The notes beneath the pieces were generated by a model. That model was given only the letters and a program-made list of their open reading frames with translations. It was not told where the DNA came from and made no database searches. A stretch of DNA of 64,000 nt, taken from contig ML978122.1 of the NCBI GenBank assembly GCA_010015805.1, forward strand, positions 2,018,453 through 2,082,452, read 5' to 3'. Source of the stretch: Rhizodiscina lignyota (taxonomy: Eukaryota). Numbering within the stretch: the stretch's first letter is position 1; each line of letters starts with the position of its first letter. Below are positions 1 through 64,000 of the stretch, in pieces. Made by a program: the position numbers and the translations under genes.

Positions 1-846
1 TGCGATGCTCGGGTCGGTGATATCGGATAGAGGTAGCATGCCTTCCTGAGGCGCGGGTATTTCAAACGGAGTGGGTGGAGGAGAAAGTGGTAGGAGCGGA
101 GGTGTAATAGGACGAGGGACTTTGTGCTGTACAAGATGAGTATCCGATCCATCGATTCGCCAGCATGAGGTTACCTTGCTCGCTTGCAGTTCAATGGCTA
201 TTAGATTCTCCCTCTCTTCAATTGTGACTGGATCACTAATAGCATTCTGTATGCACAGCAGCACCTCTTTGGCCACTTCCAACTTATCCCGCCTTGCATC
301 TGCGTCGAGCCGTGCAGGTAAAGCGAGATAACGCGTCGGCCACGTTAGCCCCTCATCTCGTTCCTCGTCTACAACCTCTGGAGGTATTTTAGTGTGCTGG
401 AAGTCCGGAATGACGCGTCGTCCAAAGTGTTGCATGTCGTATTCGTTATCCGAAAGAAGGAGTGGAAGTTCTTGCTTCAGTTCAGATCTCCTCCGCGGAG
501 TTTCTAGGCCCATGATAGGATACTCGTCCGGAGCTGAGATTGTTTCTTGAAGAAGCTCTGCTGCTTCTGGCGAAACGGCCAGCTTTTCCTTTGCCAGACT
601 TTCGAAATGTTGCAACGCACAAACTGCGTCTGGAGAATCAGCGCCGAAATCGCATGTCTCCAGCTCATCTAGATCAAACAGAGCGCATATAAATGGATTT
701 TCGGATGCGTAGTCAATAGACAGTTTGTTGAATCGAGCATACTCCAGGACTGTTAGTTCCTCCTCTTCGTCCACATCGTCTCGTGCTCGTGACGCGTCGT
801 CCGGAAAGCGGTCTTCTTCTCCATCATGGCCAGTACTAGTCTTCAT
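1..846 (-). CDS. 5' part of a hypothetical protein; runs off the left edge
   Basis: The minus-strand ATG at 846 opens a frame MKTSTGHDGEEDRF...VLEYARFNKLSIDY...LKQELPLLLSDNEYDMQHF...[16 protein letters not shown] that stays open to position 1, so it is absent from the ORF track. A probable short intron lies near 128-175. Confidence 0.7.
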   Translation of the reverse strand, partial: MKTSTGHDGEEDRFPDDASRARDDVDEEEELTVLEYARFNKLSIDYASENPFICALFDLDELETCDFGADSPDAVCALQHFESLAKEKLAVSPEAAELLQETISAPDEYPIMGLETPRRRSELKQELPLLLSDNEYDMQHFGRRVIPDFQHTKIPPEVVDEERDEGLTWPTRYLALPARLDADARRDKLEVAKEVLLCIQNAISDPVTIEERENLIAIELQASKVTSCWRIDGSDTHLVQHKVPRPITPPLLPLSPPPTPFEIPAPQEGMLPLSDITDPSIA

Positions 847-1226
847 AGTGCAATGTTCAGGAATTGAGAATAAAATCAGATGTATAAAGGCAGTGACCTG
901 CTATATGAGCTGAGCAATGCGACGCGTCGTGAGGTTGTCCGAATAAGGAAGAATGATCACGTGCTTATTCATCCACGTGACCAGGAAGGAGCAGAGAGGT
1001 TTCAATGAAACGAACGCTCGATTCAGTGCAGAAAGTCGAAAGGGTCCAGAAAAAAGGACTTTACTTCCCAGTGTAAGTAAATGTGTGTCTGAGATATAAT
1101 TCAAAATGGGTCACAATATCTAATTAAAAGCAACAACTTGAACGAGTAAACTGCGCCTTGATCGAAGAGAATATTAAGAAGTCGATGAATCAAAGCAAAT
1201 ATAAAGCCAAACCGCAAACCACCGAT

Positions 1227-4200
1227 CTACGCTCTCCTTTTGCCTTTCCCATGCAGTCTATTAAGTGACGGAAACTCCTCAGCTTCCTCTACATCACCGT
1301 CAGGCTTAGCATCTTTCCTACTCTCCTCTTCCGCCATGCTCAGTTGTAGCGCAAACTCCAGATCCTTCATCTCTTGCGCATTACTTGGTCCAGAAGCAGT
1401 TGCCCCTAGCTGCGGGCTCCTCTTACGCGAAGACGGAGGCGTACGGCGAGGTTTCGCATAGCGTACTGGAACATCGTAAGCGCTCCGCTCAAGAAACGGC
1501 GTTGCAGCAGGTGCGGAATGAGCCTCGAGTGCTGGAGAGCCAATAGAAGGTGTACTGGTCTCAAGGCTCTGGCGAATAGCTTCTGCGATGTCCGCGTCTA
1601 GCTCGTCGTCATTTTTGACCGCAACTTGCGGTGATCCTCGAGCGCTGGCGACGCTGACACTTCCTTCCGTTGGTGTTGCGATTCCAGCAGCAGAGGACGT
1701 CCCGCTCTCCCTACGCTTCCTCTCCTCCGACGCTAGACTTTCCTGGCTCAACATAGCCGCGTAAGCCAGCGCTTCCTCTTCGCTTCCGAGCATATTGACA
1801 CCAAACCGGCCTGTCAGTCTCTCGCTCTCTCGGCGCCGTGCCTCTCGATCGTGCTCCATCTCCAGCTTCTCGTTCGCGATGTAGTCTTTCAAGCTCCCAC
1901 GACCAGCACCAGAAAATGCACTACCAGGGCCGGCGCTGTTACTGCCACGCTCAGACCGGCGTAGACGGCGCTTAGAAGATTTGTATTGGTCTGCAGCGGA
2001 CGAACTGAATGCCCAGAACTTGAGATGCGTACCGAGGGTGACAATGCCGCGTAGAGACGTAGGATCTGGATCCAGGACGACGGCACCAGCAGCGAACAGG
2101 TTAATACCAATACCTTGAGGACTGGCTTGAGCTTGAATGAGCCTACGCCTGGCGCGGGACGAGAAGCGCGAGTTGAGTGTTCGAATAGGCGTTGTAGTGG
2201 AAGCAAGTACATCCCATGCCTGAACAAGTCCATCATTACCGCCGTGGACTAGATATAGTGCTGTCAAAGCCAAGCAAGATATCTGAGGAGAATCGGTGTA
2301 GATGATGCGAACCGGTTCGATAGTGTTAATTAGGTCAGATGAGCGCGGTGGAGCGGCACGAATGTCCCAGAGCAAAATAACGCCCGTATCAGTACCAGCG
2401 GCCACAAAGCGGGCTCGCTGACCAGGAATGTCCGACGGAGATGCAGCATTGTCTTGGGACAATACAGGAGAAGCCCAAGGTGAAGAGGCATTTGACAATC
2501 CAGCCGCATTGAGAAGAGGATCCTCGCCTTGAGTTAGAGTAGCGAAATTAGACGAATCGATCGCTGTCGTCATGATCTGCAGGGATTTGAGTGTGTCAAA
2601 GGAGAAGGTTGACTGACGCCATTCCTGTTCAAGGCGGCGTTGAGGAGGTGAGGTTTGTCCGTCTCGTGATGATAAGCGCTCTAATGATGGCATGTCGTCT
2701 CCTAGATCTTTATCACGATGGATATCATTCTCTCCATTGCCGAACAAAGAAACGTTCGCTGGGGTGAGTGTAACCGTCGACTGCAACAGGGCTTCTTCTT
2801 CCTGCTCGAATCGGTACCGTAGATATCTTTGGATAGATGCATGACTTCCCTCATCCAGTCCACACTTAAACACGGCAATGGCTTCACCGGCGAGATTTCC
2901 GTCGTCTCCTGCAAAGTCAACTTCCATTCTTCGCCGCATGTCCCATCCTGTGCATCGCTTCTGAAAGTCCTTCGGTTTCACTGAGAGGAAAGCCTCGATC
3001 TCTCTAGTCTCAGCGACGATTTGATCAGTGCTCAAGCACATGCCATTCCAGGAGGATCGCGGGGAATAGCTTCCGTCCACTTCGGCGCTCTGATACGGAT
3101 TCGGTCGCGCGTTGCGCCTACTAGGCTCAACGACGTTCCAGTATACAGTACGACCAGTGCTCCAGGCAAGTCTCTCGAGACCTGGATCGTCAAGTTTTGC
3201 AGCCTTGTGACCAATTGAACGTCGAGGGATTTGAGTGAGATAGAAAAGTTCCCCGAGAGCATTGAGAGCTACCGCCCAGATACGATTCTGCGCACGCCGG
3301 GCTATTGAGTACGAATCATCAACAGCAATGCCAATGATTGGTACTCCTGGGCTAAGCACCCATCGAGCAGTCAGCTCTCCACGTGTCATACGAGCAGACC
3401 GAAGGCCATCAGAACCTAGACTGTACGCCGATACCACGCCTGCGGAAGAGCCTGAAAGGATGCCAATCAATCCTTCGGACATTGAGGGAAGCGTCTGCGA
3501 TTTGGCCATCCAGACTGAGCAGATGGATTCTCTTACGGGATCAATTTTCGGAATACCAAGTTCTGGGTCGGAAATCGACAGCGATGGCAGAAGAAACCTT
3601 CCTCGCATCTCTTCGACAGATCGATAGTACAAAGATCCGCCAGGAGAGCCCTCTCCATGAACCATGCCATACGAATGGCTGACATCCATCACATTCGGAA
3701 CTCCAATGACTTCCCCGGGACCAAGACCCCACTGAGCGTCACCCGGAAATCGCTCCGAGAACTGCAAGAAAAGTTGCGGATCCGATAATCCCCAATTGTC
3801 AGCTTTCCCAGCCATAGGATCGCTGCTCGAAGCAGTCCCAACATCATCAGCACCGTGGACGACACGGGGTACGCGCTTATTAAGGCCCGTTCCAAAAGTC
3901 GCATGAAGGTGATTGATGGTAGTGAGCAGCTGCGAATTATACATAACCGTTGCGTTCGCGGTATGAGATTGGCCGGACCTCGAACTTGACGGAGGCGCAA
4001 GGTGCTGCATAGGTTTGCCTCGCGAGAGAGACCGGAGCAGGCGGGTCCGGATCATGTACTCGCTCCTCCACGTTGCCAAGGCAGACAAGCGCGTGAATGC
4101 CCGTTTCTCAGAAGGAAGTACATCCTCATCTTCGACTGATACAGTGCGGTTGGCAACTCCTCTGGCAGACTCTGCTCCAGGGAAATAACGAGCAAACGCT

Positions 4201-4768
4201 GCACGCCATGCATGTTGTGTAGTCACGAGGTTGTGGAAGCGACGAGAGACCAGAGCAACGGATGCCAGGTCACTCGGAGACAAATGCGATAAGGCATGCG
4301 TCAGTACTTCTACAGCACCAAATCTGGTCAGCCATGAAATTCTGAATTGGGATTGAACATGGCCATGGGTGACATACCGTTTGGTAGCTGATTGACCGGC
4401 GAAGCAGTGTCAGTAAGCTTCCAATGTTTCTTGCGAACCTCGAAAGCTGGAGGAGAGTCTCCTCTAGGAGTTGGTGATGAGCTTATGGCATTTTCATACT
4501 CCGAGATCCTGTCCCGAGGTGGCGTTGAGTTGTTCTTCAGTCTAGTGGTCGCTGGCAAACTTGACGAGTCGCATCTATGCGCGTCGCTGTCGACGAGTCC
4601 ATCAGCAGTTGAGAACTGCTGGAAGTCCTCCGACCCAGCTCCTGCATGAGGAGAGGGTGGAAGCTCGTCATCGATGCCAGAGCGTCCATGTTGGGAAGGT
4701 TGAGGATGACAAGGGGCGAGCTGTTGTGAAGTTACGCTATTGGATACTTCAGTGAGCTCTGGTTGCAT
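1227..4768 (-). CDS. F-box / WD-repeat protein with C-terminal UIM-like motifs (Pof10-like)
   Basis: Exon 1 (4768-4378) joins exon 2 through intron 4377-4310 (GTATGT...GCTGAC...TAG). This gives the F-box LPNEVLTHALSHLSPSDLASVALVSRRF, WD-like segments (LLWDIR, VQAWDVL) and UIM-like EEEALAYAAMLS, IAEAIRQSLE and DLEFALQLSMAE. Confidence 0.85.
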
Positions 4769-5609
4769 ATAATGGTGAAGAAGGCGTTTAGAAGTGCGTT
4801 CGACTGAGCCAGTGTGTCTGGGTCAGTCTTTGAGAGTCGCGATGGCGTCGTGGCGTGTTATCGTGGGCGTTGTTGTTGGAGAAGGGAAGGGCCCGCCTGG
4901 TGTGCTGTCATCATCAAATCTCGGGAGAGACGCGGCGCGGAACAAGCCGAAAAGTTCACAAGCGTCCCTGAGCCCCTGACTCGGGCTCGAAACCCTTCGG
5001 CCCTTTCATCTGCTGCACAATCGCATCATCTTGATTCGAAAATGGGCTTCTGATGAGGGTCCCTTGAATCCTCTGTATGTCTACAATACAGGTCAGATTC
5101 CGGGTTAAGCCCTCAAGCACCAAATCACGGCTCTGGCTCCGATCTCGATACTAATTATTGCTGCGTGATATTCTGCTCCATCTGCACCTCAAGGGAAGTT
5201 CAGGAGCTGGCTAGATTCAGCCCCGTTCCCTCTTATCGCTGGTATATGTGCATTGGTATAGGAAGCTATATTCACACTCTCTAACTGTGTCGCGTTGGGC
5301 TTGTGGTTTGTTCGATATTCGTCGTGTCGTGATAGGGATGCGTAAAATCAATGCGACCGTATACTGCAAACTGGAATATGGCTTGATACACATACTCGAA
5401 CAGGACAATTGCGAAATGTAATTCTGTAAGTTAGAATACAGGTTAATTGCTCAATACAGTCGTTTCGGAAGGATACCCCACGCTCTTTATACAGTTGTAA
5501 TATCATTCTGAACTTTATCCCTTGACCATCTTTCCAAACTCAGATGCATGGGGCTAGTAGTAGATGGAAGATCCATCGATCTTGAAAACGAATGCGAGCA
5601 TGCCCGACT

Positions 5610-6807
5610 TTATGCTCCACCTTTCACCTCCCAGCCTCCCAGCCTTCCCTCCTTAAATTCTTTAACCATATCCTCCATCGTCATCCATTCTACCCCCTCG
5701 TGCGTATTGATATACTCAATCACCCGCTCATGCATCAACGCAACCTGCGGCTTCCCGCTCACGTCGGGATGGATGCTGATGGGGAACACAAAAGTGTCGT
5801 ATTCGCGGTAGTAGTAGTCAAACTGGTCCTTCCAGAGGCGCTCCACAACATAAGGATCCACGAAGCCATGAGTTGATGGCGATTTGAGATTGAGTTGCAG
5901 CGGAGGCCAATCGTCGAGATGCCAGTTCGCCGGAACAGTGACGATGCTGGATGGCTTGAGTTTCGTCATGGGAGACATCCAGGTTGATGGGCTGGCGTTG
6001 ATATCGGTGGGGTGGTATACTTCGGAGTTATCAGGAGCATAGTAGAGCTGCGAATCGTGATGCATAAATGAATGATCGTATTCCTGGAAATTGTCAGCTC
6101 AGTCAGCGCAATTTGGATGAAAGAGAACGAAAACAGGCCGACGTACGAAACCGAACTCTTCGAGGAGCTTGATCAAATCTTTCGAAGTGCTCCAATGCGG
6201 TGCAGTGTAGCCTTTAGGCTTCTTGCCAATGAAATCGGATACGATTTTGAGTGATTTCTCCAGAACTTCCCGCTGATGCTCCTCACTGAGCAGAGAAATG
6301 GACTCGTGCGTATATCCGTGTAATCCGCTACATGAAGTACAATCAGCCTCTTGTGTAAATTACTCAAAGGGCTAACAATATCGGAAGATATCGATTTTCA
6401 AAGACACATCAATCTGAGTGAACTCACATCTCGTGTCCCGCGTCCCTGACCTTCGCAATTTGTTCTGGAAAGCTTTCAAGCGTATGTGCTGGGACGAACC
6501 AGGTTGTCTTGATGCCGTACTTAGCGAATAGCTTCAGAACTCTGTCGATGCCGACTGTTGCGCCAAATATGCCTCGTGACAAGTCGGTCATATGTGGCAT
6601 GGATCCATCCCGCGTATTGAGCCTTGCTCGTCGTCAGTACCCTGACAAAGCGAAATATGATAAAATTGTCATAGGCAGTAAGGAAATCATAAGTGAAAAT
6701 GACAGAATACGTGCGCATGACGCTCAATTTGGAGCTGCTGTTTGGGCTTACCAGTTGCTCACGGCGTCGGCGTCAACGCCGTAGCCCGCAATAACGCGTT
6801 TAGGCAT
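5610..6807 (-). CDS. Polysaccharide deacetylase, CE4/NodB-like (PuuE/HpPgdA-like), no signal peptide
   Basis: Spliced exons read MPKRVIAGYGVDADAVSNW, then TTWFVPAHT, HEIGLHGYTHE (metal-binding HxxxH), WHLDDWPP and FPISIHPDVSGKPQV. Several GT-AG introns. Confidence 0.85.
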
Positions 6808-7484
6808 GGTGCTAATATGGTTCAGCGCCGCTCGTCTCTTGTTGTGTGAGTAGTTGGTCACAGGTGTCACAGTCGTTTATCAGTGATACGAATGGGATGA
6901 AGAATACGTGCTGTGGGCGAGGGCAGACAGCTTAAATCCATCCATCTCCTTGCTTCGAGCTCCGTCCGATAGCGGGCAGCTCTAAGATCGGATACCAGAC
7001 CCGCGATCGTTGATGAAACGTAATTCAGCCATGGCGCTGTGCCGTTCTCTCCGAATTCCTATATAAGGTAAGAGAGGGATGTGGCGGAGTTGTAGATGGT
7101 GACAATGTTAAGATGGCTTCAAGTACAGCACATTATTACGAGCAGTGAAGTCCAAACAGCGGATTTGGGGAATAAGCAGGTTCTATTACATCTAAAATGT
7201 GTAAATATACCATAGTTTGAGGAGATAACGTCCCTTAACCTTGATGTGATTGTGCACTTAGAATAATGGTGTCCACGTGGTGAGTTTCTGAGAGGTTTCT
7301 ATTCGGGATATATGGTATATGCAGACTAGCCCATAAGTATGCTACACTCCAACGACCGTCTTAATCATAGCACATCCGCTTCATGTATCAACTTCATGCA
7401 ATCGTGTAGCCTCATCGTACCGCTACTGACGTTGTTGCAATATGCGCACGAAGCCCAGAGAAACGCCATATCCAATGCCGAAAC

Positions 7485-10456
7485 CTAAGGTACCCAAATC
7501 CTGCTAAAGGCACAAACCGCTGTCCTGCAGCAAATGCAATTGTTGTAATTTCGTGTCGCTAGGCCAATTCTGCACTCGTCGCACATGCTCAGACATCCAC
7601 ATGGCCACACGAGGATGGTACGTGGATTGCTCTGACATACCACGCACTGCGGTCCGGACGCTCCCATACCTTGAGCACCTTGCTCCCAGGAACCTCCAGC
7701 ACTTGGATGGTCCGCGGGACGTGAGGGCATGGCATACTTCTCGCGCTGCGAGAGAATGAAATCCATGAGTTCATGCTCCTCCCTCTCGCTGATATGGGAG
7801 TCAAGCTTCTCGCGGTCGCGTTGAGAGCTTAGGATACCGGCGCGGTCGAGTTCAATTTGTCGGTTATACTGGCGACGAGTCAAGACGCCATCTTTGTAGC
7901 GAAGGTGTCGAGCTAAGACACGTGCCTGCTGCTCGTGCACGGAGTCCTTGGGATCGAGTAGGTCTGCTAGCGTTTCTCGGTCGAGGAGAGTGTCCGTCAC
8001 TGGAGTCGACTCGCGTGTGCGACTAGGGTATGGATCGGACTGCGTAGGCGTACGGCGACCGTCCTCTTCTTCGCTGAATGGAACTCCTTCCCAATCGTCA
8101 CCACCCGCAGCGGATACGTTTGAAGACATTGATATCACACTCGTGGTATCGTCGTCAACTTGCGGTGGTTCGTACTCTCCGCTGGTGTCAATATCACCCC
8201 ACCAGCCACCCATTTTCCACCAGTTGTATGTCTGGTCGTCGAGCCGCTTCTCCACCTCGGCATCGTTCGTAACGCCAGGGAACATAGGAAGCCGCCGTCG
8301 CATTTCCGCCTCAACGTCCACATTACCATCCCCTGGCACTCGTAGTGTTCCTTCCGAATCCAGCATCCAGAACTCGAGTCCATCTCTTTTCGATCTGGGC
8401 GCTGCACCTGTCAAAGCAGCCTCGGTTTTACTATTGAAGCGATCTCCAGCGAGTCGAACTAGCCATATTGGCCGGCGCTGGATATGAAGTTTGTCAAGGA
8501 TGGCGAGAGCGACTCTGGCATTCATCCCCGCGGAAAGCCAAAAGATTCCTCTCACATACCGCAACGCCATCATCCATCTCCAATGCCGCTGCAACAAGCC
8601 CACACCACGATCTTCGAATTGGGACGCATTCAAAGTTTCTCCTTCTGCATCTTTAGACTTGCTCTTCCTCTCAATGCCGTACCCAGAAGTTACGTGGGGG
8701 CCGGTTTCGGATAGCTTAGCATCCGTGGACAAAAGTCCTTGAGCGATACTGCCTCCAGGCGTGCGAAGATCCTGAGGAATTGCTTCAACCGTCTTCTGGT
8801 ATAGAAGTCCCCGACGTTTTGCAATCTCCTCGAACCGCTTGCGCTCAACCCAGGTCGACGAAGCTACCTTAACCCTAACGCCTTCATTCAAATATACAGC
8901 TTCTGAAGCAGATGAGAGGATTGCAAATCCAGTCTTCAGTAGGCTGGTGTAAAAATCGTCCTGCCACCCGATGCTGATCGGAGTACCTGCGCTAAGATGA
9001 ACATTCGCTTGTAAATTCTGATATGCGGCCGAAAATCGCTCTCTGACCGATGACGGCGCGTTGCCAATCTCCGGTGGAGAAGATGCAGTGATGAGAAGCG
9101 CGAGGCTATAGACAGCGGCACAAACCAGCATCCCCACCAATATGACGAGGTGCGGAATGAATCCGACAATGCAGACAGTAGGGAAACGAATAAGACCCAT
9201 AGTTAAGCCTGGAGAAGGAGAAGTTGGGTCGCTGATCGGGCCACTCATGAAGCGGTAAATGGACCACACAAAGGCAGACATGTAGCACATTGCCCAAACA
9301 CTGGTGTTGACCAATCGGAAGCGCTTGCGTAGGTCCAGAGCAGCGAGGATATTTGAGGACAAATGGCTGAGGGCGCTAATCAGACCTATGAGGAGTACCT
9401 CTGGCGGCACATTCATAAAACCTTTGAGGAAGGCCCGAGTGATTAGCTGATCAACGGAATCATCAGTGGCACCGGAAACTCCAAATGGGACCACTTTGCC
9501 AGCAATTTCCCAAGGTTTGATCATCATCGCTTCTGCTTCCGCGAATGCCAGGGAATGCTCGAAAAGAGTCATGCCAGTTTCAGCCATTGGTTGTCGGCCT
9601 TGGAGAGCACATGTGAGAACCTCAACGAATTGGCTGAGGCATAGAGTGAGAAACAATGGCCAAAGAAGCGCGAGGGAGCCAGAAAGCTGCAGAAGGTTTG
9701 TGTCAGTCCCGGGCTGTGCCATATTCACCGCCGCACACGATTCTGTCTCTGTCTGCCAAAAGAGTGTTGCAGAAGAAAAGTTGTAAAGGAAGCCTCCATC
9801 TCCTGCAAAGTCCCCGCCAACATTCTTCTCGGGATCTCCATATCGCATCGCTGCCCAGTTTGGTGAGCTTTGACATCGTAGGGCTTGGAGGAGAGAGAGG
9901 ACTTGGTTGAGAAGCACAAGTACAGGAACGATGTATACGATGAGGCGGATGTGCCAGCGAAGGCGAAGCGGGACACGCGAAGAGGCGTAGAATTGAGTGC
10001 GATTTAGAAGGAGCGACTGCAAAGGAGTATTAGCTCTCGGGATGTGATCGAAGATGTAAAACATGCCACAAAGAATACGCCCAATGCCCAACGTGTCATC
10101 AAGTAGCTAAACATGCTGCTGAGATTCCTGATAGTCTTGAAGCTCCAGATATTATCATTGATCGACTCAGCAACTGCTGCGTTCGTTTGGGCCGCGGTAG
10201 CACCTGCAGTACGCAATACACTCGGGGCTGAAGCACTCCGGAAGAATCCCCTCGTTGTATTGGAGGCAGTGGCATTAAGTTTCTCTGCCATTGTCGATTC
10301 CGCTATGATGCTTCCGCCATCCCGCATCTTCCCTAGGATGCCATCCAGATGCTCGGGAACCGTGTAGAAGGCGAAAGCACCAGCTCGTTGTGCGAGACGC
10401 GGAAGGACGAGGAGGAGATCCCTCGGCGAAGGAACGAGAGAGCTGTTTGCGTACAT
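7485..10456 (-). CDS. ASI3: Asi1/Asi3-like membrane RING E3 ubiquitin ligase
   Basis: Multiple hydrophobic segments, ETGMTLFEHSLAFAEAE, and a C-terminal RING CVVCQSNPRTILVWPCGCLSMCDECR...CICCR. The first ATG is at 10456 (the ORF track start at 10525 is GTG). Intron ~10066-10017. Confidence 0.8.
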
Positions 10457-12121
10457 AGTGGGGGAAGAGGATGTGCTTTCGTGGATTAGTGGAGAAGGTA
10501 TTATATGCGGGATCGCAGTGTCCACTGAGAAACCGGTCTCATCGAAACTATGTTGAGAGCATTTTCAAAGGTGAAGTTGTAGCTGCGGCCAAGCAGTTAT
10601 GCAACTACGCGATGGTTGTTTGCCGATGTGTCACAAGAAAGTGAAAGGAAACAATCACGCATTGTTGTCAACTTCCAGGATGTCCACATCACCAGATATG
10701 ACGATGTCCTGAAGCGGCCGAAATTTAGCCGATCCCGTTTAATAAATCCGACCATTACTTCCGACCCACATATTCAAACGCCCTTTAACGCTCTCACCAC
10801 AAGGTACTTCTTTTCCCTTCAAATTTGCTTTACGCAAGGGGTCAGTGAATCGAATCAAGTTATCCACAACCTCACTACCAGTCGTCCGAGAAGATCACAA
10901 TGCTGTGCAACTGACCACTCCGGACAAGACCGCTTCGTCTCTGACGTATTCTTAGGTACTTACCATAAGGTACATTGTTACAGCATCACAATTCCCAGCG
11001 AGAACCTCGAAACTCTTTCTGAACCAAAATCATGGACCACACTCGGCAGACAAATGATTCCCGATATCACCTGTACAGGCGACCAGCCAGTAACGCGCTC
11101 CTATTCGAAGCAGATAACATATACCCTGCATATCAAGCTTCTTCAGCGTATAACGGGACAATTCCAGCGGCATTTGCTGGCATTGCTGCTCACAACTGAC
11201 GCTGAAGTAGCTTTCAGGTGATGCGTCTAATGCTCGTCGAAGAATACCTCCACTCTTACCTGCCATTTAAAGAGGCTCGGACATATCGTCTTAGATATGA
11301 CATTAGTGTTGCGTCTGCAAGAAGGAGCTCTCTAATGACCCTTACACCGATACTCTGTAAGCAGGCCGCTGAAAAGGCCTCAGCTCCATCTTAAGGAAAT
11401 GGCTTTCCCTCTATACTGTTTTGTCGGAGGCGAGCAGCTTCCCCATGGAATTATGTCGGTACTGCGCGAGACGGATTCAACAGCAACACGTCACTTTTAA
11501 TACTAAAAAGTGATGCAATATTATACCATCGCATTTAGAGCGAGCAGCACCGCAAGAGATTTACGTAGATACTCTTCAAACATCGAAATAGAGAGCTTCG
11601 AGCTAGCTCTAAGTGCCGCAGTGGAAGTTCATTAATGAGACTGGTGAAATAAAGGTGGCTTCTGCCATGTCCGAACCCGTAATTACGGAACGGTCTGAAT
11701 GGCAGAAATGTCTTTGCAAACAGAACAATTGGACTCCTAAACATTTTTTTTTTTGGGAAATATACGAAGGACGGTCTCTGCATTCCTCTCCGACCAACGC
11801 TTACCTCCAAATATGCCAGACTGCTCAAAGTTGTGCAATAACAGACCTGTGATCAATGCTGCATGTGTCATGTTCAATGAATTCAATAAATAGTATGGAA
11901 GGATGCGAGGGCAGATCAATTAGATGTTGTACAGCATACGGAGTAGAGGCTAGAATGCGAGTCGATGGCAAGGATGTGGCGCTGGACCCTGAAACCACGC
12001 GCGCAAACAATAAATTGCCGCCTGCACAAACACCACTTCCAGCCTTCATTCAAATCAACACCGCAAACGATTGACTCTCCCAACCGCGTTTGCCTTCTCT
12101 ATTGTCTAGTCGAGACTCAAT

Positions 12122-13090
<969 letters not shown>

Positions 13091-15621
13091 TTGGTCCAGA
13101 GGTTCTTCCGGAGGCCAATCAGGATTTTGGCACCTACGAGGCTGCGTCGGTCGGCGTTCGGTCACTGAAATTCAAGATCGCTCATGGGATACTGACGGCA
13201 ATGCATGGGGACTGCCTTTGGAGACTGCATTTGCATCGGCCCTGGCAATACCGAATCAGATCAATTCAATATTTACATGAGGCTAATACTTCTTTCTCTT
13301 TAGACGTGAACGAGGCTCGAGGTGTCCGGCGTCCGTACAGAAGTTGGCGAATCCGTAAACTGTGCTATATAGGAAGGACAGATATCCATGTTCAAATCGT
13401 ACTTTAACCGTCCTTGAAGCATCAGTAGAACAACGCACAGGAATGCACAGGTCCTGGATTGTTTGAGCTTCCAGTATTGGCGCCACCCGCGGAAGAACGG
13501 AAGAGTGTTGCAGAACAGCATCTTAGACATGGGGTAATAACCCATGCGAAAACGAACAGGTCTTTTCGCAACATACTTTAAGCACCAGAATGATGATCCG
13601 GAAGAACGAGAGTTGCACAGCGGTGGCTTGAAGAGCTCTCAATTCAAGAGTGTGCAACCCTAGATGATAGTTCCATTCGCAGCGAAGCCACCGACGCTCC
13701 TGATCGACCGTGGATACTTTCTGGAAGAGTCAAGAGAGCATTCTGGAATTTCCATTTCCATTTCATATTGCTTGCGAATATGCAGATAAAAGCCAGGCAT
13801 TCCATTTTCCTTGCTGCGTCCTTGGTGCACTAGCTATATATTAATACCATTATCATATTACATCTGCCTGCCCACACAACCCAAGCTCTGAGCTGAATAT
13901 ATTGGCTTAAGAACCCTGCTATCTGCCCGCAAATACAATCCATTAGCAAATAAAGAGACAATGAGGTTACACAAGCTTCTGCCAGGCAGATCGAATCCGC
14001 TCCAGATCCAATCGCTCTGGCACGTCGGAAAACTGCAAACCAGACGGATTAGACAAGAGAGGTGGTCGCGTGGACGGGACTGGGGGGAGACGATTCGACA
14101 GCGCTTTGCCCCATCCGCAAAGTGCACCCGACAACCCGGCGAGGAACGTCCCCCACACCTCTGCGTTTGTCACCATGCATGGCGCCGATATCAACGACAG
14201 CCGGCATGCCCCTTCCAGCAACGCCTTGCATGCATTGTCTTACTACTCGTCGCTCTTCTCGCGCGCCATTCGCAGAGTTCCTTTTACCTCCCGCTAGCTT
14301 TGTTAGTTTTGAGCTCGAGCATACGCCTGCTGTACCGCGATGAACGATCCACAGCAGCAAGTCGGCGCGGAGCGCTCGTATGACCCTTTGAGCATGCAGC
14401 TAGCGGCTCGGGAGACAGGCAAGAACTAGTAATCTCCACCTGATCTTCTTCTCACTTCAAGCCATTCCGCAGGTGCCGAGTCTGGACTGGCATTCGGCAT
14501 GTCGAGTATATCAGGGCCTGCTGCCGCTGCTCCCTTTAGGCACGCTGTCTTTCCAGGAACGGCATCCACGACCACGATTCACGACGCTGTCCCGTCATCG
14601 TCAATTTATACGGCTCTCCAAAACCCCCAGTCCACTCCACGCCCAGCCCTGCAATCTGCAATACACTCGTCTCCACCCCCACGGCGCACGTCGATCCCAT
14701 CTGTATCATTGACTGGCGACCTGATCGCAGCAGCGGCACCACAGCAGTCACCGCAGCCCAGAAGCGACGGCTTCAACGTTCTTCCCAGCAGTACATACCA
14801 ACTGGTTTACGCCCAATCCCAAAACCTGATTCTCGGTCTCGGTCTCGTTCACAGTGGTCTTGTGACTGCACCTCTCCTCTTCTTGCTTTGCCCCGCGCCA
14901 AAAGCAAATGCAAGTAAGCTCCGGGCATTAATCAACGACGACGGCCGCTCTCCGCATTTGTCGCCCTGCTGTTGAACACGTACGAGGAATAGCTGCATTG
15001 GCGGACTTCTCGTGCAGTACAGCAAGCCATCAACGACTCAGCCTCAGACGCCTCACGTGGGATACTTGCACGACCCAACCTGAACTTCTAATAGCAGCCA
15101 TTCCCATCCATCCCTACAGGCTGCCCTCTCTCACTACCCCGCAAGAAAGTACCTGCTTTTGCCCTACATTTCCTGTGGTCCATATCCCCGTATTTGCTTT
15201 CCACCGTCCACTCCCTTTTAAAGTCGATCCTCGCTCAAAGGCATATTGATGTCGGTTGATTTGCGCCAAGCTTTCACGTCTTTGCGCTTTCCTTCTCGTA
15301 TCGAGTCGGTCTCAAGATCACAATTGTCTAGAGACCATACCGGTGCTAGTATTAGACCTGCTGAAAAAGATTGAAGGATCAGTTTCCATAATTTTCGTAA
15401 GGATTCCATTGTCCGCAAAAGAAATTATTCGTGCTAACGTCATTCCAATAGTTCTGCGGTTGCACGACTAGATCAATACTGTCGTTTATCCAAAACATAT
15501 TTGAACCCAACTACGTGAAATAGGTCTTCACGCTGGCTTGCCACCCGGCGACCCGTATTCACAAGCATACCGGCCGGTCACACATCGATCTTAGTACAGG
15601 TCCACGAAGCAAATCACAATC

Positions 15622-16520
15622 ATGGATAAAGGTCTCGTCGCAACAGCTACCATTATCGAGTCGAAACCAACCTTGAATGGCATTGGACATTCCAGCATTT
15701 CACCCAAGCCCATCAATGGCGCCATGAAACCGAACATCACCGTGCTGCCAAAGACTTCGAATGCCAACGACGTCCGCATTGTCTCCCCGGCTGAGTACAA
15801 GGAGGTGGCAGCATGTCTGGCCGAAGCATTCAAGGATGATCACCTCGCTCGGTATTTCATTGACGTTCCCGATCGTGAGCACTGGACCGAAGAGGAGAGG
15901 TGGGATCTCCACGTCTGCATCATGGAGTACATCACGTATGCGCATTGCTTGAAGGGCCTCGTGACTACCATCGGTGATGATTATGGCTGTGTTGCCCTCT
16001 GGTATGTCAATCCCCTCACCTCCTTCAATATTTCACGTGGTGTCGCCAATGACTCCATCGAGAGCACATATGAAAACAGAAACGCTGACATCAACTCAGG
16101 ATGCCGCCGGGCAAAAACATGGACGACATGCTCACCATCTTCCGTTCTGGCATGTGGCGCCTGCAATACCAGCTCTCCAACGAAGGCAAGCGTCGTTTCT
16201 TCACCGAATTCCTGCCCTTGCTGCACGACACGAAAACGAAGATCCTCGGCGCCCGCGACGAGGAGTCCTGGTACCTCGTGTACATTGGCACCAAAGTGGC
16301 CGCGCGCGGTAAAGGATACGCGAGGAAGCTAATCACACATATAACTGACATTGCAGATTCAGAGGGGAGAGCGTGTTACTTGGAGAGCAGCAATGACGTT
16401 AATCCGATCATTTACGGGAAGATGGGATTTGAGATTAAGAGGAAGATTCATCTGCAGAGGGCGGAAGAGGACATTGAGCTAGACATTATGGTGAGAGAAC
16501 CGAAGGGAGAAAGGAATTGA
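15622..16520 (+). CDS. GNAT-family N-acetyltransferase
   Basis: Intron 16002-16099 joins CVALW to MPPGKNMDD. Acetyl-CoA motif YLVYIGTKVAARGKGYARKL and CYLESSNDVNPIIYGKMGF. Confidence 0.9.
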
Positions 16521-16905
16521 GAACTCAGAAGCATTGGGGGACGTACGGCGATGGCGCGGGGATGATCAGAATGGTACGGGTTAGGATCTCTGCATATTAA
16601 TGGCTCTTTATATCAGGAAAATACAATTTTCCTTTTATTAGATTTCATTTTCTTCTCCTAGTTCTTTAAGTCCCAGTTGTTTCAAGCGCGGAGCTCAGGA
16701 CAAGTCCATATGAGCAAACAGCTGCCTGAAGCTCCGCGGCACCTCCTGAACACCTCACACCGCAAGCTTTCACTGCGCTGAATCGGACTTTTTCTTAGCT
16801 CGGTGATGAACACACCACCACCCGTAAATCATATGAAGATCCGGAACACCTTGCTTCCTTCAACCAACTCCGATCTTCTCCCGAGCAGAGTTCATAACCT
16901 CCAAT

Positions 16906-17961
16906 ATGGCTACCAACAGTGTCGCCAACGACATGTCTCATATTCACAAGGTTCTCTTAATCTGTGAGTCGTGGTCTCCGGCCGAGATCAACAAAGCAAT
17001 CACAGCTCTGCAGTGCCTAGCTGCTGTGAGGGAGAAGCATCCGGCGGAAGGTCTTCCAGCACCGAGCATGCCCACCACGTCTGAACCAGCTACACCTTCT
17101 CCTAGCCCTCTATTGCGACCTTTCGTCTTTACGGAGCTTCCTGCCGAACTACGAAATATCATCTACGAATACGTCCTTGTGCCTCCGTCGGGAAGCGTGG
17201 CTTTGGCTTCTCAAAGTTCCGAACCGCGCCTCGATATCAACCTCCTCTGCACCAACAAGGAGATTCATCGCGAGGCAAAAGCACTTTTCTACGAGAAGGC
17301 TGCGCTCTACCTGAAGGTGTCGTGGGAGTCACTCTTTCCCGCCGTCCCAGCAAAACAAGAGCCTTGGGTGTCGGAGGAACTTTACAGGCAGGATTACCAG
17401 GTTAACAAGCAGCTGTATGCGAAAGGGGGATATGGAGAACTACCCACGCCAACGACATATCCATGGGAAGCCATTTCGAGATTCCACACTGTCGACGTCA
17501 GCGTCGTTATGCTCCCGACTTGCATCCTCGCGGACAACTTCAAGATCGTGCCGCACTTCCTGCAAATGATCGAGGTCATGCCGCACCCACAACACAGGAG
17601 GAGGATCAGCTTCGACATGTTCTACAGAGGACTGCTCTCCAGCGACGAAACCGAAGAGCTGCGCACTGTCATGGACGCGATTCTCTCCGCCAGCTTTGCG
17701 GCCCACGTGCAGCAAGACACTCTCCGACAGTGTTCGAGTAGCGAAATACACATACTACCCGATTTCGCAATCGCTGCGCTCGACGAGGACAACCCAGGCG
17801 ACCTCGATGAAATCTGGTTCACATTTGGCCAGGATCCGTACACGAATACCATTCACACCCACTTCCAGAACTGGAGCCCGTACGAGGCCAAGCCGGCCGG
17901 CGGATATTGCGGTTGGATTTATGACAGAATGCAGTGGCGTGCGTGTCGCGACCCCTCTTGA
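16906..17961 (+). CDS. Hypothetical protein with an F-box-like N-terminal motif (fungal expanded family)
   Basis: 351-aa single-exon ORF with FTELPAELRNIIYEYVL...LLCTNKEIHREAKALFY. Confidence 0.75.
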   Translation: MATNSVANDMSHIHKVLLICESWSPAEINKAITALQCLAAVREKHPAEGLPAPSMPTTSEPATPSPSPLLRPFVFTELPAELRNIIYEYVLVPPSGSVALASQSSEPRLDINLLCTNKEIHREAKALFYEKAALYLKVSWESLFPAVPAKQEPWVSEELYRQDYQVNKQLYAKGGYGELPTPTTYPWEAISRFHTVDVSVVMLPTCILADNFKIVPHFLQMIEVMPHPQHRRRISFDMFYRGLLSSDETEELRTVMDAILSASFAAHVQQDTLRQCSSSEIHILPDFAIAALDEDNPGDLDEIWFTFGQDPYTNTIHTHFQNWSPYEAKPAGGYCGWIYDRMQWRACRDPS

Positions 17962-18333
17962 TGAGGTGGATACGGTTCGGGGGTACTTGGAGAGTTGTTT
18001 TGGGGCATTGAATGGAGTGCTTTCAATCTGGATATCATTCGCTGCCTTTAAAGGTACATATTTTGATTTGGTAGAGGTTTTGTGATTTCAGAAGCAGCGA
18101 TAGGGCATAGCCAGTCCAATAGAGGGCAAATTGAGTTGATTGGAGCCGCGGCATCTTCATAAAACAACACTTCCATGTCACGTGCTCCGCACAAGCGATG
18201 AGCCACCTCAAACAATGAAGCATCACAGCTAAGTCAACCAAAAATAAAATAAAATACCGCGTATTTTTTTTTAAAGGAAAAATACTATCTAGATGCTGAA
18301 AAAAGGGGGGATTTGGAAAATAAAAGTGCAAAA

Positions 18334-18388
18334 CCTAACTGGCTCCCCGAATCGAAATCGAACTCTTCGATTCGGGGAGACAGTAAGG
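18334..18388. repeat. Inverted repeat / hairpin with a 14-bp perfect core
   Basis: CTCCCCGAATCGAA (18343-18356) pairs with TTCGATTCGGGGAG (18366-18379) around a 9-nt loop. The stem extends to ~23 bp with two mismatches. Confidence 0.9.
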
Positions 18389-18983
18389 GAAACCAGACTG
18401 ACTGAGTTTATTAGGAAGGGCGGGGGCCCTTTGCGGTTATGCCACTAGTTATTCAGTGTGCATGTCGAAAAACCACATGAGACCTAAAACTTAAATTCAA
18501 TATAAGTGTTCATAATTTGCTGTTGGTGTCAGGAGGTGCCCAGAACGTCCTAGCGCGTGAGCACGTGCATTCGTGTATTATAGGATTTCTCCTTCAGAGA
18601 TTTCTCTCTTCAATCAATCCACGAGATTCACAACTTCGTGCTTGCTGTGCCGAGGCCGAGAAAGCCCTAGCGCTAAGAGGATAGCTAGTAAAGCATAAGT
18701 ATGTCCAGCAGTATGCTATTATCACAAACACTCCAAAGCCGGCGGGACCAACTTTTCACAGGTAGTATTATTGCTTTACGGATTTAAATGCGAGAGCTGC
18801 TCGTCCTTGGGCGTTGTAGCTTGCAGAAGATGTATTCAGACCTTTTTCGTTTCAATTTCCTAACAAAAAAAACACCGGGCCATTTGATATGGGCGTGTCT
18901 CTACTTTTTACCGACAGCGCTATGGAACAATGCTTTCAAAACGAACAAATACAAAGACAAAAGAACGCCGACCGAAGAAGCCC

Positions 18984-21900
18984 TTATGATGTTTCAGGCT
19001 TCTTCCCCTTCCCTGAATCGCCCTCTTCGCTATCGTTTACCGAATCGTCCCCGTCACCGGGGACATCTCCGCCCATCTCCTCCATCTCCTTATCCTTCGC
19101 CCTCTCCCTTTCCCGGCCCCTCTCCTCCTCTCGACTCCGCCGTGTTTCGGCATCCATGATCTCCGGCTCGCCTTTGAAGGGACCGACGATAAAGTTGGGT
19201 GTCATCTCGACCGTCTGGCTGGGCGGGATACCCACGCCCAAGTGCAGTGGGTCTTGTAGTGGATCTGCAACGAGGACAGGGTCCTCGTGCCGCGTGTCGG
19301 GATGCACTTCGATGCCCGCCTGCGATTCGAGATCCGCCCTGTTGTTCGTTCGCGCGAATTTCATAGAGTCCGAGTCGTCGTGGCCGCGCTCTATGGGCGA
19401 CCAGCCCGCGATACTGCCGGCAACAATACCCGCCATTGCAGTTGCGGCGCCGAACGCGCTGTTTGAGCGTGATCGGCCGCGCTTGCGGGAGCGACTCTCG
19501 GGTGTCGGGGCGCTCGGTGTACCGCCGTGTTCCTGGCGATCTTCCTCGGTGGGAGTCTGAGGAAGGTCGTGCGAGCTTGAGAGGCGGGAGCCTGATCGGG
19601 AGCGGAGGAGTTCGCGAGGGTGAGTCATCTTCCACTTGAGATGAGTGATGCGGCCCCCGCGCATTCTACGGATGAAGGTGAGCTCGTCGCGGATCTCAAG
19701 CATGCCTGGGTTCCATTGGAACTGCTCGTTCTCATCTTCGAGAAGGAGACTTGGTGCAGCCTTGCGCTTGAAGGCCCGTGGGATGAGTCGTAGGACGAAG
19801 TCGTCAGGGACGAGGCGGATGATGACGCCAATGGGAATAGAGAGGGCGCCGAGGATGAGAGATATACCCCATTGTGCGCCGTTCAGACGGTCGACCGTAA
19901 GCGCCGCGCCGCCAATATAAATGATCATAACTTGGCCGCCAACCATGATGAGGTTGATGGCAATGAAGAAATAGTTGCGCTGAATCCCTTCAAAGATGTT
20001 GAACCGGTTGTCCAAGCGGCGGTTGTTAAGTTGATTGAAAATCTGCATCCACACAAAAGTGTTGAAGACAAGAGTATCGAGGTTTAGCCAGTTCTTGAAA
20101 GCCGCGTATTGAGGGTCGTGACGAATCATCGTCTTAGTCACACCATCTGGTGGCGCGTTGTACCCTAGGATCGAGGCACCTGCGAAATGAAGTACGAACG
20201 TGACAACGAGCTGATAAATGGCTTGCCCGATAATCATCTTCCACATTGTCAAGGTAATGAGTGGTGCAGATTTAGGGTCGGGCTTGCGGTCGAGCATGCT
20301 TCGAGTGGGAGGATCGGTAGCAAGTGCGAGTGCGGCAAAAGTGTCCATGATGAGGTTGACCCAGAGCAGCTGGACAGCTGTGAGCACGGAGCTTTGATCC
20401 GAGCTTGCAACCGCGGAGACAAAGGTGAGGGCCACGGCGGTGATGTTAACCGTGATTTGAAACTGCAAGAACTTCTTGACAGCGTCATTGACCGCACGAC
20501 CCCAAAGCAGCGCCTTAACGATAGACGAGAAGTTGTCGTCCATAAGAATGATGGCTGACGCTTCCTTTGCAACTTCAGTACCAGCGATACCCATGGAAAA
20601 GCCGACGTCTGCAGTCTTGAGCGCAGGGGCATCATTGGTTCCATCACCTGTAACAGCAACGGTCTCGCCGAGCTCCTTGAGCCTCTTGACCAGAACACGC
20701 TTGTCCTCTGGGCTCGATCGAGCAAGTACGCAAAGCTTTGGAATAGCCTGGTTCATTTCCCTCTTGCTGAGCTTTCGGAACTTCGGGCCTTCCATGACCA
20801 TGCCGCCTGGGACGAGGATGCCGCAATCCTGAGCGATTGCGCGGGCGGTCTCGACATTATCACCAGTAACCATGCGAACGAAGACACCAGCATGCTGGCA
20901 ATCTTCCACGGCTTCTCTAACCCCTGGTCGCAGTGGGTCTTGGATACCAACGACTCCGAGGAAGGTCATATCACGGAAGATGCTGTCAAAGTCTGCCTGG
21001 GTCGGGTCATCTTGCCACGTCTTGAATCCTTGAGGAGGCCACTGTTGATCAAAATCGCGGTAGAGGAATGCAATCGTTCGCAGCGAGCGCGAGGCATATG
21101 ACGAGATGACATGGCCAAGTAGTTCCCTCTGTTCATTGCTCATCTCAACAGCGTTGAGATCTCTTGTCGGGTCCACAATGATCTTCGCGGCGTGCGCGAG
21201 TAGGATTTCGGAAGCGCCTTTGACATACATCCTGTGCCTGCCGTCGTTGAGTTTGACGACAGCAGCCATACACTTCCTGCCAGAATCGAATGGCACAAAC
21301 TGGGGGATGTTCGCATTGGATCGCTCCACGTTCACGTCGCCCATGCCAAGGTATTCGCGAGCAAAGTTTAGCAACGCAGTCTCAGTCTTGGAGCCAATGA
21401 AAGCTGGCTTGCCGTCTTCCTCGCCCTCGAATGCGGTAGAGTTGACGACAATCTCCTGTTCAAAGAGCTCTCTGACTTCCTTGCCAAGTGATTCGGCAAA
21501 ACCTGACGCAGTTTCATCGGTGTCGACGACATCGTCTTCGGCGCCATCAGTCGCACCACGGGAGTGGATGTTGCCATTCGGTTGATTGGTCGGCTTGCCC
21601 TTATTTCCAAACTTTGCGCTTGTGCCCAAGACGCCGGCAACGACTGTCATCTTGTTCTGGGTCAAAGTGCCTGTCTTGTCAGAGCAAATTGTGGTGGCAT
21701 TTCCCATGGTTTCACAAGATCGCAGCAATCGCACCAAGTTGTTGTCCTTCAGCATTCGCGTGGTTGCGAAAGCGAGAGCCAGCGTAACTGCGAGAGGTAA
21801 TCCCTCAGGGACTGCGACGACGACAACTGTGATGGCCTGAATCAAGATGTTCAAGAAGTGCTGGCCTTTCTGAGCCGGTGAATCCGTGCTTCCCTTCAAG

Positions 21901-23513
21901 TTCACGAGGAACTCGATGAGCAGCACAATGAAGAGGAGTAGAGCAGCTGCACCACCCAGTTTCGCAATGTACTCCGCCAAGGTGTTGAGCTTCGATTGCA
22001 GGGGAGTGACCTCGTTCTCTTCTCGTAGGCTCATCATCGTCTTGCCGTAGCTGGAGTGGATACCGGTCGACGTAACAAGGAACGATCCAACGCCTTCTGA
22101 GACCTTCGCGCCAGAGAGAATGAAAGGATCCATTTTCTTCAAATCCATGTGCTTGTCGATTGCGTCGTAGACCTCGTCTGCGGGTGTCTTTCTCAGCAAG
22201 TCGGATTCTCCAGTCGCCGATGATTCGTCGCATTTAACACCATGCCCTTCGATGAAAACTCCATCCACTGGCACCATGTCTCCGGGTTCCAGAAGGACAA
22301 CATCGCCGACGAAAATATCATGGACGTTTATTTCCCTGGTCTTGCCGGACCGAATGACCTTGATCAACCTGTCGTCCTTTTTCTTGTTCAGCTTGACAAA
22401 TTGCCTCTCTTTCTGCCAATCGTTCAAAGCTCCGACCACGACGACGATCAATATGGCAACCATAATTGCAACACCTTCGACCCATTCCACGGGAGCCTCG
22501 CCGTCCTCATGTGTTTGACCAAATGTTTCGTAGAGACCCAACGCCAGTGATATTACAGCTGCAATGGTAAGTAATATTAAAACCTTGTCATTGTAGGCCA
22601 TCCACGCGAGCTTGAAGATACTCTTCGCTTTTCGTTCTGGTAACCGATTGTCGCTGAATACTCGTTTTCGGTCGGCGTAAGCCGCGTCTTTTTGTCTCCG
22701 GCTCCCTCTCGTCCCGGATGTTTCGCTTCGTTTCAAAGTTTGAGTTCTCGATGGATTGTGCGCAGCTCCTATTGCATCATCGAACGAGACGCCTCCATCT
22801 AACTCTTCCTCGTCCATACTCAGGCCTGCAGATCTGTCCGTCCTCAGCCCCATTTCGAGTCCCCTGAGTCCGCCTAACGCATGAAACGCAGCCAAGCTCT
22901 TTGGATTCAGCATCTTGCCCAACTGTCCCGGGGAATATGCGAATTTGTTATTCTCCACTTCAAAGTCCGCCTCTGTCCCAGGATCTGGTTTCAGTGCCTC
23001 ATCGTCACCAATGATTTCCTGCGCTTTCACTCCAGCGCCCTTCTGATGTTCCGACCCCGGTGATGGAGTCATTGCAATGGTGGTACTATCCGCAAATGAC
23101 GATACGCCCGATGCACTCGACTGCCCACCATCTGTGTCGAAGGAGTTATTTCTTGATCGCGTCCCGGGGACTTCGAGGAAGTGGTGTGTGCCTCGCGATG
23201 TCGGTGATGAAACGTTGTGTGGTGACTGTGGTCGATAGCTCTCGAAGGAAGGGGCATTTCGTAGCTCGACTGGTGATGCTTGTGACGGCGGTTGAGACGG
23301 TGGTAATGATGGCGCCGCTGTGGAGGATTCATCATCTCGGTCGTCATATTGAACGTGTGGTATGTTTTCTGATTGCCCCATGTCGGTCTGTTGGTTAACT
23401 GCAGATGTGTCGATGGTTATAGTAGGTGCTCTCGGTCTCCGTCCGGGGCCAGGCGATGGTGTATTTCGGCCTTCACCTCCCGGGGGACCTTTATTTGTTT
23501 CAAGAGACATCAT
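18984..23513 (-). CDS. PMC1: P-type IIB Ca2+-transporting ATPase (PMC1/PMCA type), intronless CDS
   Basis: 1509-aa ORF with TGES, VPEGLPLAVT, the phosphorylation motif DKTGTLT, KGASE, TGDN, GDGTNDAPAL and LWVNLIMDT. Confidence 0.95.
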   Translation of the reverse strand: MMSLETNKGPPGGEGRNTPSPGPGRRPRAPTITIDTSAVNQQTDMGQSENIPHVQYDDRDDESSTAAPSLPPSQPPSQASPVELRNAPSFESYRPQSPHNVSSPTSRGTHHFLEVPGTRSRNNSFDTDGGQSSASGVSSFADSTTIAMTPSPGSEHQKGAGVKAQEIIGDDEALKPDPGTEADFEVENNKFAYSPGQLGKMLNPKSLAAFHALGGLRGLEMGLRTDRSAGLSMDEEELDGGVSFDDAIGAAHNPSRTQTLKRSETSGTRGSRRQKDAAYADRKRVFSDNRLPERKAKSIFKLAWMAYNDKVLILLTIAAVISLALGLYETFGQTHEDGEAPVEWVEGVAIMVAILIVVVVGALNDWQKERQFVKLNKKKDDRLIKVIRSGKTREINVHDIFVGDVVLLEPGDMVPVDGVFIEGHGVKCDESSATGESDLLRKTPADEVYDAIDKHMDLKKMDPFILSGAKVSEGVGSFLVTSTGIHSSYGKTMMSLREENEVTPLQSKLNTLAEYIAKLGGAAALLLFIVLLIEFLVNLKGSTDSPAQKGQHFLNILIQAITVVVVAVPEGLPLAVTLALAFATTRMLKDNNLVRLLRSCETMGNATTICSDKTGTLTQNKMTVVAGVLGTSAKFGNKGKPTNQPNGNIHSRGATDGAEDDVVDTDETASGFAESLGKEVRELFEQEIVVNSTAFEGEEDGKPAFIGSKTETALLNFAREYLGMGDVNVERSNANIPQFVPFDSGRKCMAAVVKLNDGRHRMYVKGASEILLAHAAKIIVDPTRDLNAVEMSNEQRELLGHVISSYASRSLRTIAFLYRDFDQQWPPQGFKTWQDDPTQADFDSIFRDMTFLGVVGIQDPLRPGVREAVEDCQHAGVFVRMVTGDNVETARAIAQDCGILVPGGMVMEGPKFRKLSKREMNQAIPKLCVLARSSPEDKRVLVKRLKELGETVAVTGDGTNDAPALKTADVGFSMGIAGTEVAKEASAIILMDDNFSSIVKALLWGRAVNDAVKKFLQFQITVNITAVALTFVSAVASSDQSSVLTAVQLLWVNLIMDTFAALALATDPPTRSMLDRKPDPKSAPLITLTMWKMIIGQAIYQLVVTFVLHFAGASILGYNAPPDGVTKTMIRHDPQYAAFKNWLNLDTLVFNTFVWMQIFNQLNNRRLDNRFNIFEGIQRNYFFIAINLIMVGGQVMIIYIGGAALTVDRLNGAQWGISLILGALSIPIGVIIRLVPDDFVLRLIPRAFKRKAAPSLLLEDENEQFQWNPGMLEIRDELTFIRRMRGGRITHLKWKMTHPRELLRSRSGSRLSSSHDLPQTPTEEDRQEHGGTPSAPTPESRSRKRGRSRSNSAFGAATAMAGIVAGSIAGWSPIERGHDDSDSMKFARTNNRADLESQAGIEVHPDTRHEDPVLVADPLQDPLHLGVGIPPSQTVEMTPNFIVGPFKGEPEIMDAETRRSREEERGRERERAKDKEMEEMGGDVPGDGDDSVNDSEEGDSGKGKKPETS

Positions 23514-23566
23514 TGCAGGCTGCAGTAATGCGCCACAACCATCTGTCCTTTAAGATCCCTTGCAGT

Positions 23567-23941
23567 GAGGCTGATAGGGTGTCTTGGTTCTACCAAGCCC
23601 TGGAATCAGAATCAAAGCCGGCTGAAGGCGACGTCTGCGAGTACAAACGAGGCTGAAGGAGAAGGCAACTTGGCGAATCACCGGTGAGAAGTCATAGGTA
23701 TTATACTGAGGGTAGGCTGTGCAGCGGTATCCTGCTCGAAGAAAGATGCGGTTGGTGTCGGAATCCGCTAGGTACCCTGAAAGTTGATGGGAAAGTCTGG
23801 AAGAAAGCACAAGACGTTAGCCAAGAGTCGAATTGAAAATGTCTAGCACGCGACTGCCCCAGAAGCCGCGCCACTGATGTGTCCCGTCGAGCCTGCCGAA
23901 GTGTGGAGATATCGACACTGCCACACAACGATCTGAGGCTG
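23567..23941. promoter_or_regulatory. Three GAGGCTG motifs (candidate Crz1/CrzA calcineurin-response elements) upstream of PMC1
   Basis: GAGGCTG at 23567-23573, 23649-23655 and 23935-23941, all within 430 bp of the PMC1 ATG. Confidence 0.45.
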
Positions 23942-25809
23942 AGCAGAGTCGCGACTGGCGTGGTGGCCAAACCGGTCTTTCAGGGCCTATGGATTGCAAA
24001 TGCGGGCAGTATTAAAGCGGGAGAAGCGCTTACACGTCCTCGAGTGCCTAATGAGTCCCGCTCGAACGCTTCTATAGGCGACTGCTGGCGGTCGGGCAAC
24101 GCGACGGAGTTGGGGCGACAGAGGCAGTCTGAACTCCCATGCGGATAGCTACAACATGATCGACAACGGTCGTGATCTTCCGGAGATCAGGAGGAGACTT
24201 CCAAAAGGACTGGCAGGCGGCCAGGAGGAGCAATGGCAAGAGGCAAAGGGAATGAAGCCGGCAAGGAGCGTGGAGCGAGTGAAGTGAAAAGAAGCATCGT
24301 CAGAAGCCTCTTGCTGCAGGTGTACACGCTGCACCCCCGGCCAGTCCGTTTGGGCCAATTCGACGCACCCCTACACGCCGGAAGGCCTGTTAGCGTGTGC
24401 CAAGGCGTCGAAGGGGGCTGTGCAAACCGACAGCTCGTCAACGCCCAGCCCTCACTCCCTCCCAACCGCGCCCTCAGATGCGCCTCTCGCACTCTCCCAC
24501 GCGCCCGCCAGCCTGATCGAAGCCTAGCGGGCCATGATAAAAGCTGGCCAAGCCGTTGCAAGACTTCACGAAGCCGTTGCTCAAGACTCCACGCACTCTC
24601 ATGCCACACTGATGATTGAACGGCCTCACCAAGGCTCCCAGCCGCTCCGCTCCGCTCCTCCAAGGCGCTTGGCATGACAGTGAGCGTCATCGTCATCTTC
24701 TCGCGTGCTCTAGCTCCCAATGCTGCGTCGCAAAGAAAGCGTCGCGCCTCTCACGCGAAGAGACTCCTCGCCAGTGAGCCGCTCGCCCTCGTCTCTGCAA
24801 GCCCATCCTCCTCTCCTGGACCTGGGGCGCCTGACTACACCTTCCGCATGCGATTCGCCGCCCGATCTCTCCCACTTGCTTCCATTTCACGGAATGGCTC
24901 GGCATCCCTCGTCCTTCCTCACGCACCTCGCCCAGCAAACCGGCGTGTCGCCCGAATTGCCTCTGATTCTGATTGCTCGCATGTTTGTTTACAAGATCTG
25001 ACCCTGTCCAGCATACCAGCGTACCTGCTCGAAGATCCGGTGTTCTTGCCCCATCGCTTACTGCCAAAGCTCCTTCGCCTAGGATCTGCTCCTTACGCCC
25101 CTACTCTCCACGAGGCCGGCACGCATCTCCACCTAAGCAACTAAGCACCGGAGGGCGCAGCAGCGAAACGGATTTCGCTATCATTTCCTACGGATTGTCA
25201 ATCTCACATTCTAGATCTGTCAGGCGGCCGTCTGCATCTCTGTGGTTGGCCGCGGTCCCGCCGCCGAGAACGACCCGCGATCAATCTCTTTCTTGCACAG
25301 CCCCTTTTCGCGACAACCTCAACCTCCCACCGTCCCAGCGTTGAATTCCACTCGGCGGAACCTTGGCATCTCCTCGGCACAGAGGCAAACTTTATTGCTT
25401 CGGCATGTGTGAGCTGAGAGCCAAGGCCGTGAGGTGTGCTGTCACTGCGCGATTTTCCCAGTTGGCGTACCAAGGTCATGTGAAACCGTGAGTGGAGTTG
25501 GCAGAGCCCGCTTGCCACGACGCGGCATCTTCATTGGCGACTGCGCCCTCTCACGTTAACCGCCCGCGATAGCAAGACATGAAATGCTTTTGAACGCGCA
25601 AGTTGAGGCGGAGTTGGAGATCGCCTCCTCGTTCCCCTCAGATCGGCCAGACCAGGTATCTCTTTACGGTAATACCCCCCTGGCCAAGGAGACAAGATCT
25701 GTCGGTACGAAGTACAACATCGCTTACAGCTTTGCACACACTGGAAACCACTCCAAGATGCATTGAGAGTGATACTAGGAATCAATTGCAGTATAGGGCA
25801 ACGCCGTAT

Positions 25810-25843
25810 CAGGATACGACGAGCAGGATACGACGAGCAGGAT
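25810..25843. repeat. Short tandem repeat, 14-bp unit x ~2.4
   Basis: CAGGATACGACGAG CAGGATACGACGAG CAGGAT. Confidence 0.85.
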
Positions 25844-26658
25844 TCCGCCTTGTAATGACCGATTCAAACAGATCGAGAAACATATGTGGAGTCCATCGAA
25901 TCCGCCTTGAAACCTGAGGAAACAAACGAAAGCCACCAACCTTCTTTCATTTCCTCGACCCTTGACTGCGGAACATGATGTGGGGAGATTCCGTTACACA
26001 GCCTGCAGAGATTCTGCGGTGCGATATCTGACGTCCATCAATGGAAGTCGGCCCGTGATATATCCAATTGATATGCAAATTTGAACGAGACTTCGATCGT
26101 GTGGCGCATGAAATAACTTTCAAAATTATTCCCGTGGTCCACGGATCTGACGAGTTTCACGTCGGAGAATAATATACGAGTGCGATGAGAGCCTCGCAAG
26201 GCATAATGGAGGAATCAGTCCGAGATGCATCTACCAAATCCTCAGGCACCAATACCTCAACCATACCTTCAGTCCCCGGGGTTTGATAGGCCGATCTGGG
26301 AATAGAGAATAGTCAGATTGAAATTCTGCAAAGCGAATACAAATTTGAGCAGTGCTCGACTGCGATGCCTGACTCGTGACGTTACGGGTTAGGGTTAATG
26401 CCTCGTTCCTCTTCGATCCCAAGCTAATTCAGCGCTGCACGGAGAGATAACGTCTGACTGCACTTCATTGTTTCATCGAAGTAGTTGTATCGCAATCGCC
26501 TACACTGTACACGCCCTGATACCGCTGTATAAAACCCGGGGTAGTCTCGCAACAAGGGAATCAGTGGTACCAGTCAACGCTCCAAACAATAAAATGCAGT
26601 TACGCCGCTGGCAGCTCGCCAGCGCATCTCAAAAGAAACCCCCTCCAGTCTGACTCGT

Positions 26659-29204
26659 TCACCGCTTCAATCCAAGGAACTTGTGATGTTTCTTCTTCTC
26701 CTTTCCTTCCTTTTCCTTGTACAACTTGCCTCCGCTGTGACTTCCGTTTGCACCATTCGCCCCCGATCCCAGACTCATATTCGCCATCTCGTTCGATGGT
26801 GCCTGCTGCTGGGGTCTACTCGACATGCCGCCTCCAGCACCTGGTCGATCAGGCAGCCCACCGCCAGGCGGCCGTCTGCCTGCCGACGCAGATGCGGCGG
26901 GACTCGACCGTGCAGCTGCTTGCATAGCGCTTGTCGTTTGAGGAGCAGCAGCCTGCCCAGGAGGAGGGGCGCGTTCTTCCTCAAACACCCAATTCGGCGT
27001 CTTCGGCTTCACTCCGTCGGACGGTAGGCCCAGCCTTCTCCGGTCCGAGCTCAAGTCGCCGAGCTGCCTCATCCACAGTCCAGGCGTCAGCATATGGCTG
27101 CTGACCAGGTACACCTCTCTTCCAGTCTTCTCGCCAACTTCATAACATGCTCTGCTCTCGCTGTACGTCGCGCCACCAGCCATAAACACTATGACTCGCT
27201 GGCGGTTCTCGAGCGATGCTCCCCCACGAGTTTTCGCCCAGGTTGGTTTTGCGGAGCGCAAGGAAGCTGCAGCAATAGCGGCAGTGTCACTCTCATCTGC
27301 CGAGAGGTGCGGTTTTGTGTAAGGGAATATTGTAGTGTCGAGTGTGTTGGTCGCATGTGCTTCCAGTAGCTGTTGCAGATTCGTCTCGTATCTGCTAAGC
27401 GCATATTCGCCAAGATCTACTCCTGGAGGTGGCGATGTTTTCCGAGGGAAAATTGGAATTGGCGGAGGTGTCTTGTCCTTGAGAACTTTCGCAACACGTG
27501 CTCCCAGAAGTTCGAGATTGCGCAAGACATCTTCGTCATTTGGAGAGAGCTGTGCATGGGCTCGGAGGCGGGAGAGGTCGGCTGGGAGGAGGCCGTCCTT
27601 GTAGAGTAGATAGAGAGCCAAGAGTCGAAGACGATCCGGGGGTTGGACTGATTCCTCATCGAGAGTGCGAACCACTTGGTCAGCAACATTCTTGGGTTTG
27701 CGATAGTCCTCATCGAGGCCTGTTGCGAGGGACTGAAAGTGTGTTACTATACTTAACCTGATGTAAACGGAAGAAGCGGAAATAGGCATACCTGTTCAAC
27801 GGAGGCCAAGTCGGGTAGTTTGAATTGCTGGAAGAGGTTCATGCACTCCTGCGCCATGCTCAAATGTAACGAGTACGCTTCTTTCATTGACTGAAATTCT
27901 GGGAGGCCGGCAAGCATGTCCTTGATAGCGTTCAGACTGTTGGCTTTTCCACTGTCTTGCTTTGTGAAATGGGGGTTCTCTTGGATGAACCTTTGAAAGT
28001 CACCCATAAGCTTTTCTATCGTATCCTTCATGTGCCTGTGTCGATTCTCGACCCATATTTTGTCATTCTCCGAGAGTTCCATATCTTTCTCTTCCTCATC
28101 TGGTTGACCTTCATTTACCACAGTCCGGTATGTGATCTTGTCGCCATCTTTGATGGGAAGCAAGTCGAATGCCATAGCTTCGTATGTGAACTCGTGCAGG
28201 AATGGCGCCATTAGGTCCATTGCTCGATCAACGATGTATAGCACTCCTCGAGGCCGTGGCGAGGGAGGGGGGAAATCTTCATGATATTGAGCCCACATGT
28301 CCAGTTCGTCTTGAACTTGCCGTGCAAGCAATGAGCAAAGAACATGGGCTTCGTGCGATGGGAGAGGGTCTCGCGGTCGATAGTAGCGGATATTCGGGTA
28401 TTCGCCGAGCGATACGCATATAGCAACGATCTGGACGCATCAGTGTTAGGCAACTTAAATCTGCATCTGTAGACCATATAGTACCTTCTCAGCTAGATCA
28501 GAGATGTGATGTCGTATTAGATTATTACAGGTCGGATGGTATAGAATTGGAAAGCTCCAAGGGTCTCGAAATGTGATCAGATGTGATTCGCGAGGATAGT
28601 AGTCGACATTCAGCACCTGCAAGCGTGCGATTTGGCTTCGGGCACGATCCACGCGCTCACGGAGTTCAGGTGCAAGCTCTGTCCAAGGGATTAGTTGCAC
28701 CAGTGCAAAATATGTGGTATGCAGCGCTGAGCCTACTTGATGTCCATATTATGTAGGATTTTCGATATCTTCTTCGATCGAAGTCTGCGACTAGGCAGTC
28801 GACGACATGTGGCTTCGGCGAAAGGAGATATATAGCGTCCATGTCATGATTCATCGGTCGCTTTTGCTCAATCACTTCGATGTCTGTTGTGAAAGTCAGA
28901 GCTGGCCTATTCCATGGGTAACTAGCACAACTTCCGTACTTGTAATGTTCGCATTCAATATGTCATCCTCTTTCACCACATTGTCTACAAGTTTCCGAGT
29001 AGCCTCGTCCATAACCATGACTTTCCACTAGGCATATCTCGTTAGGCGGCAAGAGGGATGCGACGGAGGGGATTCGAACACGTACTTCGCCTGGTGCTGT
29101 CTTCTTGATAGTATCAAGAATAACTATAAGAGTTTTAGCATTCCTCCAAAGCGGTCGGATAGTTTTCACTCACTTGCACGCTGCATATCCATAATGGACG
29201 CCAT
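26659..29204 (-). CDS. SEC1: Sec1/Munc18 (SM) family exocytic SNARE regulator
   Basis: Multi-exon gene starting MASIMDMQRA. Contains DAIYLLSPKPHVV, IVDRAMDLMAPFLHEFTYEAMAFDLL and RVIVFMAGGATYSESRACYE, with a basic C-terminal tail. Confidence 0.93.
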
Positions 29205-29905
29205 GTTGGGCAACCTGGAGCGGTGGGCCCCACGCGCTCAGGTTCCTCGCCAGGTACGGATCGATCGTCTGCGCAGGTGTTTCGATTACGTGCTATCGGA
29301 GGTTATGAGAGCGGTAGAATGAGGACGGAAAGCAGAATTGGCATGGACGGGCTTATTTGAAGTGGGATCAATCTGTTGAAGCTCTTGCATTAATGGCGGA
29401 GGGGCCTTGGCGGCGCTGATCGTCTCGGATCCCTGAAGCCTTTGACGTCGCTTCATCTTTCCGGGCTAACCTTCTTTCAACAACCACCACAAAGACTTTC
29501 TATTTGATCAGATGCTCCAGCGAATCACCGCCACAGTAACTATATTCTTCTTCCTCCCGTGTCTCTTTCAGTCTCTGTCTCCTTGAGCGGTTCTTGAGTC
29601 GACGTCAGAACACCTCTGGTCGGTCTCCCAACCACATCTGAACACATGACCTTCGTATTACCATTTGAGCTAAAATTCTATATTTCGTTGACCTATATTA
29701 CTTAATCTTTTCATGTGTTATACATAATCTTGTTCTGTGATATTAAACATTCATGGGACCGAGGCGGAACGGCTGCCTGGATCCCCAAGCTTTTTGTATT
29801 TAAATTGCTCAGGCCTCTGACGTCTGACCATATCCATCGCAACATCTTTTCATTGATGCCACAAGCCTCCCCCTGAAGAATTAAGCCAATACTTCAGGCA
29901 CGACA

Positions 29906-30475
29906 ATGCGTCAAAATCTTGTCACCCTGATTGCTCTCAGTGGCCTCGGAGTTGCCGCACCAGCCTTCAATGGTAAATGGGCCTGGACATACTACCACCT
30001 GTCGTTCCTCCTAACCCATTGCGCATATGCCATAGGTGGTGCGCCGGTATATGCACGCTCAGCTGAGGCTGTGCCAGGTTGGAAGCTTGGCCCAGTGACA
30101 GAGGGCTGGAGACGCGAAGCAGGATCGTGTTGGAAGCCCGACGTCGTCGCTGCATCTATTGGCAAACGCCAGGCGCCGTCTGATCGGAAACGGAGAGCTG
30201 CGTCAGGTTGGGAGCGTGAGGCCAATTCGGACCGGAAACGTGGATCGCCGTCGGATGAGAAGCGTGGACCAAATTCGGACTGGAAACGCGAGGCTGAATC
30301 AAGCTGGGAGCGTGAATCTAATTCAGGCTGGGAACGCGTAGCTACGTCGGGCTGGGAACGCGAGGCCAATTCAGACTGGGAACGTGGACCAACGTTGGAC
30401 GAGAAACGTGAACCAAATCCCGATTGGGAACCTGGAGCTGCATTGGACTGGCAGCGCCAAGTTACCTCGGACTGA
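29906..30475 (+). CDS. Secreted Kex2-processed repeat protein (KEP)-like peptide precursor, 168 aa after splicing
   Basis: Signal-like MRQNLVTLIALSGLGVAAP; 63-nt intron 29973-30035 (GTAAAT...CTAAC...TAG); twelve 8-aa repeats of type x-x-x-S-D/G-W-K/E-R. A TATA-like TATTTAAA lies ~110 bp upstream. Confidence 0.8.
   Translation: MRQNLVTLIALSGLGVAAPAFNGKWAWTYYHLSFLLTHCAYAIGGAPVYARSAEAVPGWKLGPVTEGWRREAGSCWKPDVVAASIGKRQAPSDRKRRAASGWEREANSDRKRGSPSDEKRGPNSDWKREAESSWERESNSGWERVATSGWEREANSDWERGPTLDEKREPNPDWEPGAALDWQRQVTSD
30170..30475 (+). repeat. Coding minisatellite, 24-bp unit x ~12.7
   Basis: Units such as GAGGCCAATTCGGACCGGAAACGT, GGACCAAATTCGGACTGGAAACGC and GAGGCCAATTCAGACTGGGAACGT in exact 24-nt register. 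Confidence 0.9.
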
Positions 30476-31708
30476 GGATGCGGACAAGTACCAGGCAACT
30501 GAAACGGAGTCAGACTACCAAAGATCCACTTAGGTTCTTCAGCTGTTGAGTTGTTCTCTGAGCCTTGGGGTTCTGAAGGGACATGATCCGCGTATTCACG
30601 TGGTTTCAACATTCGTTGCAGAAGCACTGAAGATCGAGTTGGCTGCGTCATGCTTTGCTGTTGAAGGTGTTTCTTCTCCGTCTGTCTTGGGCGGCAGGAT
30701 AACAATAAAGAGCTTGGTACGCCTGAGTTTTCTGCCTTGTTATCGTGCGTATCTCGTGTATCCAGACGAACATCGGGTATCTGCGACTTGGAGACGCGTG
30801 AGGTGAAGAGTTGCCGAAGACAGCTCGTGAATCTCATCCCCACTCGATGGCAAGGGACTCCATATCTCAGCTATCCATTTTATTTCATCCATACCTTGTA
30901 GTCAGACTTGAGTCTTCTTTCAACGACCGAGCATCCGTCTCACCTTCAAGCTTCCACGGAGGATATCAGTCCCATGAGAGGTTTTCTGTTTGCAAATTTT
31001 CCGTTTCCGCCAATTTGCTTGCCTTCCTCAATGTCGCTTGGAGGATTTTGAGGCGATTTATGCTGACAAAGATTGACCTTCCACGCCGACGTATAGGATG
31101 ATCGGCGTTAACACGTACTGGCCTTCAAAAACTGCGTACAATTGAGGAATTTCTTTCCGCAGGAGCATAAGAGGAAGCTTACTGCGTCTCTTCATCGTCT
31201 CCAAAATACCGTTAGCAGCCTGTTATTGAATTCTAGGCTCTGACTCCCCACGTGGTTCTACACGGAAAAGCTGATGTGGACTGGATTCTGCTCCCTTTTG
31301 TAATAATTTTACGTGTGAAGTAGATCGGAGCTAACTTTATCTGTGAAGACCGAGGCTCCCGAGATGTGGTCGTGCCTGAAAGATATATCCAAGCGGCATA
31401 AACAATGTGGCAAAGGAATGGCAACTTGCTGAGGTATGACATCTCGTGCGAAACCGCACAATGCCCACCGTCAACCCGAACGGCGATTCGGTAATTCTGA
31501 TAGGACAACCACTTTGGCGAAGCAAACCGGGATAATTGGCACCCGACTCGGAAGAAATTCATCGCGCAGTGCGAATGCTCTGCCGAAAACATTTAAACGA
31601 GCGTGCCGTGCTATTCGGGTAGTCAAAACGTCCAATTAGAGTACCGATCAGTTGCCGACGTCGAATCCCTTTACTCTTTTAAGATATCCAATCATCAAAC
31701 ATCAAACC

Positions 31709-32187
31709 ATGCGCTCTCTCTGATCACTGCCTGGATGGCTCTTTGCAGCGTCGGTTATGCGGTTGCAACACTATCCGGTAAGGCACTATCTTTTTATATC
31801 TATTAGCTGCTCATATGGCATAGCTAATGAGAATCGTGCGATGCTATATTGTACTCTTAGTCACTCTCCAATCCTCACCGATCAATAGCGCAGAATTTGA
31901 AGACCGGGGTGAAATTAACGGAAAGAACCTGCCCAAAGATCAAGGAAATGGGCAGCTGTGAGAACTGGAGAGTACTGCGTCAGTTATGCCTATGCTGGGA
32001 AGACGTATGGATGACCGGAGTGAAAATCGGAGTGTGTGCGGACTTTAACTTCTCGTTTGCCTGGACCACTGATCCTGACGAGTGTTCGTTCCAGCTCAAC
32101 CGCGTACGATTTACATGTCAAAGTAATCCACTCATCAGCTCTAAGCAAGAAGTCGATCAAGCTTTACAAATACCCTCATTTTACTGA
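31709..32187 (+). pseudogene. Probable disrupted small secreted cysteine-rich protein
   Basis: The ATG at 31709 hits TGA at codon 5, while the adjacent frame reads signal-like LITAWMALCSVGYA. A clean intron spans 31778-31860 (GTAAGG...GCTAAT...TAG). The downstream frame has 7 Cys in ~65 aa. Confidence 0.35.
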
Positions 32188-32779
32188 ACCTCGGTGCTCA
32201 TTGGTGCAGACACTTGAACTCAAGGAGAAGAAAGATGATGAAGGAAGGAAACAAAGGTGCCATCACAATAACCAACGTAGTCAAGGTATGTTAAAGAGGA
32301 AGCAGTACAAATGGCGTTGAAGAGACAACGTCAAAGTTATTCGTCTTGAGCTGCTATCAGGAGATTGGTGATTGTTCCGCCAGTCCCTCAAGGCTTTTGC
32401 TATCCAATTTCGATGGATCATCTTGATCTTTAGGAGCTTTCGGCTTGTCATACAACTGCCATTTTGACCTAGACATTATAATTAAAAGACCTCGAACGGT
32501 GTATAGCCAAGTGAAGTTGATTGCTATTGCATATAACCACACCAGCCCTTGCAATAGCTGCGGGGAGATAACTTCTTGCCCAATCAATGCTCCACCGGAA
32601 CTGTACTTCCGAACCGTGTTTTCGCGGCAGTAGGGAGTCAAGCAAGCCTCTATATCAAATATATTCCTTCCTTGGCTCGACAAATCGCCGCTGACGCACG
32701 AGAAGGCCTAGCCAGTAGTTCGAATTTCGCAAGCAGGAATGGGAGTCTAGACTTCTTCTGAATATCGACTTGCCAAGCT

Positions 32780-34219
32780 ATGGGCTCCCCCATACTAAAT
32801 CCAAAAGACTTCAAAGTCGCAATCGTTGGTGGGGGAATTGGCGGTCTCACAACGGCATTGTGCTTGTCATACCACTGCCCTGACATCAACATCACAGTCT
32901 ATGAGCAGGCTCCCGTTTACAAAGAAATTGGCGCAGGGATCGGGATTGGAGTGAACGCAGCACGGATTCTGCATCGTATTAGAGTCGGTGACGATGCAAA
33001 CGCAATATCAGGAGACCGCAATGGCACGCACAGGAGCATGCGGAGGTTTGACAATGGTGAAGAGATCTGTCAGGTCGAGGCCATGGACGAACCGAAGGAA
33101 ACCAACGTTCGCCAATTGTCTGTACACCGAGCTGACTTTCTCGAGATTCTGCTGAAACATGTACGAGAACGAGGAATAGTAATACTACTAACGAATAAAA
33201 GGGCAGTGAGGATTGAGGTATGGAGATTCTTTTCCTTGAAATATAACGTCATATTTAGAGGAGAAGACTAAGGAAAAAACTTTACCAACTTGCAGGATGG
33301 CGGAAATGAAGTTCAGGTGCATTTCCAAGATGGAACAAGCGCAAAAGCCAATCTTGTGATTGGTGCCGATGGCATCCATTCGATCATTCGGTCACAGTTT
33401 GCGACAGATCCACCATGCTTTTCTGGAACGATAGCTTATCGTGGATTGTTACCACTCGATGCAATTGCACAATCCTGGCCCTTCCCGTCCTACTCTGTAT
33501 CATGGCTTGGGCGTGGGAAGCACTTCCTGACGTTTCCCATCTCAAAGAACAAAATCTTGAACGTTGTTGGATTCGTATCGAAGCCGGAGGAGGAGCTGGG
33601 GGACCTGAAAGAGAGTTGGACCAGCACGGCCGACCGGGGTGAGCTGGAGGCTGAATATGAGGGGTGGGATCCTTCGTTGCTAGCTGTAATTCGGAACATG
33701 GACCAGACTGTTGGAAAGTGGAGGATCAATGACCGGGACCTGCTGAAGCAATGGGTCTATCTCGATGGGAAAGCTGTTTTGCTTGGCGATGCAGCGCATG
33801 CTATGCTTCCACATCAAGGTTCTGGGGCTGGATATGCCATCGAAGACGCATATATTCTCGGCTTGGCCTTGAAGGACTTCTTTGCGGCAAATGCGGCTCC
33901 TCCATTGAATGAGCCGGGCTCGTCGGTGATGGTCTCGGCTCCCAGGCTTGGTAACTCCTTTCAAGATCGAAAGTCCTTGTCTACATGGATGCAGGTTTAC
34001 CAGCTCGTGCGTCTTCCTCGAGCCCAAAAGTCGCAGATTGCGTCAAGAGAATCTGGTAATCTCCGTGCCATGCAAGGGTCGGACTTCGAGGGCCTGAGCT
34101 ATGAGGAATGTCTGCCGGTTGTGAGAGAAAAACTGAAAGGGCGGATGAAATCTGTTTGGGGGGCTGATATTGGCGCTGACTACGAGGCGCTCGTGAAGAA
34201 GACTGGTCTTAGAGGTTAA
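32780..34219 (+). CDS. FAD-dependent monooxygenase, salicylate hydroxylase-like (group A)
   Basis: VAIVGGGIGGL, EIGAGIG, VHRADFL, VIGADGIHS and LLGDAAHAMLPHQGSGAGYAIEDA motifs. Intron 33218-33295. Confidence 0.92.
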
Positions 34220-34879
34220 GGCAAATGAAAGGATTTGTTTTGGCCTTATGAATTTACTAGACTTAAGTTGGTTAACCGCTGCGTACTTTTCAGCAAGACG
34301 GCTTCGCACTCGTCGGCAAAGATCTTCAAGCTCTTCCTTTGCCTCCCTTCCTTCTGCAAAAGCAGCCTCGCAACGTAGATACCTCGAGCCACGGACACTA
34401 ATCACAACTTGCAGAATCAAAAGTTTGTCAATCGAGTCCGAACGTTGGATATTGTGGCGTCGAAAGCGCAAGCTTGCTTCCGAAATCCGGGGAGATCACC
34501 ACCATGGTAGCACTAAATGACACACAAACTCTTCCGGCACAGCCAAACCCCATGCTCTCCACAGCAAATGCACTTCTCGGCGCTTGCGGGGAAAACTGAT
34601 ATAAACGACAGCACATTTTCTCGGAATTGCCGATCGGTACTGCGTTCGGACGATGCTATCCCACCCACAGTTCACATAAGGGTGCCTGCGTGCACCCTCA
34701 GGCTATGGGTAGGTCGTTCCGTTCAACTGGGTTTTCTTCGCTTGGTACGGAGTAGATCTTAAAGATTCTTTAGTCCCTTGTGAAACATTTCTCTTCCCGA
34801 TTTTAAGTTTCATTTCGTTCACCGGTTCATCTTCAGTTCAAAGAACCCCCTCTCAGTGGCCTCGTTATAAAACCTCATA

Positions 34880-36746
34880 ATGGGAACAGGGGAGCTAGAG
34901 CCCGATCCAACATCGGAGATCGCTGTTCAGAACGAGAAGGACATCACGGTACAGGAAGAACGAGATGGCAACGATAAGGCGACCGGATTGAAGCTGGATC
35001 CTCATGGATTCCCTTTACATCCACAACCTTCGTCGGATCCGAGGGGTATGGTCTCCTCGGCTTATCTGAACAGTTATTAGATCTAACGATTCTAGATCCA
35101 CTGAATTGGAATAAATGGTTCAAGCTCTGGGTCTTGTTTCAAGTTTCGTTACTATCATTCCTCAGCCCGTTTACTCAGGCTGTCATTGTATGTCTCGGCA
35201 TCACAAATCCTTCAAGCTGTCTCGTTGACATGAGACCAGAACGCTGCATATATCCCACTCTCAAAGGCCATGCACATCACCGTGCAACAAGCATCCTACT
35301 CACTCACTGTCGCCATTATCACCTCCGGAGTGGTCCCTTTGATCTGGCCAGCGATCTCAAATGTCTACGGCCGACGTCCCATATTCATTTTCGTTTCTAT
35401 CCTCGGAATCATTGGGCATGCTGCCTCCGGAGCCGCACCGAAGTGGGGAGGCATCCTTACCGCAAGAGCATTCATGGGCATTGGTACCAGTGCTGGTACA
35501 GGTATTGGCGGTGCTGTCGTGGCTGATATGTATTTCATGCATCAGCGCGGAAGGTGAGTACCAATGTTGTGCATGAGCAGCAGGGACAGTCTAACTTGTA
35601 CCCACAGATATATGGGATTTTACGTCTTCTTCCTTCAGAATGGGGCACATATCGCCGCAGTTGTTGGTGGCTATGCAGCAAAGACATTTGGATGGAGAGC
35701 GTGAGGAATTCTGGAGTCGGCATGTCTTACTCCCATACTTACTGATATGGATTAGGTGCTTTTGGATTCCAACAATCATCTGGGGTTGCAACTGGGTTGT
35801 CAACGTCTTCTGTCTCCCCGAAACGCTCTACCACAGAAACAACGCTACGGGCGAGTCGCTGCAGCCGCAGAACGAACCATGGATCAAGCGCTTTACTTTC
35901 AACAGCGCCGCCGTCGGCCGAGGCAAGCTGAGGCTGCGCGACTTCACGCATGTCTTCGAGATGCTGAGATATCCGAGCGTCTTCTTCCCAACACTGTACT
36001 ACGCCATTTCCTTCGGAGTTGGCACCGTGCTCTTTGCTGTAACTGGAGCGTCGGCATTCAGTAGCATCTACCATTACGATACCTCCCAGATTGGTTTGAT
36101 TATCGGACTACCGACGCTCATTGGCTCCTTGCTTGGCGAATTCTGCTCTGGACCGGTTAGTGATCGCATCCTGTATCTGTATACCAAACGGCACAATGGT
36201 GTGAGCAAGCCTGAGGCTCGGTTGCAGGCCATGTGGCCAGGATTCATCATTATGCCGGCTGGCGTGATCATCGAGGGTGTCTGCTTGCAGTACCACACGC
36301 ATTGGATGGGTCCAGCGATGGGCATGGCTCTGGGACTGTTTGGACTGCAGATTGTCAGCACGAATATATTTGCTTATGTGGCAGACGTGAGTACTCAAAA
36401 ATTCCCGGATTCCGACTTTGAAACAGAAGCTGATCAAATATGATGTAGTGCTATAAGCCTCAGTCCTCCGAGCTGTCCACTCTTCTCAACTTCGGCCGTC
36501 AGACATTCTCATTCACTCTCGGCTTCTACATGGTAAGCATTATTCGAAGCAAACAGCTAAGATCGCGCATGGCTAACGATTGCGGCAACGCAGATCCCAT
36601 TCGCGAAGGAGACTACTTATGGCGTCGCATGGAGCGTCATGGCACTCATCAACATGTCACTATTCGCAGGAATCATCTTATTGATGTTTAAGGGTGAGAA
36701 GTGGAGAGAACGATTGGGCCCACCGAACTTTGATCGAGATTTGTAG
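34880..36746 (+). CDS. MFS transporter (DHA1-like)
   Basis: PQPSSDPR/DPLNW, motif A-like SNVYGRRPIF, VADMYFMHQRG, LPETLY and KPEARL. Multi-exon; stop TAG at 36744-36746. Confidence 0.9.
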
Positions 36747-36833
36747 CCTTGGGGCGCATACGTATTTTGGTGGCAGGAATGTGATGGCCTCATTATTAAT
36801 CGGATTTGGGCATTCTTTTAATGATCACTGTGC

Positions 36834-39235
36834 TTAAGTCACCGGTGCCCGGCCTTTCACCTTTTGCACCAACTTCATAACATCCTCGCCCTTCACCTCC
36901 GAACCTTGATGAGACTGCTTTTTCTTGCTCTTCTTGTGCAGATCTGCCCCTACTCCACGTTCTTCTACAGCATCTGCCTTTCTCTTCCTCCGCTTCCTCC
37001 CCTCCTCCAATAGCGCCTTCATACCCTCCGTACCCTTGAATCTCGGATCGTTCGGATCAATCGCAAACTCATGGCTCTCAAACAATCGTACGAATCTCGG
37101 ATCATCAACCTGCATCTGGAAGCGATCACCATCCTCGCCCTTTCCGACGTCCTCATCAAGAGCGGCCGCTTTCTTTTGTTTCTTCTTTTTCTTCTTATCC
37201 TTCTCTGCCTTTGCGATCTCATTCATGTCGAAATGTTGTACGCCTTTACCTGTGCCATCTCGAGCATCATCGTCCGCCATAAGAAGCTCTAGTTCTGCGC
37301 GCTGTTTTGAGTTTGCCTTCTCTTCGGCCTCGCGCTCGCGCTTCAACCGCTCTTTCTCAGCTTTCTTGGCTTTCTTCGCAGCATTGCGGTTCGCGATGAC
37401 CGGGTCTTCGAAGAATGGATCGTTGAAAGGGTCATCCTCGTCGGCTGCTTCCTCTCCAGGGACTTCATTATTCTCATCGACTTCGAGGGCCTCCTCTATA
37501 GCTGTATCGCCTTGCGCTTCAGGCTTTGAAGCCTTGGATTTCTCTTTTCTCCTCGCTTTTCTTTCCTTCTCCTTGCGAATGTACTTCTCCATCGTAGTCT
37601 CTTCAGGCTCATTCACAAATACAGACTCTCTTGCTGGCCCGGCAGACAGCCCCGCCGAGAAAGTAATCTGCAGATTTCCAACTGGCTTGTCGTCCTCTTT
37701 TGGTCGTGACGGTTTTGATGGCGCATCACCCGCTAGCCCAAGCATTGCCCGTAACGCCGCGGCCTTATCCTTCTTGCTCTTGGGCTTCTCTGCATTGTTC
37801 AACTCTTCGTTGGTAATCCTGATACCAAACCTGTTTGCGGCTGCAGTTGCGTCCACTTCTTCCTGCTCTTCTTCGCCTTCGCTACCCTCGTCCGAGGAGT
37901 CGCTCGCGATGTAGGCCGCCAAATCATCATCACCAGGCCCATCGTCCCCCTTCCCTTTGCCCTTCTTTCCTCTCTTCGCACCAAATGCGCGCTTCTGGAT
38001 ATCTTTCCTCTCATGATCATCCTCATCCCACGTGAGGCGCACTTTGCTATGTTGCAGCGCGTCCGTCACAAACTCAGCCGGTCTATAACCCTCCGGAACC
38101 TTTTCGCACTCGTCTCTTGGCTTGTCTTCCTCAAACGACACATCGTCGGGTACAAAGCGCAGGTCAAAGAAGTTTGCAGATGATAGATATTCCCGGCCAT
38201 CCATGGCATCGTAGAGTGCCTTTCCGACTGAAGGAGAGGAGCAGGTGACCACAGCGTAGTAATATCGTAACCTATCAAGTTGATATCGGCGCAAGGCGGT
38301 GGAATCATATTCCTCCGAGTTGCTGTTTTGTAGTAGCTTTTCCTTGATTTTGTCCTCGTCGTCGGCATCCTCTGACGCGTCGGATTCATCGTCATCTTCT
38401 GCGGTAACATCTCGAGCAAGTACAGTCTTCCGTTTCGACTTTTGGAAGAGTTCGCGCGGTGGTCCTTCAATTTCCTCGCGCTGCATCCTTTCGCGTCCAA
38501 ACTCGCTGGGGTAGACGGTGACGTTGAGTATTCGTCCGTCCTGAGGCACAAAACTTGAAGCTACGGCCATCAGGTCTACAGCTCGTATGTTGTCCCAGTC
38601 CAAGTTCACTACTGCAAGCCGTGATGACACCTCACCCATTGGCACCTCCTTCTCTTCCACTCTGAGCCCCATCTCTTCTACCTCCTCTTCCTCAGAGTCG
38701 TCTTCACTGTCTGAACTACTTTCAGAACTTGACTCTTCTATATCTGACGCCTCTTCCTCTTCCTCCTCTCCATCACTCATGCCCGTGCCAACCCTTCTAA
38801 GCTCTTTTCTGACAACGTCATCATCCTCACCAAGCTCAAGCTCGTCCTGGCCGGCTTCTGGCTCATCGTCCTCGTCGCCTTCAGAATCATCTTCCTCATC
38901 GACAACTTCATACAACTTCCTCATATCCCTCTTACCCTTCCCCGCATCAATCTTCCGCCCATATTTGTCAACTTTCGCCTTCCGCACAAAGTCTTCATCA
39001 TCCAAGACCTTCGCGAATCTTGAATCGACCTTGACTTTGGTATGTGATCGTGAGGGGACGCGGAATCGAGGGTCTGTTTGAAAGTTGGAAAACCGTGGAT
39101 CGGCTGTAAATAACATTAGCGACAACTCTTCTCTATGCTAGTCGATTGGTGATTGAACTTACTGATCGTCGCCGAAGGTTGGGCGAATGGCTTTCCGCGC
39201 GATTTTGGCGCTTTCTGCTTCATATTCTGCGGCAT
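36834..39235 (-). CDS. ESF1: Pre-rRNA-processing protein ESF1
   Basis: Exon 1 (MPQNMKQK...) is followed by intron 39162-39104. Then TDPRFSNFQTDPRF, RLAVVNLDWDNIRAVDL, LRRYQLDRLRYYYAV, FFDLRFVPD and NUC153-like DDPRF...FAIDPNDPRFKGT. Confidence 0.95.
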
Positions 39236-39636
39236 TCTGGATCCTGCCTCTCTCATACGAATATGATCGAGAGGAGACTGAGGAATGCTGGATGCAGTGT
39301 CAATTGTGGACGTTACGTCCAGCGGACTTCCGAAGACAGCCCTGACAGTCCAAATTTTTTGGCACAAACACGCCAAGATTTCCCGCCCCACATTCGGCCG
39401 AGGCCACATCCTTGTACCCCACACTTTTCTGCAGGCATCATGATGCTGCAACGGACGGAACCGATGTCTTCTCACGAGTGCCACACGACACGCTCTTCTG
39501 CCTCAACAAAAGCTGTCGATTCGCCGCATCCAATTCAAGCAATACATAGATCTCTCCATCCTAAACCTAAATCTCTGCGACCACAACTCAATCGCATCTC
39601 CAAGCACCCCGCAAGACTCGAATGTGAGGGGTAGCA

Positions 39637-39894
39637 ATGGCAGCACCGGCTGGCTTCTTGACGTACGTATCCCAACAATTTTCCTACGCCACTTATTCAA
39701 TTCCACATGGTCTTTTGCGCACTGTGACTGATGAGATTTGGCCATGTAGAGGGCGAAACCTCGCATTGTTCTCCTTCCTCTCCCTCGGCAGCGGCTACAT
39801 GATCCTCAAGATGCGCACGATACAGGCGAAGCGGCAAGAACGGGTGGCCGGCGACCTCACGGTGTCTGCGTCGCGCTCTGGCGGTGGCATATAG
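39637..39894 (+). CDS. Small (56 aa) single-TM hypothetical protein ending in RSGGGI
   Basis: Intron 39663-39749 (GTACGT...ACTGAT...TAG). Spliced product: MAAPAGFLTGRNLALFSFLSLGSGYMILKMRTIQAKRQERVAGDLTVSASRSGGGI. Confidence 0.7.
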   Translation: MAAPAGFLTYVSQQFSYATYSIPHGLLRTVTDEIWPCRGRNLALFSFLSLGSGYMILKMRTIQAKRQERVAGDLTVSASRSGGGI

Positions 39895-40466
39895 GAACAT
39901 CCTCAAACGAGTTTCACGGGGAGACGACCTGCTTGGGTGAAGGAAACTGCGACGACTGGTGATGTGAGCAAAAGTCGTATGGCGGAGAATGGGAGGCGGA
40001 GGCGGAATCTACAAAGGCAGTCGTTACGAAAAGGGAAGATATAAGCAAATATTATATCGGCGTAATATACTCGGAGCTCATCATTGTTACAGGTCACGAT
40101 AGGAGGCATTTTGTGGCGTCTGAAAGGCGAATTTTGGGGGCGATCCTCACGTAGCGCCAATATGCAGCAATGGCATCAATATCTGCTTCTAGTACTATAG
40201 TCACGCCGCTGAAGGTGTTGCCGTTTTATGTGCAACTCATGCCTCCAGAGCAGTTCAACCGGACTCGGATGCTCATCGAAATTTCCAACACGCACCAGAT
40301 AGCGACAGGAGTCGGATTTTCTAGACGACAATGACTGAATTCATATTACTCTAGTTATCGCTTACATCCCAGCCTCATGCCCTCGCTTCAATTATCAAGC
40401 ATTAAAATGGGGGGAACCCCTACTGATTCGTCCCCAACCACCTACTCGCCGCCTTTGCCTCACTCT

Positions 40467-41742
40467 CTAGAACGCTTCCCTGGGCTTGATCGGCCTCGGC
40501 TTCTGCACCGAGTCCATGAACGAGGTCAAGGACAGGAGACCAATCTTATCAGGCGTATCGTACGTGTTGTACTTGTTGCCGGTGAACTCGAAGAGGAAGT
40601 TCATGGGGAAGCCGATCTGGAAGCCGTATGCATCGTCGATCTGGCGCATGTCGTCGTCAGACAGCTCTAACGATAGCGCCTCAATGTTGCCCTTCAGATG
40701 CTCCACTTTGCGTCCGCCAACGATTGGGAAGATGTACGGTGACTTTTGCATAATATACGCCATTGCCTTTCAGGTGTTAGTTTCCCTGATCGTGGGTGTA
40801 TGTGGGGGGAAGGGTGATACATACCACACTGGTCATGATGGTGTTCTTCTCTTTCGCAATCTTCTCGAGAACCACGCTGACTTTTTCGGCTTCGGGGGGG
40901 ATGCGCCTCACCTTCCTGCCCTCGTCGCTCTTCCTCTGCTCTTCGGTCTTGAACGCTCCACCACCGAGTGCGCCCCAAGGCGCAATGCCCATACCCTCAT
41001 CCTGGCACATCGGCAAGATTTCACGCTCCATATCCCTGTCAGCTGCGCTCCAGCGTCCTTGGTAGACGCTGAACTGCCTCAATCCGTGATCTCTCGCATA
41101 CTGGTTGGCCTTTGACACCACCCACGCAGGAGTGTCCGACACACCGAGATAAAGCACCTTCCCAGAAGCAACGACGTGGTTGAGCGATTGCATCAGCTCG
41201 GGAATCGAAGTGGTGAAGTCCCACCAATGCACATAGAGCAGATCAATGTAGTCGGTCTGCAGCTTCTTGAGCGAGGCGGCCAGCGAGGTGTGCAGCGACT
41301 TGGAATGGTTGCCCGTGAAGTTGATCTGGTGCTTGATCGACCTATCACCGCCCTTGAAGCCAGTAGTGAACTTGGTCGCGATGACCATCTGGTCGCGCAC
41401 GCCGCGCTCCGCCAGCCACTCGCCGATCCACGTCTCGCTCTGCTCGTCCTGGTAGTTGTTCGAGGTGTCGATGAAGTTGCCGCCCATGTCGAAGAAGTAG
41501 TCGAGGATCTCAAACGCGGTCTTCTTGTCCATGTCGCCCATCCAGTCGACCCTGATTTGAGTGTGCTCGTTAGTTTCCTGGTTTTATGTGATAAGCTCGT
41601 GGATGGAGAATCCTCACCATTGGTTGCCAAAGTTCATCGCGCCCAGGCATAGCGGGCTAACGCGAACGCCAGCAGTGGGAGATAGGACGCGGTGGTAGCC
41701 AAGAATGCTCTTTGGCTTTTCTGGTGGGTCGCCGAATGCCAT
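40467..41742 (-). CDS. Aldo-keto reductase, aryl-alcohol dehydrogenase / norsolorinic acid reductase-like
   Basis: [54 protein letters not shown] and FPIVGGRK motifs. Two introns. Confidence 0.92.
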
Positions 41743-42315
41743 TGCTACGAAGTTATTTGCGTTGAGCTGATCGAAGAGTCGAAAGAACAGACTGATGAGC
41801 TAGAAAGGTTGAAGTGCTTGGAAGTCAATTGAGAGAAGTGCGATGTTGAATTGAAGAAGGCTGGCGTGCACAAAGAAATTTATAGCTTCGCGAGCTGTCG
41901 ATTTGGAAAGTTGGTGCGTGACGTAAACGAGCTGTGCTGCATTCTACGGAGTACTTTTGCCGCGTCAACAGTAGTGCTGCTCGACGGAGTTAAACACGCA
42001 GCTACTGGATATCGCCATATATTTCTCATCAAGCTCTCCCCTTGACCTCAAGCTCCCTTGTGTGGCGCTACAACTAGCTCCGTACGGATGATCCACACCA
42101 TTAAGCATACGGGACCCTCGAATGAGGTTCGAATCAAGACTTAACCTCATTGAGATGTCGTTAGTCGGAGAATCTTCACACCACATCATGTAATGGGCTT
42201 TAACCCCGTTAAGTTCCCGCAGCTTTTGTCCGTAGCGCATGAACTCCAACTGTCATGGACCCGGAATTCAAGACTTTGTGCTCCCATACGCTTGGAGTAC
42301 ATGTGACGATACGAC

Positions 42316-43172
42316 GTGAACATTGAGCTCTGGACAGGCACTATTGTAGACACCAAGTCCACAGCGTTTCGTCGTTGCAGCTGGGACGAAGTGGAAAAGG
42401 AATTATCATCGTCATGCGTAACTGCTCACATTGTGGGCAAAGTCATGTATTTGAAAGCTATACTGAAATTTTCAAGGATGCATCACCAGTGGATCGTGCT
42501 TCGAGTAGGAGTCGGCCTTCTCCAAATTCGCCAACTTGACCCATTTTACAACAGAGAAGCTCAGCGGAGCCATTTGTGCCACCACAACGAATGTAAAAAC
42601 CCAACTCACTATGAGTTTGCTACGCCTGCTTCCAATCAGTCGAAGACTATTTGCTGGACAGCTGCGAAAGACGCAAAGAGGAATGAGGAGCCCGTGCCAC
42701 CCTGCCGGAGGCACGAGTGACACGACGCTGCGTGTCTCATGCACGCCGCTCCGGAGGGCAATGAGATGATAAGTACCCAAACGAATGATAGGAAGAACGA
42801 CGTCGGGCTGACTTATCGCTGCTTTTGCTCTGCGCCTTGCAACAGCCGCGAGGAATTACTTGAACATCAAATGGGAGAACACGTTGGAGCATTCCCACCC
42901 GGACACATTTGCACCGATTGTGGCGGGAAGATGCCCAACGAATCAGAAATTCCCCTTCGCACACTCCGATAGATATCGGGTTTGCGAAAATCGTCGGTAA
43001 AAGACGGTCTAAGACGGTCTTTAGCGGAAAATGTTCGCACGTCTTGACGTTCAAAGAAACTCATGCGATCGACGGAGATAATACAAGGCCTATCGCAGGG
43101 ACTGCGGTTGGCTTGCACTATCTCGAAGCCACACGTGCCGATACCGCCTGCAGGTGCTTGTTGAGGCATTAA
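42316..43172 (+). pseudogene. Decayed His-Cys box (His-Me finger) endonuclease domain plus C2H2-like zinc fingers
   Basis: SHLCHHNECKNPTHYEFATPASNQSKTIC...PCRRHE*HDAACLM with an in-frame TGA at 42718-42720. The same frame continues CFCSAPCNSREELLEHQMGEH and CTDCGGKM, then frameshifts. No intact start; boundaries are approximate. Confidence 0.7.
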
Positions 43173-43462
43173 GGAGTTGGAACCCTATCAGACGTCTCCG
43201 AGCTCGGAAATCAAATTGGGGATATTCGTGCGATGAAATATGAACGGCATGCCTTACTTGGAATAGAGAGCATCAGAGCTGCGCGTCGACTGACAGGCCA
43301 CGAGTAATGGCAAGCACGCCGCAGTAGAAAGTAGGGGGCGCCGAGCGAGACATTGGTTCTATACATTTCCATTCGTCGAAAAGTATCATCAAGAAAAGAA
43401 AAAAAAGTTTTCTACATGCACATATCGCTCGTCACCAATGCAGAGAGCCGACAAAGATTTTT

Positions 43463-45682
43463 TCATCTCGGGCTTCCTGCCCAAGTGCGCATCCCCAAGC
43501 CCAAGAATTCGAACAGAATCGGATTGCCTTCCACGGCAAGCCATGCAATGCCTACAACGCAGTGCATTAGCAATCGAGGCGCAAAGGACACCCAAAGCCG
43601 ACGCTGGCCGGTAAAGAGAAGAGTTGGAAGGAGAAAGGGGATAAGACTCACCAGCATAAACAATCAGCTTTGTCACGACTTCGACGTCATACCGCACACG
43701 CGGTCGTTCCACTTTCTTGAAAATCTCGCGCTCTTCATTTCGCTCCATCTCCTGCGCCTTCTCTTCCGCATACTCTTCGGTGTAATCTTCCCGGACCTCT
43801 TGCAGCTTGTCGAAGTCGCCGCTCCGACTCTCCGTCTGGAGCAACGGGCCTCCAAAGCCGGGGTCTTGAAATGCGCCCAGCGCTATACCCGCATCATCTA
43901 GAGGATCGCTGTCTTTTCTGACGCCGATGCCCAGCGCAGTGCCATTCGGTGTGTACACACCATGATCTGTAAGCGTTGGTGGTGGCGTGAGCGGAGGGTC
44001 GTAGAAATCTGGGAAGGCCTCTGGCCCTGTGCTCCCCATCATCTTTTCGTAGCTCTGCACTCTGCTCGATAGTGGCGTAGGTAGCAGATCTGCTGGATTT
44101 GGGAGGCTGATGTGGTTGGGGGTCTCCGTCCTCCTGTGTTTATATGCGATGTTGGCAGAGTTTGAGATGGATGAGTCGTTCAGCGGCCCATTTTCGTTGA
44201 TTGTGAGAGTGGGAAGAGAAGGCTGCTTCCGCTGTGTCCCAGTAGAGCTCGACTCGAGTGCTGAGATTATGGGCGAGTTTGCAAGACTCTCTCGCCGCCT
44301 TTTCTGGCGGTATGCTATGGTCTCCCATGCATCAGCTTCAGACTGCGGCCCAATCGAAACCGCCCTCCGTCTCAGCGGGTTGGTTAGTTTATTCGTCAAC
44401 AAGCTGGGTATTTCAAATGCTGGTGGGATAATGTTGTCGTCTCTCCGTAAATTTGGAACTGTCGAGTACTGTGATGCCTTGAGGAAGAACTTGCGCGGAA
44501 GGTCTGCACCAAAGCTCTCCACGATGCGGAAAATAGGTGGGAGCGTTGTAAGTAAAGTAGGTTTCATGATACCTCGCCAGGCAAAGATGATAAGCACCCC
44601 AACAATTATACGAGCCACTGCTCCGATCCATCCAATCGTTTCCAATTGGAATGGCACGGTCCCGGGGACGGGATCGTTGGAGCTGAAACGTGTGCTGGCA
44701 AAATGCCACACCCCCGTCTCCAATCCAATGATGACGGCCGCGAAGGCAACCGAGTCATCAAAACAAGGGCAATTGTCTGCAGGCTCGGGATGTATTCGAA
44801 CCAGAACAAGGACGACAAGTAGGAGGATGAGTGGCTTTGCGTATGACGCGCCAGTGATCCACTCGTCATATACGTCCCCGTATATGATCTGCATAGCGGC
44901 AACAAGCGCACCCAGCGCGCCGCCAACGAAGACGTCGAAGAAACCATGCATTCCGCAGTATAAGCGACCAAGCACGATTGAGATGGCGTACCAATAGAAT
45001 CCCACCTGCGCGACGGTGTGAAACACGGTCCGGTCCACGGCAGGAACTGCATGAAGGGCATGAAGAACGTATATGGCGACGGAAATGGCATTTGTAGCAT
45101 GTGTTGAAGGGAAGCCGTATTCAAGAGCTGCCGATCCGGACATTGTGATTCGTACGAGTGGTGGGGAGAGAGGGCGAGGCAAGCAGAGGAGGTCTTTGAG
45201 AACGCCGGACCAGAAGACGCCGTTCGCAAGCATGTGCGTCATGCTATTTCATAGATCAGCAACTTAAATATAGGAGTTCAAGGTAGTTGCGCACGCTCTG
45301 CCCCAATCTGTATACCCGCACCAGAACAGCACTGGCAGTCCCGTCATGAAGAACGTATGTGTCCCCAAGTTCGCCGTCATGGCGAAGTACGAATCTAGCA
45401 ACGGCGAGCGCATCTTCTCCTGCAATAGCGCAAGATATGGTGTCTCGAGTCGCACAATGGGTATGAGGCGTTGACGGAGGTCGTATCGCCATTTTGGTAA
45501 TCGTGAGGCATCTGCAACAACTCCACGTCAGCGTCTCCTCTCCAGAATGTCGCGCGACAGGGGAAAGGGAATGCGCGCATACAATGGTCCAGATCTCTCA
45601 TTCCAGCATCAGTAACTTCCTTCGGCTCCTTGGTCGTCCCGTTCGCATAACCACCCGCCATGATGCCGCCCTTCCCATCCAT
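43463..45682 (-). CDS. LCB3: Dihydrosphingosine-1-phosphate phosphatase (PAP2 family)
   Basis: LGTHTFFM, KDLLCLPRP, EYGFPSTH, GRLYCGMHGFFDV, HPEPADNCPCFDDSV and RYDVEVVTKLIVYAG/IAW. Multi-exon. Confidence 0.9.
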
Positions 45683-46123
45683 CTCCGCGCTCTTGCTGCT
45701 CGTGCTTCCGGCCGCGCCGGACAATTGCTGTCTCAATTCAACGCATTCGAGTTCTCTCTTCCTAAGCCGCGTCTCTGTGCCCTTCCTGCGATCACAGTGA
45801 CGTGGAGAAGAGGCCAGCCGGGGCAGCGCGGAAGTGGGTTGTTGCGTGGCTTGAGCGCTCGACGTTGGAGATTTTGAGGATGCTCTGAACGCGCACGTGT
45901 GGGGGTCCCCCGAAGGTGAAGGGACTCCGACTGGGAGATTGCATACACGGCCAGCGTCTGGTTGGCCGGCGCCCTGATCTGAGGCGGATTGTCGGTGCGT
46001 CAGCACCGCACTCACCCAATTGGCGGGCACGGACGAGCCTAAATTCACCCTCGTCGCGGCTCGTCGCGTCGCAATGCGAGAGTTTGGATACACCAGAGAC
46101 GGCCTCAACTCTCCATCATAAAC

Positions 46124-46482
46124 ATGTCGACGTCAAATCAGCCGCCAGCTAATGGCGCATCCGAGCCTACATACTTCGAACAGCAACGCGCGCTCCTAGT
46201 AGGCGAAATCGCCCAGGTAACATTCCTTCCGTCTCTCTTCCATGGCGCAAATACTAATCTCTTCCCTTCGACTAGAGTATGGAACATGTTCTGCAAAACA
46301 TCAACAAGCTCAATCGCTCACTCGAGGGCATAATCGCTGTCGGCAACGAGTTCTCTTCCGTCGAGGCGCTATGGAGTCAATTTGAGAACGTCATGGCCAA
46401 GGACACGAGTACCGAGGGTGCAGAAACGAAGCAAGGAGAAGAGGGTGCGGAGGGTGAGGCTACTGAGGGAGCAAAGGAATAA
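46124..46482 (+). CDS. DAD1: DASH/Dam1 complex subunit Dad1
   Basis: Intron 46217-46275 gives [51 protein letters not shown]. Confidence 0.93.
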
Positions 46483-46925
46483 GGATTGGTCGTTCATCAT
46501 GGCGCATGGAGACGGAATGCATTGGGACGGTGTTTGGAGCGTAACTGAAGTCTGAACATATTGCTGCAATTGCTGCAGGAAAGATGGTCATCCTGAGGAG
46601 AACTGCTGAAGTAAACCATTGCATTTTCTAATTATAAGAACGTCAGTTCAACAGAAAACACATGAAGAAAGTAAGGTCGTGCTAAATGAAACACAGCCCG
46701 CCGCCGTTATACGACAGCATGATCGATCGTTTCGTCACGCTCAATGTCCAATGAACGCCAGCCAATGAGTATGTATATCGCCGACGACGCCAATAATATG
46801 CAATCAGAATACCACGTTCGCGCGTTGGCGCTCAGAAACTCGTCCTCGCTTTCGTCTCAGTACTTTTGGCCGTCAGGTCGCAGCAGGTCTTGTCGTCCCC
46901 AGTCGTTAGAGAAGAGGCTCAATAC

Positions 46926-47929
46926 TCAGAGGATTTTGCAACTCCTCTTCACGCTCTTTTTCTTCTTGCCGCCGCTGCTACCGCTCAGTCCACTCTTTCG
47001 TCCGTCAGCCATGCCACCTCTGCTGCCACCCCTGCTTTCCGTTCTCTCAGGGTCGAACACGTCCTTCGACTCCTCTTCTGCCTCGACTGCCATGGTAACT
47101 GCCGTGTCGAAGATCTCTTCTACACCTTCCATCTCCTTTGACGAGCACTCCATGTATTTGGCGCCCATTCGTGCGGCGACCGCCTTGCCTTGCTCTGGAG
47201 TGACGGGGGTGAGACCTTGAGTGCGGAGGAGATCGATGCAAGTTTTCTTGAAGCGCAGGTCGGACTTGAGGCCGAGCAGGATGAGAGGCGTGTTTGGAAG
47301 GAAGTGGAGAACCTCTGGGTACCACTATCACATATAATTTAGTTGCATATTATGAGGGAGGGTAGCAATGAAGTATACCTTGTCCATGACATTCTCCAAC
47401 GAATTCGGGCAGTCAATGGCGAAGCAGACGAAGACGAGATCGGTTTCCGGATACGAGAGTGGGCGGAGACGGTCGTACTCTTCCTGACCAGCAGTGTCCC
47501 AAAGTGCGAGCTCGACGATCTTGCCAGTAGGCGGGTGCGGCGTCTGAGTGATGTAGTTCTCGAAGACTGTAGGGACGTATTTCTAACGTCAAGTGATTAA
47601 TTCATGCCATCAAGACACGACTCATCCAAAAACCGGGTGCATACCTCTGGAAAGTAGCCTTGACTGTAGCTGATCAAGAGACACGTCTTTCCGCAACCTC
47701 CATCGCCCACAACCACAAACTTCTTGCTGTACGCAGGTGGCTCGGTCAGAGTCGTGAGGTTCGTGGCAGCCGACTCGCGACCTGTCGACATTGTTATTGT
47801 AGAGGAGACGGTGCCATTGCTGGCTCGCTCACTCGCGGGACGCGCTGGCTTACGATTGACTGCTTGGACGGAAACAGAGGAGCCCTTGCGGCGAAGATAA
47901 TCGTAGTTGCCGGGTTGGGCGGTCGTCAT
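46926..47929 (-). CDS. RHO4: Rho-family small GTPase with N-terminal extension (Rho4 type)
   Basis: [42 protein letters not shown] and ECSSK motifs, with a polybasic + CAAX (CKIL) end. Two introns. Confidence 0.88.
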
Positions 47930-48329
47930 GATGAATGGTGTTTGAAATGCAGTGTTGTGCTGTAAATACTGCGGCGTAATAAGCTGGAGCGAGCGTCTTG
48001 CTCTGTCCGAGTATCGCGAGCTGTTTTGCAAGTCGGGCCACGAGGTGGTGTGGAGGTTGAAGAAGGAGCGTGAGGGTGGTGTTGCTTCGCGAGAGAAAGA
48101 GCAGGTTTCAATATTATCGCGCGTGGCACTTGTGTAACGCATCGGGTTTGTTGCTGCGGCTGTTGCAAGGGACGACGCGCCCTGCCCCGCAGCGCCACGC
48201 GATTTTCGCAGGGGTGCGTTGAGAAGCGCAGGCGCGCGACTATCAGATCATTCGAGGGGCATTCGCGGATTTGGAAGCTGAAGAGCTTCAACAAAATCAA
48301 GTACAATCGCCCCAATACATACCCACAAG

Positions 48330-49053
48330 ATGGTACATGAAATGTATTCTTTGGCACCGTTGAGATGCTCACTGCTCCCAGTCTTCAGAGTCACGCCTCT
48401 ACACATTCTCCCCGGAGACCACAGCGCAGTTGCGGAAGTTCCGATTAGGCACCTCACGAGCAAAGGATCCGCAGGCAACAATATGTGAGAATGCATACAT
48501 ATGTTCTCCTTGCCAACTGCTCTGTGGAAGTGAAGCAAGGCAGCGGGTGACAAGTTGCTAACGAAATGCGATTCCGCAAGCAAGATCAGATAGATAAGAA
48601 GACAATGGAGATCAAGCAGGCTGACGATGAAGTCTACACGGATATGGACTCAATAGCGGAAGAACTCCCAGACCATACACCGAGATTTATTGTCTTGAGT
48701 TACCCGCTGACTCTGGTAAGTCTTTACGACTATCCTTCCGTGCCTGGCCGATATTTCTTTCAAATCGGCAATTCCACCTCGTCTTCCTTTATATCGATTC
48801 AAGCGCCTCTTATGCGTCATGATTGAGAGCCGCAAATTGTTTGTACTGACCTCGTCTTCAGCCATCTGGACGCCTCTCCGTCCCATATGTTTTGCTCTCT
48901 TACATCCCTTCCACTTGCAATTCCGAGTCGCGTATGCTATACGCTAGCGCAAAAGAGCTCATGCGGAACACTGCTGAAGTTGGTCGCATCATCGAGATTG
49001 ATTCAGCTGAGGAGTTATCTGAGATTGAAGAGAAGTTGAAAGGTGAAGACTGA
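48330..49053 (+). CDS. Glia maturation factor (ADF-H family, Aim7-like)
   Basis: ATG-only first coding exon, then SSESRLYTFSPET...LRKFRLGTSRAKDPQA, ELPDHTPRFIVLSYPLTL and RMLYASAKELMRNTAEV. Stop TGA at 49051-49053. Confidence 0.9.
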
Positions 49054-51041
49054 GCTCTTCAAATTCTTGTAACTCCATTTTGTAAAGATATCATCATACC
49101 ATCGAGACGCCAGATTCTGCCAAATCTCCATACTCTAACCATTGTGCGTAAAGCTCAGCGAGTCAGAGATACCATTCTAATAACACTAACGCATATGAAA
49201 GTGTATCAAACTACATGATTCCGCCATGTTCCTTATTGCCAGACGCTATATACAGGACCTCGCTCATATTGTAGTCCAGGTCCGACGGGTCACTTCTCAA
49301 GTGGATTTATCGAACAAATGTCTCGAGACCGTTTACCGCATATAATCAGGACGGTGAACATCAGAGTCTCGAGAGATTGTAGCAGGATCTTTGAACGAGG
49401 AAGCATCTGCGATCTCTTGAGATGCCCGAACCTGGCTGGAATCTTGAACGGGCTTCTAATGAGCCTGAATGAGCTCTCAAACATGTATATACAGTATCTC
49501 CCGCCGTCCAGCCCTTGGCAAAAGCGAACGTAATAGCTGGTATTTTCCCGAAACATCGCTCTACCCTGGAGCACATATCTCATTTCAGAGACAAAGTGGT
49601 TGCACATGTGTTCGCCGTCGTACTTATATTCGCCCATCCTCGCGCTCACATTCCTTTCTACCGCGCCATATTTAAGTACCCTTACCTGAAACCGCTATGC
49701 GCATCTGGACAGCGAGTGCTAGAAACGTCGCCAGCAGCCTCTCGCCCCTGAGCGGCACAAGCGTTTGGCGAGAGTCTATGAGGAAGAGCTCTCGCACACC
49801 AGCGCGGCTATGAGAGGCAGGAGGACGAGACACGATAAGATGAATTACAGTATACTACCGATTGCTATCAATAAGGCAAATACACTAGGGAAAGATACAG
49901 TCGCTTTGTGCCGCTAGGAAAAAGGATTCCTTAGATGGAGCGAAGAGTGCCGATATGTCGGAAACTTCCGAGAGACATCGAGGCCACACAGGCTTCGTTC
50001 GGGTCATCTACAACGACAATCAATCTAGCACCTCATCATGCTTGCTCCGTTGCTTCCGCCTCTGTCACGTCTCTCTATCCTGATTATAAATTAGACGAGC
50101 GGAATGTAGACCTTCACCCCTGTATACGTGTAACATAGCAAATCTTTGCATTGTAGAAACTAGCTTCATCATTTCAGACCAAAAGAGCCTTTACTTGCTC
50201 TACGTGGAGATCAATCAGTCTCTAAGAGCAACCAGTGGGAAGGCTACTGCAGTAGCTGGGTTGCAGCATAATAACTCGGTCCTGCACATGTGGTGAGTCA
50301 AATCGTACTGCTTCATTGATCGATGTTCTGAAATCTCAGCACTTCCAAATCCAACATCCAAACTATGTCTATCTTACAACAGCGCTGTTTTCTCGAGACA
50401 GCAAGCACTCGCACACGACCCAGTCTTTGGAGTCAAGATATCTTTAGTGAAAGACTTCAAATGGATTAAAAAGATGCCCGAGGCTGCTAGAGGGAAATCG
50501 AAAAAGGTTATGGGCCCTCCAGCAAGATTTTGTACTTTAAAAGAAGTAAACAGCACTCTGGAGTACAGGCTCCTGCACTGTCCTTTATAGCACCCAATTT
50601 TCATATCTACTCTTTGAATAATAAGATTCATGGCCGTAGGCGTATCTCCTGACATAGAGTGTTGGAGGCTGGTTCTTCATTTGAGATTACTCGTAACGTA
50701 CCGAAAGTTCGGTTCAAAAGCCCGAGTTGATTCCTAAGGTCAAGACGCCCTTGAAGGTTTCGAGGATTACACAAAGTCGGAACGGAATGTTGGGAACCAG
50801 GCCGGCGTTCCAACCAAGTCTGCGGCCATGTCGAAGGGAAAGTCGGACAGCTCCGATCTTTCTACTCTCAGTGTCATGGGACTTGTGCGTTCCCCAGAAC
50901 GCCTATCACAGCGATGATCAAGACATATATATGTCTTCCAGGAGCTTCAAACAAACCCGCTCCAGGCTTTTCTGTTGGAAAGAACAAGTTATATTCACGA
51001 TTGCATCTTAGCATTCTTATACCAATAGCGCGACAAGCAAC

Positions 51042-52539
51042 ATGACCGCACCGAACGAAAAAAAAACTACATGTCATCATCATTGGCTCTGGATGCGCCG
51101 GTCTTTTCGTAGCCCAAGGACTCAAAAAGGTACGAAGCCTGTCTCATTCTCTGCAGAAGCACCGGCTGAAATACACACTTTTTGTGGCCACAGAGGGGTA
51201 TATCCTACAGCATCCATGACAAGACGAATCCCGCCCATCGTCCCCGCGACTGGAGCATGACCATGTTCTGGTCTTTTCGATACTACCCGCAACTGCTACC
51301 CGATGACCTCCTGGCTCGGGCACACGAGGCACAAGTCAGACCATGGTATCGGGCCACGGAAACGGAGGAGATGGTGCTCAGGAATACAGAGACTGGCGAG
51401 GTTTTGAAGAAGGTGAACTCTCCATATGCGGTGAGGGTGCACAGGGCGGGCTTGAGAAAGCTGTTGCTGGATGGAATCGATGTTCAGGTACGGCGTAGAG
51501 CATGATGGCATCTTGAGCAGCTTAAATATCTAACCGACACAGTACAACCACGAACTCGTCGGTATCGAATACACTTCTAGTGGGGTCATTGCCCATTTCA
51601 GCGACGGCACATCCGAGGAGGGCAGCAACATCATTGGGGCCGATGGCGGACAGTCCTTTGTGCGTCGCATGTTGCTTGGGCCACGTGCCGAGCCAGAGAC
51701 CTTTCCCCAGTATGAGATGGCAAATCTGAGCGTGAGATACACGCACGAACAAGGCAAATACATTGCCGAAACCATGACACCACATGTGGACTATGGTGTT
51801 CATCCAAAGGGGATATTCTTCATCATGCTTTGTAAGACCGTCAGCTTAAACCTTGTGTCTCGATATCTAACTGCCTCTGGCCACGCAGACCGAAACGCCA
51901 TTGACAAGGACGACTACTCTATCTGGACGTTTCACTTTGTGATTACATTTCCCAAAGAACTCCCGGGGAAGCCATTCAGAGGCCAGAGCAACGCCAACCG
52001 TCTCAGTGTTCTCAGATCTCTGGCGGATAACTTTGCCGAGCCAAGGCGATCAGCCCTGAAATGGATGCCAGAAGATCAGGAAGTCCCAAATGATTCCATC
52101 AGGGTGTGGGTGCCAACTGAGTGGGACAACCATGAAGGTCGTATTACATTGGCAGGGGATGCAGCGCATGCGATATCTTTCCGTAAGGCCAACATCTCCC
52201 CTTTTCGGATGGACACTAACCATGCCACAAGACCGTGGACAGGGAATGAACAATGCAACGGTCGATTGCGCCCACTTCGTAACAGCCATGGACAAAGTCA
52301 ACGCTGGGGAAGAGACGATGGCGAACGCAGTGAGCGAATACGAGAAGGAGGTTATTAGTAGAGGCACCTACGAGTCATCCCTATCACGACAGCTCACCCT
52401 TACCATCCACGAGTGGGATCGCTTCCTCGACAGTCCAATTATGAAGTACGGGGGAAATCTTGCACGTGAGATCGAGAATTTCAATCCTGGAAAAGGTGAG
52501 GGCCATGCCCCGGCGGCTGTTGAAGTAGCCGCGAGATAA
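51042..52539 (+). pseudogene. FAD-dependent monooxygenase, frameshifted in an A9 run just after the start (or an assembly error)
   Basis: ATG ACC GCA CCG AAC G(A9) CTA CAT puts LHVIIIGSGCAGL out of frame by 1 nt. The remainder (RVHRAGLR, IIGADGGQS, TLAGDAAHAISF/HRGQGMN) is intact with canonical introns. Confidence 0.75.
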
Positions 52540-52722
52540 ATTGATTGCCTCGTCCTCGCAGTACATGCTCGCTGAGATTGCTGCAGCATGGCTGGTCGCA
52601 TTGTAGCTTAACTAGCTTGGATGCAACAGCCTTACTCTGCTGCGGCGTTCTGATTGCATTGGATCGATTCAGTCCCAAGGATGAAGACAGGTTCCACGAA
52701 GCTGTAGTTACTCTTAATGGTG

Positions 52723-55109
52723 TCAATCTACATGTGCCGAACCGCTTTGCCCAATCTGGCTCCAGATATCATGGAGTAAGGAGGAATCCAGATCTACCCA
52801 TGCTGATCCTGGCTCGAATTCGGGGAATGTGAAATCTGGATAGTCTCCGTCAACGTCAGGCATCTCTCGAGACTGGAAGGCGAAGGCCGCGTCAGATGAT
52901 GTGGAAATGGGCTTCGCCGGCGAGCCCGTGGAGAGCAGACCAAGGCGGAAGCAAAGAGAGGATGCTCTAAGGGACTGACGAGTTGATGCGCTCGAGAACC
53001 CCGCAGCGGACTGGAGAAGGTTAAGTGCGGCCAACAACGACTCCCGTGCCTTGTCGAACGTCGAGTTTTCCAAGCGGGCATTCATTCTGGCCTTTGAGGG
53101 ATGTGACGATGACTTTTCAGCCAACACCAGCAGCAGGACCCCCAGCGCCGTCATGAGGAAGTAGTTGTATTGGATCGGCTGGAGTTGGTATATAACAGTC
53201 GTAGCATCCAGGTCGACTAGAATTTGAAGAGTGTCGCAAGCAATATTAACCGCTGTTGACCACATCTGCGCGTCACCAGCAAGAGGTAGATTTGGGGAGC
53301 AAAGAACCGGGCGCATCATGAGGAGTCGCAGATGGTTAGCACGTAGGTAGAGCACCATTCGAATGTGGCGAATCCTCCTGGCCTCAAGGTCTTCATATAC
53401 AAACTGCAGCTCCTCGGGAATGTGCTTCTTCTGCCATTGATCCACACGGTACCTAAAGAACCCGAGCGAGTCCTGCCATTCAGCCACAGCATGTGGCTTG
53501 CCACTCAAGGCATCGGAGAGCGAGTCGCATATCCGAGTCCCGAGACGACAGTACTCGACCATGGCTTCCAAATAAGGTGCATTTGCCTAAAACAAGCCAC
53601 AAGTGTCAGAGCTGACTCTTCGCCTCACATCGTCTTCGTCACTCACTGGTAGCGGGAGGCTACTGTCGACATCCTCATCCTGAATAGCCTTTGGTAGCCC
53701 CAAGGCACAGTTCAACTGCCGATCGAGCACAAAGATGGTCCAGAATGCATTAATCGCCTTCTCGCGTTCTCCTGGATCCTCGAATGCGCGAAAAACCACT
53801 TTTCGTCGATGCAGGCCGAACTCGAGGACCATGCAAGCGATACTGCTAGCGACTCGCCTGGACAGCCGCCAGTCGCCTTTGGTAAAATGATATAAGCTCT
53901 GTCAAGATTAGAACTGGGTTCAATGCGTGTGGGGAACACGTACCACTAGTATGAGAAGATATATATCATCGAGTTCTGGTGCAGGAGACCACATCTTCGA
54001 TTGTACGTCCCCTTGCAGACTCTCATACAGCTTTGTGGCCATGTCGCTTTGGCCTTTCCCTTCCATAACCAATGCAATTGCAAGAACCATCTTGATGATG
54101 TTGATGTCACTCCGGTCCATTCGAAGTGTGTGGGCCTCGGGACCAGCGAAAGAAGTGGCTAGCGTAGTGTAGAGCTCTCTAATTTTCCGAATCAGGTCAT
54201 TTGCATTTCGAATGGGGTGTATCACGCCAACCAGGTCGTCGTAAAGTTGGACAAGCTGGATAGCTCTTTCTGCATCAAGATCTTGTAGAGGATGAAGAGG
54301 TAGGTCAAGGCCAATTGGACTCCCTTCAACAACCTCGCTGTCACGATCGACAACGATCTCACCGTCCAAGATGGAGAGGATCTCTCGACCGCCCGCTGAT
54401 GTAGCATCGACGCTTGTGCCTTCTGTCTCATTGAGGCTCATTCCTGCAACATTGATACAGAACGACGGGTTTGTGGGGCCACAGAATAATGGAAGAGATG
54501 GCTTCGGGAGGCGGGCCCCAGGATCTGAGGTGAAAACCAAAGCACCAGAGCGGAAGCCAATCCGCCTTTCGTCCTCCGAGAAGTGGTCTGCGATTGTTGA
54601 GGTCCGGTCAACTTGATTCCGCTCGCCGCTTTCAAATCCCTTCGCTGAAGAGCCACCGTCGGTTCTTGCTTTCTCAAGAAGTAGGTCGAGTTTTTCTGAT
54701 TGCAATTGTATTATGCGCAACAAGTCCAAAGAGGAGGGGACATTCCTGTCAACCGGGAAACATTCAGCATATGGCAAAGTAGCATGACAACGAACGAGCT
54801 AGAGATCACTGACTGTGAGCCTGAGAGTTCTCCATCATCTGCCATATCCGTGTGACCTTGTTCTCCACAGTTGCCAGCACAAGCTTCGCCAATACAATGT
54901 CGTCCCATATTGCTCCGTAGTTGTGGCTGATAATAGCATTCACCAGGTCGTTTCTTGGCGCATTTGTTGCATGGTTTCTCACCATTACAGCGAATCTTCT
55001 GCTTCCTGCACCGTTCACATGCCTGAAATACGTATAGGCAGCGCTTTCGCGGGGGTTGGTTGCCGCTGGCAAGACCATTGGCCTGGGGTGATCTCCTTAA
55101 AGCAGCCAT
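52723..55109 (-). CDS. Zn(II)2Cys6 transcription factor with fungal-specific TF domain
   Basis: ACERCRKQKIRCNGEKPCNKCAKKRPGECYY; middle homology region EFGLHR...FWTIFVLDRQLNCALGLP. Multi-exon. Confidence 0.9.
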
Positions 55110-56049
55110 GAGAAAATGCTCCAGAGATACAACCTTGGAAACAGAGCTCCGTTAGCTGCAAGGAAGATGATTGTTTGAATATCAGCGATAGAATACCAAG
55201 TGAGACAGCAAAGACGGCGAGAGAAAGAAATACTTCTCGAAAAGCTAAGCGTGAGGATGTGTAGACCCGCAAAGCCAGCCATCCCCGCACGGAGGACGCG
55301 GTTGTGGGGTCATTTCCGCGTCCTACCTCGTGGCTGATCAATGCCAGATTACAAACCAACAAATTACTCGGACAAACCTGGAATCATCACAATACTCTAC
55401 AGCGGAATTTCATATCTAGAGACTTTGGGTTTGTTAAGTGACGCTGCTTGTCGCAATTTCGACTTGGCTTTGGTCGCGGATGCGGGGCTCCGGCCTAGAG
55501 TACATGGAGTAAGCTAAGGCTGCAATGGAGCCTTTCGATCAAGTTTTCATTTTACCTCACTTTACTTTTTTCTAAACCCAGTCAGAGCCTCATGATACGT
55601 ATTCTTGTGAGCAAAATTATATAGTGCCTCGCAAGTAAAGGATGGAGGTCAAATAGCTTTCAATATGATAAGGCGGGTGGCATCGTACGGAGTAGAGCGA
55701 AAGAAAACAGCAAGTTTTCAGAAGGTAGAGTTTCTTCAACTCAATTACTGCAGCATTTGTGATAAGAATTAGAGCCTGGCTCGAAAATTATACCGAGAAT
55801 GTAAGTATTATACAATGCATGAGCCAAACCGCGTTGCGGCGCTGCTATATACAGTTCAGTTCCTTTCTCTCCTGTTCCAACTCGTTCTATAATCGATGCA
55901 TTAAGCAGTACAGAGTTCCTTTAACCCCAGGTCAGCTGGATTCTGTTGAGATTGGGTGGTGGGCTTACCATGTACAAGACCTGCATAATTCAGATCGAAA
56001 GAGTCTCGCAAGGCAATTTGCGGTAATCCATTTCAAAATTTCCTTGCCT

Positions 56050-56484
56050 TCAGATCGAGAATCCTGCAGGTAGGGTCTCGAGAGATTCCCACAGCTCCTG
56101 CATCTTGCCGTCCTTGATGCGCCAAAGATCCATGATCTCGCTGGTGTCATTCGGCGCAGGAGCACCATCCACGACGATGAAGACAAAGCCGTAGTCTCCT
56201 TGGAAAAGTGTCCTTTCGAGGGTGATGTTGACATTCGGGAAGATCTCATTCAGGAACGCTTGCTCTGTGGTGCCTGCTGGAAGATTTGGGTCGTGATTGA
56301 CGAACGTTGGGGAGACATATTTGTTGAAAGCAGCATCGACTTCTTTCTCGACATAGAGCGTTTTCACAAAGTCATCAAAGGCCCTTTGATCAGGACATTT
56401 GGTTGCGCCGTGCTTGGAAGGAAATGCCAAAGACGCGCTGGCGAACAGAATGAGGGAGGCAGGTTTTGCGATTGAGAACAGCAT
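56050..56484 (-). CDS. Small secreted SnoaL/NTF2-like protein (144 aa)
   Basis: Signal peptide MLFSIAKPASLILFASASLA; FNKYVSPTFVNHDPNLPAG and IMDLWRIKDGKMQELWE. A TATA-rich tract lies at ~56561. Confidence 0.8.
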   Translation of the reverse strand: MLFSIAKPASLILFASASLAFPSKHGATKCPDQRAFDDFVKTLYVEKEVDAAFNKYVSPTFVNHDPNLPAGTTEQAFLNEIFPNVNITLERTLFQGDYGFVFIVVDGAPAPNDTSEIMDLWRIKDGKMQELWESLETLPAGFSI

Positions 56485-57673
56485 CGTGGAGAATGTCCTT
56501 GATAGGCTTCTTTGGATCAAAGTGATGTGCGAATTAGATTCTCGGAGCACCACAGACTAGTATATATATATTAATTTTTATTAGCGTTCTAAATGGGTGG
56601 CCGCAACCCCTTAATAATGTCTTACTACGCTACGTAATGCCGCATACATGTAAGCAGCGAAAAAGCGAACGGACTAATAAAAGTTGTACACAGAAGCCAT
56701 GTAGGATTAGCTGCGCAGCCACCAATACCGAAGGCGCCAATTAGATCGAGTTGAAGTGATACGCTGGCTCTATCACACAAAACCTTCAAGATATGGGAAA
56801 TAATAAGCCAATGGAGATTTTCTTCTGATAATGTTCGCAGAACATTACATGACCCGGGTACCTGCAGAGTGATCGGCCGACAAGAAATCTGATGGCGCTG
56901 ACTTTGGACATACGGAGTTGGTAAGACGGCTCCCCACAGGCACCAAATCTGCCTGCTTTTTTCGGGAAACCGTTCGTTGCGTTGTGAGATTCTCGGGCCC
57001 TCGGCTCAAATTGCGGAAACAGTTCGGAGAAGGTCGAGGCCGAAGCGCGAATCATGACTTCAGAGGAATGTGAGAACTCGTTCCCTGTGGTACATTACAC
57101 TACATTGACACTGGACCTCCAAATTGACTCGTGAGATGACAACGAGTCGTCCGTTCTTCGGCTCGGCCTTTGCACAAATATCCCACAGGATGGTCGCAGC
57201 CCATACAGGCTGCGTGCATAGGCCTTTCAGAATGTTAGTCCTCAAGTCTTAAAATAAGAAACCAGGATTTTCAAGAAAGATTCAAGGTTCGTTGTAATGG
57301 CTAGAGCGTGTAGAGCCACGGACATTGTAGATGATCTGATAAGATACAGCCACGTGACTAGTCTTGGCATGTCCATGTAGGATGCTAGATGCACACACGA
57401 ACGTAGACGGCTCTTTAGAGTTATAAACTTTTGTACACACGCATTGAAGACTCGCTCACAGTGCGTGGTTATAGTTGTGTAACTCTCCTTCTTTCTCTCT
57501 CGTTACGTCGATACGAGGAGCAGAAGTAAAAGCCATTACGAGCAACGTTGACGCTGGCGATCTGAACACCTCGATCAGAATACCACTTGAAGCGGAATCA
57601 ACGGCCCCTAGCACAGTGCAACCTTGACTTCCAACAGGCTCTTGAACACCTGTTGTGGGAGACTGCCGCCAAA

Positions 57674-59815
57674 ATGAGCGAGCCTTCGACCCCCGATGTG
57701 GTTAAGGAGCTGCATAGGGATCTGGTGGGGAAATACAACAAACACGCAGCTGTGATCGAGCAGTACTGGCGGAGCTTCGATCAGAGCCAACGAGCACAGT
57801 GCATCAAAGCTGGCGCAGCCGAGGGTATCGTTCTCAAGCATCCTCAGGATCAATCCATGGGCAACGTATACAAATTCATCCCCGAAATCAATCTGCGCGA
57901 TATCACGAATCCTGAATCCGATTTTCTCTTGGAACTCCTCAAGCACCGTACCACAAACACCCTCCTCGATCAATACATGACCGGCCTCAATGGCGGCCCT
58001 GGTGATCACGCCTTCATAAAACAAATGATGGATACTAGAAATCTCCGCCTTATCAATCCTGACAAGAACGGCTTCACCCTTTTCCTGGACGAAGACAGCT
58101 ATGCCCAGTCTATGACAATCAAGCGTGAAGCATCCCAAATTCGGGCTGGGCTTGCGCCTGCCATTAGGGCTAATCGTTGCGTTCCTCAAGAGCTAGGCGA
58201 ATTAATACTGCAAAGACAACTGTATATGCTCCAGCATCTCAACATTGTCATCGAGGACATCTTGGACATCGGCTCGAGAACACGGGATCGGAAGAGGCCA
58301 TCCAAGAAGTCCGATAAAGCCGCGACGGCCGCCCTTGCAAAACTCAGCATTCAAGAGCCAGCAAAGAGCCTTTCGCTCCCTGATCTTATCAACAGCGCTG
58401 CGGACGAGAAAGCTTCGCTTGAAGAGTACTTGACTTTGCTCTCCACGGAACCTGTCGTACTTACCCACGCTGTCAACTTCTGCTTCTTCAGTCGTCCTGA
58501 GCTGCTTCCTGATGAGAAAGGCCGTAACTTGCCGGTCCATACCGACAAGTACATTAGTGGTGCAATGTTGGAAGCAGTCTACAACGCCGTCAAAGCAATT
58601 GCCATCTAGAACTACATTGGTCGCCTCCTCAACCTCTTGGCCTCCCAGCGCGCTCCGGACAAGATTTACAGAGCGATAATTCTCCAGGAAATCTCCAATG
58701 TCTGTCACCTGGAATACGGCCGCGCCCAAGCTCTCTTCAAATGTCATGTTCAAACAGCCACCGGTAACAAGTGGTTCAAGAGGATATCTAATGTATATGA
58801 CAAAGCTGGCAACGCACGCGTGGCCATGAAGGGCGACCCTGAAGTTTTGACACGGAGTGATCCGCAGCTCCACTATATGCTCCGTCTTTGTCAGTTCGAG
58901 ACTGACACCTCGAAAGCCACAGACTGGATGAAGAAGCTGAGCGAACTCCATAACAGTCACCCTGCCGAGCGGGAGAAGCTTGAAGAGAGAGAAGCAGACT
59001 CGCTCAGCGACTTGGCCATCATCACATCCTTCATGCAAGACTTGTCGCTAGCAATATCCATGCCCTCACTGTCTCGCAAGAAAAACCAGATGTTTGTAGC
59101 CCGGTCGCAAGAGCTTGACGCGGAAATGAATGAACTCGAGTCAAAGGTTGATCTGCGAGACTTCGTTGTCCCCATTGATAACCTTCTTGAGCCCGGGGTG
59201 GCATCGAAGGCACTCACTCTCCTAGATCGCTTCATCATCGAACATGCTGGCACAAAGGTTGGATTTCTTTATCAAGATCTGGTCGAGGAGTGCCTCGACG
59301 AGATCGAGAGGCAGTACAAGTTAGTAAAGAACCGAACAGAGCAGAAAGAACCAGCCGAGGTGATACCCACTCCGTCGCCGGTGCCAGAACCGCGAGAGAA
59401 GCGTGTTGAGCAACGCAAAGAGAAAGAGAAGACCCGACCCTCTCATTCTTCTGTCTTCGAAATTGTCGCAATCCCGGAGGAGAAAGGGCCTCTTGAGGAA
59501 GAGCAACCCACAATCCTCAGAGTTCGAGCATCTACAGCCGAGGTCTTTTCCACATTATTTACTAAAGCAGAGTCTCGTGGCAGTGTGAGCTGGACGGCGT
59601 TCGTATCCGCCATGACCGACTTGGGGTTTTCCGTGCAGCCTAGGACCGGCTCTGTGTATACTTTCCTCCCTCCGGAGAGCATGCACGTTAGCAAGTCGTT
59701 GACGCTCTATCGACCTCACAAATCAGAGATTGAGAGATATCATGCCATTGTGTACGCAAAGCGCTTGCGAAGAGTGTACGGCTGGAGTGAGAAGACGTTC
59801 GAAGTAGATGAATGA
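57674..59815 (+). pseudogene. ~713-aa fungal hypothetical protein with a C-terminal HicA-like domain, split by one in-frame TAG
   Basis: ORFs 57587-58609 and 58637-59815 are in the same frame, separated only by TAG 58607-58609 (KAIAI*NYIGRLL). C-terminus: VSWTAFVSAMTDLGFSVQPRTGSVYTFLPP...LTLYRPHKSEIE...RLRRVYGW. Confidence 0.75.
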
Positions 59816-61028
59816 GGATGTGGAGAACGATCAGCACCGACGAACCGATCAGCATACAGATGTCGTAACTTCTAAAGCGGGCAGGCAGAGATATTAGCCC
59901 GAAAGGCGACTGCTCTCCGGGTACTAAGACACTCAGGTGGCACTAACAAGCCATCTTCTCGCCTGGCTTGCTGTTACTGGCCCGTCTCAGCTATGAGTAC
60001 TGTGCCATTCGTGCTTCAGACCCTTCGTCGTACATTTTTTCATATGTCATTTACAATGCAAACTTGGCTCACAGCAGAAGAGTTCCCCACTTGCTTCTTC
60101 ACACTTTAGAATGATCGAACCATGCCTAGCCTTTTATCATTAAGTATAAACAGAAACACAATTTCAGAGCCTGGAGTGTCAAACAGAAGCTGAGGTGCTC
60201 GCTACACGAACATGAATGCACTAGCTGCGGTACAATGAGCTCGTCACACTTCTATATTTCTGGGTTAAGAGCAAGGTTTAAACTCGCGGCTGGTTACGTG
60301 CAGTCTGGCTAGTCGGCCACTATTCGAACCAACAGGAACTTCATTCGAGGTCGACGCGGGCAGAGTCTAGATTTTCAAGAATGACGCCAATGCTCAAAGC
60401 GAGGGTGGAGAGGGTGCTCAATGAGCACTTTGTACGGCTCCATACAACTTACGAGCAGGATATATTCGGCAGTCACGAAAACGCATACTCTACCTTCAGA
60501 CGACAGCATTCAGTACACTCACGTCTCCCATTTCGGCCGGGGATACGGGCCACTGTTAGCGAGAAACTAGGCGAGCGGTGTCGAGAATTAAGCCGCTAAG
60601 CAGGGGAATAGCCCGAGTTCGGGACATCACTTTCTCAGCCTCAGAGGAGTCATCGTATCCTCAGGTTTGCTACTAATTGTGGTACTCTCTAGAAATCCTA
60701 AAGCCCGGCTGAACTTCGGCATAGGTTGTTGCACAGCCTGCGGTGACTCTATGGAGACACCGACAAGTTGGAAGACGGTGCGATTGAAACGCCGTCTGCT
60801 GGTCGCATTGTTGATGGTTGTTGTATTGAGATGGCCTCTTGCTAATTCTCAAGGGTTTATATATATGATGTACGACACTAAAAGCAAACTCATGATAGGT
60901 CATCTCTCAATTCTCTGTTTCCCATTTATCAATGCAATTGGACTTTTTTTCATCGTCTCTCTTCGCAGATTATTGAGTACTAAAGCACAGAGATCGTTAG
61001 TGAGCATAGTGCCAGCTTTTGCATTTTC

Positions 61029-64000: not shown

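Follow-up and report, generated by a model that had tools for sequence, protein, structure and literature searches.

A candidate stand-alone Kex2-processed repeat protein with a tandem octapeptide array in a Dothideomycete-like ascomycete

The window analysed here, a 64-kb stretch (64,000 nucleotides) of Rhizodiscina lignyota DNA, contains on its + strand an ATG-to-stop open reading frame (ORF; 29906..30475, 189 codons if unspliced) that encodes twelve octapeptides in tandem. We interpret this ORF as a stand-alone Kex2-processed repeat protein (KEP), that is, a real two-exon gene, lineage-restricted and belonging to a Dothideomycete-like ascomycete, whose product of 168 residues, made up nearly entirely of 8-residue Trp units, would be secreted and, as modelled, unstructured. 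We assign this joint reading a probability of about one half. If expressed, secreted and cleaved as predicted, the array peptides may serve in signalling or in biotic interactions. The gene resembles a known kind of protease-cut precursor, and is a fresh example of that kind as opposed to a new system.

Gene model and octapeptide array

The ORF is preceded by an in-frame TAA at 29882, and the predicted model comprises two exons with a spliced product of 168 aa (Table 1). The predicted intron is located directly 3' of the signal-peptide exon, and its branch site lies 20 nt before the acceptor. Because the intron length is a multiple of three, the frame is open whether spliced or unspliced. A sequence-only reading of the window had reported the ORF together with its twelve octapeptides, and translation from nt 30170 returns these exactly as listed. 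That reading had run straight through this predicted intron, whose splice signals are canonical.

Table 1. Positions of sequence features at the array gene. Coordinates refer to the window.
Feature	Position	Strand	Description	Basis
TATA-like element TATTTAAA	29797..29804	+	~100 nt 5' of ATG; putative role	pattern match only
Exon 1	29906..29972	+	ATG with A at -3; signal-peptide-like N-terminus	sequence, codon usage
Predicted intron	29973..30035	+	63 nt, phase 1	GTAAAT donor, CTAAC branch site, TAG acceptor
Start of exon 2	30036..30169	+	three degenerate Trp units and spacer	translation
RR site	30110..30115	+	start of exon 2, 5' of octapeptide array
First KR site	30164..30169	+	closes spacer before octapeptide array
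Octapeptide array	30170..30457	+	12 x 24 nt (8 aa)	translation, Tandem Repeats Finder
Array KR sites	30188..30193, 30236..30241, 30260..30265, 30284..30289, 30404..30409	+
C-terminal tail and stop	30458..30475	+	five residues, TGA
AATAAA	30704..30709	+	possible polyadenylation signal, 229 nt past stop	pattern match only
Rival ATG ORF	29992..30837	-	281 aa	

The twelve units are QAPSDRKR, RAASGWER, EANSDRKR, GSPSDEKR, GPNSDWKR, EAESSWER, ESNSGWER, VATSGWER, EANSDWER, GPTLDEKR, EPNPDWEP and GAALDWQR, with no identical pair among them at the peptide level. Tandem Repeats Finder identifies the array at a period of 24 (4.7 copies, 0% indels, score 107) and also at a period of 48 (4.1 copies, score 154). 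Mean pairwise nucleotide identity between the 12 units is 60%, reaching 21/24 for the best pair, and the register is unbroken, with zero indels over the 12 units. Codons 2 and 7 are invariant at their second base in 12/12 units, codon 6 at its third and codon 8 at its first. The regularity of the array is far beyond chance.

At the peptide level, X-A or X-P opens 10 of the 12 units. Position 2 is occupied by A, P or S, position 4 by Ser in nine units and position 5 by Asp in eight. Trp is found at position 6 in eight units and recurs at every eighth residue through five consecutive units; among the degenerate units upstream of the array the Trp spacing is 9 and 8. Only Glu (6), Lys (5) and Gln (1) occur at position 7, where the codon class is NAR in all twelve cases, while position 8 is Arg in 11/12, encoded by three synonymous codons. 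Unit endings are distributed as KR (5), ER (5), QR (1) and EP (1). Units with Trp at position 6 tend not to have Lys at position 7 (Fisher p = 0.01): a single one of the eight Trp units carries KR, the other seven ending in ER (5), QR (1) or EP (1). KEP units usually preserve the KR pair better than any other element, whereas here just five of the twelve units have it, an observation that speaks against the KEP reading.

Predicted secretion and processing

By hand reading, the N-terminus has a basic n-region followed by ~14 hydrophobic residues that form a core, and cleavage after residue 17, 18 or 20 would satisfy the -3/-1 rule for small residues. The same hand analysis found no further hydrophobic stretches in the spliced product; none is present in the C-terminal tail, which therefore has no GPI-anchor signal. 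An AlphaFold2 single-sequence model was of low confidence (pLDDT 52, pTM 0.11) and contained no secondary structure. The array protein has a charged-residue fraction of 0.37, a net charge per residue of -0.007 and a single Cys in total, with none in the array. A GPI-anchored or PIR-type wall protein was ruled out, a C-terminal hydrophobic tail and a Ser/Thr-rich region both being absent. A cationic Trp/Arg antimicrobial peptide precursor was likewise ruled out, the net charge being approximately zero and the units mostly neutral or acidic.

The protein contains seven dibasic sites, six KR and one RR, followed directly by E, Q, R, G, G, E and E. X-A or X-P is found after five of the six KR sites and E-A after the RR site, as in the Ste13 signature. 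The signal-peptide-like N-terminus, the tandem units and the dibasic sites fit the Kex2/Kex1/Ste13 grammar by which KEPs are defined, in support of that part of the sequence-only reading. In-silico cleavage at the seven sites yields eight fragments of 26, 18, 8, 16, 8, 8, 40 and 21 residues (basic pair counted). These are unequal and are not copies of one peptide, and only two of the eight end in Trp. The 'library of C-terminal-Trp peptides' that had been expected is not in keeping with these fragments, nor with the presence of KR on just one of the eight Trp units; the better half of that earlier idea was its alternative, in which ER is resistant to Kex2 and longer multimers result. Kex2 reportedly cuts poorly when the P2 residue is acidic, a result attributed to Bevan et al. 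in 1998.

Under the KEP reading, the N-terminal signal peptide would direct the array precursor to the ER. Kex2 would cut it in the late Golgi behind all seven dibasic sites (six KR, one RR), following which Kex1 would remove the C-terminal basic residues and a Ste13-type dipeptidyl aminopeptidase would strip the leading X-A/X-P dipeptides. The outcome would be approximately eight heterogeneous linear peptides, their cores ranging from 5 to 38 residues in length. A C-terminal Trp is predicted for two of these cores, including a hexapeptide ending S-D-W that would be akin to the basidiomycete XSDW/-AADW peptides. One of the eight is a 38-residue polyampholyte with four Trp.

We compared the array protein with the rules of two published KEP surveys. 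The pipeline of Le Marquer et al. 2019 (PMC6339444 section 24) asks for a predicted signal peptide, the absence of a transmembrane segment, at least 4 fragments of at least 2 aa after KR/RR cleavage, and at least 3 mutually similar fragments (FIMO default threshold) with a motif covering at least 15% of the protein. The eight fragments exceed the required count. The similarity step hinges on whether the KR is counted, as any two of the three 8-residue fragments agree in 4 or 5 of their 8 residues with it and in fewer without. Umemura 2020 (PMC7329392 section 13) asks for at least 3 tandem repeats, each of at least 8 aa between KR/KK/RK/RR and none above 100 aa. Single array units are exactly 8 aa with KR, but their cores are just 5 to 6 residues, and the longer inter-site pieces (13, 16 and 38 aa) are mutually non-repeating. 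The array gene might fail both the similarity step of the former pipeline and the 8-aa rule of the latter.

It is also conceivable, albeit unlikely, that the protein is secreted approximately intact, or clipped once or twice, and acts whole as a disordered Trp/Arg 'sticker' polyampholyte. Such a protein could be an effector, take part in the extracellular matrix or in adhesion, or bind glycans or surfaces. The KR pairs would in that case belong to the charge pattern as opposed to being processing signals. The confinement of position 7 to K, E or Q, along with the Arg kept at position 8, indeed looks like a charge or periodicity constraint and not like a dibasic site, and the 8-residue Trp interval through five consecutive units, the disordered model and the near-zero net charge are all consistent with a protein that acts whole. 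In addition, proteins with high-scoring KR sites are sometimes left uncut by Kex2, according to an in vitro cleavage study (PMC2515848). However, the same study reports that about two thirds of predicted Kex2 substrates were cut in vitro, with acidic and small residues over-represented at P1'/P2' of the cleaved sites, and a disordered chain that transits the Golgi with its KR sites exposed would be a good Kex2 substrate. The chain moreover has neither a Ser/Thr-rich stretch, a GPI signal or a Cys framework, nor any known wall-protein or carbohydrate-binding domain (a Pfam scan of the array protein returned 0 families).

Coding signature and searches for homologues

The + strand gene is probably real, though unconfirmed, in view of its codon usage, its substitution pattern, the indel-free register and the signal-peptide-like N-terminus. 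In the ORF frame, codon-usage log-odds are +0.14 to +0.22 bits/codon across all three coding segments (+0.22 for exon 1), which places them inside the range of 0.12 to 0.31 bits/codon scored by nine Pfam-confirmed exons of the window used as a yardstick. The predicted intron scores -0.20 bits/codon in contrast, and has a GC content of 51% compared with 59% for the exons. Between units, pN/pS in the ORF frame is 0.43, the lowest of the six frames, with pS at 0.71 and thus near saturation; variability among units is 0.52 at third codon positions versus 0.38 and 0.30 at the others. This pN/pS corresponds to net purifying selection, contrary to the 'diversifying' family that had been suggested on the basis of the differing units.

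Run X1, which is probably the source of the window itself, was assembled independently, and that assembly shows zero differences over 29400..31100; we therefore discount mis-assembly. The stretch is contained in one run only, a DNA assembly, with no RNA run among the hits.

We regard it as improbable that the + ORF is non-functional, whether it is a dead gene, an open frame that a 24-nt minisatellite maintains, or a shadow cast by a minus-strand gene. The searches gave neither transcript evidence, nor a homologue, nor a self-match in the protein collection for the + ORF, in line with such an origin. The missing self-match is nevertheless uninformative, because the neighbouring Sec1 gene likewise has no identical entry (best 82%), which indicates that this genome is absent from the collection. 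The rival minus-strand ORF is longer than the + ORF and has wobble positions in common with it, and its pN/pS of 0.64 is the second-lowest of the six frames; the lower value of 0.43 nonetheless favours the + frame. Codon usage also scores higher for the + frame in all three coding segments, although the margin is just 0.005 bits/codon in exon 1, and outside the overlap the minus-strand ORF scores just +0.04 bits/codon. The minus-strand product has no signal peptide, and its sole Pfam match is to Fibrinogen_BP, at 24 bits compared with a cut-off of 50. Finally, indels would be expected in a neutral minisatellite with units ~40% diverged, whereas the array has none.

Word-indexed searches of 5.8 billion clusters (near lengths) yielded no homologues, using either the unspliced ORF (E <= 0.01) or the product of exon 2 (E <= 10). 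Five matches obtained with HMMER among 1.84 billion representatives (E <= 0.001) were rejected: the proteins, 196 to 1640 aa long, are unrelated and carry low-complexity repeats, through which they match. The top score in an ESM Atlas search was 0.77, below the lead threshold. Among JGI metagenome contigs, 83 pattern matches were obtained, none of which was confirmed via tblastn, and PDB sequences gave 0 matches at E <= 1. No paralogues of the array gene were found inside the 64-kb window by tblastn and motif scan. The supplementary text of PMC6339444 (89,120 characters) contains none of SDWKR, SGWER, SDWER, DWKR, GWER or SDW, and that of PMC7329392 (732,332 characters) none of SDWKR, SGWER, SDWER, NSDRKR, SSWER, SDW or SGW; both are weak blanks, the sequence tables probably lying outside these texts. 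KEPs that lack homologues are common, 2560 of 7878 being stand-alone in the Umemura survey (PMC7329392).

Relation to known precursors

KEPs with C-terminal Trp have been described from Basidiomycota. A repeated 'XSDW' KEP motif was reported by Le Marquer et al. 2019 (PMC6339444 section 10), and LC-MS/MS found SGTGEASAADW and (M/L)SGVAADW peptides in fruiting bodies (Vogt et al. 2022, PMC9769878). The latter work includes Lentinula edodes KEP 2599, Pleurotus KEP 1091723 and Coprinopsis KEP 490115 as DW-type or C-terminal-Trp KEPs, QYKAPSW-type peptides detected in Ste13-trimmed form after Pichia expression and, in its supplement, the units G-S-P-D-W + RR and ...A-P-D-W + KR + E-P. D-W-ending KEPs with X-A/X-P and KR/RR had therefore already been published (PMC6339444, PMC9769878), and the sequence-only reading went too far in proposing an undescribed system.

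The array protein has in common with the basidiomycete DW-type KEPs short tandem units, a putative signal peptide and a small, unstructured, Cys-poor chain. The unit grammar is also shared, consisting of X-A/X-P dipeptide(s), small or polar residues, D-W or S-W and a basic pair, and one array unit (S-D-W + KR, then E-A) matches it exactly. In contrast to the DW-type KEPs, which repeat one near-identical core with KR or RR after every Trp, the array units all differ, and seven of the eight Trp units have ER, QR or EP. D-W or S-W is followed directly by KR/RR in one of the eight, to which an upstream G-W + RR unit can be added. Furthermore, DW-type KEPs are known from Agaricomycetes, whereas the window is Dothideomycete-like. 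The likeness is one of published unit descriptions, with no significant database match, and is compatible with both common descent and convergence.

We consider it doubtful that the ascomycete xSDW/xSGW units are the counterpart of the basidiomycete XSDW/-AADW peptides, with the precursor remodelled under constraint to give multi-Trp oligomers and a few monomers. Were this the case, a Trp-terminated secreted signal and its Kex2/Kex1/Ste13 maturation would be common to Dikarya, with a receptor yet to be found. The restriction of position 7 to K/E/Q and the coupling of Trp to Glu (p = 0.01) would then switch most dibasic sites off, providing a single precursor with built-in tuning of peptide valency.

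Release of every unit, the strong form of the sequence-only proposal, with Kex2 cutting at KR and either Kex2 or a monobasic-specific protease cutting after the Arg of ER and QR, appears decidedly improbable. It would provide around a dozen Trp peptides of 4 to 8 residues as signals or effectors. This would account for the Arg kept at position 8 in 11/12 units, and three Coprinopsis KEPs expressed in Pichia did give products cut after a single Arg (PMC9769878). However, the Kex2 sites of both KEP surveys (PMC6339444, PMC7329392) are dibasic pairs only, never ER or QR, and confirmed DW-type KEPs repeat one core (PMC9769878) whereas the array units all differ. Once trimmed by Kex1, ER units would in addition finish in W-E and not in W.

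The KEP reading also finds a likeness in Ece1p, the Candida albicans precursor of candidalysin, a hydrophobic peptide that integrates into host membranes. Ece1p is secreted and gives rise to non-identical peptides from degenerate repeats, with seven KR sites cut by Kex2 and then trimmed by Kex1 (PMC5784256; PMC6339444 section 17). The Ece1p peptides are far longer (31 aa for candidalysin) than the 5- to 6-residue cores of the array, whose units are 8 aa, hydrophilic and Trp-periodic, and sequence similarity between the two is nil.

That the gene gives rise to an alpha-type mating pheromone or to a cyclic, modified RiPP of the dikaritin/ustiloxin kind, both raised by the sequence-only reading, is very improbable and already largely refuted. 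Ustiloxin/phomopsin-type precursors do resemble the array protein in having KR-flanked tandem cores and, as predicted here, a signal peptide, and alpha-factor-type precursors (MFalpha1, Dothideomycete subgroups) share its putative signal peptide, KR and Ste13-type X-A/X-P grammar; an FAD-dependent monooxygenase and an MFS transporter are located 2.3 to 5 kb downstream. However, Pfam scans of 24, 117 and 62 translated ORFs of the 64-kb window (ORFs of at least 70 aa at 12 to 43 kb, and of at least 95 aa elsewhere) identified no DUF3328/UstYa, tyrosinase, P450 or methyltransferase domains, which argues against a dikaritin cluster. Dikaritin precursors need nearby DUF3328/UstYa genes, usually joined by a tyrosinase or other tailoring genes; where present, DUF3328/UstYa genes are located at a mean distance of 3.09 genes (PMC7329392). 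The GxGxxG fold of the neighbouring monooxygenase stands at its very start, with no signal peptide before it; the enzyme is therefore cytosolic, and modification of the array peptides by it was ruled out. The array cores do not contain the Tyr-containing ustiloxin/phomopsin motif (EDYXI, PMC6339444 section 10). As for pheromones, their precursors carry cores of 9 to 24 aa that are identical or nearly so, in contrast to the array units, which all differ, and both the two-Cys motif and the PYGxPxG motif (PYG[L/M]P[I/V]G) of Dothideomycete alpha-pheromones are absent from the product.

Discussion

KEP-derived peptides form a large class of molecules secreted by fungi, most of them uncharacterised and very few physically detected, and no phenotype was seen under axenic growth in any of the six Coprinopsis KEP knock-outs (PMC9769878). 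On present evidence, the array gene is one orphan KEP-like gene among thousands and carries modest weight. A DW-type precursor in a Dothideomycete would bring a peptide type reported from Basidiomycota into Ascomycota, with concrete masses to seek. The K-to-E swap in the Trp units represents a natural experiment as to whether selection keeps the dibasic sites or the Trp periodicity.

Anatomy of the repeat product

Translation of the repeat gene gives 12 back-to-back 8-residue units starting at nt 30170, exactly the octapeptides listed in the sequence-only reading. Tandem Repeats Finder picks up a 24-nt period, with 0% indels, and a 48-nt one; the register never shifts, and the mean identity among the units is 60%. 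Inter-unit identity is greater at lag 2 (15.8/24) than at lag 1 (13.7/24), in agreement with the 48-nt period, which was scored best. Position 1 is E (5), G (4), Q, R or V (1 each), position 2 is A (7), P (3) or S (2), position 5 is D (8), G (3) or S (1), position 6 is W (8), R (2) or E (2) and position 7 is E (6), K (5) or Q (1), with S at position 4 in nine units. Three extra degenerate Trp units lie 5' of the array, and the mature chain is therefore nearly all repeat.

Read by hand, the N-terminus combines a basic n-region with a hydrophobic core of ~14 residues; residues 17, 18 and 20 are each followed by a possible cleavage site that fits the -3/-1 rule, and the product is predicted to be secreted via this signal-peptide-like segment. 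With a charged-residue fraction of 0.37, a net charge of ~0 and 7.6% Trp, it is a strong polyampholyte. AlphaFold2 without an alignment gave no secondary structure (pLDDT 52, pTM 0.11), which fits a disordered protein, single-sequence models being weak evidence. We give a probability of about 0.5 to a real, orphan, secreted and disordered Trp-repeat protein that is cut, as Kex2-processed repeat proteins (KEPs) are, at seven dibasic sites into unequal peptides. The high, balanced charge would also suit a protein acting uncleaved, as a polyampholyte, which we consider doubtful.

Gene structure and coding strand

The repeat gene is an ATG ORF with A at -3 and an upstream in-frame TAA at 29882. 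The sequence-only reading had its coordinates and units right and translated through a predicted, canonical fungal intron with a GTAAAT donor, a TAG acceptor and, 20 nt upstream of the latter, CTAAC as branch site. The intron stands apart from the three coding segments in codon-usage score in frame (-0.20 vs +0.14 to +0.22 bits/codon) and in GC (51% vs 59%), and predicted splicing leaves a product of 168 aa. An independent assembly of the one public run that contains the stretch, a run that is probably the source of the window, is identical over 29400..31100; no RNA run among the public runs carries it.

In codon-usage log-odds the + frame is on a par with nine exons of the window confirmed by Pfam (0.12 to 0.31 bits/codon). 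Differences between units are most frequent at the third codon position (0.52 vs 0.38 and 0.30), pN/pS is the lowest of the six frames (0.43), and pS is near saturation (0.71), so that the unit copies are old. All are still in frame with 0 indels, and the Arg at position 8 (11/12 units) is specified by three synonymous codons. That the ORF is no functional gene, as the longer antisense ORF and the lack of transcript evidence might suggest, is unlikely: codon usage, substitution pattern and intact register favour the + frame as the gene.

The antisense ATG ORF reaches 360 nt beyond the repeat gene, has its wobble positions in common with the + frame and shows a pN/pS of 0.64. In each of the three coding segments it has a lower codon score than the + frame (in exon 1 by only 0.005 bits/codon), and outside the overlap it scores +0.04 bits/codon; both codon usage and pN/pS identify it as a shadow frame of the + gene. 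Its Ser/Arg-rich, repetitive product has no signal peptide, and its sole Pfam match, Fibrinogen_BP (24 bits vs a cut-off of 50), was rejected as a sub-threshold repeat artefact.

Dibasic sites and comparison with known precursors

In both KEP surveys, membership of the class requires a signal peptide and tandem repeats together with dibasic Kex2 sites, accepted as KR, RR or KK by Le Marquer et al. (PMC6339444) and as KR, KK, RK or RR by Umemura (PMC7329392). The repeat product holds six KR and one RR, directly followed by E, Q, R, G, G, E and E; X-A/X-P follows 5/6 KR sites and E-A the RR site, a Ste13 signature that fits the proposed Kex2/Ste13 grammar. The product has enough fragments for a KEP and is borderline in repeat similarity and in the spacing of at least 8 aa between sites. 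If it is secreted and disordered, Kex2-type cutting at all seven sites would yield unequal peptides: in-silico cutting at KR/RR leaves eight pieces, whose cores measure 24, 16, 5, 13, 6, 6, 38 and 21 residues. Only 2/8 end in Trp, at odds with the proposed library of C-terminal-Trp peptides.

The grammar, thought to be undescribed, is already published for basidiomycete KEPs. Le Marquer et al. describe a conserved repeated XSDW motif in Basidiomycota (PMC6339444), and Vogt et al. report many basidiomycete KEPs with Trp-ending cores, the peptides SGTGEASAADW, MSGVAADW, SGVAADW and LSGVAADW from fruiting bodies of mushrooms, QYKAPSW-type peptides with Ste13 trimming after Pichia expression, and, in their supplement, units such as G-S-P-D-W + RR and ...A-P-D-W + KR + E-P (PMC9769878). 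One unit here fits exactly, ending S-D-W + KR before E-A. However, the known DW-type KEPs repeat a single core with a dibasic pair after every Trp, whereas most Trp units here carry Glu at P2. The repeat gene is best taken as a further example of a described kind of precursor rather than an undescribed system; the original observation stands and its interpretation holds in part, the grammar being published and Trp-ending cores few.

The only unusual trait is a constrained K-to-E replacement coupled to Trp. K occupies position 7 in 1/8 Trp units vs 4/4 non-Trp units (Fisher p = 0.01), and since this position uses NAR codons only (K/E/Q, 12/12 units), Glu is a state tolerated under constraint rather than the outcome of random decay. 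A peptide signal of the xSDW kind shared across Dikarya, its precursor here retuned towards multi-Trp oligomers, is the boldest reading, tentative and rather improbable. Release of every unit is improbable. Cleavage at ER is possible because Vogt et al. saw products cut after a single Arg (PMC9769878), but ER is absent from the Kex2 site lists of both surveys (PMC6339444, PMC7329392), and with Kex1 taking off C-terminal basic residues (PMC5784256) such products would end W-E, not W.

Non-identical KR-bounded pieces are likewise known from Ece1p (PMC5784256, PMC6339444). The pheromone- or RiPP-like label does not hold, such a precursor being very improbable: the units contain neither the two conserved Cys nor the PYGxPxG of Dothideomycete alpha-pheromones, the EDYXI motif and adjoining ustYa/Yb of ustiloxin and phomopsin (PMC6339444) are both missing, and DUF3328/UstYa, tyrosinase, P450 and methyltransferase domains are absent from the 24, 117 and 62 translated ORFs scanned across the window.

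Relatives and gene neighbourhood

The window is fungal, the adjacent Sec1/Munc18 exon matching Dothideomycetes (among them Glonium, Cenococcum, Aulographum and Elsinoe) best, at 79 to 82% identity; this exon has no identical entry, so the source genome lies outside the protein collection searched. With the repeat product, a word-indexed protein cluster search, PDB sequences and Pfam gave no match, HMMER against 1.84 billion representatives gave five, all unrelated repeat proteins, and ESM Atlas (best score 0.77) gave no accepted relative; none of 83 pattern matches in metagenome contigs was confirmed, and the 64-kb window holds no paralogue. Short disordered repeats diverge fast and the nearest sampled genome is distant, so these searches show only that no close relative has been sampled or annotated. 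Orphan KEPs are common, 2560/7878 being stand-alone in the Umemura survey (PMC7329392). One HMMER match (P0002, 659 aa), found via P-D-W-E words only, has about ten near-identical units of ~63 aa, each after a K/R-R-S-P-x-P-D-W-E motif, and looks like a multi-copy peptide precursor from another organism.

The neighbours of the repeat gene are of ordinary kinds. The nearer monooxygenase has its dinucleotide-binding motif at the very start and no signal peptide, and should therefore not meet a secretory-pathway peptide.

Positions of the repeat gene, its neighbours and other features in the window
Feature	Position	Strand	Remark
P-type ATPase	18984..23549	-	Pfam scan
Most GC-rich stretch	24000..26000		GC 0.574, GC skew -0.11
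Overlapping ORFs, 120 to 190 aa	24176..25344	both	Pfam match in none
Sec1	about 26.6 to 29.0 kb	-	Pfam scan; divergent from repeat gene
Repeat gene	29906..30475	+	189 codons unspliced
Predicted intron	29973..30035	+	63 nt, phase 1
Antisense ORF	29992..30837	-	281 aa
FAD-dependent monooxygenase	32762..34219	+	Pfam scan
MFS transporter	about 35.2 to 36.4 kb	+	Pfam scan
Strand asymmetry	36001..38000		AT skew -0.24, GC skew -0.15
ESF1	36834..39137	-	Pfam scan
Aldo-keto reductase	40777..41583	-	Pfam scan
PF05551 ORF	42307..42717	+	E = 3.2e-8
Possible small metabolic gene group	51534..63999
Second FAD_binding_3 monooxygenase	51534..52355
Zn2Cys6 / fungal-specific transcription factor	53590..55151	-
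SnoaL-like, weak	56053..56556	-	24.5 bits, below Pfam cut-off of 27
SET/TPR protein	60984..63029		inside possible group
Alpha/beta hydrolase	63208..63999

PF05551, the zinc-binding loop of His-Me finger homing endonucleases, sits between the aldo-keto reductase and a PAP2 gene and is unexpected in a fungal nuclear neighbourhood. The strong asymmetry over ESF1 is probably due to the long low-complexity runs of acidic and of basic residues that the gene encodes.
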